Below, piece after piece: positions 1 through 52,188 of a stretch of 52,188 bases of DNA. The translations under genes were made by a program, and so were the position numbers. The first letter of the stretch is position 1. Each line of letters opens with the position of its first letter. The DNA is taken from assembly GCA_000934665.2 (NCBI GenBank), contig JYFJ02002706.1:1-52188 (forward strand), written 5' to 3'. The notes beneath the pieces were generated by a model that was given only the letters and a program-made list of their open reading frames with translations, did no database searches and had not been told where the DNA came from. The DNA comes from Catajapyx aquilonaris (lineage: Eukaryota).

Positions 1-150
1 AATCATCAAGCAGTGCGACGTACCGTGCCTGGCAGACCACAAGACGGACAGTGTTGGTGCGGTCACCCCAAAGCCATACAGCCTTTTTCGTTAATAAGCA
101 CCAAGTTGCATTTATGGACTCTGATTTACATTATGCAAAACCCTTGTGCA

Positions 151-276
151 TAGCCACTTGATCCAGCAACTCTGACCGCAGCCAATCATCACCCATTCTT
201 ACTGTAGCTAAATGACACGGTAGCCAAATGGCACAACAGCCAAATGAACCGCAGCAAGTTGCCTGGCAGCCAGTTG
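151..276. repeat. Degenerate ~15-16 bp tandem repeat (YAGCCAAATG-type units) in an intron of RacGAP copy A
   Basis: Consecutive units tagctaaatgacacgg / tagccaaatggcacaa / cagccaaatgaaccg / cagcaagttgcctgg / cagccagttg (205-276), with weaker units from 151. Confidence 0.5.
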
Positions 277-590
277 TTAGGATACCGTCTTGACAGTTTA
301 TGGCAGTCTGATGGCAATTTCAAACTACAGCATGCTGACATTGATTTTCAAGCTTCACAGGCTTCTGAAAAATAAGGGGAGAAAGAACTATGAGGCACGT
401 AATAATGTAGGTGGTGTGGGAAATCCTATTAAGGACATTGTTGCCTCACTGTTAATATGCCACCCAAATTTGTGCATATTTGTACAAAGGATCCCTGCCA
501 GGATTTTCTTCTCAGCCACAATTTTTAGTAGAATGTGTTTGTAATGTCAGATGAAAAAGTGAGTCTAAACGTAACATAATTTTGTTCCAG

Positions 591-1630
591 CTGAGCATTG
601 CAGACTACACACCTCTGACATCCCCAATGGTGCCTGCACTCGTGGTCCACTGCATCAATGAGATTGAGCACCGAGGGCTGAGTGAGGTTGGGATCTACCG
701 CATCCCTGGGCCAGAGAGTGAGGTCAAGGCTCTTAAGAGTCGCTTCTTGAAGGGAAAGGGACCGCCAACTATATCTGGGATTGATGTCCACACACTTTGT
801 GGTTGCCTCAAGGACTTCTTGCGCTCCCTGAAGGACCCACTAATCACTCGCATTCGTTGGAAGGACTTTGCCAAAGCAGCAGAAAACCAGGACCCTCAAG
901 ATGCCCAAACAGACATGATGCAGGTCATCTCAGACCTTCCACCGCCCAACAGGGACACATTGGCCTTCCTGGTCTTACATCTGCAGAAGTAAGGGTGGAC
1001 ACATATTCTTGAGCATAAAAATAATATGGGCACCTCCTTTGGGATTTGCATATGAGCTGTCATTCTGATAGCTCCAATTCAATGGTAACATACATGAAGC
1101 AAACTGATGCAAATATTTTTGTTCTGGCAGAGTTGCTGAGTGTGGCGACTGTAAGATGCCAGCCTCTAACCTGGCTAAGGTGTTTGGGCCTACCATAGTT
1201 GGTTTCTCTGAGGTTGATCCGAAGCCAACAACCATGTTGATTGAGGTGTCCAAGCAACAAATGGTATGTCTTCTTTGAACATCCTGGTTTTCCTTCCTGA
1301 GATTCAGTAACCACTCAAATTTGTGGTCCGCAGGTTATGGAGCGACTTATGGCTCTACCGACAGACTACTGGTCCACATTTGTGAACGTTGACACCAGCT
1401 TCATGTACACCCCTCAGACACGCGGATCAGCAGCACTGAACTACTCAGAGTCAGCCAGGTCATTAGGCACTCCTAGAGTTGCTTCTGGGTGAGTTTCGTT
1501 TTTTTTTCTCTCTCAGAATGATAGCAGCAGCAATAATTACGATGTAATAATATATCGTGTCCTCATATGTGGAACTTCTTATCATTGCAGCATGTTCAAA
1601 AGGAGCCTCTTCCAACACCATGGCAAATGA
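591..1630 (+). CDS. RACGAP1: Rac GTPase-activating protein 1 (CYK-4/Tumbleweed/MgcRacGAP) paralogue A, 3' part only (RhoGAP domain and tail)
   Basis: Exons 591-988, 1131-1263, 1334-1488, 1591-1630(TGA), all GT-AG with consistent phases. Protein: LSIADYTP..PALVVHCINEIEHRGLSEVGIYRIPG..LKDFLRSLKDPL..LPPPNRDTLAFLVLHLQKVAE..KMPASNLAKVFGPTIVG..DYW. Arginine finger CGC at 699-701 is intact. 5' exons lie outside the window. Confidence 0.93.
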
Positions 1631-2079
1631 TGTGCTGCTCTACTGGATGCTGCGTTTCTCTCCTGCCTTTTTCTTGAGCGTGTGGAATATCTGCTGTGTA
1701 TTTTGTTAAGCTTGGCCGTATGTATTCATGGCAAATAATTTTGATTTGAAAGTGTTCAAATTTATGGAATATGGGGTGACATCACAGTGGGCCTTTAAAA
1801 AAATTGCCCTTGGGAAAAAGTTTTAATTTACATCAGAAAGTATTCCATTATAATTCAGTCATTTGGCATCCTGTCATCACACATTGCACACAAGTTGAAT
1901 AGTTGCAATAATTACTGTGCTCTCAGTCTTTACTATCAGGAAATTTTAGTAATAAGTTTATCGCAATATAACATCTGAACTCAAGGCACACGTAATGGAC
2001 GTGAAGCACAAGACCTGCAAAAACTGTGTCATGGTTCCATATAAATAAGGAACCTTTTTGCTGCAGCACCACTCCTCGT

Positions 2080-2200
2080 CCCTGGGAGATCCTCAAGAAA
2101 GCCTATGCAAACCTGTAGAGGGCTCATCGAAACTCTTTCCACATGAGAAATTCCTGTCTGCTCTTGGGATCAAACCAGAGACATCAGAGGTGGAAGGCTG
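2080..2200 (-). mobile_element. Degenerate tRNA-derived SINE-like remnant
   Basis: cgaaactc..ccacatgag..cttgggatcaaacc; the reverse complement carries a B-box-like GGTTTGATCCC. The same motif order recurs at 43705-43790. Confidence 0.35.
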
Positions 2201-4812
2201 TAGGTTTCTTATGATATATTGCAGGAATTTTAATATACGATAATAATTGTGCAGTTCTGGCACCAATTGAGTTGAAAAGGATAGAGTAAATGTAATGAAA
2301 TATTTTTCTGAATTCCAGATAACTGCCCAATTAAAGTATAATGGTAGGGTTTTTGATATTTCATTCCCAACTCTTTCGTCTTGTGCTTCTTGTCCGTTAT
2401 GTTTCCCTGATGTCAGATGTTATATTGTTGTGATGCTGTTATAAAAGTGAATCATTTATGCTGATGTGATTCCGTAGTGGATTGAAAAGTCAGTCTTTAG
2501 TGGAGTGCAGAGCCTGACAGTTGAAGGGTGTTGACATTTTAAAAAGTATTTTGAACTGGGAGAAAGAGAGGAAAGTCACTTCCAGTTTTTATTTGACAAC
2601 TAAAAGATGATGCTGACTCCTCTGATGTAAGAAAAAAATGTCATCAGTACTTAATTGCAGTGACCAATAAGTCACCATTTCAAATGTTTTATGAGAAAAA
2701 ACCTCATTTCATGATTTATGTGATAAGTAGAGAGAATCCAAGACATTGTGTGACAATTATTTCGTAGGTGCTTTCAACTGCAGCTGAGTGCAGAACCTGA
2801 AAGTCATTTTCCTGGTCGTGACTATCTGTTTAATTTATGAAAGCACCTGTAGTACTGGAACCAAATGTCTCTGAATATTAGTCTAAAGTATTTTCTTCAG
2901 CAAAAGTCTTAAGTGTGTCATTGCAAAACTGAACATTCCATTTTTTGTATTCAATTACCATGGCATTCGTTGCAATCTTTATGCTGGATTTCACTGCACC
3001 AAACAGCAAAGGTTTACCTGCAGCTGTAGGCTTGTGAGAAGAATACAGTATAAAAGAAATTAGCAGCCTTGTAAGCTCATCATGACATGATGTTTGATGC
3101 TATATATTGAGACTATTTTTTTGGAAGATTGGTTTATAGTTGTTTATATACCATGCAACAATCAGTGATATTAATCAGTACACAGACTATTACCAAAGTT
3201 ATAACCTCTCTTGTTGGCCTTCTTGGGAAGGGAAACGGGCAATTCCCATTAACTAATGCTGATGATGGGGATGCGTAAGTCGTCAGAAGCTTGCTTCTTG
3301 CTATACATTTACATAATGGAAGAATATGTTGTTCTAACCATGATGTAAGGACTTTTTTTTAAATAAGTTGAGCTTGGAACAGCGTAACAAGATTATATCT
3401 CAAATGGGATGGGAATATAATTTTTAATACTATTATTTTTGTTTTTCTTGATTTGTACTTTTATACGGTTGGTGTACCATCCACATTTCTACAGCAATAA
3501 AGCTGCTTGGACCAAAGTGAGCTATTTTGTTTTATTAATAAATTTGCTTCATTAAAGTAGTACCATGGGGCAGTCACAAGGGAGGTGCCAATTGGGGGAC
3601 CACAATCAAGAATCTCCTGGCAAGATGTGATGCAACATGTCAGACCTGTTTTTTTTCTGCCTTGTAAATATGTTAAATGCAGAATTTTCATGAACCAATC
3701 AGTCAGGGAGGAACACTCCCTCTAGGAGCAGCCACTGCTTTTCTCAGGTGGGCTATGCACTGATTGCTGAGGGCTGGCCAAAAGAGATGCACGTGGTGAG
3801 TTGGTGTTGAATCTCAGGTTCTTTAACATATCCAGTCAAATGACACACATCCTGGTCTTGGGACAATATCAGACAGGTGCTGTTGTAGGTTTCGAGGGAT
3901 GCTGCTTAATTTTTGAGAAGATTAAAGTACCCCTCTTTCTACCCTGGTTGAGCTCGTCAAATAAATTAAAGCCACAGAGAGTTTCTCATGAGACCCACGC
4001 TGTCATAGCCATGCAGATCAGTACTCCCTTCTCTCCTTGTAGCCCAGGTTCAAACGGACGACCTTGGGAGAATATACAAGTAACAGTGAATTTAAATCAT
4101 AAAATAGATTATTTTAAATAAACTGTACATTATCTGGGTGTAAAATTGTCCTTTATGTTGTTGTATTCACTTATGAGAAGGTAGCAGCTTTAAATAACAT
4201 TCAAAATTAAATTACATTCAAAATAAAGTTGTGAGGTTAGGAAGGCTAAAATGGATCAAAGTTAGAGCAGGCAAAATGACACCCCAACGAAAACCAAGAA
4301 GTTCCAAATGAATTTTAAAATTGCTGAAATGGTCCTTTTAAAAGGGGTGGAATAAGTCACGAAATACACATTTAAAGTTTTATGAAACTGACTGCTGTAT
4401 TTAGGTCCTGCAGTTATGCACTTATTAATTTGACAAGAAAATGAAGCCCAGTCAAATTTGCCTCTGGGAATGTGTAGAATTATTGAACGTGCTGTAGTTG
4501 TGTCAGGGTAATATTGGAAGAGTAATATTGGGTAAGCACTACGCACCAGATAAAAGGCAGTTCTTGGCCTTCAGTCAGTCTACTTCCACACGCAAAGTAG
4601 GTAGCTCCAGTTGATTCCTCCCCATTCTTTCCTCCTCCTCTTTTTCCTTCTGCATTTGTGAAGAGGTCAACACCAGCCGCACAGTGTACGAGTATAATAT
4701 GGTAATTCTGCACATTTAACATTTTTGTGTTAATATGATAATTTGTGTTAGAGGATTTCTTCATTGGCATTGGCTTGTGTAGTGTGAACTGAATAATCTT
4801 TCTGCTTAGAAG

Positions 4813-7800
4813 ATGTCGAAAAGCCTGGTCCAAGAATTTGATGAACTCACTCGGCAATCTTCCACCTTTCATAATGGCTGTGAAACAGGTTTGGTTGACA
4901 ACATTTGCTGTGCATTTACAGCAATAATACATTTGTGTATCATTTTTTAGAATTCCTTCAGTTCGTGGGAAACCAGCGGGAATGCATGCGTGGATGTCTG
5001 TCAACAAAGGATCATAGTCGGAAGCTACAGCAAGAGCTGAGAGATGTCATCAAGAACAATGAACGCCGGGAAGAGGCAGCTCGACGTCTCCTTAACAATG
5101 AGATGGCAAAAAGGCGACATGCTGAGGGGAGAGTCAAAGAATTAGTAAGGATTCAATGTAGTACTTTCATCTCAGGATTAGTTTTCGAATGTTTGATACG
5201 GTAATATACTACAGCAAGCTGAATTTCTTTTTGAGATTTGGCACTGGTCAGGGCAGTGCAGTGTATCTCGACAAACACTTTCATGAGCATGATTGAGTTG
5301 ATGGCAGTGCCATGTACGCTGAAGCCAGTAAGATGGCATTTCTCGTAACCTAGATTTTGCAGTAACAGGCTCTCAACTGTGCAAGGTGGTGTAGGTTTAC
5401 GTAAGCCACAGTGTGGAATGAAATGTGATGTATTACTAGCACTTTTATTTGTGTCTGTTCTTGATATCCAGAAATATATGTAGTAGCTATAATATTTTTG
5501 ATTATACAGTATGCATGACTGGATTTTACAGGAGACAATAATGTTGAAGATAAGAGATGTGGTGCAGCATGATGATGATAAATTTAGCAAGACCATGGCT
5601 ATTTGTGAATGTATCTCAACTGCATCAAATGTGACGCCAGTTGTTGCATTGAGAGATTCAGAAGGGTCTATGTTCGATGACCTCGACTTTGACCGCTCGC
5701 AGGATGACATGTGTTCATCCCGAATCATACGGTCTAGCAGGCGGCCCTCCCTCCTCAATGTCACGTCTACCTTTCTTAGACCAAAACAAGTCGTACCAGT
5801 TCATGTTGTTCCAGACATACAGGTAAGGGGTGTATATACAGTGGGGATTTACCTTATTTTACTTATTCTTGCTCCATTGCAGATAATTCGACCTTCGTCC
5901 AGTAATGGAACTACAGTTTGCGTCACTGAGGCAAGTTCTTCAAGACAGACTCCTATGGTTGGAGCAGCGTATCAAACGAATGGGTTTCAAAATGATCATC
6001 AAAACACACCATGTGAAAGGGGCTTCCCGATGACACCTCGAAGTAGTTCGGTCCTTTCCCTTGCTTCCTTGGACGAGAAGACACCCCTTGCTTGTTCCAC
6101 TTTCTGCCAGTCTGGTCCCAGCCTGGAAGCAGCTGGCATTGCCAATGGCCGTTACCCAACTCCATATGTTGTGCTTGAAGGTGCTGCTGTGGCCACCACT
6201 TCGAATTTCCAGGAGAGGGGGCACACATTTTCCACCAAGACATTGGTGAGATTTCTCAAGTGCTGTGGCTGTGGGAAAATGTGAGTATTCCAATTTACTT
6301 CATTCATTTTGTTTTTCTCTGGATACAGCAACATATATCTTGATTTGTTGGAACTCTGGAATGAGATTATTACTTTTTTAATCTTTTTGCAATATCTATC
6401 TGTATGGTGTTGTACAGTTTTGTACATTTTAGCTTAAGTTGAACTTTCTTTTTCCATACCATCGATAATAATAATTATTATTATTACAGGGCCAAGTTTG
6501 GGCATTCAGCACTGAAGTGTGAGCTCTGCAATGCTATCTGTCACATGGCTTGCGGCAGCAAGGTTCCTTTGCCATGCATTCCTGTCAATAAAACTTCTCC
6601 TCGGTCGTTCTTGGTATCTATGCCTTTCCTACTTTTTCCACACGTCATGTATGAAGGTCATGTAGATGAAAATGAGCCACAGTCATTGGGAAGAGAACCA
6701 GATGAGTTTGTCGTGACATCGTGTACACAAAACGAAGGCTGTACCAGTGTAGCATTATGACACACTGGGAGTAGGACATTTGGTCACTCGACACAGTCGC
6801 AGTGTGCTTTTGTTCAGGACCGCACCCATTCAAAAAGACTGTCCACTCAGACATGGGCCTTTGTTTTGTGTATAAGATGTCACGACAAACCCATCCAGAA
6901 ATTTGTTGTGAGACCATGGCTTGTTTTCATCTGAATGACCCTTACATTCAGAACAAGCACTTCTATCACTGCCTCATTTTAATTCGCATGCACTGATGAG
7001 GATATCGTCTCAAATTACATGAATTTCATTTTATACTTCGGTACTGATTCAAGCAAAAGGTAACTTCTCACATCTGGAGGAAGGGACCAGTCCAGCTCTT
7101 GACCTGGATGGGTCCTGTGGATGTGTCTGGCAACAAACAGGCTTGCGACTAGGTCACTTCCCACAGATATGAGAGTAGACCGTCAAGTAAACAAATCCAA
7201 CATCCCACTGTTTTTTTGTGGTTTCACTTTGTTTCATTCAGATTACGTGACACAGGCTTCTGGGATGATACCTGCACAATTTATAGGCCTTCAGCATTTG
7301 CTCAAATTGGCATGAATCAGAGCCCTTCATGATTTTACAACTGTGGTTTTTGTTGCAGGTGGCTCTTGCTGACTGTGCCCCAACAATTCCGCCAATGATA
7401 CCGTCACTGGTCGTGCACTGCATCAGTGAAATAGAGCGCCAGGGGCTGAAAGACATTGGTCTTTACATACTAAATGTGCCAAGGACTGAAGCCGACATAC
7501 TCAAAAATAGCTTCTTGAGAGGAAAGTATGGGCCTCCCAATCTATCTGGTGTGGATATCCACGTGCTGTGTGGTTGCCTGAAGCTTTTCTTTCAATCCAT
7601 GGAAGAGCCACTAATCACTTGCCTCCACTGGAAGAAGGTTGCAGAGGCAGCAGAGGGTAATGGAGACCTCAAGATCATCATCTCCGATCTTCCTCAACCC
7701 AACAGGGACACCCTCGCTTTCTTGATCTTGCATCTGCAAAGGTATGCAATAGTATAAGGAAGGTGTCGCCAGGTGAATCAATTACTTTTTCAATGTAATG

Positions 7801-8550
7801 TAAACATCACCCATTACTCCAGTACATCCAGACCTAAAAGTTCTCCCAGAAATTCTAATAAGAGATGACGATGCTTTAAGAATGTCACAAGATGGGTGAT
7901 GTATACCTGTACTTGATTTTTTTCAAAAGGTTTTCCCAGATATCAGGGTGATGAGAAACACTTTCAATGAAATGTGTGCATTGAAGTGGTGACAAATCAA
8001 GCCTTTTCCCCATAAAATCAGGGTAGCAGCTGAGCACGAATGCAACAAAATGTCAGCTTCTGTACTGGCCAAGGAATTTGGCCCCTTCATAGTCGGATAC
8101 TCAGAAGCTGATCCTAGGACGACTATCATGGTGAATGATGTGTCGAAGCAAAAGATGGTAAATGTGTAATGGTGAGAGTTAGGTTATTTTAAGTCCATGG
8201 TAAACTGAGAATTCTCCATTTGATGTGCAGGTGGTGGAAAAGCTGATGTGTCTCCCTGCCGACTATTGGTCAGCATTTCTAGACATGAAGGTCACTCGTC
8301 CACAGGAGTCACTGGTGTACACAGCATCTGTTGAGACTCCCAAGGTGCCTGCGAAGTAAGCCCTGATTTTAATCCCTATGGTACTGCATATGAACCAACA
8401 TGGCATGTCACTTTCCAACACCGATCACATTTAAACAGATTTAACATAGTTCAACCTTGGTTTAATAATAATAATAAACTAATAATAGGAAACTCTTATT
8501 TCAGATTTTTTGCCAAGAGGAAAAACCTTTATCAATCAAAGAAACGCTGA
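4813..8550 (+). CDS. RACGAP1: RacGAP1 paralogue B, full length (coiled coil, C1, RhoGAP), arginine finger replaced by Ile
   Basis: Exons 4813-4888, 4951-5144, 5532-5822, 5883-6280, 6490-6613, 7359-7741, 8022-8157, 8231-8355, 8505-8550(TGA); GT-AG, phases consistent, no internal stop. N-terminus MSKSLVQEFDELTR..EFLQF. C1 domain HTFSTKT..CCGC..CELC..CHMAC..LPC. GAP domain has GLYILN in place of GIYRIP. Confidence 0.9.
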
Positions 8551-8664
8551 TGTCGGATTTGAAGTACCTGTTTGGAAGGTTGAAGAAAAGTGGTCAATAA
8601 TATATCATAGTGTAAATAGTGATGCAATGATTAGAGATGATTGGAATTGACCACTCGCTTTTCT

Positions 8665-8774
8665 ACAATTTTAACAATTTTTCATCATTTTAGAATCATT
8701 CACAAGTGTAATATGAAGTACAATATATTGTACTTGTGAATGATTCTAAAATGGTGAAAAATTGTTAAAATTGT
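8665..8774 (+). repeat. Long near-perfect inverted repeat (43 bp arms) downstream of the copy B stop codon
   Basis: 8665-8707 acaattttaacaatttttcatcattttagaatcattcacaagt is the reverse complement of 8732-8774 with one mismatch; 24 nt spacer. Confidence 0.9.
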
Positions 8775-8818
8775 TAAAACAATCAAAAAATCACATATTT
8801 GATTGTTTCTTAGCTGCT

Positions 8819-9047
8819 GGGCCAAGATGTAAAAGTTTGCCCGTTTTGCAGTGCTATTAATTAAGTGTTTGTCCCGAAAATTTTCACTCCTTTGTACCTT
8901 TTAATATTAATGTTCTGTGGTTTTTTGGCGCGGTTTTTTGATTTTGTTTTTTTTTTATCTGAACGGGCCAAGATGTAAAAGTTTGTGCTGTATCATCCCT
9001 TAGCCCATTTTGCAGTGCTATTAGTTAAATGTTTGGCCCGAAATTTT
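8819..9047. repeat. Local direct duplication (~65 bp), second copy with an ~18 bp insertion
   Basis: gggccaagatgtaaaagtttg..ccc(g/a)ttttgcagtgctatta..tgtttg..cccgaaa at 8819-8884 and 8965-9047. Confidence 0.8.
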
Positions 9048-9325
9048 TATTGTTTCAATTTGTGCAAACAGTATTTGGGTCACAAATTTGTTCAAATCAT
9101 TATCATTAGTTCAAATAAATGGAAGTGTGACGTTACATATAATTGTTTGTAGTACGACCCCTTTTGTATCCAGCTGGATGCAGTGGATTGCACAAGACCT
9201 GGTTGGGGCTGCTTATTTTCTGCCCTGGGCAGAACTATTACAGTTCTGCCCAGGGCAAGGATCTCTCCATCTCTCATCGGTCAGAATGCACCCTACGCAC
9301 TCTGAAACGGTGATAGGAACGCGCC

Positions 9326-9347
9326 CCAATCCCAATCCAAGATGGCG
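9326..9347 (+). promoter_or_regulatory. Putative promoter/5' elements of the zinc-finger gene: two CCAAT boxes and a YY1/Pho-type AAGATGGCG
   Basis: CCAAT at 9326 and 9332, AAGATGGCG at 9339-9347, about 160 bp upstream of the inferred ATG. Motif match only. Confidence 0.4.
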
Positions 9348-9502
9348 ACTGTCTCTTTCTGTTAAGAAGACCTTCCTTTTGAAGATTTCCACCTCGTTTA
9401 GATCCCCCTTCCTTCCTTTTCCATCCCCCTTCTGGTGTAGCAACACCTGAACCATCTGTCGAACATCAGAGCCGGAGTGAGGGCTCAAGAGGTGCACAAG
9501 CC

Positions 9503-12212
9503 ATGGCCACTCTGGAGTCTCTGATGGAAGTCTCCCTTCGCAATGAGAAGCTTCTGGAGTGTTTGGTCTCTCGTGTGGACTGGTGTCAGGAGGCCATTGG
9601 AAGGATGGAGGGTTGGATGAAGAAGAAGCGTGGAAGGGAAGGGGCAGAAGGTAGACTGAGAGAATTTTCATGATCATTTAGGAACCACTCTGTAATCATC
9701 GGATATTAATATACAGCTTTGCATTCCAGACGTTGCTTCAGGCCAGTTGCTTCCCACCGAGTTTGTTTCTGTCGACACTGGAGATGCAGGCAGCGAGTCA
9801 ATGCCTGTGGGTAACATTGAAGAGGACATAAAAGTGGAGGAAGAGGATTGGGAACCAGAGCAGGTGATAGACTGAAAATTAAAGTGCCAGTAACCTTTTT
9901 AGTCAATTGAATAAAATGTGTTCTTGCTTTTTAGGGGAGCTGGATTAGGGGTGAAGCAGAGACAGCCAAAAACATCCGTGAAATCGCTTCACTTGTCAGC
10001 AATGTTGATTCAGAATTTACCTCGGCAGAAGTTCATTCCCACGGGATTCAAGGATCAGACGTCCTTCAAGAGGGAACACTGAAGCAGGAGACGGGCATGG
10101 AGAGTGAGTTATGGAGCCAGGTATGGTCATTGCTTGATTACTTGAGGAGGTGGAAGCTAAAAGCGGCTCAATTGACCAAACCTAATTTCCAGGAGAAAGT
10201 GCTCTACTTTTCAGTTTTGGTTTGGTTTGGTGCAAATGTGAATCCCACCATTTCCTCCTCTTGTTATTGTTCCAAGATTAGTCATGTCTAACTAGGTATT
10301 GGTTCATTAGGTGCACTTTTGCTCTTGAAAATTTTCATGGCAGTGCCAGCTCCTAAGGTGCCAAAAGTGCAGATAGCTACTTTTGACTTCCACATCCTCA
10401 CATGATTGTGTAGTGTTTGTACAATGTACAGTACATAATCTTGTAAAAAAAATTATTTCAATTATGGGACAGCCACGATGTAAATGAAGGAATTAAATAA
10501 TTTTTGATAAATCTTGCTCAATATTTTGTTGAATGCTGCAGAGATACTTTGTTGAAAATAATACGTAGAATACTCCCAAACGTGTTAACATTTTTCTCTA
10601 ATGACATATTGAAATAATTTTTGTCATGCTTGAGAGATAATTAATGCACATTGTTTCCATGGAAATGTGGCAGCTGCAAACAAGGTCGAAGAATTAATAA
10701 GGAAGTCATTATGCCAATGCATCATGTGTTGTTACCTCCGCACATTTATATCAATATGGTAGCAGTGCCATATTTTATGACGAGTTTAAAGCAGGGAAAC
10801 AGTCGGCTTGCAATTGTGATGATTATATTTTGGCACTTGAGGAACTCGCTACTTGTGTCAGTTACCTGCCAGATTTCCACTGGTGAATTATTGGTAATCC
10901 ATGTCTGATTAGATTATAATAGTCTTCATTTATTCGTGATTTTTCCGCAGGCCTCCACTTCTGCAACCTGGGAGAACACTGAGTCCATCAAAGTTGAGGC
11001 GATTCCATTAGAGGCAAGTGTTTCACATAATAGTTTAGCACATGGCCCATGTCAAAGAGTAAAAATGAGGATGCAGTTTACTGTAAGTAGTGTGAATAGA
11101 ACTGTTTAGAGAACAAGAGCAGATTAAGTACAAGTTTTACTGAATATTGCAGGTTGATGAACCAGGAAAGACCGAAATCAGTGACCTGACATTGGGTGTG
11201 AATGACTCCAGCAATGAACATGCCCCATCCAGTCACCCAGCTGATGATCCTGGTTGTGGCTCAAGTTGGAAAAATACCCAAAGGAGACAAAGGAAGGTAT
11301 GTTTGTCCCCTGTGTCCGAGTGTTCCAATGTCATAAGTGCATTAATTTGTAAGATTTTGTTGAAAAGTAAAGAAAGACTTGCACTTTCATACATGTATGT
11401 CAGTTTCAGTTTATGTAGTGAATCTTCAGAATTTAAGACATTGTGCATTACTTTTTGATTCAACATCGCATTGAAACTTTGGTAGAATTAGCTGAATTGG
11501 CTTCTATCTTGGATTTAAGGAAGGCCACAGATTGTCATGCAACTAATCCCAACAACTTTTGAATTCTTTGTAGCGCAAGCAACTAATGCAGCCAACTGAA
11601 ACAGAGAGTTCAAACATCACTGATGGCTTCTCTGCTGAGTACCAGGGGACTGCTGGTGCTTTGGATACAGTGAAAGGACAGGAGCTGTCAGGAAAGAAAT
11701 GGCATCAGTGTGATCAATGCTCATATGAAACGCAAGACAGTGCAAACTTCAGGAGGCATAAAATAGGTCACAGAAGTGGTGAAGAGGATTTAGGTTGCAG
11801 TGGTCACGAAAAGCGATTTGCCTCTAACCAATACATGCAGTTGCATTATCATCCTGACCCTCTTGGTGTTGCCGCTTTTTCTTGTGAAGTTTGTGGTAGG
11901 AGGTTTAGTGAGAAGAGCAGTTTGGAGGAGCACAAGCTGACCCACACTGACAAGAAGCAGCATTCATGTGAAATATGCAAAAAATCCTTCACTCATGCTC
12001 GACAATTGAAGTATCACATGGATGTTCATACTGCAGAAAGTAACCCTTGCTCCTATTGTGGCAAAATGTTTCGGTACAGGTCTCAATTGGCTGAACATTT
12101 GAGGGTCCACACTGGTGAGAAGCCGTATTGTTGTGACATATGCGAGAAGAAGTATGCTCGTCGTTCTGGCTTAAATCATCATAAGAAAACCCACATATCG
12201 GAAGGGTCATAG
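9503..12212 (+). CDS. C2H2 zinc-finger protein (five intact fingers plus one degenerate; acidic N-terminal half)
   Basis: Exons 9503-9650, 9730-9863, 9935-10120, 10951-11013, 11153-11296, 11574-12212(TAG); phases consistent if intron 11014-11152 is GC-AG. The last exon has CxxC..HxxxH fingers and an HTGEKPY linker. IKVE motifs occur in exons 2 and 4. The start codon (gccATGG) is less certain than the finger exon. Confidence 0.85.
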
Positions 12213-12480
12213 AGTTGCTTCATGTGTGATGAAACATGTTCCACATGTTAATGCAGGTTGGTGTTACGCCTTCTCAATGCTCCAATTTGTGTCAGAAAAT
12301 ATCTCCTTGCAATTCATACCTGAAAAAAAACATGTAAAAGTCCACCAAAGGCTATCAGTTGTACTTTTAAAGAATGAGGCGAGTTTGAGCAATACCTCCT
12401 TTGTGTTACTTACATTCATTAAAACTTACTTAAACCCATAACCTAACCATGTTGCTTCCTCAGCCAAGATCCAAACTACT

Positions 12481-13205
12481 TAGGGTGGTTCAATGTAGCT
12501 TTATAAGTTTCCTGGGTCTGGCATATCGAGAAAGCATGGACAGTGGTTATGGCTGTGTATATGGCGTATATGTAAAATTAGCCACACATCTCAGGGTCAC
12601 ATTGCATGTCGCTGTTCCAGTATGACCGCATGCGCACCTGATTAATCAACAAAAGCTCGCCACAAAAAGTGGACTCTTGCTCTTCTCATTGATTTTCTGG
12701 ACGCAGGGGAAACAACAATTTCTTTTCCTTATTGCTGAACCTTGGACCATCTGAAATCTGCATTTGTGTCACAATAGTGCAGATCTCCTCACAGTTCCAT
12801 TGGTCTCATTTGTGTGATGAAAATGCCAGCCCCTGCCTGCCCCCAATCACTCGCACTGACCCATGGCATTGCAGATTTCAGTTGCTCATCCTCATTTGGC
12901 CCCGAGAGACTTCCACATACTCTTTCTAAATTTGGAGAAGGTATTGGAAGGTCACTGTTTTCCTACGAACCATCATATATCACATATATCAGTGGGCTAT
13001 CTCCTTATGGCCCAGAGCCATACTTTCTTTGTGGGTTGAGTTTGAAAAGTTAGTGACACATTGGGACAAATGACTTAAAATTGTAGGTGATTATGTTGAT
13101 AAGTGAAGAAACTGTGTGGCTAACTGGAAACATAAATTTATTTTATAGAAATAAAGTTGCTTCAATATGGCAGACCCAGGAAACATATATTGAACCACCC
13201 CCGTA
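12481..13205. mobile_element. Non-autonomous TIR element (MITE, Tc1/mariner-like ends), ~720 bp
   Basis: Left 12483-12536 gggtggttcaat..tttcctgggtctggcatat..aagca matches the reverse complement of 13158-13200 (gggtggttcaat..tttcctgggtctgccatattgaagca). TA dinucleotides lie near both ends. No transposase ORF inside. Confidence 0.7.
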
Positions 13206-14164
13206 CAATAAAAAGCACAAAGAGTGAAAAAAAAAGCTCCTGATTTGAATTTTAAAACTATTTTCAACTTTTAATTTTGATATTTGCAATTGATCATAAT
13301 TATCATGACCTATTTATCCACTTACCTTGCAGTGAAATCAGCACTTTGCACCTACATGTATAAAAATTATATGCTGTAATATTTACAGCCATTTACTTAC
13401 ACGACTGGCTGGTCAGAAGAAAGTGACATTTTAATGTATGGTAACTTTGCTTTACAGGGTGTCATAATGGGTAGGTTTAAAACTGAAACTGTTTAAGTCA
13501 TGAGTAAAATTTGGTGACTTAGTGGATTGATCATGATTAGTGTCCTGCACTTTTAGTGCAAAGAGTAGCATATTGACTGTATGTTTGGAGTAAATTGCTG
13601 ATAAATGTGAACATTGAAATTTTTCACTTGTGAGTTGTGTTGTTTCACAGGAGAATTTTTCCCATTCCATCCTGATTCCATTGTAATATAAGTTTTTCCT
13701 GATACACACAAATGTAGGGTACTTGTAGGACAGTTTCACGTATTTATTATGCAATGAAGGCTCACATGGCTCAGTGAGTGTGTCTGGCAAAAGTTTGAAT
13801 AAAAGTTGCAACCACAACTGACTGCGAATAGCACATTGAGTGCCTATGAAAATGTCACTCCCAATATATTTAGAGAAAAAAATAAACCTGAAAATCTATC
13901 AGCTTCAACCTGGATAATCACATATTAAATGATATGAAGTCATTCCTGTCCTTGAAACTTCTCTGAAAATGTCTAGTAATGGAAAGAATGGGCTGGGATG
14001 CAATGAGTGTTAATCTGAGAAATGTTAACATTTTAATAATAATTGCAATCCAAATATAAAATACAGAAAGTATCTGTACCGTAAATCCATCCCTGTAAGA
14101 AGTATTGTACAGAAACTTGTGTTACAAAAATTATATCCTGCTTCTGACTTCAATAGTTGGCAGA

Positions 14165-16764
14165 TCACCGGAAGAGACTGAACATGCTGAAATGAAGAAA
14201 ATCAATATAAGTCATTGGTAAAATATGAATATAATGTGCATATGGAATTCATGGCTGACCTTGATGTGACCTTGGGCATCCCCCGGGTTGGTGTCCCAGA
14301 ACCCTTTTGTGGGGAATACTTAAGGGCGGCACCAATACTAAGGAAGGTGGACCAGTAATCCACAGATATGGACATAAGTCTTTCAATTACCTAAGGAAAC
14401 AAGAGTAAAAGCACAAATGTCAGTGCATACCAACAATTGTGAAGCAAGCTTGTGGCAATGAAAGGGTCTGAAGTAGCGAGCGTACCTTTTGCTGCTTGTA
14501 CACCTCTTTGGTTATAGTGTCCTGGTCAGGATCAAATGCAGAAAAGCCAACTACAGTGGGTCCAAACACTTTGGCCAAGCTTGAGGCTGACATCTTGCAC
14601 TCAGGGCTATCTGCCACCCTAATTAAAATAAAAATGTTGTACTATATCGCTCAAAAACATAAGAGACGATTTTGCATTGAGTCAAATGCAAAAACGTCTC
14701 ATGTTTTTGAGCGATATAGTACATAAGTAACTAATTCTTCTACTTTGTTCAATATTTTGCACAACAACAAAATGTCCGAATACAGATAATGTAGCACCAC
14801 GCACATTGTGATTTTTGCCTGATTTTAAACCGTTTGCACTGGATCAATGGAACTGCTCGTCCTTACTTTTGCAGATGTAATATGAGGAAAGCCAAGGTGT
14901 CCCTGTTTGGCTGAGGAAGGTCGGACACAGCCTGCATGAGGTCAGCTTCAGAATCATGTGGATCTTTGTTCTCTGCTGCTCTCACAAATTCTCTCCACCT
15001 GATGGTGGTGATGAGTGGCTCCTTGAGGGTGCTCAGGAAGAACTTGACGCAGCAACACAGCACGTGAATCCTAACCCCAGACAGGTTGGGAGTTCCCCGT
15101 CCTCTCAGAAAGCGGTTCCTCAAGGCCTTCACTTCTTGCTCAGGGGCTGGGAAGCGATACAGGGCCCTCTCGGAAAGGCCCCTCTGCTCTATTTCATTGA
15201 CACAGTGCACCACAAGAGCAGGGATCATCGGTGGTAACAATGGTGTGTAATCACCTAACGGCAGCTGTTAGGGAATAAAATGCAGGACATGTAGCAAAGA
15301 ACACGTATAATTTTGGAATATGCGTACCTTGACTCCATTGGTTGCTGAAGTTGTTACGCTAGGTATGCATGGGAGTGTTACCTTTCCTTTGCAAATCCTG
15401 TGGCATGTGGTATTGCATTCTTGGCACCTCAGGACAGATTCAGCCAGTCTCATTCTGAAGTTTTAAAAGGAAAATGAGCGTTAACAGCAAAAATAATGGT
15501 GACAAAATGCTGTGGTGAATTAAAACAATACACACACAGCTTTGTTGTGAAACTAACCTTTTCCCACATGGCTCGCAAACATCAAGACGTATGTTAGTCT
15601 TATCCACAAAAGCATGTGGCCTCTGGTTGAAACTACTCGGTGACCCCGAGTTAATCCTGCGAATCAAAGTAGATGAAGCCCCACCACAACGTGAATTTGG
15701 CACAGGTCTCTTGCAACCCCCAAACTTGCTTCTGCTTGGTAAACCGCTTGGACAATCATCAGATTCAGCCGTATCACTACATGGCAACTTGGTATCACCA
15801 TGCGGATTTGATGTTACATCAGTAGTTGCTGGTTTACGTTTAGGTACGGATGAAGTGGTTGCAGCTCCACCTCGACGTGTGCTAACAACTGCAGAGGTCA
15901 GTATTTCTGTCTCATTCTGAGTAATTTTTTTGGACTTAGTAAGTGTGTTTTGCTTCTTAAACTGTCTTAACCGTTGGCTGTCCAGGTTGTCATCGGAGCG
16001 ATCAAAGCTGAGGTCTGACAGATTGGTGCCTCCGGAGTCACTTCCACCAAATTTTTGTGCAGTCAGGTGAAGGAGAGAGTCGCACATGAGGAGTGCTTGA
16101 GATTTATTATGGCGGGAGGACTCACTGCTATCCAAAATGAGGAGATCCTTCAGCTCATGTAGTCTAATCTCCTGCCAATAAGACATGTTAATATTAATAC
16201 CACTATGAAATAAACAAGATCAAAGTGTAACTTTGGTTTGCTATTATTTTTCTTTATGTAGGTTTGCTGTGGTCAAGACTATACCTGGCCAATTTTACCA
16301 TCAACTAAATTTTGCAACATGGATTACATTATACTGTTAAAATAGTCGTTTTTTGTTGATTAGGTCATGTTATGCTTAAATTTAAAATTATTATCCTTAT
16401 TACCAGTGTCTCACACTTGGTGTCTGCAAGCTTCCGTTTAAGTGTCTCACGCCCAAGTATTCGACGAGCATGTTGCAACTGTCGCTCGTGATTGACTGTC
16501 TTCTTCCCTGCCTCCTTCAGCTCCTGCTGTAGTCGACAGCACTCTTTCCGTGCAGCCATCCCCGCTTGCTGACATTCCCATTGTTTCTTGATAAACTCCA
16601 GCAGCTCTAAAAACACACACACACACATCAATTTGTAAACTTATTGATGAACCAGTTTGCCACTTACCTGTTTCACATGCATCGTAACTGTCAGACGAGT
16701 GGTTGCAGAGGTCATCAAACAATGTCACTACTGATGATGACATCTCAGCTTCACACGAATCCAT
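14165..16764 (-). CDS. RACGAP1: RacGAP1 paralogue C, full length (coiled coil, C1, RhoGAP)
   Basis: Exons 16764-16668, 16606-16404, 16171-15558, 15454-15328, 15264-14867, 14618-14486, 14390-14260, 14186-14165(TGA); GT-AG, phases consistent, start ccgccATGG. GAP exons are 398 and 133 nt, identical in length to copy A. Motifs VVTLFDDL, LSDLSFDRS, C1 HAFVDK..CEPC..CQEC..CHRIC..LPC, ALYRFP, LPQPNRDTLAFLILHLQK, LAKVFGPTVVG. Confidence 0.92.
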
Positions 16765-16906
16765 GGCGGATCATTCACATCTGCAATAACATTTTGTGCA
16801 AATTAATTACTGCATACTGGGCACTTTTCACAATAATTGTCAAAATGGGCCATTTTTTTTAATGTTTAAAAAAATCAAGTGCGGCACAATGTGATTACAC
16901 TTTCAC

Positions 16907-16907
<1 letters not shown>

Positions 16908-16970
<63 letters not shown>
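16908..16970. repeat. (TAA)n microsatellite, ~21 units
   Basis: Directly visible perfect trinucleotide run. Confidence 0.97.
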
Positions 16971-16971
<1 letters not shown>

Positions 16972-17049
16972 AGCACCAAAGCTGACCTGAGGGCGATCTG
17001 ACCAAGTGTGGCGCTTCACCTTTATATTTATGGTTATTCCCCTAGTTGG

Positions 17050-17560
17050 AGCCATTCCCGACAGATGGCGTCAGACTAACCATTTCCAGTCATAACAAGT
17101 GCGCATGCGTTACAAGCATTCCTAGCCTTCCTATTGGTCCAATTCCATGCGACTGGGTGGTGTAAACAGCCCCTCTGGCGGAGAGTGATGGCATCACTTC
17201 TTTTACAGGCGTGGGAGGTGTGGGCGGGAAAAGATTCGGGTTTGTTGTTCTATGATTTCCTAGTGCACTTGGCTCTGGTGGCGGGTTGGTTGCAACGTAC
17301 TGTACAAGAGATTCGGGTGTGTCCTGGGTTCCCTTTGACTGTCCGGGGAGGGAAGGCCGGACGATCACACGGCAGGTGCAGGCTGGGTGAGTCGTGATAC
17401 GCTTGAAGATTTTGCTTACATGCTGTGACATGTCCTGTGCCTTTGGTGGCACAAGCCTGGCTCTTGATATTGCTAACTTAGCAGTACCAGTGTTGGCACT
17501 GGCACCATCTGGCACTGCTAAGTCAGCAGTCACTACCAGTGGGACGGAAATGCCACCCAA
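17050..17560 (-). promoter_or_regulatory. GC/CpG-rich putative promoter or non-coding first exon region of RacGAP copy C
   Basis: Abrupt GC/CpG rise upstream of the copy C ATG. NRF1/Ewg-type TGCGCATGCG near 17100, ATTGG/CCAAT near 17134-17143, and a minus-strand donor-like gtaagc near 17419. Confidence 0.4.
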
Positions 17561-20500
17561 AGTCACATAAAAAAAAAAAATTAGCAATGGAGAACTCATT
17601 TAAAAAAAATCAACTCGGTGTTATAATAGACCTTGTATCCACACTAGAAAATATATGCTTTTGATTGCTTGATAATTTTTATGATCATAAATGCAACAAT
17701 AATAACTTTCATTACACTGTAAACCGCAAAACTGAGCATCACTGGTGAGTCTATCATGAAACACCAATTTTTAATGCTGAAAAATTCGGTGCAAAGTGAA
17801 GAGGCGTAAAACGAGACAAAACTATAATGGAAGTAAATGAGATAGGTTCCAAGATTTCCAAAAAATTACCTCGGACACTATACTTACGTAAATTGCTGAT
17901 TAATGCTGACTATTCGAAACATTTAATATGCACATTTAATGGGAGGTTCCGATAGGTATACTTACAGCATTTTCATCAGCGTTAGTTCGCAAGGAACATA
18001 AATCCGAGAGGAATTACACCAATTTTGCAACCTGCATATACCAAGTTATATGAGCTGGTAGTGACAGAAACACGTCGATGACCTATTTTAAGGATTGAAA
18101 TCATGCTGGTAGGTTTCCACGACCAATAACGTTATCGAGTGGGCATGTATAACATATCCAGTAACATAGACTATTGGTTTCACTGACACAGACCACATTT
18201 CACAATAATGGGTCAGTCACCCTAAAAAGTACATTTACATTATGCTGACTCTGGCGTATTTTTGTGCTGCGTGACTTTTGTGGTACCATTTTATATTCTG
18301 TGCTCATATATAGGGCAGGGTTTCTGTATGTGAGATCAAATTTGTATGGCTAAAGTTATACAAACAAGATTACAGATTCAATTGTTATTCCGTGAAAGGT
18401 TTGGAGTGTCAAGCAGTTCTATATATAGAGATAGAGGGGGAAAAAATTCATATCGTACTATATACCACAACCACAGTGCCTTGAAGAGTATACCACTGCA
18501 TTGTGCATCCACACTGGTGCTCTAAAAAGCGAGCTGCTTATTATTTTGACAGGACCCTTGAGTATTTTCATCCAGGAAATGTCTACTTCTTAGCATACGG
18601 TGTCACTTGCAATACGTTTCCTGCTTCCAGACCATTACACTAATGAGTTCCAATTTTCGTGCCTTGAATGCAGAAGCAAATGAGGCTGTGCCAGAGTTTT
18701 AATGGGAATAATTTAGTGCGTACATATGATACAGCCGAAGTCAGTCAGCCTTTTCATATAGTAGCGTTCGTTGTGGGACGGCACTCATTACAGAGAAAAT
18801 ATTTCGTAAAGAGAATGTTATTTCTTTTCACTATTTTAACGAGACAAATCATATTCTTGCATGTATGTGCATTGGGGGGCAGTAATCGGCATAATCTGAT
18901 GTAATGTTAGTGAAGTACTTTTGTACTAATGTTAGACCTTTTAACTTTTTTTTCCTTCAAATTGGTTACATGTACTGTACAGTACAGAGTACATTTCATC
19001 AAGGGTTTATCCTATGGGGTTATCCGGAAGGTAATCGTCAAGCCTGATCTGCTGTAGTGTCCATTTCGAGAGCCAAACTGGACGGTAAGTCGTAACAGGG
19101 AAGCCCTTTCCAAATGTGAAATTCCGATTTTTATGTGGTAGTATTTCACTGTTGAAATGTACGTTGGAGTCGGTCCCTGCTCTTCACAACATATCCACGT
19201 CAAAACTACTCAACTGGAGAGCTGCATGGACATACTATATCAGCTCGCTGGCAATCAGGGGGTGAGAGTCAGGGAGGTAGAGATCGATGCAACTTTAATC
19301 GCCGGATTTCGATGTGGATTAGATGGAAGAGCCCAGCAATAGATCACTCTACGTTTTTCCAGATCATTATTGGGAAGAATTGTGGGACGCCTGCCTTGAA
19401 GCCCACTTCGGAGATCATGTCGTACTAGTGCTATACACTATAGGAAAGGCTATATTGGCTTTCAACAGTATAATGTCAGAAGTGATTCCACCAAACAATA
19501 ATGCGAATCACGCAGATGACAGCTTTTGTGGTGTATGCTGGTGAAAAAAAAATCGATATGCTTGGCATTCTTGCGCTTTACCACACATGCCTGAAGAGGC
19601 TAAATTTTTGGCATTTTTAAATTATTATTTTTTGCCATGGGCCTGTTTATTTCTTCTTCAGTGAGAATACCCACACTATGCATAACTGAACGGATGGGTC
19701 AAGCACGCAATAGGCGGGTCACCTCCTGGAAAATATGAGACTCTCCGGGGCCATCCGTAAATTTCCGGAAAGCCGCATACATGACTCATACCACGCCTGG
19801 ATTTCCTGCTTTACGAGACTTATGAGATCTATCTTGAATAGGCTTGGATTATCTACGGACTACACCCTGAGCTCGCCCAGCGTATCCCGGAACACGGCGG
19901 AATACCTAAGCACTCGACCGTAACCCCCCAGCTATATACTAGTGCACTCTATAGACTGCCCCGGAGCTATAGCCCGGACTGAAAAAAAACCCGTGTTGGG
20001 AATATAGCATGCCATTACTCAATCGTGATGAATATTTGACAACAGCAGAGCACGACTTTCTTTAAGATAGGATCAAGTTCCTTGGTATATGACCTATAGT
20101 GCAAGATGATAACAGAAATGTTACGAATTTCATAATATAGCAGGCGTGCTGTGAGTAGTCTATTCCTAAGAGCCTGTAATGATTAGATCATTCATTACTT
20201 TAAAATGGAGCGCACATGTACACTTACACAGCTTCAATTTCGGCGTGTGTATAGTTATATCTGTAGTATAAAATTAATATGGGGAGTTGAAAGGATTAAT
20301 AGGGCTTCAGCTGGGGTCCCCGTATAGATTTGTAAAATTAGTGCCATCAACCAAATAGCGCGCTGTCCTTTACAAGCTAATATCAAGTTGTGAATCAACA
20401 TCCATGTCGAATTGATATGTCCGATGCAAAGCGAAACATTATGAAGCGTTTCTTATTTGGTTTATGTTAATCTTTTAATTAACTGTCACACCGCCTCGCA

Positions 20501-20819
20501 TGAACCTACTCATATCAAAATTTCATTACACAGCATACTCCACGTACTGTACGTATATGCCTCATACTACACTAAATCAAATACATGTAATCCGCATCCG
20601 CTCAGGGGCAGCTATAACATTCAATGAACGTGTTCATAATTCCCATACGGTTTTTAAAAACGTATAACCAGTATATTAATCCGGCACCCAACTGATGGCA
20701 TGTACACCCCGCTCTAATTGAAGCAGTTGATAATTTTTACGCAAAGTGCATCTCCCATGCTAATTTACACGCATGTGGAGGAATCGCATTATTTTGATCC
20801 CATGTGTGTGTGTGTGTGC

Positions 20820-21358
20820 CTCCCCCCCACACGTGCGCTGGTCCCAGCCGGTGCTTCTGCTCAAAGTGTTGCTATTTGAGGGAGTCTTGGGAGATCAATA
20901 GCACGGTGTGTGGGACGTTGCCACGTCGACAGTGCGCCATAAGGCGCCATCAAGCATTATTGGCAAGGGACAGCACCAGTGGACAAGTTCCTTCTGGTCT
21001 GATCCGACTGGGGGTGTTGAGACACAAGAGTAGGGCCAGAGAGGGTCTGGTTGGCCCCAGGGGCGGCCCCTTGATCGTCGGCCATGGTGCTGCCAGCTTG
21101 TTGGCGCAGGCGCCAGAGGATGCGCCCTGTGGCAGGATTCAATCGCGAGGAGCGTTCCTCCAGTTCTGGTTCTTCTTCGGACATCCTCCGAGCGAGATGG
21201 CCCTGTGCGTGGGCCTCACACGCTCACTGGTGACAATTTAGTGTACACCACCTTCTTCTTCTTCTTTAAAAAAAAATTGGACTCGTACGGGAGTGTAGTG
21301 TCGTCGTTGTCGTCGTCGCAGGGGGGCTCCCGATGTCCGGGTGCGTCGTGAGGTGAGT
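20820..21358 (+). other. GC/CpG-rich segment ending in a perfect splice donor; candidate first exon of an unidentified plus-strand transcript
   Basis: AG|GTGAGT at 21352/21353 closes a GC-rich block. A possible short coding start ATGTCCGGGTGCGTCGTGAG (MSGCVV) precedes it. No matching downstream coding exon was identified. Confidence 0.3.
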
Positions 21359-24300
21359 TATTCAGGGTTATCTGGTTACGGGGATCGATCCGGGGTGGCT
21401 TTGGTGTGAGCTTCCGGGCAAGATTTATCGCGTGTGTCACTACCTGATGCAATGTTTCACATGGGAAATGATCCCGGTGGAGGATGATCGATCTGCGTCT
21501 CCTGGCTGGTCATAAATGCATTGCCTCCAGAGAATATTATCCGGGGCTCTGTTTACGCGTAATGGCAACACTATACGCTGGCTTTCAATAGCTGCGGGGA
21601 TAAATAGTTTTTAGGATTACGTCTTTCCAGACGTTCCAGGCCTGGTATTTGCGCAGTTTTGTTGCTTGAAGGACTCTGTGTTTATATAGCGCCTCTTGGA
21701 ACGACCGTCCTGAAAAAATAGTTCTCATTCTTTGTTAGAACCTTCTGGCTTGAGCCGAGAGCTTGCTGAATATTCATTATGGAAGATAAACGCTGTCACG
21801 TACCTGCTTCTTGCAGGGTCCACATCCCGCAGGCGAAGTCGTCCACCATTTCAAATTAGAGGTAACATAAGCATTCTGCAGCCCATGTTTTGCTTTCCAG
21901 CTCCAGAATTAATTGGTAAATTTTACGAGTTCTAAAACATATTTATTTTCAGTCCACACTATTTTTTTTGGACATATTCTGAATGGTTTCATGAACTCTA
22001 TAGTGTTGCCTACACAGTACTTTGTAGTAGGCGCTAATGGCCCCCATTTTCCAATCAAGTGTTTGGAGTCGTAGTAACACCACAGGATTGCACTTAATTT
22101 CACGAGCCTCAGCACTGGGACCGCCAGACAACTATACAACTGATGGATGAAAAGAAGGGGCCAGAATATGATACCGCGTAAGTTACGATCTCGCACCATT
22201 ATAAAGGGCATGCCGCCCAACTTGAGGGCTGCCAAAAACGCAAACACTTTAATAAGAAAATTTCAGGCCCGCCGATTATATTGCCTGGGTATATAAGAGC
22301 TGGAGGTGCTGTGCTGTTCCGGAGTTATTAAAATTCCTGGGGAGATTTAGTTATGGCACCCATGTGCCTTGAAGGGGGGGGGGGGAGCGAGAAATAACGA
22401 ACGAGGGAAGTCTCGCCCGATTTAGAAATGCTGGATGGGAGAGGATGATGGGGAAAAAAGGAGGCGGCACAATCTTGCACCTAACATAAGCGCGGTCTGA
22501 GATTAAAAACCAAATTGGGGTATAAGGGACCCCCACCGAAACACGAATCAATATTGGTCACAGCGTGACTCCCTTTGCACATCTGATTCAATTATGGGCT
22601 CCCTCAATACTATTTTGTGTGTGTGTGTGTTCAAAGTAACTTGTTCTAAAAAAAAATTAATTAACCGAGTGACACTCGAATTTCATGGCTTCCCAGTTCT
22701 AAACTTCTGGAAAAGCCCCGGGCGTTAAATGTTTGCGAGAGTACTTTACCCGGAATGAACTGATAAGCAATTATGGACATTATTTTTTTAAAGTTGATGA
22801 GTTTAATGAACTGAACTGGCTGCATCAGCACGGAAAACTTAGATGATGATGCGTCAAGTGAGTCACCGTTTTTGACATTTTTGGGATCAAAGATTGATCC
22901 ATTTTGTAAACGACATTATGTCAATCACATTTCCTATAATAGGGGGTAGACATAAGTATATTCTCAATAGTGGCTTACAAAATAATACTGTATGTGTCAC
23001 AACATATGACATTGCCTAATTCCTATAATAATTCAATTTAAGACACAGCCGGCTCTATATAGGAAGAACGTGACGCCCATACTATGATTGTGACGCTTTT
23101 AAGTAACGTCTGCAGACTTACAATGAGGCGAGTGTAAATGCTGAATTTACCTCGGTTTTAATGATTGCTGAGTTGCACCAAAAAAGGTTGACAATCCATG
23201 CTGAGAAGTAGCAGGGTGCTTATTCGCAAAGTTGGTAGCTCAGTTTTTCTCTCTGCATTTTGACATTCTCACGTCCCTTCCGTTTCCTCCTCCCCTCTCG
23301 AGGTTTTCCTGTTAAAATGACTAAAAGCAAGGGTTGCCATAGTGAACTTGTTTTTATTAGCCTCATTTTGCGTTGCAAAACATTGCGACCTAGAGGGGAG
23401 AAGCGACGAGGGGGGAATTTTCAACTCTGCGAAAACTAAGGGAAACGTGCTGTTTTGGTATATTTGCACTCAGCACAATGTAACACCCGGTGTTGCTATG
23501 TGACATCCACGCAAAAGTCTCTCAACCATTTTTTAAATAATCTTTACTGCATATACATTCGTAGGACTTGCAGCCAAGCATTTTCAATAAAACCTAGTGA
23601 AATGAATTGCAGGAGAGATTTTTAAAAAAGCAGGTCAAAAGGATTTGGATTTTTAGAAGTTTGAGTTTGAGCTCCCCGTTGACGTGATTGAGGAGAATCC
23701 CTGTGTGTGAGTTTCTATGCGCCTGAAGCCTTGACGTTTGATAAAATCCGCGTCCCTCCATTTCAGACAGTATGTTAATTAAATGTAAATGTAATGTCAC
23801 TGACATGTTGTCTCGAGAGCAGGGGTGTCTGTAAGTAATGGCAACGAGGTTTATATTGACATGCCGCCAAAGCAGACGGATTATACTGACACTTTGATTC
23901 AAGCACGTTACTTTTACGTAAGAGTGTTGATGGCCGCACAACAGTAGCCATTAATACCCTTTCCAGCAATTGAAAAAAAAATGTCCCATGTTTTTTTGCA
24001 ATTTTTGTAACGATTTGCTGGAATACCAAAAAAATCCATAATAATTTCTCTGTGGTTGATTGATTTTTTTTTGAGACATTTTGCACTGTATATCACACCA
24101 TGTCCTCATAACCCACCAAAATTCGCTGCCTTCCCCGAAAGTTCACGTATACACTTTGTACACCGGTGATTTAGCGGCTCATTTAATTTTTCTCACCCAG
24201 TTTCATTACTCACTCAGTGTCTCTGCCTCATTGCTTGCGACCCCGAACGTCTCCCGGTAACACAAAGCGGGCTTATCCGGCAACTTTCCAGTGAATGGCT

Positions 24301-27300
24301 AGCGCCTCTTGGCTGAGCCCATGAAAAGCCATTGAATGAAAAGGCGCCCCCCCCCACCCCCCCAACACGAGAAGTACGTTAATTAGCGCGGGGTCCCGAG
24401 AGTCTTGAATCGGTCAGGATCCGAGGAAGTGGTTGGGTGTCGAAAATGCCCGGTTGGTAGGGGTCTGCCTTTTTTTTTTTCTTCTTCGGATGCATAATTC
24501 ATGGTGTCGCGAGTAGGGGCCAAAGGGAGCTGCAACTGGACGAACGACCATTTTAACTGGTGTCCACCAACCGCATTAGGTTGCGCCACAGCTGATTTCA
24601 CATTCCTGTCCCGATGGGGGGGATGCCTTTAAAAATTCTAGGCAGCTGGTGATTGGATCCGTCTTATGTGTACCTGTCCTCATGAATGTGGCACGAGATA
24701 GACGGAAAGTGCGAGTTTTTGATATACACCTGACGGATTAAGCCGGTCTGGTGGCGCGGGATTACTGTGGGGGACGTTTCCGTGTCATGGAGGGTATGTA
24801 ATGACGCAATTTAAGGGATGTCGTGGGGAAATTGCATATAGGGCTATAGGTGCATGAGTTGCATGTTGCAAAAGGGCCTGGTTGTATATAGGTCCTCGTG
24901 TTGTGATTACTGAAATATTGCAGAGGAGGGCTGCCTCGTTTGGAGTATTTTGCTCCATGCATTTTATTGATGCGATACCTTTGCTGTAGGCTACCTGCCA
25001 ACATTTCCATTGCTAGCTGATAGTAGCGTGCGCTGATTAGTGATTAGTGAATTCATCTGTGTTCACACTCTTTCCAGGGCAATTAGTTGTTTTTTGGTGG
25101 GAACCGGTGCGCGTAATGGATGCTGATATGTTCCTTATAGCGCTGTGCAGCATCTAGTTTTGTGAGAGAACGCCTCGTGGCATTAATGTATTCAAGTCGT
25201 ATAAGAGCAGCAGTCTACGGATTCATGCCGTAAATTCCGGCAGTGTACAGCTATAGTGCCATATTACATGTGCATTGTTAATCGGGGGTAGGTTCAGCTG
25301 CTGGAGCGAGCAGATATATTCCAACGTCACTTTGCAGAGTATTACTCCAAAGCCAAAGATTATATGCACAGCGATTGATGGCGGAAAAAGAGGCTGTAAT
25401 CCTATGGTCATGTGGCTATCAGTTTCGAGCAGATGAATGGATAAAGTGAGTACGTGACTCTGCATTTCTTCGACAGCTTGTTACGCAACCGGCGCATAGT
25501 AAACACTATAGCAACACAAAACAAGGTTTAAAAAGCTGCCAAAGAATTTTTTTAAACGGCATATCTTTTCCAACTTTGTTGTTGGTTCGTATCAAACTCT
25601 GTGCAGTATGCGGATGATGCATATTTCAAAATTACGCAAACATGATCCTTGTTAGCACTTTACTGTCCTGGCTAATAAAAGCCACGAAATCCTCCCTATG
25701 TGCTATGCAGTCCTGCAGTGTAATTGGCCCATAACTAAAGGGCACAGGCCCCAGTTTATTTGAGGCCAACGACTGCCATTCCTCTATAAAGGCGCGGCTC
25801 ATCTCTCGTGCTGCCTGGGAAATTGAAGGTATATAAGACGGATCCTCCATCCGACTAATAATTGATGGCGTTCCAAATTCGATTTTAATAAAAAGGTGGA
25901 AGGAAGTCCGGACGTAAAGGCACGGCAGGTTCCCGACCTACGATATTGAGCTCTTGGCCTATCTAGGAAAACTATTGGATTAACGTCGTGAAATATGCCT
26001 CCACTTATAAGAAAATCAATGCGGACAACGTGGTATGTATGATGGGATATGACGTAAAATATTTGAAATTTTTTTATCATATTAGACTGTACCGGCTGAG
26101 AGAGGACAATGCACTGCTCATGTTTTTTCTCCGTCGAGTTTCGTTGCAGTTTAATCCAACAGATTTCTTTTCTGGGTTGTGCAACATGAAGCCGTAAAAA
26201 AAACGGGACAGACGAGAGAAAAGATGAAATAATAGCCGAGCGTAAAGATTTTTACGTCGTTTTTATCATGAGTAGTGGACCATTAATGGCCCCGCTGTCG
26301 CGTTGAATGTACGGATTCAACGACAAATGTTACTATATTCGGCCGTCCAGGCGATCGAACTCTGGGGCGGAATAAAAAGCAGAACCCATCGACTCCCTTG
26401 AATACTGACAAAAATTTATAGTACTTCGACGCAAAAAAACAACTTTTTTGCAAAATATTGTTTGTTTATGTGTAGACAGCCACGCCGGATATAAATATAT
26501 CATTGGACGCAAGTGGTGCGGAAATAATGTCCAGAATTTTCAAGATGCTTCTCGAAATGTGATAAAAACAACGCAGCAGCTTTTCTTTTGCCTTCGAGTC
26601 GTAAAGGCTATTACTTTTCCCCAGCCATTTTATGAATGGAAAACTTCAGAAAAACGCAACTCGCATCATGTTGCAGCTCACATCTCTCTCACAACTGTTG
26701 CCTCGACAGCTTCTCTTTTTTTTGAACCGAATGGGCCTGGTGAATTTAATAAAGCGGACGCGATCTTTCAGAGAAAAGAATCGCTCTCACTGGCAAAGCG
26801 GATCGACACCAATGTCTATAGTTTTAAAAAACTGATGCCCCTTTAAAAATAATGTAATATCGTATAGGCATACTACAGAACTCGTCCAGTTTTGTCGGAT
26901 TTGAGTTATTTTAACTATCAAGTCGCATTTTTTACTTCTATTCTATTGCTGATTCATACTGAGCCCATAGACCTTAGAGCGTCTAAGGTCTATGACTGAG
27001 CCACCAGGAAGCCAGGATTTTCTGCCTTCACTTTTGGATTATCTTGTTTTTTATTTTGTAGATTTTTCTTGCATGCACACGATATGTAGGGGGGATTGAA
27101 GGTGATATCAACCTCCCCTCTCATGCTACACTCCCCTCTCCAGCACCAGCACCCACCAAAAGACATAAAAAAGAACTCCTGGTTTCCGTCACCAATCTTG
27201 GACCATGCTGGGGTCGTGCACAAAACCCTGTGCCACCTACATTAAGGCATTGTCGGCTTGACGCGAATCGATTTCCACGTCTCCATAACACACGTAAATT

Positions 27301-30300
27301 GGTTATTCCGCCTTGCCTCCCCTCTCCCCTCTCCCCTTCCTTCCTTCCCCCCCTTCTCTATACTTCTCTCTGGCAGAGTTGCCAAAGTGTTGTCTGTAAA
27401 CCGGGGCGGTTTTGTCCAGCCACTGCAGAAATTAAAACTTGGGGAGTAATTGGAGCGTTTTATGAGAGAGGGGGGGGGGAGAGAGAGAGAGGTTTTAGAG
27501 CNCGGGGGGAAGCTGGAGTAACGGACGATCAATGTTCTGGAGAAGTTGAGAGAAACTGGAGAAAAGTGAGTGACGCCCACAGAGTTTGTGCTGCTGAATG
27601 AAAGGGGGGGAGGAGACGATGAAAGAACAGCCTAGAGAGGATGGATATATACGCTGCAAATGTTCCGTGATTCCGCTTAGTCACATGTGGGGAAGATCAG
27701 TCATGGTTGGTACAACTTTGTTTGGAATGGGACTATACCACGCGTCTTTGTGTGACATCAAAAATAGCAGGGTGGGCATTGTGTGAAGCTCGTTTGTCAA
27801 CAGTATATAGGGAACGGGGTGGAGGATAAAGAAGAAAAAAAAATCAGTGGCATCGAGCCACGTATTTACGGAAAGGAAATTGAAGGGTGGCATCGCGAAA
27901 GTTCGTCGTGATGCACTTTCTCTGTAAACTATTATATTCTGATATTCAAAAGGAGCACGACAAACGGCATTGTGTGAATTCTTGTAACATACGGCATCAC
28001 ATAAAGTGGGTATATGTTTAGTAATGCTGTTACCCTCGTAGCTTTCGGGTGACATCACGACAGAGTAATGATTACGTCATTCTTCTTTTGAATTATTAAC
28101 AGTGACAGGGGTCCAGATGAATGGTCCCTTTTTCTGGGACTCTTTACCTCATTATGGTGTGGGTTAGGTGAACCCATGGGAAGCATTTTAATAATAAATA
28201 ACCAGTAGGCCCATTTTTCACATTTGTTACACTCTCACTTAGGTTAATTAATAACGAATTTGTTGACTTAACTGACAATTATAAACAACTGTAGTATGTG
28301 ATGTGTAACTAAGGTTCAGTCCACACACACACACAATTATATATAAAAAATCACATCCGTGCATTATTCCGCAGTATTCAAATAATAAAATAAACTCGCA
28401 GTTCTGTCAACTGATGTAAGTTTAATTTGTGTGCATTACGTCAGTGAAGCATACAGATTATTTGCTCACTCCAAACCACCCCAGCAGGCTTGCTCATGCG
28501 GTTATGTGGGGTAACTAACTGCAACGCTAGCAAAGTGCTACATGGGTTCAGGAAACATAAATGTTTTCGTCTCACGTATTCGGTCCCTATATACCAAACC
28601 GCCTCCCCCCCCCCCACTCCGTCCCCCTCTCTTGCAACGTGATCTGATAATTCAAATATACTGCAAAGTTGATGACAACATGGCAACATGCTTTTCCAGA
28701 ATGTCAAGAGGAGGGGGGAGGGGGAAGGGAAGTCCACGAGGACCTTCATTTCACTTTCTGCTTTTGCAAGTGAAGAGCTCACGGCATTGAACCCCCCCTC
28801 CCCACATTCCGTATAATTTGGAGTGAGGAGGGGAACCGGATTTATCGACTTTTGTTGCCCGACGCCTTTTATGTAACTCTGAATTCAGAATATAATATGT
28901 ATAGAGTGCAAGCGTGCGGTAAAGCTGCTGTGACAATGAAGGGTCTGCGAGTAATTATCATGCTGGAAGCAGAATAGAAACATTTTTATGAGACTGTCAC
29001 ATGCTCTGTATAACGGTTTGATAATTGCATTGTGGCATGCTTTATTTTTGCAGAGAGACGTAAATTCAACCAGCGCTGACGGGGATTTCCCTGCCTGTAC
29101 AGTGAGTATTTTATGCAGCATGGTTGTTATACTTCTAATGATGATGTGTGTGCTACAGTATACATGCCCCGAGTAAATTGTAGCAGGGATATGTGTCTGC
29201 TGGGGATAAGCAATGTGATTTATAGTACTGCGTGTAGTTAGAAACCTCGAGCTAGTTACTCTCATACCCTGTACAGTGTGCGGTTGTTCTCCCCAGTCCT
29301 CAGGGGAATAAGTTACGGATTGTTTACTTCAGTTTAAAGAGACGCAACCGTACTGCAGAAGCAATTGTGGTGATTGCTGCTGATGGAACAACCCATATCT
29401 TTACCACCTGACTTGAACTGTGCATTGAACACTGCATCACCCTGTACACAGCCTCAGGTGAAACGTTACCAATGCAAGGCCTTCAATGGCCCCTGGGATT
29501 TTCCAGGGGCTTACATCCTTCAGACAATACCTCCACCTTGATTCTTGGCCTGGCTTTAGTCAAAGTGATTCCAGAAAATATTAATACCCCCCATTTCGGC
29601 AGCACAGGAGAAGGTGGGAAGAACAAAAGCGAATGAGGCTGCTTGAAGACAGGCGACGGTAATGAAGTCCTAGTAACGACCACATTTCGTCAAGCAGTAA
29701 AACGGGTGTTATTCAAGTAATTATGAAGCAGTGGCTGCCGCTACAGATCTTGGATGACGCGACAAAAGGCGAGGGAATCGCAGTTTTAATTGGATCTTCA
29801 GGCGGACGTGTGCGGTTTCTTACGTTGAACCCGTCCTGGATGCTGCTGCCTTCACCTCAGATTTTTTTTACGACCTGACGAAGCAGACGGCTTGAGATGC
29901 AGTTCTTCATTTACTGAATAATGAAAAGTGAGGCCCTGGCGTATAATACAGCAGTAAGTTGCAGCAGGCCGATTGTTACAATGTTATATGCGTTGTCAGC
30001 AAATAAAAAGCCAGCCCAGTGTGAACTACAGAGCTTTATACCTCATCTTGTAGCAGGAAATGTTCAATGTGTCTTTACAACCGGGATAAAAAGTAGAAAA
30101 TGCTAACCTTGCGACTCTGTCCAGAGTTTACCGGAAGGCTTATTCATTCCAAGACGCTGTTTGACACCGGATAAATTCCTGATATACCCTCCCAGAAACT
30201 TGAACCCCGGACAAAAAAACCATCTCCGCATCGTCTTGGGAGGTCGTTGGCAGTATTGCGGCTGAAAGGCAAAGTATAAAGCGAAGGCAAGCAGCATCCG

Positions 30301-31480
30301 AGGCCCGTTGTGTGCGGTTTTGGCATCGCCTAGAGAAGCTCGCTGGCAAACTGAGGCTGCAAGTGACATCCTCCTGGGAGGATCTCCGTGGTATGCTCGA
30401 CCAATTCCGTGCAGCATCTATTTTTTTGTCCCACCCGCCCGGTTCCTTCGCAAAAACCCGCGACAAAATCCGCCCGCTAAAGAAGTGCATTAGAGTGCAT
30501 GGTAGGGTGTTTGGAGGGCATCCCGTAATTTTACACCACCACCGCACCTCTCGCGGAAAAGCCCGGGTTAGGTCCGTCATCTCTCTCCAGCTCTCTCTGT
30601 GTGTGTGAGGCCCCAGTTATGGGCCTGGGAGGCGTTGCGAATTATCGATCCCCACTGTTTTTACAGCTCCCCAGCAAATTCGAACCATATTTCCCCTGCT
30701 GCAGCCCTGCAGGGTCCAGGGGGTGTTAAGGGCAGAACCATTTTCCGTGCGTGCCCCTCTTCCGCGTGTCCATAGCTCTTATCTTCCCCTCTTGTTGCCT
30801 ATAGGCCTTATCTGCCCCCCCCTTATGAGTTAAACACGGTGTCGTGTCACCCTCCCCGAAAATCGGTAGTTAGGACAATTTTGTGTGGTGCCCTCTGGAT
30901 TGCAAGCAAACAGGGCTCAGAAACTCTGCGGTGATGTGATATCTGGAGAAATGTGCGCCTGAGGCTATATCATCGTACAAAATTGGGCACTCTACCGGTT
31001 GAATTTCCACATTTTCATCCAGAATAGGAATCATGAAAATCCTTCCGGGGAATGGGCTCCCCCCGCCCCTATAAGTAAGGCAGTGATTCTCATGGGGAGG
31101 GAAGGAAATGAAATTTCCCTGTCAAGCTTCCTTCCCATTTCCATCCCAGGGAATTATCATGTGCCAATTCCTGCGCTTTCAAGCGACTGTAACACAATTA
31201 ATTAATAGACCCGAACTCCCTCCACCAACCGCCCCACCCATTCTACTATCCGCCCCTGTTTCATATTTATAGCCACTGATTTTGACGGGCTCTCTCCTGC
31301 GGGAAAACTGACGTTCATCCTGCGGTTTGTGCAACCTGCTGAGCACCCAAACATTCGGGTAGCATGCATGCCAGGATGATGTGTTAATAGCTCGGTGTAT
31401 ACAGATCAACCGATGTGTACCATAAAATATATGTATTTGTTGTTTTCCTTATACATTCTTTTTTAAAATTTATAAACATT

Positions 31481-34400
31481 TTACTCCATATTGTCCGAAG
31501 GCGGCAAGTTCCTCTTCACTGGTCTGATACACCGCGTGCCAGACTGTTGCGCTCGCAGGCTGAGACACACGTAACAATCGGTTTGTTCTTCCCTGGACGG
31601 TCCTGCTGGAGCTTTGTAAGGTTCGTCGCGATCCGTGTGAGTCGCGGACGTCGATCGGACCTTCGACGAGGATCTTCTGGCTGTCGGCGTCACAGGGGCT
31701 GACGACGACGGCGTACGCCGTGGAGGTGTTTGCGGGCGCACCGTCATGTGCGGCAGCGGGCTCTTCGGTGTTTGCAATGTTCCGGGTACCGTCGCAGGGT
31801 TGATGAGCGTCAAGGAGACGACATTGGACGAGTTCGGAGTGGACGCTGGAGACTGTGCTTGCGAGTTGTAGTTGAAGATGGATGAGGCAGCTATGGCCAG
31901 AGCTCGAAGCGACGTCGGCGACGGCACTGGGGTGGCGTCCGTGTCTTCGGAGGTGATTTCCTCGGTTGAGACAGCGTGGCTGGAATGTCTTTCGTCATAG
32001 AAGGACAACTTTGACCCGTCGCTCGGAGTGGCGCTCTGCGTCAGGAGCGTGTCCAGGCTGCTGCTGTCGCTGACCGGTGTCCTCGCTTGTCGTCTTTGTG
32101 CCGAAGAGGTCGAGGGCATTTGGGTCATTGATATAGGCGTTGACATGCTTAGAGGGCTGCTACTAACTTCCTGTTCATCCGCTTCTTCTTCATCAAATGT
32201 TGATGTGTTCTGCTATCAGAATAATCAGGATCAAAGCGAGAAAACTGGATTATGCTATGGGTTCATTTATTTTAAATTCATTCATTTAAAAATAGCCATA
32301 ATACACATTGAAATAATTATGCAGAGGAAGAAGTTACATGCAAGTACACTCGCATGTTCATTTTTATTAACTTGTTAAATTTGGTTTAAAATCTTGCAAA
32401 GTATTCATACAGGCAGACGTATAGTGGAGGGGAGTATTTTTTATAGACATGTATGTCCCTCCTAAGATTGATCACGAGCAACTGCATCAGTACTTGCCGT
32501 TTCCGCCACGACACTGGTTCCACTCTCTGGAGTCCTGAGCCTTCCTCTGCTCGCCACTCTGTACTGCAGGTCGGAGTCATCGGTTGTCGTGCTGAAGTCG
32601 TCGTCGCAGGAAACAGATGAAGACTCGCTGAACAGCATTTTTGAGGCACCCACTCTCCCTGCGACGACCCCTCTCTGCGGGACTGACTGAAACGTACCCT
32701 GAACGTGATGATGCCCTTCCTCGGGTCCTAGGATCCCGTCGAATATTTTATTGTGGTGGTAGCATATGTACGTGAGGAGACACACGAAATTCTCGCTCTC
32801 CCTGACCGATGGCTTCTGAAAAGATCAGCCAGACGATAGTCCACATATTGTACAAGCACGCCCTATAATCTGAGATGTGTCACAAGCCCTCGTCATGAAA
32901 TTACCTCCACTCACCTTCTGAAGAAGGAACGTGCCCGAAGACATCCTCCGCACTAATGCGGGCGCGAAGAAACGGACCAAGTTGTCCAGCCTTTCCGGAA
33001 TGATCTGGCGCGATTTGGGAGGACACGAAATGTCCCTTATCATAGCCATGATGCCGCGGAAGAAAAGCTGCGCCTGCGGACTCAGCAGCTGCAAATCTCT
33101 GCGAAAGGACAAGAAACGGCATCTGGATCGGTAATATTTCAGCCCCAAAGCATCTGGCTTACTCTATCATGTCTTCCCGGATCCAGCATGGCATCTCCTC
33201 TTGCCACGAGCCTCCAGTCATGCACACCCTGGACCTCTGGGCATGTTCCTTCCAGGCTTCGTACATGTCGAAGGTCTTCTTTTTCCCCTTGAGCGCCAGG
33301 TATCCTCCCAGCACTGGCACAGGCAGCTTCTTGCAGAAGTTTCGCAAGACGAAAAGGATGGTGGCCGGAAAGAAGTTGTCCAGGACGTCCTCCAGGGCCT
33401 TGTCCAAAGGGATACCGGACTGCAGGATGGTCTTGAGCACCGCCTTGTCCTCCTGGCATGACTTGCAGTCGACGCCCACCAGAGGATTGGACAGGAGCCT
33501 GGCCCTTTTGGAGGTGTATCGGAAGAGGATCTGCGTTGGTGAAAAACCGATGATGCGATGCATCGGTTGTGTATAGGGGGGACATTGTGATAAATTGAGA
33601 GGTTTGCCTTACGTTAAGCGTTGGATCCAGTTCATGTCTGCCGTAGATATCTTCTAATTTGACACCGAACTGAAACCTGCAAAGAAAAGATCAAAATGAA
33701 AAAGTGCACCCAAAAAAAAACACTTGTTATATTTTAGAGTTTTAGACGATAGATGTGCTTGACGCCAGCGAGCCTGTTAATCCTTATCCTGTTGATGAAA
33801 GTGCACCACTTTTAGGATTAAGGTTTCATGGGATTTTTTTAAAAGGGCGAAATTGCCCCTTTAGTTTATTTCAGCAAATTCGATTCCACTAAGGCGATAA
33901 TCACATGCTAATTTCAGTTTTGGAAACAATATTTAATCCTGCTAGTTATGCCACCCACCATCCATCCCGGCTGGCCGAGTCCCTTAACCCGCAGGATATT
34001 TTCTGACATTTGCTGAGAAAGCGAAACAAAAGTTAGCATGGGATTATCGTCGTAAAGTAGACACAATCTCATAAATAAACTCTATAGAGAAATACAGTAC
34101 TCAAAATTCACAAAGGAGCTAATCCGATAGGGCAGGCAGGCTAGAAATTATTATGCGAAAATTCATTTCTCTTAATTGAATCATTTGGGACAATTTATTT
34201 TTGAATAATTGACGGAGTGACTCATTTAACTCGAAGGCTTCGTGTTCTTTAACCTCGTTATTATTATTACACTACGCCTAAGTCTGGCTTATGGAACACT
34301 GCGACGGATCAAAGCGCAAACTTTACCCGAGATGCATATAAGAAGTAGCTCCGTAAAATAATTACGCTTATAACTCACTTGCAGATTACGATGAAAAATT

Positions 34401-34549
34401 TATTAAAAATTCATTTAGAGCACGTGCTCGTTGCAATGCTGTAGAAATTACAATGCGTCAGTTCCTTCATTGTTATACACTGTTATAGATACTGACCTAT
34501 TTTTCACAAGACATGGGTCCGAGACCTGAGATCTCATGCAAAACGCCAT
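31481..34549 (-). CDS. Highly divergent RhoGAP-domain protein (~580 aa) with Ser/Thr/Pro-rich tail; probable pseudo-GAP
   Basis: Exons 34549-34497, 33676-33613, 33530-33163, 33122-32915, 32815-32498, 32212(or 32209)-31481; all phases join (2,0,2,0,0), start gccATGG. Spliced protein: MAFCMRSQVSDPCLVKNRFQFGVKLEDIYGRHELDPTLNILFRYTSKRARLLSNPLVG..ATILFVLRNFCKKLPVPVL..LQLLSPQAQLFFRGIMAMIRDIS..LDNLVRFFAPALVR..NFVCLLTYICYHHNKIF. This follows the RhoGAP motif order FGVxL / LKxFLRELPEPL / LPxxN / NLAxVFGPxL / LIxHxxxIF. Joining the last exon needs a GC donor. Confidence 0.75.
33778..34125. promoter_or_regulatory. Cluster of five TAATCC (K50 homeodomain) sites; candidate enhancer
   Basis: TAATCC/GGATTA at 33778, 33815, 33934, 34041 and 34120, within intron 1 of the divergent RhoGAP gene. 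Confidence 0.4.
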
Positions 34550-37500
34550 GGCTCAAGGGGGATTCTGCCTCTCTACGGCTGAACTGGAAGTCATGCCCCG
34601 CGTCATGCCAATTGCGGAACAATTTTCCCAACAAAAAAAAACAAAATCCCCGGTCCTTTGTTGCAGGAGAATAAAATAATCAAAAGGTAGCCAACCTGGT
34701 CAAAAAGGCTTCAGGTCGATACCAAGGTTACGGTAGGTCAGTATCCCGCTCGTATATTTTCAACCCAACCCTCACTTAACTTTTTCGAAAACCGTCAACC
34801 CATCATTCCGCACGAGAAGGTGAAGAAAAGAGGGGGGGGGGGTTGGAAATCACGGGTAGAGATTCCCGTGAGGCCATTTGTCGCCTGAAGTGAGCACTGA
34901 TGGATGCAAACGACGTGGAATGCTCGCCGGATGAGGCACAGGTCGTTGGTCTTACTTCATCAGGTTTCACACCTGTTGGCAATGCCAGTTCAGGAGCCCT
35001 AATTAGTAATTTCAAGCGCAGAAAACAGTCCCGTTTGATTAAAGGACATGCTCACTTTAAAATCACTGCTGATTTGTACGTTTGTTGAATTTTTCCACCA
35101 AGTGACAACAACTGTTGCCATTGAAATAGCAGTAGCTTCCTTAGTATTCCAATGAATTCCTCACATAATAGATTTTTGAATAAATTTATTCGATTAATCT
35201 GAAATTTTTGCCTACTACAAAGTGACGAGGCGAGGGTGGATTTAAAAAAAGCATTGCTTTAAAATAACATTTTTTAAAAAACAATTTTGCTTCCATTTTC
35301 AACAGCTTGGTATAGGCAAGTGCGATTCCCTGCAATCTGGGAATTTATATCGTTCCTTTATCTCGTGTTCAATAGGACAGTAGTGCTTCATCATGACGTC
35401 TTGAGACCTCCCTCGCACTGTGAATTTACGATTCTTCTGGTCTTTGTATCAAATCCCTCGTCTGGATTCAATTTAGTGACGTAATTTAATACCTAGTGCT
35501 GGCCTGTATCAAACGTCAGGTCGCCTGACAGAGAACCATATTGCAGCTGGGTTGGTGATGAAAATTGATACTTGCATGCTGAAAATCACCTCTGGAGTTA
35601 TAGTCTCTGCTAGACTCTGAAATTCCCTCAAGTTGATGTCTTAAACTTTTTGTTGCCTTTTTTTTGCATGTCTCAGTACTTGCAGATTGCTGTTCCTTAC
35701 ACAGAATAATAGTGTTAAAACATGCGGCACTGTGCTGTTAGTTACTGTATCCTGCTGGGTGTTTCATGAACATGAACGCGATAATTTTTGCAGCAATAAA
35801 GCTTAACTGTCCTTGTCGGCAGGGACGTTTGAATGATGATTCTGCAGAGTACTTTTATTTCAGGGTAATTTTCCACTGCAGGACAATGTGCCACCCTGTA
35901 CTGTACAGTACATCAAATTAGGATAATTGAAAGCACTTCTTCATGCAGACATGAGCACTGAGCAGTACGTGATGGCGAAAAGCCTCGTTTCATTTTTACT
36001 CCATCAGCAAGAAGCAAATGAGGTCCATGCTTCATTTTATAATTTGTTTCACTTTCTTGAATGTTTGCCAAGGATAAACCCAGCGCGCAACGTTATTCTG
36101 CGCAAGATGGAAATGCGAGATAGGCCGCATTATCAAGGTAATTATGTTGACATCCTTTCCAAAGTGTATTGCGGCCGGCAAGATTTGAACGTGCTCGAAA
36201 TTGCAAGTGCGACATCAAATAACGGCGAGGAGCTGGCGCTAATCTATCTTGTTTAAAACTGACAAGTGAACCGTGTGCAATAGAGCATTACCAAAAAATG
36301 TATATTGGGCCAGGTTAAAGCAGATAACTCGTCTGACAAATATTGCAGGGTTATCAACCTCTCGTGATATGAAAGCTTTAACGTGAAGGGTCACATCTGC
36401 CTGAGAAGAAGTTTAGGGGGCAAAAAAAATGCATGTCCTTCCAGAGGCTTGACTGGTGTTAGCCGCGCTCATTTGGAAAATGGGGAGGTCGGAGGGCAGA
36501 TGGAGAAATCCTGCTGAATAGTGCCTAGGATTGTAATTTGTGCGCGATAGCTCCTTCGGTCCAGGCGGTTCCCAATTGGCTCTTCCTCGTCATTATGCAG
36601 ATGCGCCCGCCCTTTACTCATCAATTGTCTTTGCAGACTTGTCAGCTGCACGCCGGATTATATTGCCCGAGTCGCCATTTTCCCACCCGAGTGAAAGGGG
36701 GGGGGGGGATTCTGTTCCATGGCTTTTCCACCATCACGGCCTCCCAGTTATACAGTTACGTACTATTGGTGCCCGGATTTTGGGAGATGGGCCCTCAAAC
36801 GGCTCTCTCATGTCCTACTGAATGTGTGGATTTAAAGGGAAAAGTTATTATTACCTATTCTCCACGGCTAGGTAAATGAGGCTGGTTGTTAGAGAACTAA
36901 GCACATTTTGCGACTTTGTTGCCATTCTGAAAACATGACGGGGAAAGTAAGCAAACATATTGTCCGTTTTCCATAATTTGATTTATAAGCTCGCTCAGAA
37001 AACGCTGTTAAACTTCAAATAAGCAGAATTTTGATGCTTATTATGTCGTGGCCTCTCGGTAAAAAATAACGTTAGATATAACATGCGGAACTTGTGATGT
37101 ATGATCACTATGCGATTAAGTATTACCCATCATGTGTCGTATACTCTGAACACTCTGCATTGTTATAATACTGTACATTGTGACTACATAATGGGCGCAA
37201 ATAGGAGTAAATTGCTTTTGTTGTTATTGTTGCTGTTGCTTACAAAAAAACAGCCAGTTTTTGTTGCGGCTAAACATAGTTCATTAATAACGTATTGCTA
37301 GATCACACCCAGCATAATGCTGTATTGTATTGGCTTTTAAATTAGCGTCGAATTTTATTGGTTAATCTGAAAAGGCCCGCCTCTCTGAAACAGTGACGCT
37401 TTTGGGGTAACCTTTTCCATGCCACCGCATTTGGCTAATTCACCGAGGACCTGAAGATTGGATTGGGAGGTCCTGTGTTCCCCGCCAATTCCGTCTCTCC

Positions 37501-38759
37501 AATTTCGAATGAGGCCTGATCGTCCCACTGAATTGAATACATGCGGGGGCACTAACGAACCTATATACACTGATGGACGATTGGGAATGTTTTGAAATCG
37601 ATTTTATGTAAGTAACAAAGCTTCCATATGCAAGAACAATTACGCGGGGTACACCGAACTGAAAGCAGCTTATTTTTGCAGCACGAACGCTAATTACTGT
37701 AAAATGATATAACTTTTCCGCACAGCCCCCAGTGCTGTTTCGCAAACGAGAATGCAATTTAGAGCACTTGTCCCTCCGGCTTTTACACATCACAATTACG
37801 TTAGGTTTTCGTGTTCCAAATATTCCCAATTATAAAATCATAGCGATATCTAATGATTCCACCATACATTTTGCATATATTAGTGCTCTGAACATGTGCC
37901 GTTCATTAGCCACCGGGTTAAAATCTATGAAAATCACTGCATTGCGACAGCCATTGGTTTTAAAAAAAGCTTCAGGATGTCACGTCGTTAAGGTGGTATA
38001 GGATAGGTGCTGTAACCAACTCTGCGGTCGACAACCGCGTGCAGATTAAGGGAGAACCTCTGCCCTATAGCCCTGTACTGTGATGTTAGAAACTGCATTC
38101 ATTATGCCTGGCACGAGTCATTCATTTCAACCTACTTGTTAAGCAAGCATGCTGGCTTTTTTTTTTACTGATATGCTGCAGTATGTTCCCAGTTTCAGTT
38201 TAAATTTCTCACCTGAGTTACTTTTCAACATTTTTGCTCTTACTGGACTAGTAGTTGGAACTCACAGCTGCATAAACATGTTATGTGTGGTGCAGAGATT
38301 TGTTTTGAAACCAGAAGTTTTTGCATATGCTTTGTCGGAACAATGTTGGGAAAATTTTTACTCATTAGTTTTTTAAAAGGCTCGAAATAGACATGCAATC
38401 AACAGAGCGTTTTGTATGCGCCCACATGAATTCAATATGAGCTTATTTTGAGCAGTAAAAGGGCTGGCATTCTGTGTACATTTAAAGGCCTCCTGCACAC
38501 CACAGGCCTCCCAATATACGAAAGGCCTACGGCACATATACACAGGTCTTCCCGCCTACTGCAAATATCCGGGCCTTTGAGTCCAAGGCAAGCAGCCGTC
38601 TCCTTGAGAGTGGAATGAAACCCTGGGGAAATTAATTTTCTTTTCTATTGATCAAATCTCCTTTTTGGAAAAGAAAGTGGGAACCAAAATCTGCTATAAA
38701 AATTGGAGAAGCAGTATTTTCGGCTGGTGCTTACTGGAGAAATAGAAGGGAAAGAAAGA

Positions 38760-38784
38760 GAAGAAGAAGAAGAAGAAGAAGAAG
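38760..38784. repeat. (GAA)n microsatellite
   Basis: About 8 consecutive GAA units in a purine tract. Confidence 0.9.
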
Positions 38785-41700
38785 GAAAAAAATGTTGTGA
38801 GCTGTCTATGGGGGGCTAACTTGCTCGGATGCTTTATGAAGCAACCGAAAATATCTTTTTCCTGATCCTATATCCCAGCTGATGCCTCAATCCATCATTG
38901 TGATGCTGCTATCCTGCCATGAGGAAGCTACATTCTGCCCCCTTTAAAAATATGCGCTAATATTAGCGGATATATATAGATGGGTTTGAAATTTTTTGGT
39001 ATACAGTATTACACGCACAGCGGGTTAATCTTCTTTGTGGTAAGTGCTATCCCGAAGATAATATCCCGGGCCTACAGTATATAGGTTTAATTATTATGGC
39101 GGTGCTTAAAACCAACTTTTGCAGTGCAGGGCCCACGGTAAACCGCACTCCGGACATGAGACGTAATCTAATTGAAACGTAGCATGGAAGGTAGTTTATC
39201 GTTCCCTATTGGACGAAATTGTGTGAAAATTAAGTTTTGCGAAGTTATTTTATTGGGGTAACTGATGGCACACTTCTCGTTATTAGACTTGAAATGACGT
39301 ACTGTACTTTGCGTATAGTGCACAATCATGCGGAGTAATAAATTATGCAATGACTCGGTGAATTTTGTATTATGCTCGTAACGAAGGAAGAAATTTCCTG
39401 GAACTGCCGGAGAAAATTACGCCTTCTGCATGATGACTGGATTTTGAGAATGAACTGGCGTCATTTGACGTTCCCATGGCGAGATAAAATATGGATAACT
39501 GACCAAAGTTGCAAATGAGCCTTTTACTTCAGTCCGAAAGTTTTGCTCATGAATCACGTGTTTTATGAATCAGGAAGCCAATGCCGGATGGTAATTGTTG
39601 GAAAAAAATGGTATAATAACTTTATAAAAGATTCCATATAGCTTCAAAATGCCCCACTTCACATAAGACGATAGTACATCAGTCCCCCCCTGGAGGCTGC
39701 GTCATGCGGAAAGTTGGCGAATTACAAAGAAGTTAATCAAGAGTTTCCTCAGATTATTCCGCTAGGCGCTGCTTCTGATGGAGGATGAGGAAAGGAAAAT
39801 CAGCGTCTCTTCCAGCAGTAACCGCAATATAACGATAACTAAGCTAACCCAAAGGGATGGTTTAATCCGCGTCTAATTTTCTCTTTGCTGTCAAGGCTTC
39901 TGGTGGGATGGGGAGGATACTACTTTTTTATGTGGTTACATGACGCGTCAGGAATCGGTAAGGAGCAAAGTTCATTATTTACCAATGCATCCTAAGGCAT
40001 TCCATATGAAGGAAGGTGATGGAAACGAGTACGGCATTTCCAGATCACCATACCTCCTCGTCTCTTCCTAGGATCTTACATTAAGAACGTGACCTGCAAC
40101 TGGATGGCATGTTACTTGCTATAGCCATTCCTTCTTCCGTTTTGGGGGGCTAGAGCTTCCATGGTCCTATATTCCGTTTTGGGAGCCTCTGGAGCTGGTA
40201 GTTTCAATCCGTGCAAACCAACACTGCAACCGCTTTGCAGGACCACAGCAATCTATATCTCAAAGGAGCTTTTGCTTGTACTGATCTTTTACCGTTTCCA
40301 GTTGTGGTTGTGGCCCTTTATGCCAGCTGCATGGCTCGCTTTGTAAACTACGACCGAGCTATGGGGGTAGGTTTAATCCGGTGGAGTGGACCGCACTGAG
40401 CGCCTCTCTTTTCTCTCAGCTATATAGTCGGCCAGCCCTTTTCCGATGCTGCACATATTCCGAGGACGCGTCTGTAATATGCATTTTCTGTCACGTAAAG
40501 GCACGCGGATGGTTAGGCATGTAGCATGCAGATGCGACTGAAGGTTCGGATGATGGACCCTGCATAAATGTGTGAGGAAGCGAGCCTTTTGAGGGATATA
40601 TCACTATAGGTAATGACTTAAAAATTACAACTGTAAACAATTTGTGGCAGTGAACCATTTGGCTGGCGTCATTTTTTTGTTGTTGAGGGCACGACTGTGT
40701 GTCATACTCAGCGTGCAAAATAATTGTGTCCAGATATAGCAGAAGTGGAGGCAGCCAGTTTTCCTGTACATGACCAGTACAACACGCAGCTTGCATGTAA
40801 CCTGACAGCAGTTGGTTGAAAATCGGTTCCGCTGTCATCCTGATGCTTGACTCTTCCGGGGAATTATTCGATCGAATATGGTTACGTCATCGTGGATGAC
40901 GCCATGCATTCTAGCACAGTATTAGTACGTGACTTTGCCGAGGTTATAAGGAAGTGACGAGTCGAGTTCTTGTCGCGTTTCTTGATGAACACCCGTGCAT
41001 ATCCGTGGGGGGCTTGCGCTCTAGGCTTTAATGGAAGGAAAACCTAATATCCATAGTTAGGAAATTACAAGAGAAGCATTATATCAAAGAGAAGGAGGAA
41101 AACCTAGCTGCCAAATTCAATAATCCGGAATTAAATTACACTTTGTGGGGGGAGACTCCTTCTTCTATATACGTTTTAATGAAAAGTGATGTTGATGAGC
41201 GGAGTGAGGCATTCACGGCTTCCTTTGATTAATTTAGTGTGAGATTGGACAAGGTGTAGAAGCACTGCTAAGGGTAAAGGTTTGTTTTCGTCACTGCTTG
41301 AACAAGCCAACATCCTCTGAGAGAACTGGAGAGATGATTCTACACCCTGCTTTGACATGCACTCGTGTGCTTTTGCCACTTGATGAAGCACAGTTTCACC
41401 GCATGAAAATTATAACCTCCCACTGGAAGTTCAGAAACACTAGTAGGCGTATTAATATTGCGTGAGGGCTGCGGATGGATAAGATGGCTGCAATTAATAA
41501 TTTCCTTTGTAGTGCTCACATGGTGCAAAAGGGGAGTTTAGTCGTGCTTTCCAGGAACACATCCCAGCGTCCGACTGTGCAGGTTGAAGATCAATACTCC
41601 GGTGCCACGAGAAGGCAGGCTCTGGGTTGGTCCAAAATAGCTAGCAGGCCTCCAAACTTGCCGGCAGAAACCGAATGAAAATTCGCGATTTCCTCCCCCG

Positions 41701-43704
41701 CACCCATCCCTCTCTTATCATCATAAGAGAAAAAAGAGGTGGGATAGACTGAAAGCTGAACTCTCATTAGTAGGCCCGAAGCTCTTTTTGCCTCTATGTA
41801 TAGTTATGTGACGAAGCGCGCGGTGCAATCTCTTTTCCAAGTTTGCACATAACTCACTTCTCCTCCAGGGCAAGGCGGTTTGCAAATGAGCCTTTAATGT
41901 CTCAACACATTTATGTCATCTGGTTTTCGACTCTCTCGGAGGTCCCAAAGAACGCGCCAGCCGTCTCCGTGAGCTGCATTGAAGAGACTTTCGCATTAAC
42001 ATTCATCTGCCATTTCCCGCATTTGCTGTCTGAGAAAAGAAGGTCAAAACTGGTGGAGACCTTGCCGCGCCAACTCTGTCTGCGTTGACAAATTCGCAAT
42101 GTGCCCTTGTATAGTACAGGGTGAGGTAAACCGCAAATCGACTGATGCGCCTGGTTGTTATACCTCCACACACTCGTGCATCTCCGGTTGCAGAACTTTC
42201 AGGATAATTTTGGCCAGATAGACACTGTACGTGCTTTCAATAGGTTTGTAGACATATGACTTGCACATGACTTCATGTGCTGTCCCCTGAGCATCCGAGA
42301 GCCCATGGACAATCGAGTAATGCAAAGTTAATTCAGCCTTAATGGACACCTTGTATGGTAAATTATACCCAGCTAGCTACACTGCGAATTTCAGGTGCAG
42401 TTTTGCTGATCACAAAGAGCATGCAAAAGGGGCCCGGCTCCTTTGTGGGGCGCCTAATGTGTACCGCGGTTATAAGCGCATAAGCAGTCATAGCGACGTA
42501 TAACGACCGGATGTACTTTCCTCTTATTGGCACATGCGTAACGGCCAGATATTCCTATACACAGGGTTAATTCCTCCAGTGCAAGCCATTTTGTTTGGTC
42601 CTCTCCAGTAACCTCATTTGCAATCATTTGAGCGGGTCAGATAGATTAGCGAGCTGGTAGACTCTGCGAAAACGACCGCTAAATATCCTGTTTATCTCTA
42701 ACGGGTATTGTGGGGGGTGAGATAGATCCTAATTTAGGGCCCTCCGATGGCCTTGCCGCTAATTAATCCTTGCCCAGCAGCCGGCAGTCGAGGTGCTGCT
42801 ATCGAGAGTCCGCGGTCGCTCAAGGTTTGTATAACACACTATATGCGCCAGAGAGGTGTAGCCCTATACCCGCCAGAAAGTGTCTAGAGACTGTAATAGT
42901 ACTCAACAGATGCCCGACGTGTGCATAAATTAACGCCCTGTGGACAGTTTGTACTGCAAGGATGAGCACAGGTGCGGTTTCACTATATATAGATAGGACC
43001 CACTAAAAATTGCTGTGCCTGAGAGTGTACATTTCAAAACTCTTATTCCTCTCAAGCGGATTAAGGCAATACCGATACCGCGATACGTTATTGTCTGCGA
43101 TTCACTGCCAAACTTGGGAAGTTTAAATTGGCTTTTCCAAATCGGAATTGTGCCTTGGAGGGGAGTTTACATTTCTCATCAATATGCAGTGCATTCCTTT
43201 TAATAAACTGCTCCAGAAGCAGCCGTCGCACCATTTTGATTACTGTGATGGTAGTCAGGCCTGGTTTAATTAAGTCTGGATTAGCAAAATCAAGTCCCCC
43301 CCTCTTTTTTTCCCCCTGCCTCTACTCTTGTCTATTTCCTTGCGGTGGCGTACTTACAGTCGTGATGCTGTTTCTCGAGATTCTTGAGGCTCTGCGGAAT
43401 CGCGGGGAGAAAGTCGAACTACTCTAAGTTCATTCCCAAGTAGGGATAAAGAAGGAGGGGGATTGTAAGCGGGTGAGATTGCCTTTTCTTACAAGCAGGA
43501 ATTGGAAATTAGACCGGGAGTTGCACAAGGCAATCATTCGCATACATCACGGGGAGGAAAGAGTTCAGCAGTGCTTGATTTAATCTGCATCACTCAGAAT
43601 TTGTACCAGTAGCAAGCCCATGACTTATTAATATTGGGTGTCAATTTGGCTCCGAAATGTCTTCAAACGGTGCAATCCCCTGCTGGGTGGTTAGTCGATC
43701 GCAT

Positions 43705-43790
43705 ATTCCACCTGAGACGAAGCCGGAGACGACGAAACTCCACATGAGGTTAGCTTGGGATCGAACCCAGCACCTTTCTAACTCCGTAAT
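43705..43790 (-). mobile_element. Degenerate tRNA-derived SINE-like remnant
   Basis: acgaaactccacatgag..cttgggatcgaacccagcacc; the reverse complement has a canonical B-box GGTTCGATCCC. Shares motif order with 2080-2200. Confidence 0.4.
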
Positions 43791-44101
43791 AATAGAAGTC
43801 GAAAGTTGCATCTTCGTCATCCCGCCAACCCCTCACTTCCGATGGAGTTTGTTGCTAGAATTTTCTCAAGTGATTGGCAGCTTGCAATATGGTTAAGTCC
43901 AGGGCAGGCGCCTGGGTTAAAAAGTTATCGGGCCATAATCGAGTCTCCATCAGGCTCATTTATTATGCAGGGGGTGGGAAAATATTATAAAAGTCTGTCA
44001 GCAAGGGAGTTTTCCCTCCCCATCTAATAATATTACTTCCAAGGAAAGCTACTTTTGGTTCAAAAGAGTGCGCGTAGCTTACGATTAGAAGATAATGCTG
44101 G

Positions 44102-44102
<1 letters not shown>

Positions 44103-44173
<71 letters not shown>
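44103..44173. repeat. (ATT)n microsatellite, ~23 units
   Basis: Directly visible perfect run; it explains the poly-Ile ORFs on both strands. Confidence 0.97.
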
Positions 44174-44174
<1 letters not shown>

Positions 44175-47100
44175 GTGGCGTTACTCATGTTAATGTGTGT
44201 GAGTAGCCTATGTGTTGTTAATTGGCTTTTTTGGGACAAATTTAATTTATTGTAATGGAATAATATACCTGTTTGCCTCGCATTAATGTTTGGACTGTTT
44301 AAGTGTAGTGAATTATTAATATTACATAGAATCATTATCAAAGTACTTAGCAGGCATAATTATGTGAATTGTCTGCATAGTACTTGCAAAAAAACTAACC
44401 CACGTCACATCGGATCTTGCTGCAAACTCCAATAAAATACGTACTATATGCAAATGTTGAAGCTGGAAGTGTAACCCACATTATCCCATTTCTGATCCTT
44501 CTTAACCATAGCAACATCGAATCGGTTTATTTCAAATGATTTTTCCAATATTCGATAAACCGAGGATTTTTTATCTCCTTACCTACAATATATTCCTCTC
44601 TGTCTCTGCACCACACAGGTACTGATAAATACAATGTTGAACTTTTCATTGTACTGTATTTGTAAGGCCTAAGCAATCTTTGTCAGATTAATATGCTATA
44701 TAGGACAACTATTAGAGCTTTGTCTTATAACTTGAGAAATCTTCAATCAAGTGACAAAAAAGTACCTAGAGCAGAGCTTTTCATTCTTGTCTGTTTTCTT
44801 TCAGGTCCTGACTGACTTGTTGATGGCAAAGACGAACTGACGAATCCTGAGTTGGTGAGTACTCTTCTGAAGTTAAATAGGTCGTGAAAGTTTCCCGCTT
44901 TTCTCCAACCTTTTCCACCCGACTGTGTGACGACTAAATATTGACGTTGTGTTGGAAAAGTCCACAAAATAATCACGTCATCATTTCCGGGAAGAAGAAG
45001 AAAAGAAAAAATGGCTCAAACCCCCCCGCAGTGTACATAAGATATGGTTCAGAGACCCGGTGTAAACTATTCATTAATAGCATGATGAAATGGCTGTTAT
45101 AAACCTTTCTCCCCGAGAAACAAATTATGCATGGAAAGGAACGTGTGAGTTTGCACGATATACTATACAGTGCTTTTTTCCCCCGGATGTTTCCCTGGAG
45201 GCTTGTATACCATACGGATTTACAGCTTTCTTAGGCAGAACACTGTTCAAAGGAAATGTCGGCTGGACAAAGCCTCAGGAAAAGAACCGTACGGAATATA
45301 TTATTTTTTATGCCTCTTTCCTGAGTCGTAAGCCACTTCCCGATTATGTCATGGAATAATATACGCAAACGAGTTTTAAGGCGTGAGCAACACGATTATA
45401 ATCCTGATGTGGTGTATGTGCAGCCTGTATACCGTACAGCATCTTGCCTTAATTTGTGAACTTGTACGTGCAGTTAGGGCGGAATTTAATGCTTCGTTTA
45501 CATAATTTGGGAATGATCCTATTAGAAACTTTGGGAGCTCATCTTACAGTGCTGAGGTATAGTATAGGTAAAGAGTGTACACAACGAGTTAGTTATCGTG
45601 CTGTACATTTACTGAAGAAAAGTTTGACGTGTGTGAGAAATATTGACCCGAGCTTTCAGTAACGAAACTGGCTGTTTGCCATGTACACCGCGCGGAAAAT
45701 TCGACTGACGTTCCTGTCCATTTGTCTGGAAAGGATAAAATATAGTTGTGGGAAGCACTGCTGGCTCACGGGTGCAGCCTTGGCGAAAATCACATAAGCG
45801 GCTATTGACTGCTGTATCTGCGATGAGCCTTCAAAATAACCGGAATCTCTCTGCCAACCTTTGAAAGGCAATGTAGCAAAAAAGAAAAAAATACAGGGTA
45901 GTGCAAGTTCCCAGTTTATAAGAAGAGGTTGCTTGAGTGAACAATCCATATATGAACTGGGTACGTGCCATCATGCATCATGCGCACTGCACCAGGCATT
46001 GGCCCATGCAAATGGTAATTTTGCCCAGGTATGAAATGAGTGGGGGATGCCTATTAAGGCATCAGAAACAATATTCTGCGGTGCTTATTATTTTGATTTC
46101 CATATGTGGCTTTGACAGATGGAGAGACGAGAGAAAAACTGGAATCCCTGCTATTGATATTTCATGCACGGTGCATGCAAAAGTTGCTTAGCCGCCGGCT
46201 AGAAAAGTTGCAACAGTAGCCGGCTCTTCAAAGAAGGATCTCGAATGCATTCAACTGCAGTCACGCCCTGTTTCTCCATGTCTGATAAAGAGCTATGAGA
46301 TTATTTTTTTTCGTATTGTATAGCGTTTATTTCTGTAAGGTTCATTTATCAGAATAAACTTCGTGTGCGGTACAAGCGAATAAAGACAAGTTATTTTTGA
46401 AGCACTACTCATAGACGTTACCAAAGTTTCGAAAGTTTCTTCATATACACTGCAGAGCTTATTCGTCTTTTTAACTGCTCTTTGAAGTCGCTTTGCCTAA
46501 CAAGATTACTTGGAGCAAACGGAATACTGTATGCGCAGTTTTTTTTTGTTCATGTAAATTGAGTTGACATTTCTCATAGATCCGAACTCCTGCCAGTGAA
46601 AGAGTCGCTCTAGCGCTGACGAAGTATTGTCTGTACTTAAGGGTTCTCTTTCAATAGTTTTCTGAAATAATGACAGATCGGCTTTGTTTATCAGGCAGGC
46701 ATTGTAAAGGATTCGTTCTATGCAAGTTTTCAGTGTTAAAATCACGTCATTGAGATCTCTGAACTTCAGGAAAGTAACGCAAGTTGGGTTTCAAGTGTTG
46801 ATCAATCCGAGGAGAATATTGTCTCGATTTCTTAGAAAAAGAAGTTTTATATAAAAATCGTTACAGTTCAGTTTATTGAGGCAACTATAGTTTGTACAAA
46901 CATATACAAAACAAACAGCTTTTAATTAATAGACTATATATACCGGTACCTTTATTATCTCTGCATTGCTTTCAGGTTTTGGAGGTACTGCGTAAGTTGG
47001 TGCACTAACCATGCTGGTATTTGCTTCCAGCGAGTATACACATTACGAATTGACTTTGGAGTGCACCGCATTGAAATACTACTGAAACTGTGGGGCATGA

Positions 47101-50100
47101 ATTTACCGTTACTTGAGAGGACTCCATCACTATATACGGTATAGGCATGACGTTGATTTGAATAGAATTATGCTTCGCACTACTAGTTTGTGAAATGCCC
47201 TGCGACCCCCACAAACTCGCACAAGCTACTGTCAATAATGGCAAAGTGTGATTTACGCTTTTTTATTACCAGCCAGCTATAATGGCATGAAATATGCGAC
47301 AGTTATTGCATTTTCATGGCCCACTTTTCATATGCGCAGGAAGTTGCGAAAGTTGGGCGCAGAGGTTCGTAGGCCCGGAACCGAATTTTGCACCGAAAAT
47401 TCACCATCATCGCCATTGGCACATGCTGAAATAACCTAGTTATAAATTTAAAAAAGACCTTCCCGCCCCAATTGTGACAGTTGTGCAATTATTGTTATCA
47501 GTTATCTGTCCACCACGGGGGGTGGTATAGCCATGACGGACAACCAAATTGGACATGGTCAACATTCCACCTGATATATTTCGTCTGCAGGTGACACATC
47601 CGTGCCTGGGCAGTTGGAAATTAAATTTCCATGCCTACGCCATGCAGATTTGTCAGCGGTAATTTGGCTCGTCAAACAGTTAGCACGTATGGGGCTCTCC
47701 TAAAAGCCTGCTAGGGGTCTATGGTTATATAGGAACCAGTCAGTGAATTAGGCTGAATGGTAGACGTCCCCAACGTGTCGCCGAGATAGTTATCGATCTG
47801 AAGCGCGGAAGGTAGCGCTTAGACTGCCTAATGACGTTGATGCATTGCTTCAAAGTCACGCCACACTTCACAGCTTTTCTTCGGCTCCAGAATAATTTTT
47901 TTTTCTTACTTTTTTTTGGAGGAAGGCAGGGACCTAGCCAGGAATAACCGGGCGTGTGTTTCGGGAACAAGTTACGCGTTGATTTATGGCGTGACAAAGT
48001 TTCGAGTGTTCTAGCCGCAGATGGAGCCACACCGTGGTTGAGGTGGTCTTTCAAGTGCAATACTAGGCTGTACTCCAGGTCACTTTATGGGAGAGCTGCT
48101 CTACAGCATCAGTGCTCTCTCCATGAGACGCTTCAACAACGTCACAGAGAACAAGACAGAAACATATGCAGTAGTGCGGAAAGGTCTAATTGGAAGCGGT
48201 ACAGGATGGCTCTCATACATACCATGTTGAGGCGAATCAATATTTTATACATATATGAGCATAATCGAAAGTTGTGGAATGACTGTCACATGTGAAAACC
48301 GCAATTAATAGTATTTAATTATGTTACAAAATATAGTGTGTACCATTTGGATCCCGCTCCGCACATGGCTTACGTTATATAGCGGAATGATACAGTGACA
48401 TTGGATTTGCAGTGTTAATGAGATTTGCACGCATTCGTGGCAAGTAGCAGTGCGATAAATCGTGTTGGAATTATACGAAGTGACGTCTAATTATGACGTG
48501 TATCACGAGAGCGTGATAAAAAATATTGCCTCCCATCCTTTTCACATAAGTACCCGGCAATGCGAGGGACAAAGCTCGTATTTCTTCATTAGCACAGTGG
48601 GCTCATTGAAACAATTGCTCCGCATTTTTATAGTAGAGGTCGTGGGGACAACAGAGATTCTTCTTCACGATTTCTCCCCCCAAACTCTTCCCTACTTCCA
48701 CAACTTCCTCTATCTGCACTGCACCACAAGGAAAGAGTTAATCCATCATGCTGCTCGATCTGATTAAGCTGCGAAGGGAGGCTGCACGAGAGAGGCCGAA
48801 GAGTGGTTGAGCCATCCACCTAAATTTTGCAGCATCTCTGCCTCGGATCAGCAATATCGAGCCATATTTGTTATAACCCCACCAAGCCTCATCCTCATTC
48901 CAGGCTCCCTTCTTTGAGAAATGCCGTCAATATATACGGACTTGTCAACATCTGACAAGCAAACACAATGTCACTTTCGAGAGTCCCTGTTTGACACCAT
49001 CGCGAGTCCTAATCTTGGTCTGGGTGTGGATTTATCATCGCCACTTCTACCAATCACCAGGATTTTTTTCTCTCGCTCACACCCTGTACTAGACACGTGG
49101 TGCTCGGTGACTTTCGCATGAATGAAGGTCTTATGTGGACCATTGTTGCTGGACCGTCCGGGGCCCTTTTAATGCTTGCCATTATCTCTTCACGGGGCTT
49201 AGCTCTGCTTCTATTATGGTGTCTCCCCCAGGTCAACCCCCCCTCCCTTGTAGCCCATGGAAAATAATGACCTCCGTCGTTGAAAGAGCCTCGTTTTTTT
49301 ACCACCTCTCTTTTTTCACCCTGTTAGGTTAGGTACCCTGTTTGCTCGTAAATTCGATTCGGAGGACAATGGGCTCAGATTCTTGCGCTGATGAGCCGTC
49401 GTGTTGACATTTTTTTTGTTTAAAAAAATCCCCCACTGCCAAATGCATTCGAAAAAGTTTACATTTCACCGCTTTTGAGCCTTATGAGAGCCCTTCAGCT
49501 CTTCTGAAACCCTACAAAAAAAAGGAGAGGAAGTGCGCTAATAAACGGGAATCCTGAGTGGAATCTAAAAAGAGCATGGAATCAATACTAGTACTCCGCG
49601 CACTTTTATTTACGGCCCAGGGAAAAAATACCGCAACGGCTACACCCGGCCAGAATTTTATTAGGATGCGAACCAGGCCGTAGAATCCGGGCCCCCAGTA
49701 ATATAGAAATTAAGGGACATATATCTTGCTTTGGGGGGAAGCTTTGGCAAAGATGCATTTTGGGTTGAAAGGAGAGCCCACAGAGTTTGGCAAGAGGCCC
49801 AGTATACGTATAGCTCTCCACTCGTTAGCTTGGCAGTAGCCGGAACGATGCCCTCTCTAAGTCGGGAAACTTTTCCTTATTATTTGTTTCCTTTTTTCTG
49901 GGAGTCGTGCCAAGGACCGGACAGAGATGTCTGGCCCAACGCTCTAATTTGTTGTAACAGTGCACTCTTAATTAAGGGGCGCCTGAAGTGAGTTGCTGAG
50001 TACTGAGAGGTTGGGGGGATTACGGGCAGCCAGGGTGTTATACATGGGCAAACATAAAGTCAGCACAAACTACTGAGCAAGGTGACAGCACTATTAGGAC

Positions 50101-52188
50101 GTATTGCAGCAGGTGGGATCATGCTGCACTTGGGATCAACCCTCTAATTTGTTAGATGATGTACTGTACAGTGCATTTTGGAAATTAAGGCGCAACAAAA
50201 AAAAATGAACGCAGCAGCTCCTAAAATAAACCATTTAGCTACCATCGGATAATTTGAAAATTTTGTGTGTGAAAAATTATTTCGAGCATCATATGAGAGA
50301 GGATACTGCCAGACCACAGCAGAAATTGTGAAGTACACTAATCTGTTGCGCTTTGTGTTTTGGGTGATGCGGTCAAATTTATTCGCATGGTGCTCTCTGG
50401 CTAATGCAATTTTCGGTTTGGAAATACGATATGCGAAATGCACGATTACGCTGTTGACAATAGGGACACAATCGGTTCCCCAATGCCGAATCAGCGTGAC
50501 ACACATATATAGAGGGTCTCTGGGTTTTCCAAAAGTGCTGCAATGTTGGAGAATTGTTTCCACGCTGATTATGTGACATTTGCCCCCCCTCCATCCGGCG
50601 AATATTTGCAGTAATGGCTAATTTGTTTCCTTTCAGAGATAATTCCCAGGGTCTACATTTTGCAAGCGCCGAATATTACTCCCAACAAGCTTGTTTTAAA
50701 TACGTGACTAGCGCCGTTGATCCTGTGCCAATGAATCAATAGTGCAAATATTTATGCGCCAGTGAAGGACGGCATGGCTATAAAGTGGGTGCTACATGAA
50801 CTAATGTAGAAGCAAACGAACCTCGCATCAGGAGTCGTCGACATTGAAAATCCAGGGCTCCCCAATGACTATTAGTAATTAGGTAAAATAGATGCGCCAA
50901 AAAAAAGGGTTGCGAATTTTGACGCGTTGCCAAATCGCGCGAGAGGATTAGACAACATCGCGGAGCTTCATTCTCCCATTTCATTAGTGAAATGTTTCCA
51001 CTTCATGCACCACTTGTCCAGGCAATGAGGGTTCATCCAAAGTCTGGGGGATCTTATGACTACACTGCATGCTTCCCTTTCAGCTTCATCCCTTCTCTCT
51101 TGAGCTGATTTTTTTGGCGAAAAAAAAGGTGACACGCTCGAATAACCGAAGCGACACTGGTTCTGGATCATATCATAATGTCTCATTGTCTCTTCCTTCC
51201 ACTCCTGTGGGATAGACTAATCAGGACTGCCAGACCTTCCCTAGGGTCATTCCAGGATCCTCTTTTTTCCCCAATTTGTGTGCTGGACAACTGTGATAAA
51301 GATATCGTCCTAAACCTGGCGCACCCAAAAAAATTCTGCACACATCAATTTGCAAACGAATAAACATTTCCCCCCAGTGAAAACACGATCTGTTTATTTT
51401 TTGGGGGCTGGCCACATGCTGTCATAAAACTCGAACCAGCGGGGGGGGCCTGCATGTGCCGCACATTTTAATTTTTTTTTTTTTTTTGAAGGGTTGCTCT
51501 AAAGCGGAATTTTTCTCACCGTTGCATTTAGAGGCCGGATAAAAGCGTCGAGGCAAATTACTTTTTCCTAAACTGCAGAGCTGAATATTTTGTGAGATGC
51601 ACGTTTTCTGTTAGGCCTCGCGAAGTTTTCTATTCAGCTGTCGTCTTTTCCGCTGCGGGTAATACCTCTTCCTAAGTGCTGGATAGTTGAGCCTCTCTTC
51701 TGCAGGCCTTGGCATAGGTATCTGTATACTGTAACGCTAGAGTCTTGGAGGAAAAAAAACACGAAAGAAAGAGACGCTGCTGATCGATACAGGGTGTAGT
51801 CTATGTTTTTTCTTGTCCTTCCTGGAAGCAATGATCCTGTGTTTTTATCACAGTTGCACTGCATTATGCGCAAAAAGTGCTTACTTTGCCGGGATTCACA
51901 TTTTATAATGTGGTCAGCTATATTTTTAGTGTGCTCTCTGATGTATGAGGTCGTGTATTATCCAATGAAATCATACTGGAAGAATCTTACGTAGAGTTAG
52001 TCACGTTTTAAAACTAATATGCGAGTACTTTACTATATTAGATCAAAAACTTTCCCTTCAGTAAAAAAAAGAGAAGTAAGACCTCCGCGGAGGAATAAAA
52101 GTACTGAAACAAGGCAGGCGCACGTAAGACCTTCACCAATTGATTTAAGCTGTACCATAGGTCTTACTCAAGCAATTACCAATTTACT

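What the first reader, a model, noticed from the sequence alone, without database searches (positions are those of the whole stretch)
591..16764. Three RacGAP1/CYK-4 paralogues in 17 kb with graded loss of GAP catalytic residues
Seen: three copies share intron positions and phases, so they are DNA-level duplicates (one inverted), all with open frames. Key motifs: A = GIYR / LKDFLR / NLAKVFGP; C = ALYR / VKFFLS / SLAKVFGP; B = GLYI / LKLFFQ / VLAKEFGP. Established: RacGAP1 is the GAP subunit of centralspindlin, usually encoded by one essential gene, and these positions correspond to the RhoGAP arginine finger, the conserved Lys/Arg pair and the conserved Asn. Inference: a lineage-specific family of active, weakened and dead centralspindlin subunits, possibly for germline or incomplete cytokinesis (ring canals), or driven by genetic conflict.
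Basis: partly seen in the sequence, partly recalled or inferred. Interest (0 to 1): 0.8.

Follow-up and report, generated by a model that had tools for sequence, protein, structure and literature searches.

The report
Three RacGAP1 paralogues, one GAP-dead
An arthropod genome carries three neighbouring, transcribed copies of the cell-division regulator RacGAP1; one copy has lost its catalytic arginine and two have lost GTPase-binding residues, a pattern described so far only in parasitoid-wasp venom genes.

Summary
The window holds the 3' half of copy A (+ strand), a complete copy B (+, 590 aa) and a complete copy C (- strand, 574 aa). All are RacGAP1/CYK-4-type genes with canonical GT-AG introns at the same positions and phases. 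B has one extra 60-nt intron. Contigs of one public run are spliced exactly at the predicted introns of all three genes.

The copies are old. They share 53-61% protein identity, dS is saturated and the introns are unalignable. They form one clade (100/98) with branch lengths A < C < B. Omega is at most 0.26. B keeps 58 of 68 and C 61 of 67 family-invariant columns, so neither is a decaying pseudogene.

A keeps all four GAP determinants. C has lost the second Arg and the Asn. B has lost those two and the arginine finger, which was invariant in 218 of 218 orthologues. B and C keep the N-terminal motifs and the C1 zinc ligands, and show no signal peptide.

Best reading: B and C are non-catalytic or weakly catalytic scaffold variants of the centralspindlin GAP subunit. 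The germline and genetic-conflict ideas are untested.

Finger-less RacGAP1 duplicates are already published for parasitoid wasps. Unstudied ones sit in damselfly and beetle annotations. I therefore rate this a new variant of a known kind, of moderate interest.

The parts
591..2118 (+). Copy A (3' part only; upstream exons lie off the window). Coding exons 591-988, 1131-1263, 1334-1488 and 1591-1630 (stop), then 3' UTR to about 2118. Encodes 241 aa: the GAP domain and C-terminal tail, with all four GAP determinants.
   Evidence: Model. All three introns are spliced in record 1 of run X1, which runs on to 2118 with 0 differing letters. Pfam RhoGAP E 4e-31.
699..701 (+). A: arginine-finger codon (CGC, Arg). 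Lys at 810-812, second Arg at 822-824, Asn at 1168-1170.
   Evidence: aligned with human RacGAP1 GLYRISG.
4813..8550 (+). Copy B, complete CDS of 590 aa in 9 coding exons: 4813-4888, 4951-5144, 5532-5822, 5883-6280, 6490-6613, 7359-7741, 8022-8157, 8231-8355 and 8505-8550 (stop). A non-coding 5' exon ends near 4700.
   Evidence: model 'Bsp'. Joints listed: 4700>4812, 4888>4951, 5144>5532, 5822>5883, 6613>7359 and 7741>8022. Introns 6281-6489, 8158-8230 and 8356-8504 were not among the listed joints; 9 joints were not shown and repeats at 6458-6491 and 8461-8490 were skipped.
7467..7469 (+). B: codon at the arginine-finger position is ATA (Ile). Lys kept at 7581-7583. Second Arg replaced by Gln at 7593-7595. 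Asn replaced by Val at 8062-8064.
14165..16764 (-). Copy C, complete CDS of 574 aa in 8 exons: 16764-16668, 16606-16404, 16171-15558, 15454-15328, 15264-14867, 14618-14486, 14390-14260 and 14186-14165 (stop).
   Evidence: All 7 introns are listed as CT..AC joints (GT..AG on the - strand).
15154..15156 (-). C: arginine-finger codon kept (CGC, Arg). Lys kept at 15045-15043. Second Arg replaced by Ser at 15033-15031. Asn replaced by Ser at 14581-14579.
6219..6613 (+). B: C1 (phorbol-ester/DAG-type zinc finger) domain, split by the phase-2 intron 6281-6489. The His/Cys ligand pattern is kept.
   Evidence: Pfam C1_1 on the second half alone gives E 2.9e-4, below the curated cut-off. Alignment with orthologues.
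15328..15620 (-). C: C1 domain, split by the intron at the same position and phase (15455-15557). The His/Cys ligand pattern is kept.
   Evidence: Pfam C1_1 on the second half gives E 6.3e-4, below the cut-off. Alignment.

Best explanation
This is a lineage-specific tandem family of three RacGAP1 (CYK-4/Tumbleweed) genes in an arthropod placed among insects.

A is the slowly evolving, catalytically complete copy and presumably the canonical GAP subunit of centralspindlin. An early duplicate gave rise to B and C, one of them by inversion. Both are transcribed, spliced and held under purifying selection.

B and C keep the modules that build and place centralspindlin:
- the N-terminal kinesin-6-binding and coiled-coil motifs;
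- the acidic Ser-rich motif that sits where ECT2 is bound in other animals;
- the membrane-binding C1 domain;
- a folded RhoGAP domain.

The B/C lineage lost two GTPase-binding determinants, the second Arg and the Asn. B then also lost the arginine finger. B should therefore be unable to stimulate GTP hydrolysis (a pseudo-GAP), and C should bind its GTPase poorly and be at best a weak GAP.

I infer that B and C act as scaffold variants of the centralspindlin GAP subunit, as homodimers or as heterodimers with A. They would deliver membrane tethering and RhoGEF activation without the GAP-dependent steps.

Shown: the gene structures, splicing, the clade, rate asymmetry, constraint and residue states. 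Inferred: loss of activity, binding to kinesin-6, and the cellular role.
For: - Family membership: Pfam and PDB matches.
- Gene models: GT-AG throughout, with shared intron phases.
- Transcription: spliced contigs with 0 differing letters in the listed pieces.
- One clade: 100/98, with B+C at 97/81 and end branches A 0.19, C 0.43, B 0.80. This tree has 40 rows, made of 37 of the 218 proteins then held plus the 3 copies, over 238 columns. A full-length quick tree gives the same clade at 98.
- Rate asymmetry by Tajima-type tests: B is faster than A with 5 of 5 outgroups (chi2 5.9-11.5). C is faster than A with 2 of 5 at chi2 above 3.84. B and C do not differ (chi2 0.2-0.5).
- Age: dS is 1.4 or saturated, while dN is 0.25-0.42 in the shared part. 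DNA similarity is limited to GAP exons at 67-73% plus three short B-C stretches of 69-84%, and nothing aligns in the introns.
- Constraint, omega: 0.25-0.26 for A-B, 0.09 for A-C and 0.04-0.17 for B-C.
- Constraint, columns: in columns at least 95% invariant among 218 orthologues, B keeps 58 of 68 and C 61 of 67. In columns under 50% conserved, B keeps 38 of 157 and C 37 of 165. Outside the GAP-to-C-terminus part, B keeps 20 of 21 invariant columns and C 18 of 20.
- Residue states sit at sites invariant or nearly so in 218 orthologues.
- N-terminal motifs and C1 ligands are kept.
- No hydrophobic N-terminus: the maximum 10-aa Kyte-Doolittle value is 0.45 for B and 1.28 for C.
- Literature: proteins lacking the arginine finger are catalytically inactive, and R323 and N391 are binding determinants (PMC8305018, passages). 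CYK-4 R459A and R459A/K495A/R499E separate catalysis from Rho binding (PMC11565784, abstract and section 5).
Against: - No activity, binding or localisation was measured.
- Omega values rest on saturated dS and are rough.
- The B+C grouping could be long-branch attraction.
- Only one run, of unrecorded library type and tissue, shows the transcripts. Contigs cannot give expression levels.
- A's N-terminal half is off the window. Its completeness and its ability to pair with B or C are unknown.
- No genome is held. A further, more canonical RacGAP1 elsewhere, or more copies upstream, cannot be excluded.
- B has lost 9 of 47 invariant columns in the GAP-to-C-terminus part, against 2 for A and 4 for C. 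That could mean relaxed constraint on this domain rather than a new role.
- Three of B's eight coding introns were not among the listed joints.
Confidence: 0.55

Rival explanations
1. B and C have left cytokinesis altogether. They would be neofunctionalised RacGAP1 derivatives used for something else, as in parasitoid wasps, where RacGAP1 duplicates became venom or virus-like-particle proteins. Other options are GTPase-sequestering proteins or nuclear proteins.
For: - Two wasp lineages independently made RacGAP1-derived multigene families in which most members lack the catalytic Arg. In Venturia some keep C1 and one keeps the coiled coil (10.1101/2023.06.05.543686, passages).
- B and C evolve about twice as fast as A.
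Against: - B and C keep the full N-terminal region, the C1 ligands and nearly all invariant columns outside the GAP domain: 20 of 21 for B and 18 of 20 for C.
- Neither has a signal-peptide-like N-terminus.
- The window clade does not group with Hymenoptera.
Confidence: 0.17
2. C, and perhaps B, is still an active GAP with changed substrate choice or regulation. This would be ordinary subfunctionalisation of an enzyme. The lost Arg and Asn would be compensated by other contacts.
For: - C keeps the arginine finger and the Lys.
- Among 156 RacGAP1-like domains of 132 cluster representatives, variants at the second Arg or the Asn with the finger kept are not rare. Examples are RKRS (7 domains), RKKN (5) and RKQN (4).
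Against: - Among the 218 closest orthologues the second Arg is kept in 215 and the Asn in 210 of 213.
- Both are named as binding determinants (PMC8305018).
- For B, no Arg is available. The Arg five residues downstream aligns with an Arg that human RacGAP1 also has (cdRt), so it is not a relocated finger.
Confidence: 0.15
3. B and/or C are transcribed pseudogenes in slow decay.
For: - Catalytic residues are lost.
- The branches are long.
- B has lost 9 of 47 invariant columns in the GAP-to-C-terminus part.
Against: - Open frames of 590 and 574 codons persist across 8 and 7 coding introns, all GT-AG, despite saturated dS.
- Omega is at most 0.26.
- Retention is 85-91% in invariant columns against 22-24% in variable ones.
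- Both are correctly spliced in RNA-derived contigs.
Confidence: 0.04
4. B and C are antagonists that poison or titrate centralspindlin. They would be dominant-negative regulators, possibly evolving under genetic conflict such as meiotic drive or sexual antagonism.
For: - They keep the assembly modules but lack catalysis, which is the make-up of a dominant negative.
- Their rate is raised relative to A.
Against: - No sign of positive selection could be tested.
- Overall omega is low.
- B and C evolve at equal rates over the full length, which does not suggest an ongoing arms race in one of them.
Confidence: 0.08

Closest known systems
RacGAP1 / MgcRacGAP / CYK-4 / Tumbleweed (RacGAP50C), the GAP subunit of centralspindlin
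   Same: The same architecture (N-terminal coiled-coil region, C1, RhoGAP) and the best sequence match by far. Copy A has every catalytic determinant.
   Different: There are three linked genes instead of one. B lacks the arginine finger, and B and C lack the second Arg and the Asn. Binding to kinesin-6 was not tested.
RacGAP1-derived RhoGAP families of parasitoid wasps: Leptopilina venom RhoGAPs (LbmGAP family) and Venturia canescens calyx/VLP RhoGAPs (bioRxiv 10.1101/2023.06.05.543686; passages read)
   Same: Lineage-specific duplication of RacGAP1, faster evolution, and substitution of the catalytic Arg and other GTPase-contact residues in most members.
   Different: The Leptopilina copies are truncated to the GAP domain behind a signal peptide. 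Most Venturia copies are truncated and carry a nuclear signal. B and C here are full length, have no signal peptide, lie next to the parent gene and do not group with Hymenoptera.
Finger-less 'rac GTPase-activating protein 1-like' annotations in other insects: Ischnura elegans XP_046398097.1 (623 aa, C1+RhoGAP, Ser at the finger), Hetaerina americana XP_071454340.1 (Gln), Henosepilachna vigintioctopunctata KAK9872925.1 (Gln)
   Same: RacGAP1 paralogues, some of full-length type, with a non-Arg residue at the finger column.
   Different: They arose independently. The Ischnura pair are sisters inside Odonata, and the window clade is separate at SH-aLRT 97. The papers my searches listed were not on them, though no search named these genera or accessions. 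The Ischnura copy keeps the second Arg and the Asn.
Engineered C. elegans CYK-4 alleles R459A (catalytic) and R459A/K495A/R499E (Rho-binding interface) (PMC11565784)
   Same: The same three positions are involved. B carries natural changes at the R459 and R499 equivalents. C carries a change at the R499 equivalent only.
   Different: B and C keep the Lys (K495 equivalent) and also lack the Asn. They are separate genes beside a wild-type copy, not replacements of it.
Human RhoGAP-like pseudo-GAPs (ARHGAP36, OCRL1, DEP1/2, FAM13B, p85 alpha/beta; PMC8305018)
   Same: A RhoGAP fold kept without the arginine finger or the binding determinants, with non-catalytic roles.
   Different: Those are old, unrelated RhoGAP subfamilies. 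Here the pseudo-GAP is a duplicate of the centralspindlin subunit that keeps all its other modules.
Drosophila RacGAP84C (rotund RacGAP), a second RacGAP1-like gene with a male-germline role
   Same: A lineage-specific second RacGAP of the MgcRacGAP type linked to the male germline. This rests on my recall plus two things seen: the title of Toure et al. 1998 in a reference list and a passage linking RacGAP84C to a male semisterile phenotype (PMC3362292).
   Different: It was not retrieved by my searches, so its residues and its relation to B and C were not tested here.

Membership tests
RacGAP1/CYK-4/Tumbleweed | RhoGAP domain most similar to RacGAP1 among RhoGAPs | tested here: met
   PF00620 scores E 4e-31 (A), 6e-20 (B) and 7e-26 (C). 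Human RacGAP1 chains are the top PDB hits for all three, with the next family more than 10 orders of magnitude weaker. The copies fall inside the arthropod RacGAP1 tree.
RacGAP1/CYK-4/Tumbleweed | C1 zinc-finger domain directly upstream of the GAP domain | tested here: met
   Met for B and C. The His/Cys ligand pattern aligns with orthologues. Pfam C1_1 on the second-half exon alone gives E 3e-4 and 6e-4, below the curated cut-off because an intron splits the domain. A's C1 lies off the window and could not be tested.
RacGAP1/CYK-4/Tumbleweed | N-terminal kinesin-6-binding / coiled-coil region and acidic Ser-rich motif | tested here: met
   B and C align over the conserved FDDL, RLQ..L, AR.lL and rdlL motifs and the S.G..SD.SFDRS.DD motif. 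They keep 20 of 21 and 18 of 20 invariant columns outside the GAP-to-C-terminus part. This is sequence evidence only. A is not visible.
RacGAP1/CYK-4/Tumbleweed | Catalytic arginine finger | tested here: not met
   Not met for B, which has Ile where 218 of 218 orthologues and human RacGAP1 have Arg. Met for A and C.
RacGAP1/CYK-4/Tumbleweed | Lys / Arg / Asn GTPase-binding determinants (p50RhoGAP K319, R323, N391) | tested here: not met
   A has K, R, N. C has K, S, S. B has K, Q, V. The requirement is met only by A.
RacGAP1/CYK-4/Tumbleweed | Forms the centralspindlin heterotetramer with kinesin-6 and is needed for cytokinesis | not testable with these tools
   No genome is held, so the partner kinesin is not available. 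Spliced proteins may not be sent to the folding tools.
RhoGAP-like pseudo-GAPs | RhoGAP fold retained without the arginine finger | tested here: met
   Met for B only: Pfam E 6e-20 with Ile at the finger. Loss of activity is inferred from PMC8305018 and was not assayed.
Parasitoid-wasp venom/calyx RhoGAPs | N-terminal truncation with a signal peptide (Leptopilina) or truncation with a nuclear signal (Venturia) | tested here: not met
   B and C are full length. Their N-termini align with RacGAP1 N-termini and are not hydrophobic. A nuclear signal was not tested.
Parasitoid-wasp venom/calyx RhoGAPs | Origin by duplication of RacGAP1 within Hymenoptera | tested here: not met
   The origin from RacGAP1 holds. 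However, the window clade is separate from Bombus, Venturia and Leptopilina RacGAP1 and from their derivatives.

The most novel reading that the evidence does not exclude
B and C are dedicated subunits of a non-catalytic centralspindlin used where a cytokinetic ring must be arrested and kept, namely in germline intercellular bridges (ring canals).

In C. elegans the CYK-4 catalytic arginine is needed to release centralspindlin from the cortex, and the Rho-binding surface is needed to recruit it (PMC11565784). A paralogue without the finger would therefore stay put, and one with a weakened binding surface would be recruited only through C1.

[quoted passage not shown] B's two Ser-to-Asp changes in the ECT2-binding-type motif would make its RhoGEF engagement independent of Polo kinase.
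Probability: 0.12. Interest if true: 0.75.

Novelty: new variant of a known kind. Interest (0 to 1): 0.45.

Why it matters
Whether the GAP activity of CYK-4/RacGAP1 is needed for cytokinesis, and what the GAP domain does besides catalysis, has been argued for some twenty years (PMC5627578, PMC4552957, PMC3432774 and PMC11565784, seen as passages or listings).

This locus offers natural counterparts of the laboratory separation-of-function alleles. It holds a complete copy, a copy with a damaged GTPase-binding surface and a copy that also lacks the finger. All three are expressed and selectively maintained side by side.

The survey adds a second point. Finger-less, full-length-type RacGAP1 paralogues arose independently in several insect orders, which suggests a recurrent non-catalytic use of this protein. 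That goes beyond the venom case already published.

Tried and rejected
- Whole genome: none is held. Copies upstream of the window and A's 5' half could not be examined.
- Earlier notes of this scan: none on this genome or on look-alike sequence. A word search returned only unrelated prokaryotic arginine-finger notes.
- RNA runs: no RNA holder is listed. The single run X1 has no recorded library type. I treat it as RNA-derived only because its contigs skip the introns. Its tissue is unknown, so nothing can be said about germline versus soma. Contig depth was not used to rank the genes.
- B's introns 6281-6489, 8158-8230 and 8356-8504 were not among the listed joints. Their splicing and B's last exon rest on the model alone.
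- Close orthologues of B or C: none found. The best identities were 56% (302 hits among 470 candidates), 64% (914 among 1770) and 59% in the full-library search (1160 hits, 150 listed). The age of the duplication relative to speciation and branch-wise dN/dS therefore could not be obtained.
- Relocated arginine finger in B: rejected. The Arg in B's vpRt aligns with the Arg of human cdRt.
- A large MAFFT alignment placed a 2-residue insertion and Asn at B's finger column, whereas HMMER and the 3-way alignment place Ile there. No alignment puts an Arg there.
- Signal peptide: rejected on a simple hydropathy scan only. No dedicated predictor was available.
- Naming the organism: the tree places the clade among insects at 92/93, which is not a starred branch. 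The nearest unnamed representatives gave no help: one is a JGI record without a name and one is a flatworm on a long branch.
- YN00 and NG86 failed or returned saturated dS for A-C and B-C.
- Structure and complex prediction were not run.

Full report
WHAT IS THERE

The window is eukaryotic DNA of about 42% G+C. tblastn with arthropod RacGAP1 proteins fetched hits three places only: 588-1504 (+), 6473-8296 (+) and 14259-16039 (-). Nothing matches in 18-52 kb.

I read all exon borders and built models in which every intron is GT-AG and every frame is open.
- Copy A is cut by the window start. Its last four exons (591-988, 1131-1263, 1334-1488, 1591-1630) give 241 aa.
- Copy B (4813-8550, + strand) gives 590 aa.
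- Copy C (16764-14165, - strand) gives 574 aa.

Pfam finds RhoGAP in all three, with E 4e-31, 6e-20 and 7e-26. Human RacGAP1 is the best solved relative of each.

Intron positions and phases are identical in the parts that can be compared. That covers three introns in all three copies and seven between B and C. B has one further 60-nt in-frame intron (5823-5882).

ARE THE GENES USED?

No run on record as RNA was offered. The one run that holds the stretch (X1, library type not recorded) nevertheless has contigs that skip the predicted introns with GT..AG ends.
- A: 3 of 3 introns. Its contig runs on to 2118, which is the 3' UTR.
- C: 7 of 7 introns.
- B: a 5'-UTR intron (4700>4812) and 5 of 8 coding introns, including the 60-nt one.

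The other three B introns were not in the listing. Nine joints were not shown, and low-complexity stretches next to two of those acceptors were skipped.

Listed pieces carry 0 differing letters, and cover is poor or absent over several introns and intergenic bins. I take this as RNA-derived evidence that all three genes are transcribed and correctly spliced. It comes from one study, tissue unknown. Depths of contigs were not used.

HOW OLD, AND WHO IS THE PARENT?

In the shared GAP-to-C-terminus part the proteins are 53% (A-B), 61% (A-C) and 53% (B-C) identical. At DNA level only the GAP exons still align (67-73%, plus three short B-C stretches of 69-84%), and nothing aligns in the introns. 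Synonymous divergence is 1.4 or saturated.

Two trees give the same clade.
- Careful ML tree of that part: 40 rows (37 of the 218 proteins then held, picked for taxonomic spread, plus the three copies), 238 columns. A, B and C form one clade (100/98) with B+C as sisters (97/81). End branches are A 0.19, C 0.43 and B 0.80. The clade lies in the insect group at 92/93.
- Full-length quick tree of 47 rows: the same clade at 98.

Relative-rate counts agree. B has about twice as many unique changes as A with all 5 outgroups (chi2 5.9-11.5). C exceeds A significantly with 2 of 5. B and C do not differ over their full length.

A is therefore the conservative copy. B and C descend from one early duplicate, although long-branch attraction could inflate their pairing.

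PSEUDOGENES OR WORKING GENES?

Pairwise omega is 0.25-0.26 (A-B), 0.09 (A-C) and 0.04-0.17 (B-C) in the shared part, and 0.11 for full-length B-C. These values are rough because dS is saturated, but they are far from 1.

A test that does not depend on dS points the same way. Among alignment columns filled in at least 80% of 218 orthologues:

Columns at least 95% invariant: A keeps 45 of 47, B 58 of 68, C 61 of 67.
Columns under 50% conserved: B keeps 38 of 157, C 37 of 165.

Losses follow the family's constraint profile, which neutral decay would not do. Open frames of 590 and 574 codons, intact splice sites and splicing add to this. I reject decay.

WHAT HAS CHANGED?

The four columns in question were compared across 218 retrieved orthologues.

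Arginine finger: Arg in 218 of 218 orthologues; A Arg, C Arg, B Ile.
Lys: Lys in 218 of 218; A Lys, C Lys, B Lys.
Second Arg: Arg in 215 of 218; A Arg, C Ser, B Gln.
Asn: Asn in 210 of 213 filled; A Asn, C Ser, B Val.

HMMER aligns B's Ile with the Arg of human GLYRISG. B's Arg five residues further on aligns with an Arg that the human protein also has, so it is no substitute finger.

A review names the Arg/Lys pair (R282, K319 in p50RhoGAP). It says that RhoGAP proteins without the finger are inactive, and it lists R323 and N391 among the binding determinants (PMC8305018, passages).

In C. elegans CYK-4 the same positions were mutated on purpose (PMC11565784, abstract and section 5). [quoted passage not shown] R459A/K495A/R499E removes Rho binding and impairs its recruitment.

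The invariant-column losses are uneven. Outside the GAP-to-C-terminus part B keeps 20 of 21 invariant columns and C 18 of 20. Inside it B keeps 38 of 47 and C 43 of 47.

The N-terminal alignment shows three things in both copies: the conserved N-terminal motifs, the acidic Ser-rich motif and the full His/Cys pattern of C1. In that Ser-rich motif B has Asp at two positions where the orthologue consensus has Ser. I recall, without a call to support it, that this motif holds the Polo-kinase sites that recruit ECT2. [quoted passage not shown]

MOST LIKELY MECHANISM

A is the ordinary centralspindlin GAP subunit. B and C keep everything needed to join kinesin-6, to dimerise, to reach the membrane and probably to engage the RhoGEF. 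The shared ancestor of B and C lost two GTPase contacts, and B then lost the finger.

B should be a pseudo-GAP and C at best a weak one. They would act as scaffold variants, alone or in mixed dimers with A, uncoupling ring assembly and membrane tethering from GAP-dependent steps.

The residue states, selection and expression are shown. Loss of activity, partners and cellular role are inferred. The germline/ring-canal idea gains a mechanistic rationale from the C. elegans result on delayed cortical release, but it has no direct support here.

COMPARISON WITH WHAT IS KNOWN

RacGAP1 duplicates that lose the catalytic Arg are published for two parasitoid-wasp lineages (10.1101/2023.06.05.543686, passages). 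There they are venom or virus-like-particle proteins. Most are truncated, and the Leptopilina ones carry a signal peptide.

A search of 1.84 billion cluster representatives with B's GAP exon gave 1160 hits, none above 59% identity. I examined 132 new representatives containing 156 GAP-domain matches. Of these, 16 domains in 9 proteins have a non-Arg residue at the finger column. By name the nine proteins are:
- Venturia (2 proteins);
- Leptopilina (2);
- the damselflies Ischnura elegans and Hetaerina americana;
- the ladybird Henosepilachna;
- two unnamed Logan proteins.

Four of the nine carry C1 plus RhoGAP. A tree places them as independent events, and the window clade stays apart at 97. 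Cockroach plus termite share an older paralogue that keeps all four residues, and a leaf beetle has a recent pair.

The kind is therefore known. This case differs in being a tandem set of full-length, non-secreted copies with stepwise loss next to the intact parent. The papers listed by my literature searches did not describe full-length finger-less RacGAP1 paralogues outside the wasps. That statement is limited to those searches and that library.

VERDICT

Novelty: new variant of a known kind. Interest 0.45. [quoted passage not shown] The wasp precedent and the unstudied damselfly and beetle copies lower the surprise.

Noticed in passing
window 9383-12212, + strand: A C2H2 zinc-finger gene lies between B and C. 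Its last exon ORF (11574-12212) has at least four fingers (Pfam zf-C2H2 E 8.5e-22). Run X1 contigs over 9792-11233 show clustered differences and joints with foreign letters (9852>9952/9956), as expected if paralogous zinc-finger transcripts were laid on it.
   Followed up: partly
window 16908-16970: A perfect (ATA)21 microsatellite lies about 150 bp upstream of C's start codon. Short AT-rich triplet runs also sit just before two B acceptors (6458-6491, 8461-8490) and were skipped by the read-laying tool.
   Followed up: no
window 5600-5660 (B exon 3), protein motif FDDLDFDRS: In the conserved acidic Ser-rich motif (orthologue consensus LSd.S.s.sEDD), B has Asp at two consensus-Ser positions, while C keeps Ser. 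If these are the Polo-kinase/ECT2-binding serines, which I recall but did not test, B would be phospho-independent or unable to be regulated.
   Followed up: partly
proteins P0225, P0236, P0285, P0322 (not in the window): Annotated or assembled RacGAP1-like proteins of Ischnura elegans, Hetaerina americana, Henosepilachna vigintioctopunctata and an unnamed Logan contig lack the arginine finger (Ser, Gln, Gln, Glu). Three of the four carry C1+RhoGAP, and they arose independently of the window's copies.
   Followed up: partly
proteins P0053 and P0018; P0059 and P0070 (not in the window): Periplaneta americana and Cryptotermes secundus share an older second RacGAP1 paralogue that keeps all four catalytic residues. 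Gonioctena quinquepunctata has two near-identical copies on one contig.
   Followed up: partly
proteins P0001, P0219, P0230 (not in the window): Several gene models hold repeated GAP pieces. The Danaus plexippus 748-aa protein has a half GAP domain followed by a full one, which explains its doubled score. A 1352-aa representative holds nine further copies of a roughly 40-residue GAP segment between two longer partial GAP matches. An ostracod (Cyprideis torosa) model holds two full GAP domains reading R, K, D, S. They may be tandem duplicates merged by annotation.
   Followed up: partly
window 27502: A single N in the sequence.
   Followed up: no

What the first reader, a model, noticed from the sequence alone, without database searches (positions are those of the whole stretch)
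7455..7480. Copy B has Ile at the arginine finger: an intact pseudo-GAP
Seen: GGT CTT TAC ATA gives GLYI (Ile codon 7467-7469) where copy A has GIYR. The downstream conserved Arg is Gln and the conserved Asn is Val. All nine exons, the C1 zinc ligands and the PQPNRDTLAFLILHLQ core are preserved. Established: arginine-finger mutants of RhoGAPs lose catalysis. Inference: the fold is under selection but catalysis is not, so it may be a scaffold or a dominant-negative partner for the kinesin-6 (Pavarotti/MKLP1) complex.
Basis: partly seen in the sequence, partly recalled or inferred. Interest (0 to 1): 0.7.

Follow-up and report, generated by a model that had tools for sequence, protein, structure and literature searches.

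The report
Expressed catalytically dead RacGAP1 duplicate
An arthropod keeps an intact, apparently spliced extra copy of a key cell-division gene that has lost the residues for switching off, and probably for gripping, its Rho target, while its motor-protein partner is also duplicated, hinting at a second, specialised version of the cell-division machine.

Summary
ATA (Ile398, 7467-7469) replaces the arginine finger in copy B, one of three RacGAP1/tumbleweed paralogues on this contig. Three DNA runs (possibly the assembly's source) and an intron-skipping contig from a second study carry the same letters. B is a 590-aa, nine-exon gene under purifying selection (omega about 0.2). It has lost more than catalysis: Arg440Gln, Asn503Val, Val507Glu and Thr511Phe change the Rho-binding face, so a GTPase trap is less likely than a Rho-uncoupled scaffold. 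The kinesin-binding N-terminus, coiled coil, Ect2-docking segment and C1 ligands remain; the serine matching human S157 is Asp. Copy A is canonical; copy C keeps the finger but lost two binding residues. The genome also holds two old MKLP1/pavarotti paralogues but one ECT2 locus. Full-length fingerless RacGAP1 paralogues occur separately in a damselfly and one unnamed record. Fingerless RhoGAPs and wasp RacGAP1 duplicates are known, so this is a new variant. Pairing with the second kinesin, tissue and biochemistry are untested. The scan noted one unrelated pseudo-GAP in another genome, and no look-alike of this gene.

The parts
4813..8550 (+). Copy B RacGAP1/tumbleweed-like gene, 590 aa; coding exons 4813-4888, 4951-5144, 5532-5822, 5883-6280, 6490-6613, 7359-7741, 8022-8157, 8231-8355, 8505-8550
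   Evidence: exons 4-6 seen joined in X5 record 28
4590..4701 (+). Probable 5' untranslated exon of B (boundaries approximate, inferred)
   Evidence: X5 depth 18.5 (that of record 28) at 4610, 4649 and 4673, and about 112 unexplained nt in the record
4813..5144 (+). N-terminal kinesin-6-binding helices and coiled coil (exons 1-2), 42% identical to copy A over codons 4-101; no signal-peptide-like hydrophobic stretch
   Evidence: role inferred from PMC8501884 and PMC4838857
5661..5708 (+). Plk1/Ect2 docking segment; Asp142 (5685-5687) at the position of human S157, where A and C keep Ser; Glu134 and Asp149 at S149 and S164 are shared with A
6222..6577 (+). C1 zinc finger across exons 4-5 with all 8 ligands (H301, C314, C317, C330, C333, H338, C341, C349)
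7467..7469 (+). Ile398 (ATA) at the arginine finger; Gly+3 is Val401 (7476-7478)
7581..7595 (+). Helix B: Lys436 kept, Arg replaced by Gln440 (7593-7595)
8062..8088 (+). NLAKVFGPT motif changed to VLAKEFGPF: Val503, Glu507, Phe511
591..1629 (+). Copy A, 3' exons (591-988, 1131-1263, 1334-1488, 1591-about 1632); canonical GAP; its 5' five exons lie on G000:C8622 (minus strand)
14165..16764 (-). Copy C, 8 exons, about 574 aa; finger Arg kept, second Arg is Ser425 and Asn is Ser493; spliced contig in X5 (record 30)

Best explanation
Copy B is a real, transcribed, selectively kept tandem duplicate of RacGAP1/tumbleweed (the non-motor half of centralspindlin) whose GAP domain is a pseudo-GAP. It has lost the catalytic arginine and several Rho-contact residues, so it most likely neither speeds GTP hydrolysis nor holds Rho-GTP well. 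It keeps the parts that bind and switch on kinesin-6, dimerise, dock Ect2 and bind membrane. It therefore probably acts as a Rho-uncoupled scaffold subunit: it bundles midzone or bridge microtubules and anchors them to membrane, without the RhoA feedback and release steps that the normal GAP domain provides. Shown here: the sequence changes, the intact gene, splicing of exons 4-6 and purifying selection. Inferred: loss of activity and binding, complex formation and cellular role.
For: Residues: the finger Arg is in 186 of 189 homologues, the second Arg in 172 of 189, Asn in 176 of 189 and Thr in 175 of 189; B differs at all four, by 2-3 nt per codon from A. Binding determinants: PMC8305018 names Arg282, Lys319, Arg323, Asn391, Val394 and Pro398 of p50RhoGAP; by motif spacing B has lost 3 of these 6. 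B has changed 2 of the 3 positions of the C. elegans Rho-binding mutant R459A/K495A/R499E. That mutant still supported central spindle formation but impaired cortical recruitment. Non-conservative changes fall at 5 of 18 conserved columns in the three interface segments and 6 of 71 elsewhere, p=0.04. Selection: A-B GAP omega 0.23, bootstrap 0.13-0.35; branch omega 0.18, LRT against 1 p=1.5e-5 for C1+GAP; neutral drift of 0.2 per site left 0 of 1000 simulated frames open. Transcript: X5 record 28 skips introns and X5 depth is 0 at the listed intron positions. Fold: exon 6 model pLDDT 89.6, TM 0.84 to human RACGAP1 2ovj. The N-terminal 65 aa of Tum activate Pav motility (PMC4838857).
Against: No activity or binding was measured. 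Lys436, Lys506 and Pro510 are kept, and a solved complex of finger-less p50RhoGAP with RhoA-GDP-MgF3 exists (5m6x, listed), so some binding or activity may remain. The interface enrichment is modest and its segments were drawn from recalled structural knowledge after I had seen the data. Overlap of B's changes with those of the two other fingerless paralogues is not significant (p=0.07 and 0.31). The branch model splits dS poorly (copy A omega 0.45-0.76 is implausible), and the N-terminal region alone does not reject omega=1 (p=0.26). Of 5 variant codons listed in B, 4 change the residue, though all lie in the linker and come from one contig. In C. elegans, Rho-binding mutants fail in the germline, so the use of such a protein is not obvious. 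X5's library type is not on record; RNA is my inference.
Confidence: 0.6

Rival explanations
1. B is a brake or trap. It heterodimerises with copy A through the coiled coil, or holds Rho-GTP without hydrolysing it, and so dampens or prolongs furrow signalling.
For: The coiled coil is kept. PMC6056237 raises the possibility that complexes with even one mutant GAP domain cannot localise. Lys436 and Pro510 remain. Catalytic-only mutants linger on the cortex (PMC11565784 abstract).
Against: A trap needs the binding face, and B has changed Arg440, Asn503, Val507 and Thr511. A second kinesin-6 exists that could separate the complexes. Co-expression with A in the same cells is unknown.
Confidence: 0.15
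2. The GAP surface was rebuilt for a new, non-Rho partner, and B has left cytokinesis, as proposed for mutated wasp RacGAP1 duplicates.
For: Radical surface changes on a kept core; B's branch is three times A's (0.60 vs 0.19); the same reading was offered for wasp paralogues (bioRxiv 2023.06.05.543686).
Against: B keeps the complete centralspindlin architecture and the Ect2 segment (73% identical to A over 22 codons) and has no signal-peptide-like stretch. The Leptopilina proteins lost the coiled coil and C1.
Confidence: 0.12
3. B is still an active GAP with altered specificity, using Arg403 (five residues after the lost finger) or residual finger-independent catalysis.
For: Arg403 sits where 131 of 189 homologues have Glu or Asp. 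The model's least confident block is the finger loop (pLDDT 65), so its geometry is open.
Against: That position aligns with the start of the next helix in human RACGAP1 rather than with the finger loop; that this lies away from the active site is recalled. The other binding residues are also lost.
Confidence: 0.06
4. B is a duplicate in early decay: still transcribed, with no function.
For: It matches only 84 of 110 family-conserved columns, against 100 for A; it has lost a 6-residue stretch in the GAP domain; most listed variants change the residue.
Against: Synonymous sites are near saturation (pS 0.61-0.71 against A) yet the frame and all splice sites are intact. Young duplicates in this genome (PRC1 copies on C547, the kinesin piece on C3000) are already broken at 77-97% identity.
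Confidence: 0.07

Closest known systems
RACGAP1/MgcRacGAP/CYK-4/Tumbleweed (PDB 2OVJ, 5C2J, 5C2K)
   Same: N-terminal helices and coiled coil, Plk1/Ect2 segment, C1 and RhoGAP order; best sequence and fold matches; intron positions shared with canonical copy A.
   Different: No arginine finger; second Arg, Asn, Val and Thr of the Rho face replaced; S157-equivalent is Asp; one of three paralogues.
Arginine-mutated RacGAP1 duplicates of Leptopilina venom and Venturia calyx (bioRxiv 10.1101/2023.06.05.543686; review PMC13301370)
   Same: RacGAP1-derived, expressed, catalytic Arg and often other Rho-contact sites replaced, buried residues under negative selection.
   Different: Those arise by partial duplication and travel in vesicles into hosts (Leptopilina: signal peptide, no coiled coil or C1; one Venturia protein keeps a coiled coil). 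B is full-length, has no signal-peptide-like stretch, and sits in a genome with a duplicated kinesin-6.
Human fingerless RhoGAP-domain proteins (ARHGAP36, OCRL1, INPP5B, DEPDC1/1B, FAM13B) and p85
   Same: RhoGAP fold without the finger, described as inactive; p85 lacks the binding determinants Arg323 and Asn391 that B also lacks (PMC8305018).
   Different: Unrelated architectures; none is a centralspindlin subunit.
Engineered C. elegans CYK-4 R459A and R459A/K495A/R499E mutants (PMC6056237, PMC4552957, PMC11565784)
   Same: B is a natural change at two of the three positions; the mutants still build a central spindle.
   Different: They are loss-of-function alleles of a single-copy gene; B coexists with an intact copy A, keeps the Lys and has Gln rather than Glu.
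Ischnura elegans XP_046398097.1 (P0128) and unnamed P0235
   Same: Full-length RacGAP1-like proteins with coiled coil and C1 and no finger Arg (Ser, Glu); P0128 shares the Val-to-Glu change.
   Different: Outside the A/B/C clade, so probably separate origins; both keep the second Arg. No description of them turned up in my searches.

Membership tests
RacGAP1/CYK-4/tumbleweed family (by descent) | RhoGAP domain closest to RACGAP1 | tested here: met
   Pfam PF00620 70.8 bits; best PDB sequence hits RACGAP1, E 8.8e-25; best fold hits MgcRacGAP
RacGAP1/CYK-4/tumbleweed family (by descent) | C1 domain with 8 zinc ligands just before the GAP domain | tested here: met
RacGAP1/CYK-4/tumbleweed family (by descent) | N-terminal kinesin-6-binding helices and coiled coil | tested here: met
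   Aligns with A (42% identity) and homologues; sequence level only
RacGAP1/CYK-4/tumbleweed family (by descent) | Groups with RacGAP1 orthologues in a tree | tested here: met
   A, B and C form a clade, support 1.0, among 189 homologues; no non-RacGAP1 outgroup was included
Catalytically active RhoGAP | Arginine finger | tested here: not met
   Ile398
Catalytically active RhoGAP | Helix-B Lys (p50RhoGAP Lys319) | tested here: met
   Lys436
Catalytically active RhoGAP | Binding determinants Arg323 and Asn391 | tested here: not met
   Gln440 and Val503; mapped by motif spacing
Catalytically active RhoGAP | Measured stimulation of GTP hydrolysis | not testable with these tools
   needs an assay
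Centralspindlin subunit (function) | 2:2 complex with an MKLP1/Pavarotti kinesin-6 | not testable with these tools
   Binding regions are split across exons in both partners; two candidate kinesins exist
Centralspindlin subunit (function) | Plk1-primed Ect2 docking site (S157) | tested here: inconclusive
   Asp142 instead of Ser; Asp or Glu also occurs there in 9 of 77 matched homologues, all of which keep the finger
Wasp venom/calyx-type RacGAP1 duplicates | Partial duplication with loss of coiled coil/C1 and gain of a signal peptide (Leptopilina type) | tested here: not met
   B is full-length; highest 9-residue hydropathy in the first 40 aa is 0.54
Pseudogene | Frame or splice damage, or neutral evolution | tested here: not met

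The most novel reading that the evidence does not exclude
This lineage has built a second centralspindlin from duplicated subunits. The fast-evolving kinesin-6 on C2164 pairs with GAP-dead B (and/or C). B's acidic residues at the S149, S157 and S164 positions make Ect2 docking partly independent of Polo, and its dead GAP face removes RhoA-dependent release. The result would be a non-dissolving complex for stable bridges such as germline ring canals. Fingerless full-length paralogues in a damselfly and another insect-like record would be repeated, independent solutions of the same kind.
Probability: 0.2. Interest if true: 0.72.

Novelty: new variant of a known kind. Interest (0 to 1): 0.48.

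Why it matters
What the CYK-4 GAP domain does in cytokinesis (turn off Rac, turn off RhoA, or bind RhoA to target the complex) has been argued from engineered mutants of a single-copy essential gene. Here evolution has kept a three-step series side by side: intact A, finger-only C and fingerless B, with a duplicated motor. Swapping these GAP domains into fly or worm rescue constructs would separate catalysis, Rho binding and scaffolding. It would also test whether animals use specialised centralspindlins for incomplete division. If B is only a kept pseudoenzyme, it is one more example of a known theme.

Tried and rejected
Assembly error: rejected by four runs. No RNA holder listed; the evidence for splicing comes only from laying X5. 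No close orthologue of B: the best hits in two protein searches were 51-59% identical over exon 6, so conservation in related species is untested. Single-sequence fold of exon 6 failed (pLDDT 37); the alignment-based model worked but covers only 127 of about 190 GAP residues. PDB search with exon 2 gave nothing relevant. No complex prediction was run: the GAP domain and both binding regions are split across exons. Co-duplication of PRC1: rejected, as the extra matches on C547 are young, broken copies of C416. A third kinesin-6: C9667 and C3000 are 88-97% identical partial copies of C2164, and C3000 is rearranged. The anillin family gave 2 loci, not examined; SHCBP_N gave one weak match. Zero DNA-run cover over 15169-16262 in copy C is not interpreted. 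Convergence of individual sites among fingerless paralogues was not significant. A PP2A-B56 LxxIxE motif near the Ect2 segment is missing in B and C, and A's only match lies upstream in the coiled coil, so it is not B-specific. Amin et al. 2016 was not held; interface residues come from the review PMC8305018 instead. The sequence look-up in earlier scan findings returned nothing.

Full report
Setting. The window is the whole of contig C1321 of a 286-Mb assembly; homologues point to an arthropod with no close relative in the protein collections (best full-length identity to copy A 45%). Two searches of the genome found three RacGAP1-like GAP exons, all in the window. The 5' half of copy A lies on C8622.

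Observation. 7467-7469 is ATA, Ile398 of a 590-aa, nine-exon frame with GT-AG introns. All 8 intron positions and phases match copy A. It aligns with the Arg of human RACGAP1 GLYRISG. I aligned the 189 of 263 retrieved proteins that were 500-760 aa long. Among them the finger is Arg in 186, the helix-B Lys is in 189, the second Arg in 172, the Asn in 176 and the Thr of FGPT in 175. B has Ile398, Lys436, Gln440, Val503 and Phe511, plus Val401 (Gly in 162) and Glu507 (Val or Ile in 181).

Reads. Three DNA runs, possibly the assembly's source, have contigs over about 6790-9172 with no differing letter. Run X5, from another sample and study and of unrecorded library type, has a 1686-nt contig whose listed pieces are 5880-6281 and 7358-7739, with 122 nt between them (exon 5 is 124 nt) and no differing letter. 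X5 depth is 0 at the listed intron positions. I read this as spliced mRNA. The junction rows themselves were cut from the output, and the contig ends about 104 nt past exon 6, so exons 8-9 are not shown spliced. Copy C has a similar contig.

Selection. A, B and C form one clade (support 1.0; 192 sequences, 358 columns), with branches of 0.19, 0.60 and 0.46. A against B over 187 GAP codons gives pS 0.61, pN 0.24 and omega 0.23 (0.13-0.35). A three-branch codon model gives omega 0.17-0.18 for B and rejects 1 for GAP (p=9e-4) and C1+GAP (p=1.5e-5), but not for the N-terminus alone (p=0.26); its split of dS among branches is unreliable. In simulation, 4 of 1000 frames stayed open at 0.1 neutral changes per site and 0 of 1000 at 0.2. 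Seven listed variants fall in five linker codons, four of them non-synonymous, all from one contig; 30 variant rows were not shown.

Mechanism. PMC8305018 (passages) lists p50RhoGAP Arg282, Lys319, Arg323, Asn391, Val394 and Pro398; by motif spacing B has lost three. PMC6056237 (passages), PMC4552957 (passages) and PMC11565784 (abstract and one section) define R459A as the catalytic mutant and R459A/K495A/R499E as the Rho-binding mutant. Both still build a central spindle. The binding mutant impairs cortical recruitment; the catalytic mutant delays release. B resembles the binding mutant at two of three positions. Non-conservative changes are enriched in the three interface segments (5 of 18 against 6 of 71, p=0.04), with segments drawn from recall after seeing the data. 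The exon 6 model has the RACGAP1 fold. The N-terminal helices that bind kinesin-6 (PMC8501884, passages) and activate Pav (PMC4838857, passages) align in B, but binding is untested.

Ect2 segment. Numbering from PMC5586252 (passages) laid on homologue P0002 puts human S157, the primary Ect2 docking site (PMC2680336, passages), at B Asp142; A and C keep Ser. S149 and S164 are already acidic in A and B. A four-Asp human mutant binds Ect2 BRCT without Plk1 (PMC2680334, passages). Asp or Glu at this site also occurs in 9 of the 77 homologues that the pattern matched (112 of 192 sequences did not match), and all nine keep the finger. So the change is tolerated in working orthologues and is not unique to B.

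Partners. The MKLP1 tail family matched three contigs. C1834 and C2164 are distinct genes: 54% identical over 425 codons, pS 0.75, P-loop and both switch motifs present. They are sisters among 90 of 120 retrieved KIF23 homologues (support 0.98), with C2164 the faster (0.65 against 0.36); the set lacks close relatives. Their middle exons and expression were not examined. ECT2_PH matched one contig. Extra PRC1 matches are young broken copies. Pairing of B with C2164 is only a hypothesis.

Other cases. The three fingerless homologues are Ischnura elegans XP_046398097.1, an unnamed protein that groups with beetle sequences, and a Leptopilina protein. The damselfly protein is sister to A/B/C at 0.86, which may reflect long branches. 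Arginine-mutated RacGAP1 duplicates are described in two wasp lineages (PMC13301370, passages; bioRxiv 2023.06.05.543686, passages and section 24; its figures and supplements were not visible and may list further cases). Five literature searches found no description of a full-length fingerless RacGAP1 paralogue alongside a duplicated kinesin-6; the library lacks most subscription journals. PMC8870657 and PMC3010078 were seen as search listings only.

Verdict. A real, kept pseudo-GAP of the RacGAP1 family; most likely a Rho-uncoupled centralspindlin scaffold (0.6), with brake or trap (0.15), new partner (0.12), decay (0.07) and displaced finger (0.06) as rivals. It is a new variant of a known kind, interest 0.48.

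Noticed in passing
window 14165-16764 (-): Copy C keeps the arginine finger but has Ser at the second Arg and at the Asn, and lacks one intron that A and B share; spliced contig in X5.
   Followed up: partly
G000:C1834 about 2300-25750 (-) and G000:C2164 about 24260-33965 (-): Two old, divergent MKLP1/pavarotti paralogues with intact motor motifs; C2164 evolves faster and has partial young copies on C3000 and C9667.
   Followed up: partly
window 11574-12212 (+): C2H2 zinc-finger open frame between copies B and C, in a region with high repeat depth.
   Followed up: no
window 14638-14705: Short, very high-copy repeat in an intron of copy C; matching pieces near 1514 and 7923 in introns of A and B.
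   Followed up: no
G000:C547 about 27800-32100 (L062): Two inverted, broken, near-identical copies of the PRC1/fascetto gene of C416.
   Followed up: partly
P0128 (Ischnura elegans XP_046398097.1) and P0235: Full-length RacGAP1-like proteins without the arginine finger in other insects; probably independent cases.
   Followed up: partly
P0121 (Phthorimaea operculella, 1352 aa): Protein with 10 matched RacGAP1-like GAP stretches; may be a repeat array or a gene-model artefact.
   Followed up: no
window 31481-33690: GC-rich stretch with several long overlapping open frames, not examined.
   Followed up: no
window 7482-7484: Arg403 in B where homologues mostly have Glu or Asp, five residues after the lost finger.
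   Followed up: partly

Follow-up and report, generated by a model that had tools for sequence, protein, structure and literature searches.

Several human proteins carry a RhoGAP-type domain from which the arginine finger is missing. One source lists ARHGAP36, DEPDC1/DEPDC1B, FAM13B, OCRL1 and INPP5B among these (PMC8305018), and in ARHGAP36 the finger arginine is reported as replaced by Thr227 (PMC8128262). The determinants of p50RhoGAP used for comparison below, K319/R323, N391, V394 and P398, are likewise those given in the first source (PMC8305018). Families of such proteins have also been described from Leptopilina and Venturia wasps, in which venom or calyx RhoGAPs derived from RacGAP1 consist of near-bare domains and most copies are without the arginine (bioRxiv 10.1101/2023.06.05.543686). 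A titles-level search of the literature, which is a weak negative, found no paper on a finger-less RhoGAP family like the one described here.

The stretch of DNA analysed (the window, 52,188 nucleotides) is the whole of contig C1321 of the 285.6-Mb genome of an animal, Catajapyx aquilonaris. On its minus strand, six exons join with splice phases 2, 0, 2, 0 and 0 into an open protein of 571 amino acids with one terminal stop; a TAG acceptor three bases upstream would give 572. A preliminary description, based on the sequence of the window, had reported a hidden spliced gene of about 580 amino acids with RhoGAP landmarks in order. That observation is confirmed, the six exons join in phase, and all five motifs it quoted are present in the order given. 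The parts of the gene are as follows.

34497..34549, minus strand: exon 1, with an ATG in GCCATGG context right behind an in-frame TGA; 17 codons and a split codon, ending in a phase-2 donor
33613..33676, minus strand: exon 2, the N-terminal RhoGAP segment from FGVKLEDI up to the start of helix A
33163..33530, minus strand: exon 3, with helix A (ILFRY), the finger loop, helix B, the LRNFCKKLPVPVL motif and the family insertion
32915..33098, minus strand: exon 4, with the LLSPQAQLFF helix and NLVRFFAP
32498..32815, minus strand: exon 5, with the last domain helix (LLTYICYHHNKIF), the domain end at about 32738, the beginning of an acidic/Ser tail and a GC donor at its end
32210..32497, minus strand: intron 5, GC-AG, with AATAAA at 32368 and 32271
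31481..32209, minus strand: exon 6, a 242-codon Ser/Thr/Pro-rich tail without a Pfam match and the least secure part of the model

Introns 1–4 have GT-AG borders, and the GC-AG junction of intron 5 is the least secure of the five. Its acceptor is in phase 0, and therefore a phase-0 donor is required. The best donor is the GC at 32497, with a position weight matrix (PWM) score of 7.0 versus 3.0 for the next site and 0.9 for the best phase-0 GT; 19 GT donors of the Catajapyx genome, taken as a yardstick, score 1.6–8.3. At this donor the GC content falls from 55% to 32–44%. Reading through exon 5 leads to a stop at 32462, and an AATAAA lies 94 bases beyond it, from which a short isoform of 341 amino acids is possible. 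No notable repeats were seen in the 26–38 kb region of the window.

Residues 19–249, approximately, would form a RhoGAP domain, preceded by an N-terminus of about 18 amino acids and followed by a low-complexity Ser/Thr/Pro tail of about 320. The insertion that had been noticed after the LPVP motif is real: the stretch from LPVP to LSPQ measures 59 amino acids versus 36 in the ARHGAP20-like locus L013 of the same genome, i.e. about 23 extra.

Coding potential was assessed with a synonymous codon-bias score that was trained on 2285 codons from other genes and compared with a null of 2000 non-genic stretches. Exon 3 scored 0.275 (null maximum 0.021), exon 4 scored 0.077 (99% level of the null, 0.044) and exon 5 scored 0.073 (null maximum 0.048). 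Exon 6 was borderline at -0.017, with the 99% level at -0.027, and the short exons 1 and 2 gave no signal (-0.14 and -0.11). Among 20000 Markov resamples of exon 6, the 242-codon frame was fully open in 52, or in 156 when any frame was counted. On the combined basis of this codon bias, the intact frame and the introns shared with its paralogs, the window gene is judged to be real and not a chance frame.

The preliminary description had presented the gene as a lone fourth RhoGAP gene beside a RacGAP cluster. It belongs instead to a set of five or more paralogs scattered over the genome, the other four known ones being located on contigs C1277, C3126, C39 and C2880; the genome search behind this figure scored the best candidates only, and four further searches added no member. 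Exons 3 and 4 as queries led to the paralog on C1277 (E 3.7e-5 for the exon 4 match), which has six exons and encodes an open 362-amino-acid protein with 31% identity to the window protein over 241 columns (blastp E 1e-15). Introns 1–3, including the phase-2 intron behind exon 1, occupy the same position and phase in both genes. A search with exon 4 of C1277 returned six matches, namely itself, the window gene, C2880, C39, C3126 and one chance match. For these last three paralogs the comparison was made on individual exons, and their ends are provisional. The exon flanks (AG/GT) place the intron 1 and intron 2 positions of the family in C2880, C39 and C3126 and, for C39 and C2880, that of intron 3 as well; all three have a phase-0 intron ahead of the last helix. 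Exon 2 has counterparts of 21 codons with identical boundaries in C39, C2880 and C3126, and one of 22 codons in C1277.

Between the beginning of exon 3 and helix B the family alignment has no gap save for one in C1277, every member has a low-complexity or acidic tail, and the five genes formed one clade in both trees calculated (98/96 and 100/99). Four other loci considered as paralogs (L003, L004, L049 and L066) were rejected on reading as chance matches, and two more (L058 and L059) reached family-profile scores no better than E 2.2. The paralogs on C39 and C2880 are sisters, and their dN/dS, calculated for 246 codons, is 0.36 (Fisher p 2e-8), which indicates purifying selection in this pair. 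For the window gene versus C1277, exon 4 gave a dN/dS of 1.04 and exon 3 one of 0.32, values that are near saturation and belong to sequences too diverged to judge.

Relatives of the family in databases were sought with single-exon queries, which distant orthologs may escape. None was found for exon 3 (188 candidates), for the family alignment (8000 candidates) or for the C3126 exon (491 candidates), the candidates being longer proteins, and a two-sequence profile returned no match at E<=0.001 among 1.84 billion representative proteins.

The Pfam model of the RhoGAP domain (PF00620) is silent on the family. None of nine family exons matched it at E<=10 in single-exon scans, and none of the five genes was among the 54 matches of a genome-wide search. 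A profile hidden Markov model (HMM) was built from 20 of 30 RhoGAP segments fetched from the same genome, with the RacGAP copies left out. It gave 8.0 bits to the window protein and 14.3 bits to C1277, scores that were reached by none of 1000 shuffles of each (maxima 3.9 and 5.3, respectively). An hhalign comparison of the window protein plus C1277 with the 20-segment set gave a probability of 95.5 and an E of 1.4e-8. The 192 aligned columns stretch from the FG motif as far as the last helix, with the motifs in order. The real alignment scored 59.0, whereas the highest score among 100 column shuffles was 23.4, and the probability rose to 96.0 once the paralog exons were added. When 8610 open reading frames were ranked, canonical RhoGAP exons came first behind the family itself.

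Blind tests gave weak results that nevertheless agree. Among nine matches of a five-row exon-3 family profile in the PDB, ARHGAP20 came first (E 0.096) and RalBP1 third (E 0.21), neither being significant, and exon-4 profiles matched no RhoGAP there (none and one irrelevant match). In the ESM Atlas the top named clusters for the C3126 exon were RhoGAP and Msb1/Mug8 at 0.88–0.89, which is below the firm level and serves as a lead only; exon 3 of the window gene had unrelated matches of 0.86 or less. Single exons modelled with AlphaFold2 reached pLDDT values of 43.0 and 42.4, and the absence of RhoGAP from their fold searches is uninformative at such confidence. The RhoGAP fold asserted in the preliminary description is thus well supported for the family at the level of sequence by the profile tests against shuffles, although Pfam does not recognize it and the identity of the window protein to canonical RhoGAP domains is only about 19%.

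The residues of interest around the finger, at the Rho contacts and in the insertion are encoded at the following positions.

33519..33521, minus strand: Arg43 of LFRY, in helix A and not in the finger; 22 amino acids past Phe21 and 7 past Pro36
33468..33470, minus strand: Asp60, at the arginine-finger column (Gly58 in an alternative register)
33330..33344, minus strand: Arg102 and Lys106, counterparts of p50RhoGAP K122/R126 (K319/R323), with basic charge kept and identities swapped
33183..33206, minus strand: the W-x-E-x-M-P-x-W motif inside the insertion of about 23 amino acids, also found in C1277 and in variant form in C3126

The finger Arg85 of p50RhoGAP is found 40 amino acids past the Phe of the FG motif, 22 past the helix-A Pro and 11 before a hydrophobic residue of helix B. 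For Asp60 the corresponding distances are 39, 24 and 11, the last of them to the helix-B Leu, and spacings like those of p50RhoGAP are found in the window protein only at residues 58–60. The register given by hhalign puts Gly58 at the finger column, two residues off Asp60, and residues 52–66 contain no Arg. In a merged, family-anchored alignment of the family with 20 canonical RhoGAP domains, the finger column holds Asp in the window protein and in C1277, Lys in C3126, and Arg in C39 and C2880. The window protein is thus probably without a catalytic arginine finger. The preliminary description had assigned the finger loop to SNPLVGV; its conclusion that the loop has no Arg stands, and the best register, Asp60, falls one residue beyond that motif. 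Its placement of LFRY in the preceding helix is borne out, since an intron that all five paralogs have in common identifies ILFRY as helix A, and the p50RhoGAP spacings put Arg43 there as well.

The three finger-less members (window, C1277 and C3126) form a clade of their own, with support of 98/100 in the merged alignment and 89/69 in the free alignment, and the insertion of all three carries the motif W-x-E-x-[MI]-P. The insertion region presumably lies away from the GTPase-facing side of the RhoGAP domain. Of the other contacts, Asn201 and Pro208 of the window protein match p50RhoGAP N194 (N391) and P201 (P398), and V197 (V394) is replaced by Arg204; four of five non-catalytic Rho-contact positions are therefore kept, two of them as Lys/Arg swaps. 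The equivalent of N194 is kept in only one of the five family members, the window protein, having been lost in all four paralogs, and that of P201 has been lost in two paralogs. The putative Rho-binding face is split between two exons.

The reading preferred here, to which a probability of roughly 0.6 may be given, is that the window gene is functional and encodes an adaptor with a catalytically dead RhoGAP fold (a pseudo-GAP) and a regulatory tail. An Asp at the finger position would fail to stabilise the transition state through which GTP is hydrolysed, leaving a non-catalytic role. By analogy with ARHGAP36 and DEPDC1/1B, the folded domain would dock a partner independently of Rho hydrolysis, with the family insertion as the most likely contact site, and the tail might supply localisation or phospho-regulation. 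A Rho-independent partner is suggested because what the family conserves is the core and the insertion and not the Rho-contact face. Some weak binding of a Rho GTPase by the window protein is still conceivable. For fast-evolving duplicates of this type, a role confined to the germline is a plausible guess.

Taken by itself, the window protein, with four of five contact positions kept, looks more like a binder of Rho than like a protein that acts independently of it. A less probable alternative is accordingly that the dead domain is an effector or trap for Rho-GTP, binding Rho, Rac or Cdc42 in the GTP form and either shielding it from active GAPs or being recruited by it. The counterparts of p50RhoGAP K122 (Arg102), R126 (Lys106), N194 (Asn201) and P201 (Pro208) would then be retained for binding, and PMC8305018 offers a parallel in OCRL1, which binds Rac1-GTP without stimulating hydrolysis. 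This reading is weakened by the change of V197 to Arg204, by the rebuilt NxM loop ahead of helix F, by an acidic finger residue, which should repel phosphate, and by the losses of the N194 and P201 equivalents among the paralogs. A more elaborate proposal is that the family preserves the steps by which a RhoGAP became a new regulator, with the finger Arg still present in two members and, in a derived clade, replaced (by Asp in two) and joined by the W-x-E-x-M-P insertion. The window protein would in this case be an 'anti-GAP' of reversed charge, which holds Rho-GTP by the kept contacts, protects it from active GAPs (e.g. the RacGAP copies) and links it to another, new partner via the insertion, in a lineage-specific and possibly germline cytokinesis role; we regard the proposal as speculative and rather unlikely.

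As to ancestry, an ARHGAP20-like source is favoured. Among the 30 RhoGAP segments the top matches of the family profile were L013, L014, L041, L019 and L026, and ARHGAP20 is the best PDB match of both L013 (E 6.5e-47) and L026 (E 9.3e-20). The family was sister to L013+L026 in the merged-alignment tree (83/77); the free-alignment tree left this grouping unresolved. An FG-type motif is present in 14 of 23 loci examined, and L026 alone of these 14 has an AG at the intron-1 position of the family, together with a matching phase-2 donor judged by eye. The AG lends modest support to an ARHGAP20-like origin, as a chance AG in one of 14 is not rare. From these comparisons the family probably descends from an ARHGAP20-like ancestor.

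Three RacGAP copies lie about 15 kb from the window gene, and copy B is also without the Arg. The family could on this account be an ancient and rapidly diverging offshoot of the RacGAP1 cluster next to it, a reading that concerns origin only, overlaps with the readings of mechanism and is considered improbable. It has a precedent in the Arg-less RacGAP1 duplicates of parasitoid wasps (bioRxiv 10.1101/2023.06.05.543686), and an AU test does not reject a union of the family with RacGAP (p 0.071), although this union is absent from both best trees. Against it, the RacGAP copies ranked 23rd, 25th and 30th of 30 by HMM and 23rd, 25th and 27th by hhalign, and four of the five family members are on other contigs. 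The intron positions differ from those of copies A–C, as the preliminary description had observed, none of four intra-domain introns matching by eye. It had likewise seen no coiled coil and no C1 domain. Ahead of the FG motif the window protein has only about 18 amino acids, and exon scans gave no C1 match, while copy B gave one. The 15-kb proximity is probably a coincidence, because with the family profile the three RacGAP copies score among the lowest of the 30 segments. Of the two origins left open in the preliminary description, an independent RhoGAP lineage or an old derivative, the near-bottom RacGAP scores speak against the second, which the AU test does not formally reject.

An atypical but active GAP, in which Arg43, Arg49/Arg51 or basic residues of the family take over catalysis, is very unlikely. 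LFRY does resemble GIFR, and C39 (F-R) and C2880 (L-R) demonstrate that members of the family can keep an Arg at the finger column. One unconstrained MAFFT run even aligned Arg43 with the finger; this candidate was rejected, because it needs a deletion of helix A plus a 16-amino-acid insertion and is contradicted by the shared intron that fixes ILFRY as helix A. The LFRY column contains Arg in no paralog, and the spacings of p50RhoGAP point to residues 58–60 and to no others. Very unlikely too is that the window gene is a duplicate in decay and without function, or that its model is an artefact. The extreme divergence, the lack of database relatives, the non-canonical last donor and a window copy that itself has no selection estimate could be cited in favour; opposed to it are an intact 571-codon frame, splice sites kept at about 30% protein identity to the paralogs, strong codon bias and the purifying selection in the C39/C2880 pair.

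Pseudo-RhoGAPs and private RhoGAP expansions were already known, and what is new is this lineage-specific subfamily. A five-gene family derived from RhoGAP can escape Pfam and database searches altogether, and consequently RhoGAP censuses of such genomes are incomplete. The natural series in which Arg is kept, changed to Lys or changed to Asp provides a test bed for the passage from GAP to non-catalytic adaptor.

The family is most readily compared with three known systems. ARHGAP20 (human domain, PDB 3msx) is its best, though weak, sequence match. Like the ARHGAP20-like loci L013 and L026, the family has a compact spacing from the FG motif to helix A, and it shares with L013 a Trp in the helix past the LP motif. 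It differs from them in the finger of the window protein, which is Asp and not Arg, in the insertion and in having no long N-terminal region; moreover, the window domain holds four introns and that of L013 none. With the finger-less human RhoGAPs the window protein has in common a RhoGAP-type domain without the catalytic Arg, for which a non-catalytic role is expected. No sequence link of the family to these human proteins was detected. In contrast to them, no DEP, phosphatase or other companion domain was seen in the window protein, and its family is private, multigene and below Pfam detection.

The wasp families derive from RacGAP1 and stay recognizable by Pfam, whereas the Catajapyx family leans towards ARHGAP20 and is invisible to Pfam. 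The Leptopilina copies carry signal peptides, whereas exon 1 of the window gene has no hydrophobic core by eye, and the near-bare wasp domains contrast with the long tails of all members here. In both cases, a lineage-specific expansion has produced a set of RhoGAPs whose Arg and other contacts are gone from most copies, with the Arg kept in a few.

RacGAP copy B, which belongs to the cluster about 15 kb from the six-exon gene and lies at 7287-8160 on the plus strand of the window, carries GLYI at the finger where GIYR is expected, so the catalytic Arg is lost there too. The C1 exon is still present in copy B (Pfam C1_1, E 2.9e-4). The finger Arg is kept in RacGAP copies A (GIYR) and C (ALYR). 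One further feature is located between copies B and C:

Window 11574-12212, plus strand: C2H2 zinc-finger exon with 5 fingers

Elsewhere in the genome, a RhoGAP domain detectable by Pfam (L027, C2375:3652-4035) has GIYK at the finger, i.e. Lys, and is probably a further pseudo-GAP. Two near-identical RhoGAP genes were also found on separate contigs, L033/L041 (C3397) and L038 (C2026); either the gene was duplicated recently, or the assembly left two haplotypes uncollapsed.

No neighbouring genes common to the loci of the window gene and its four dispersed paralogs were seen. The features flanking these loci are as follows:

L005 3545-4655 (C1277), minus strand: Rab-GAP TBC-domain gene that shares its strand with the C1277 paralog and follows it directly downstream
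L054 1936-6086 (C3126), minus strand: gene with a phospholipase B-like product (Pfam Phospholip_B, E 1e-54), which lies upstream of the oppositely oriented C3126 paralog
Window 35927-36256, plus strand: open frame of 109 codons on the strand opposite to the window gene, 1.4 kb upstream of it, without a match in a Pfam scan

Each of the two family genes with complete models, the window gene (32497) and the C1277 paralog (L005 6490), requires one GC-AG intron, which may reflect chance or a raised rate of GC donors in this genome.
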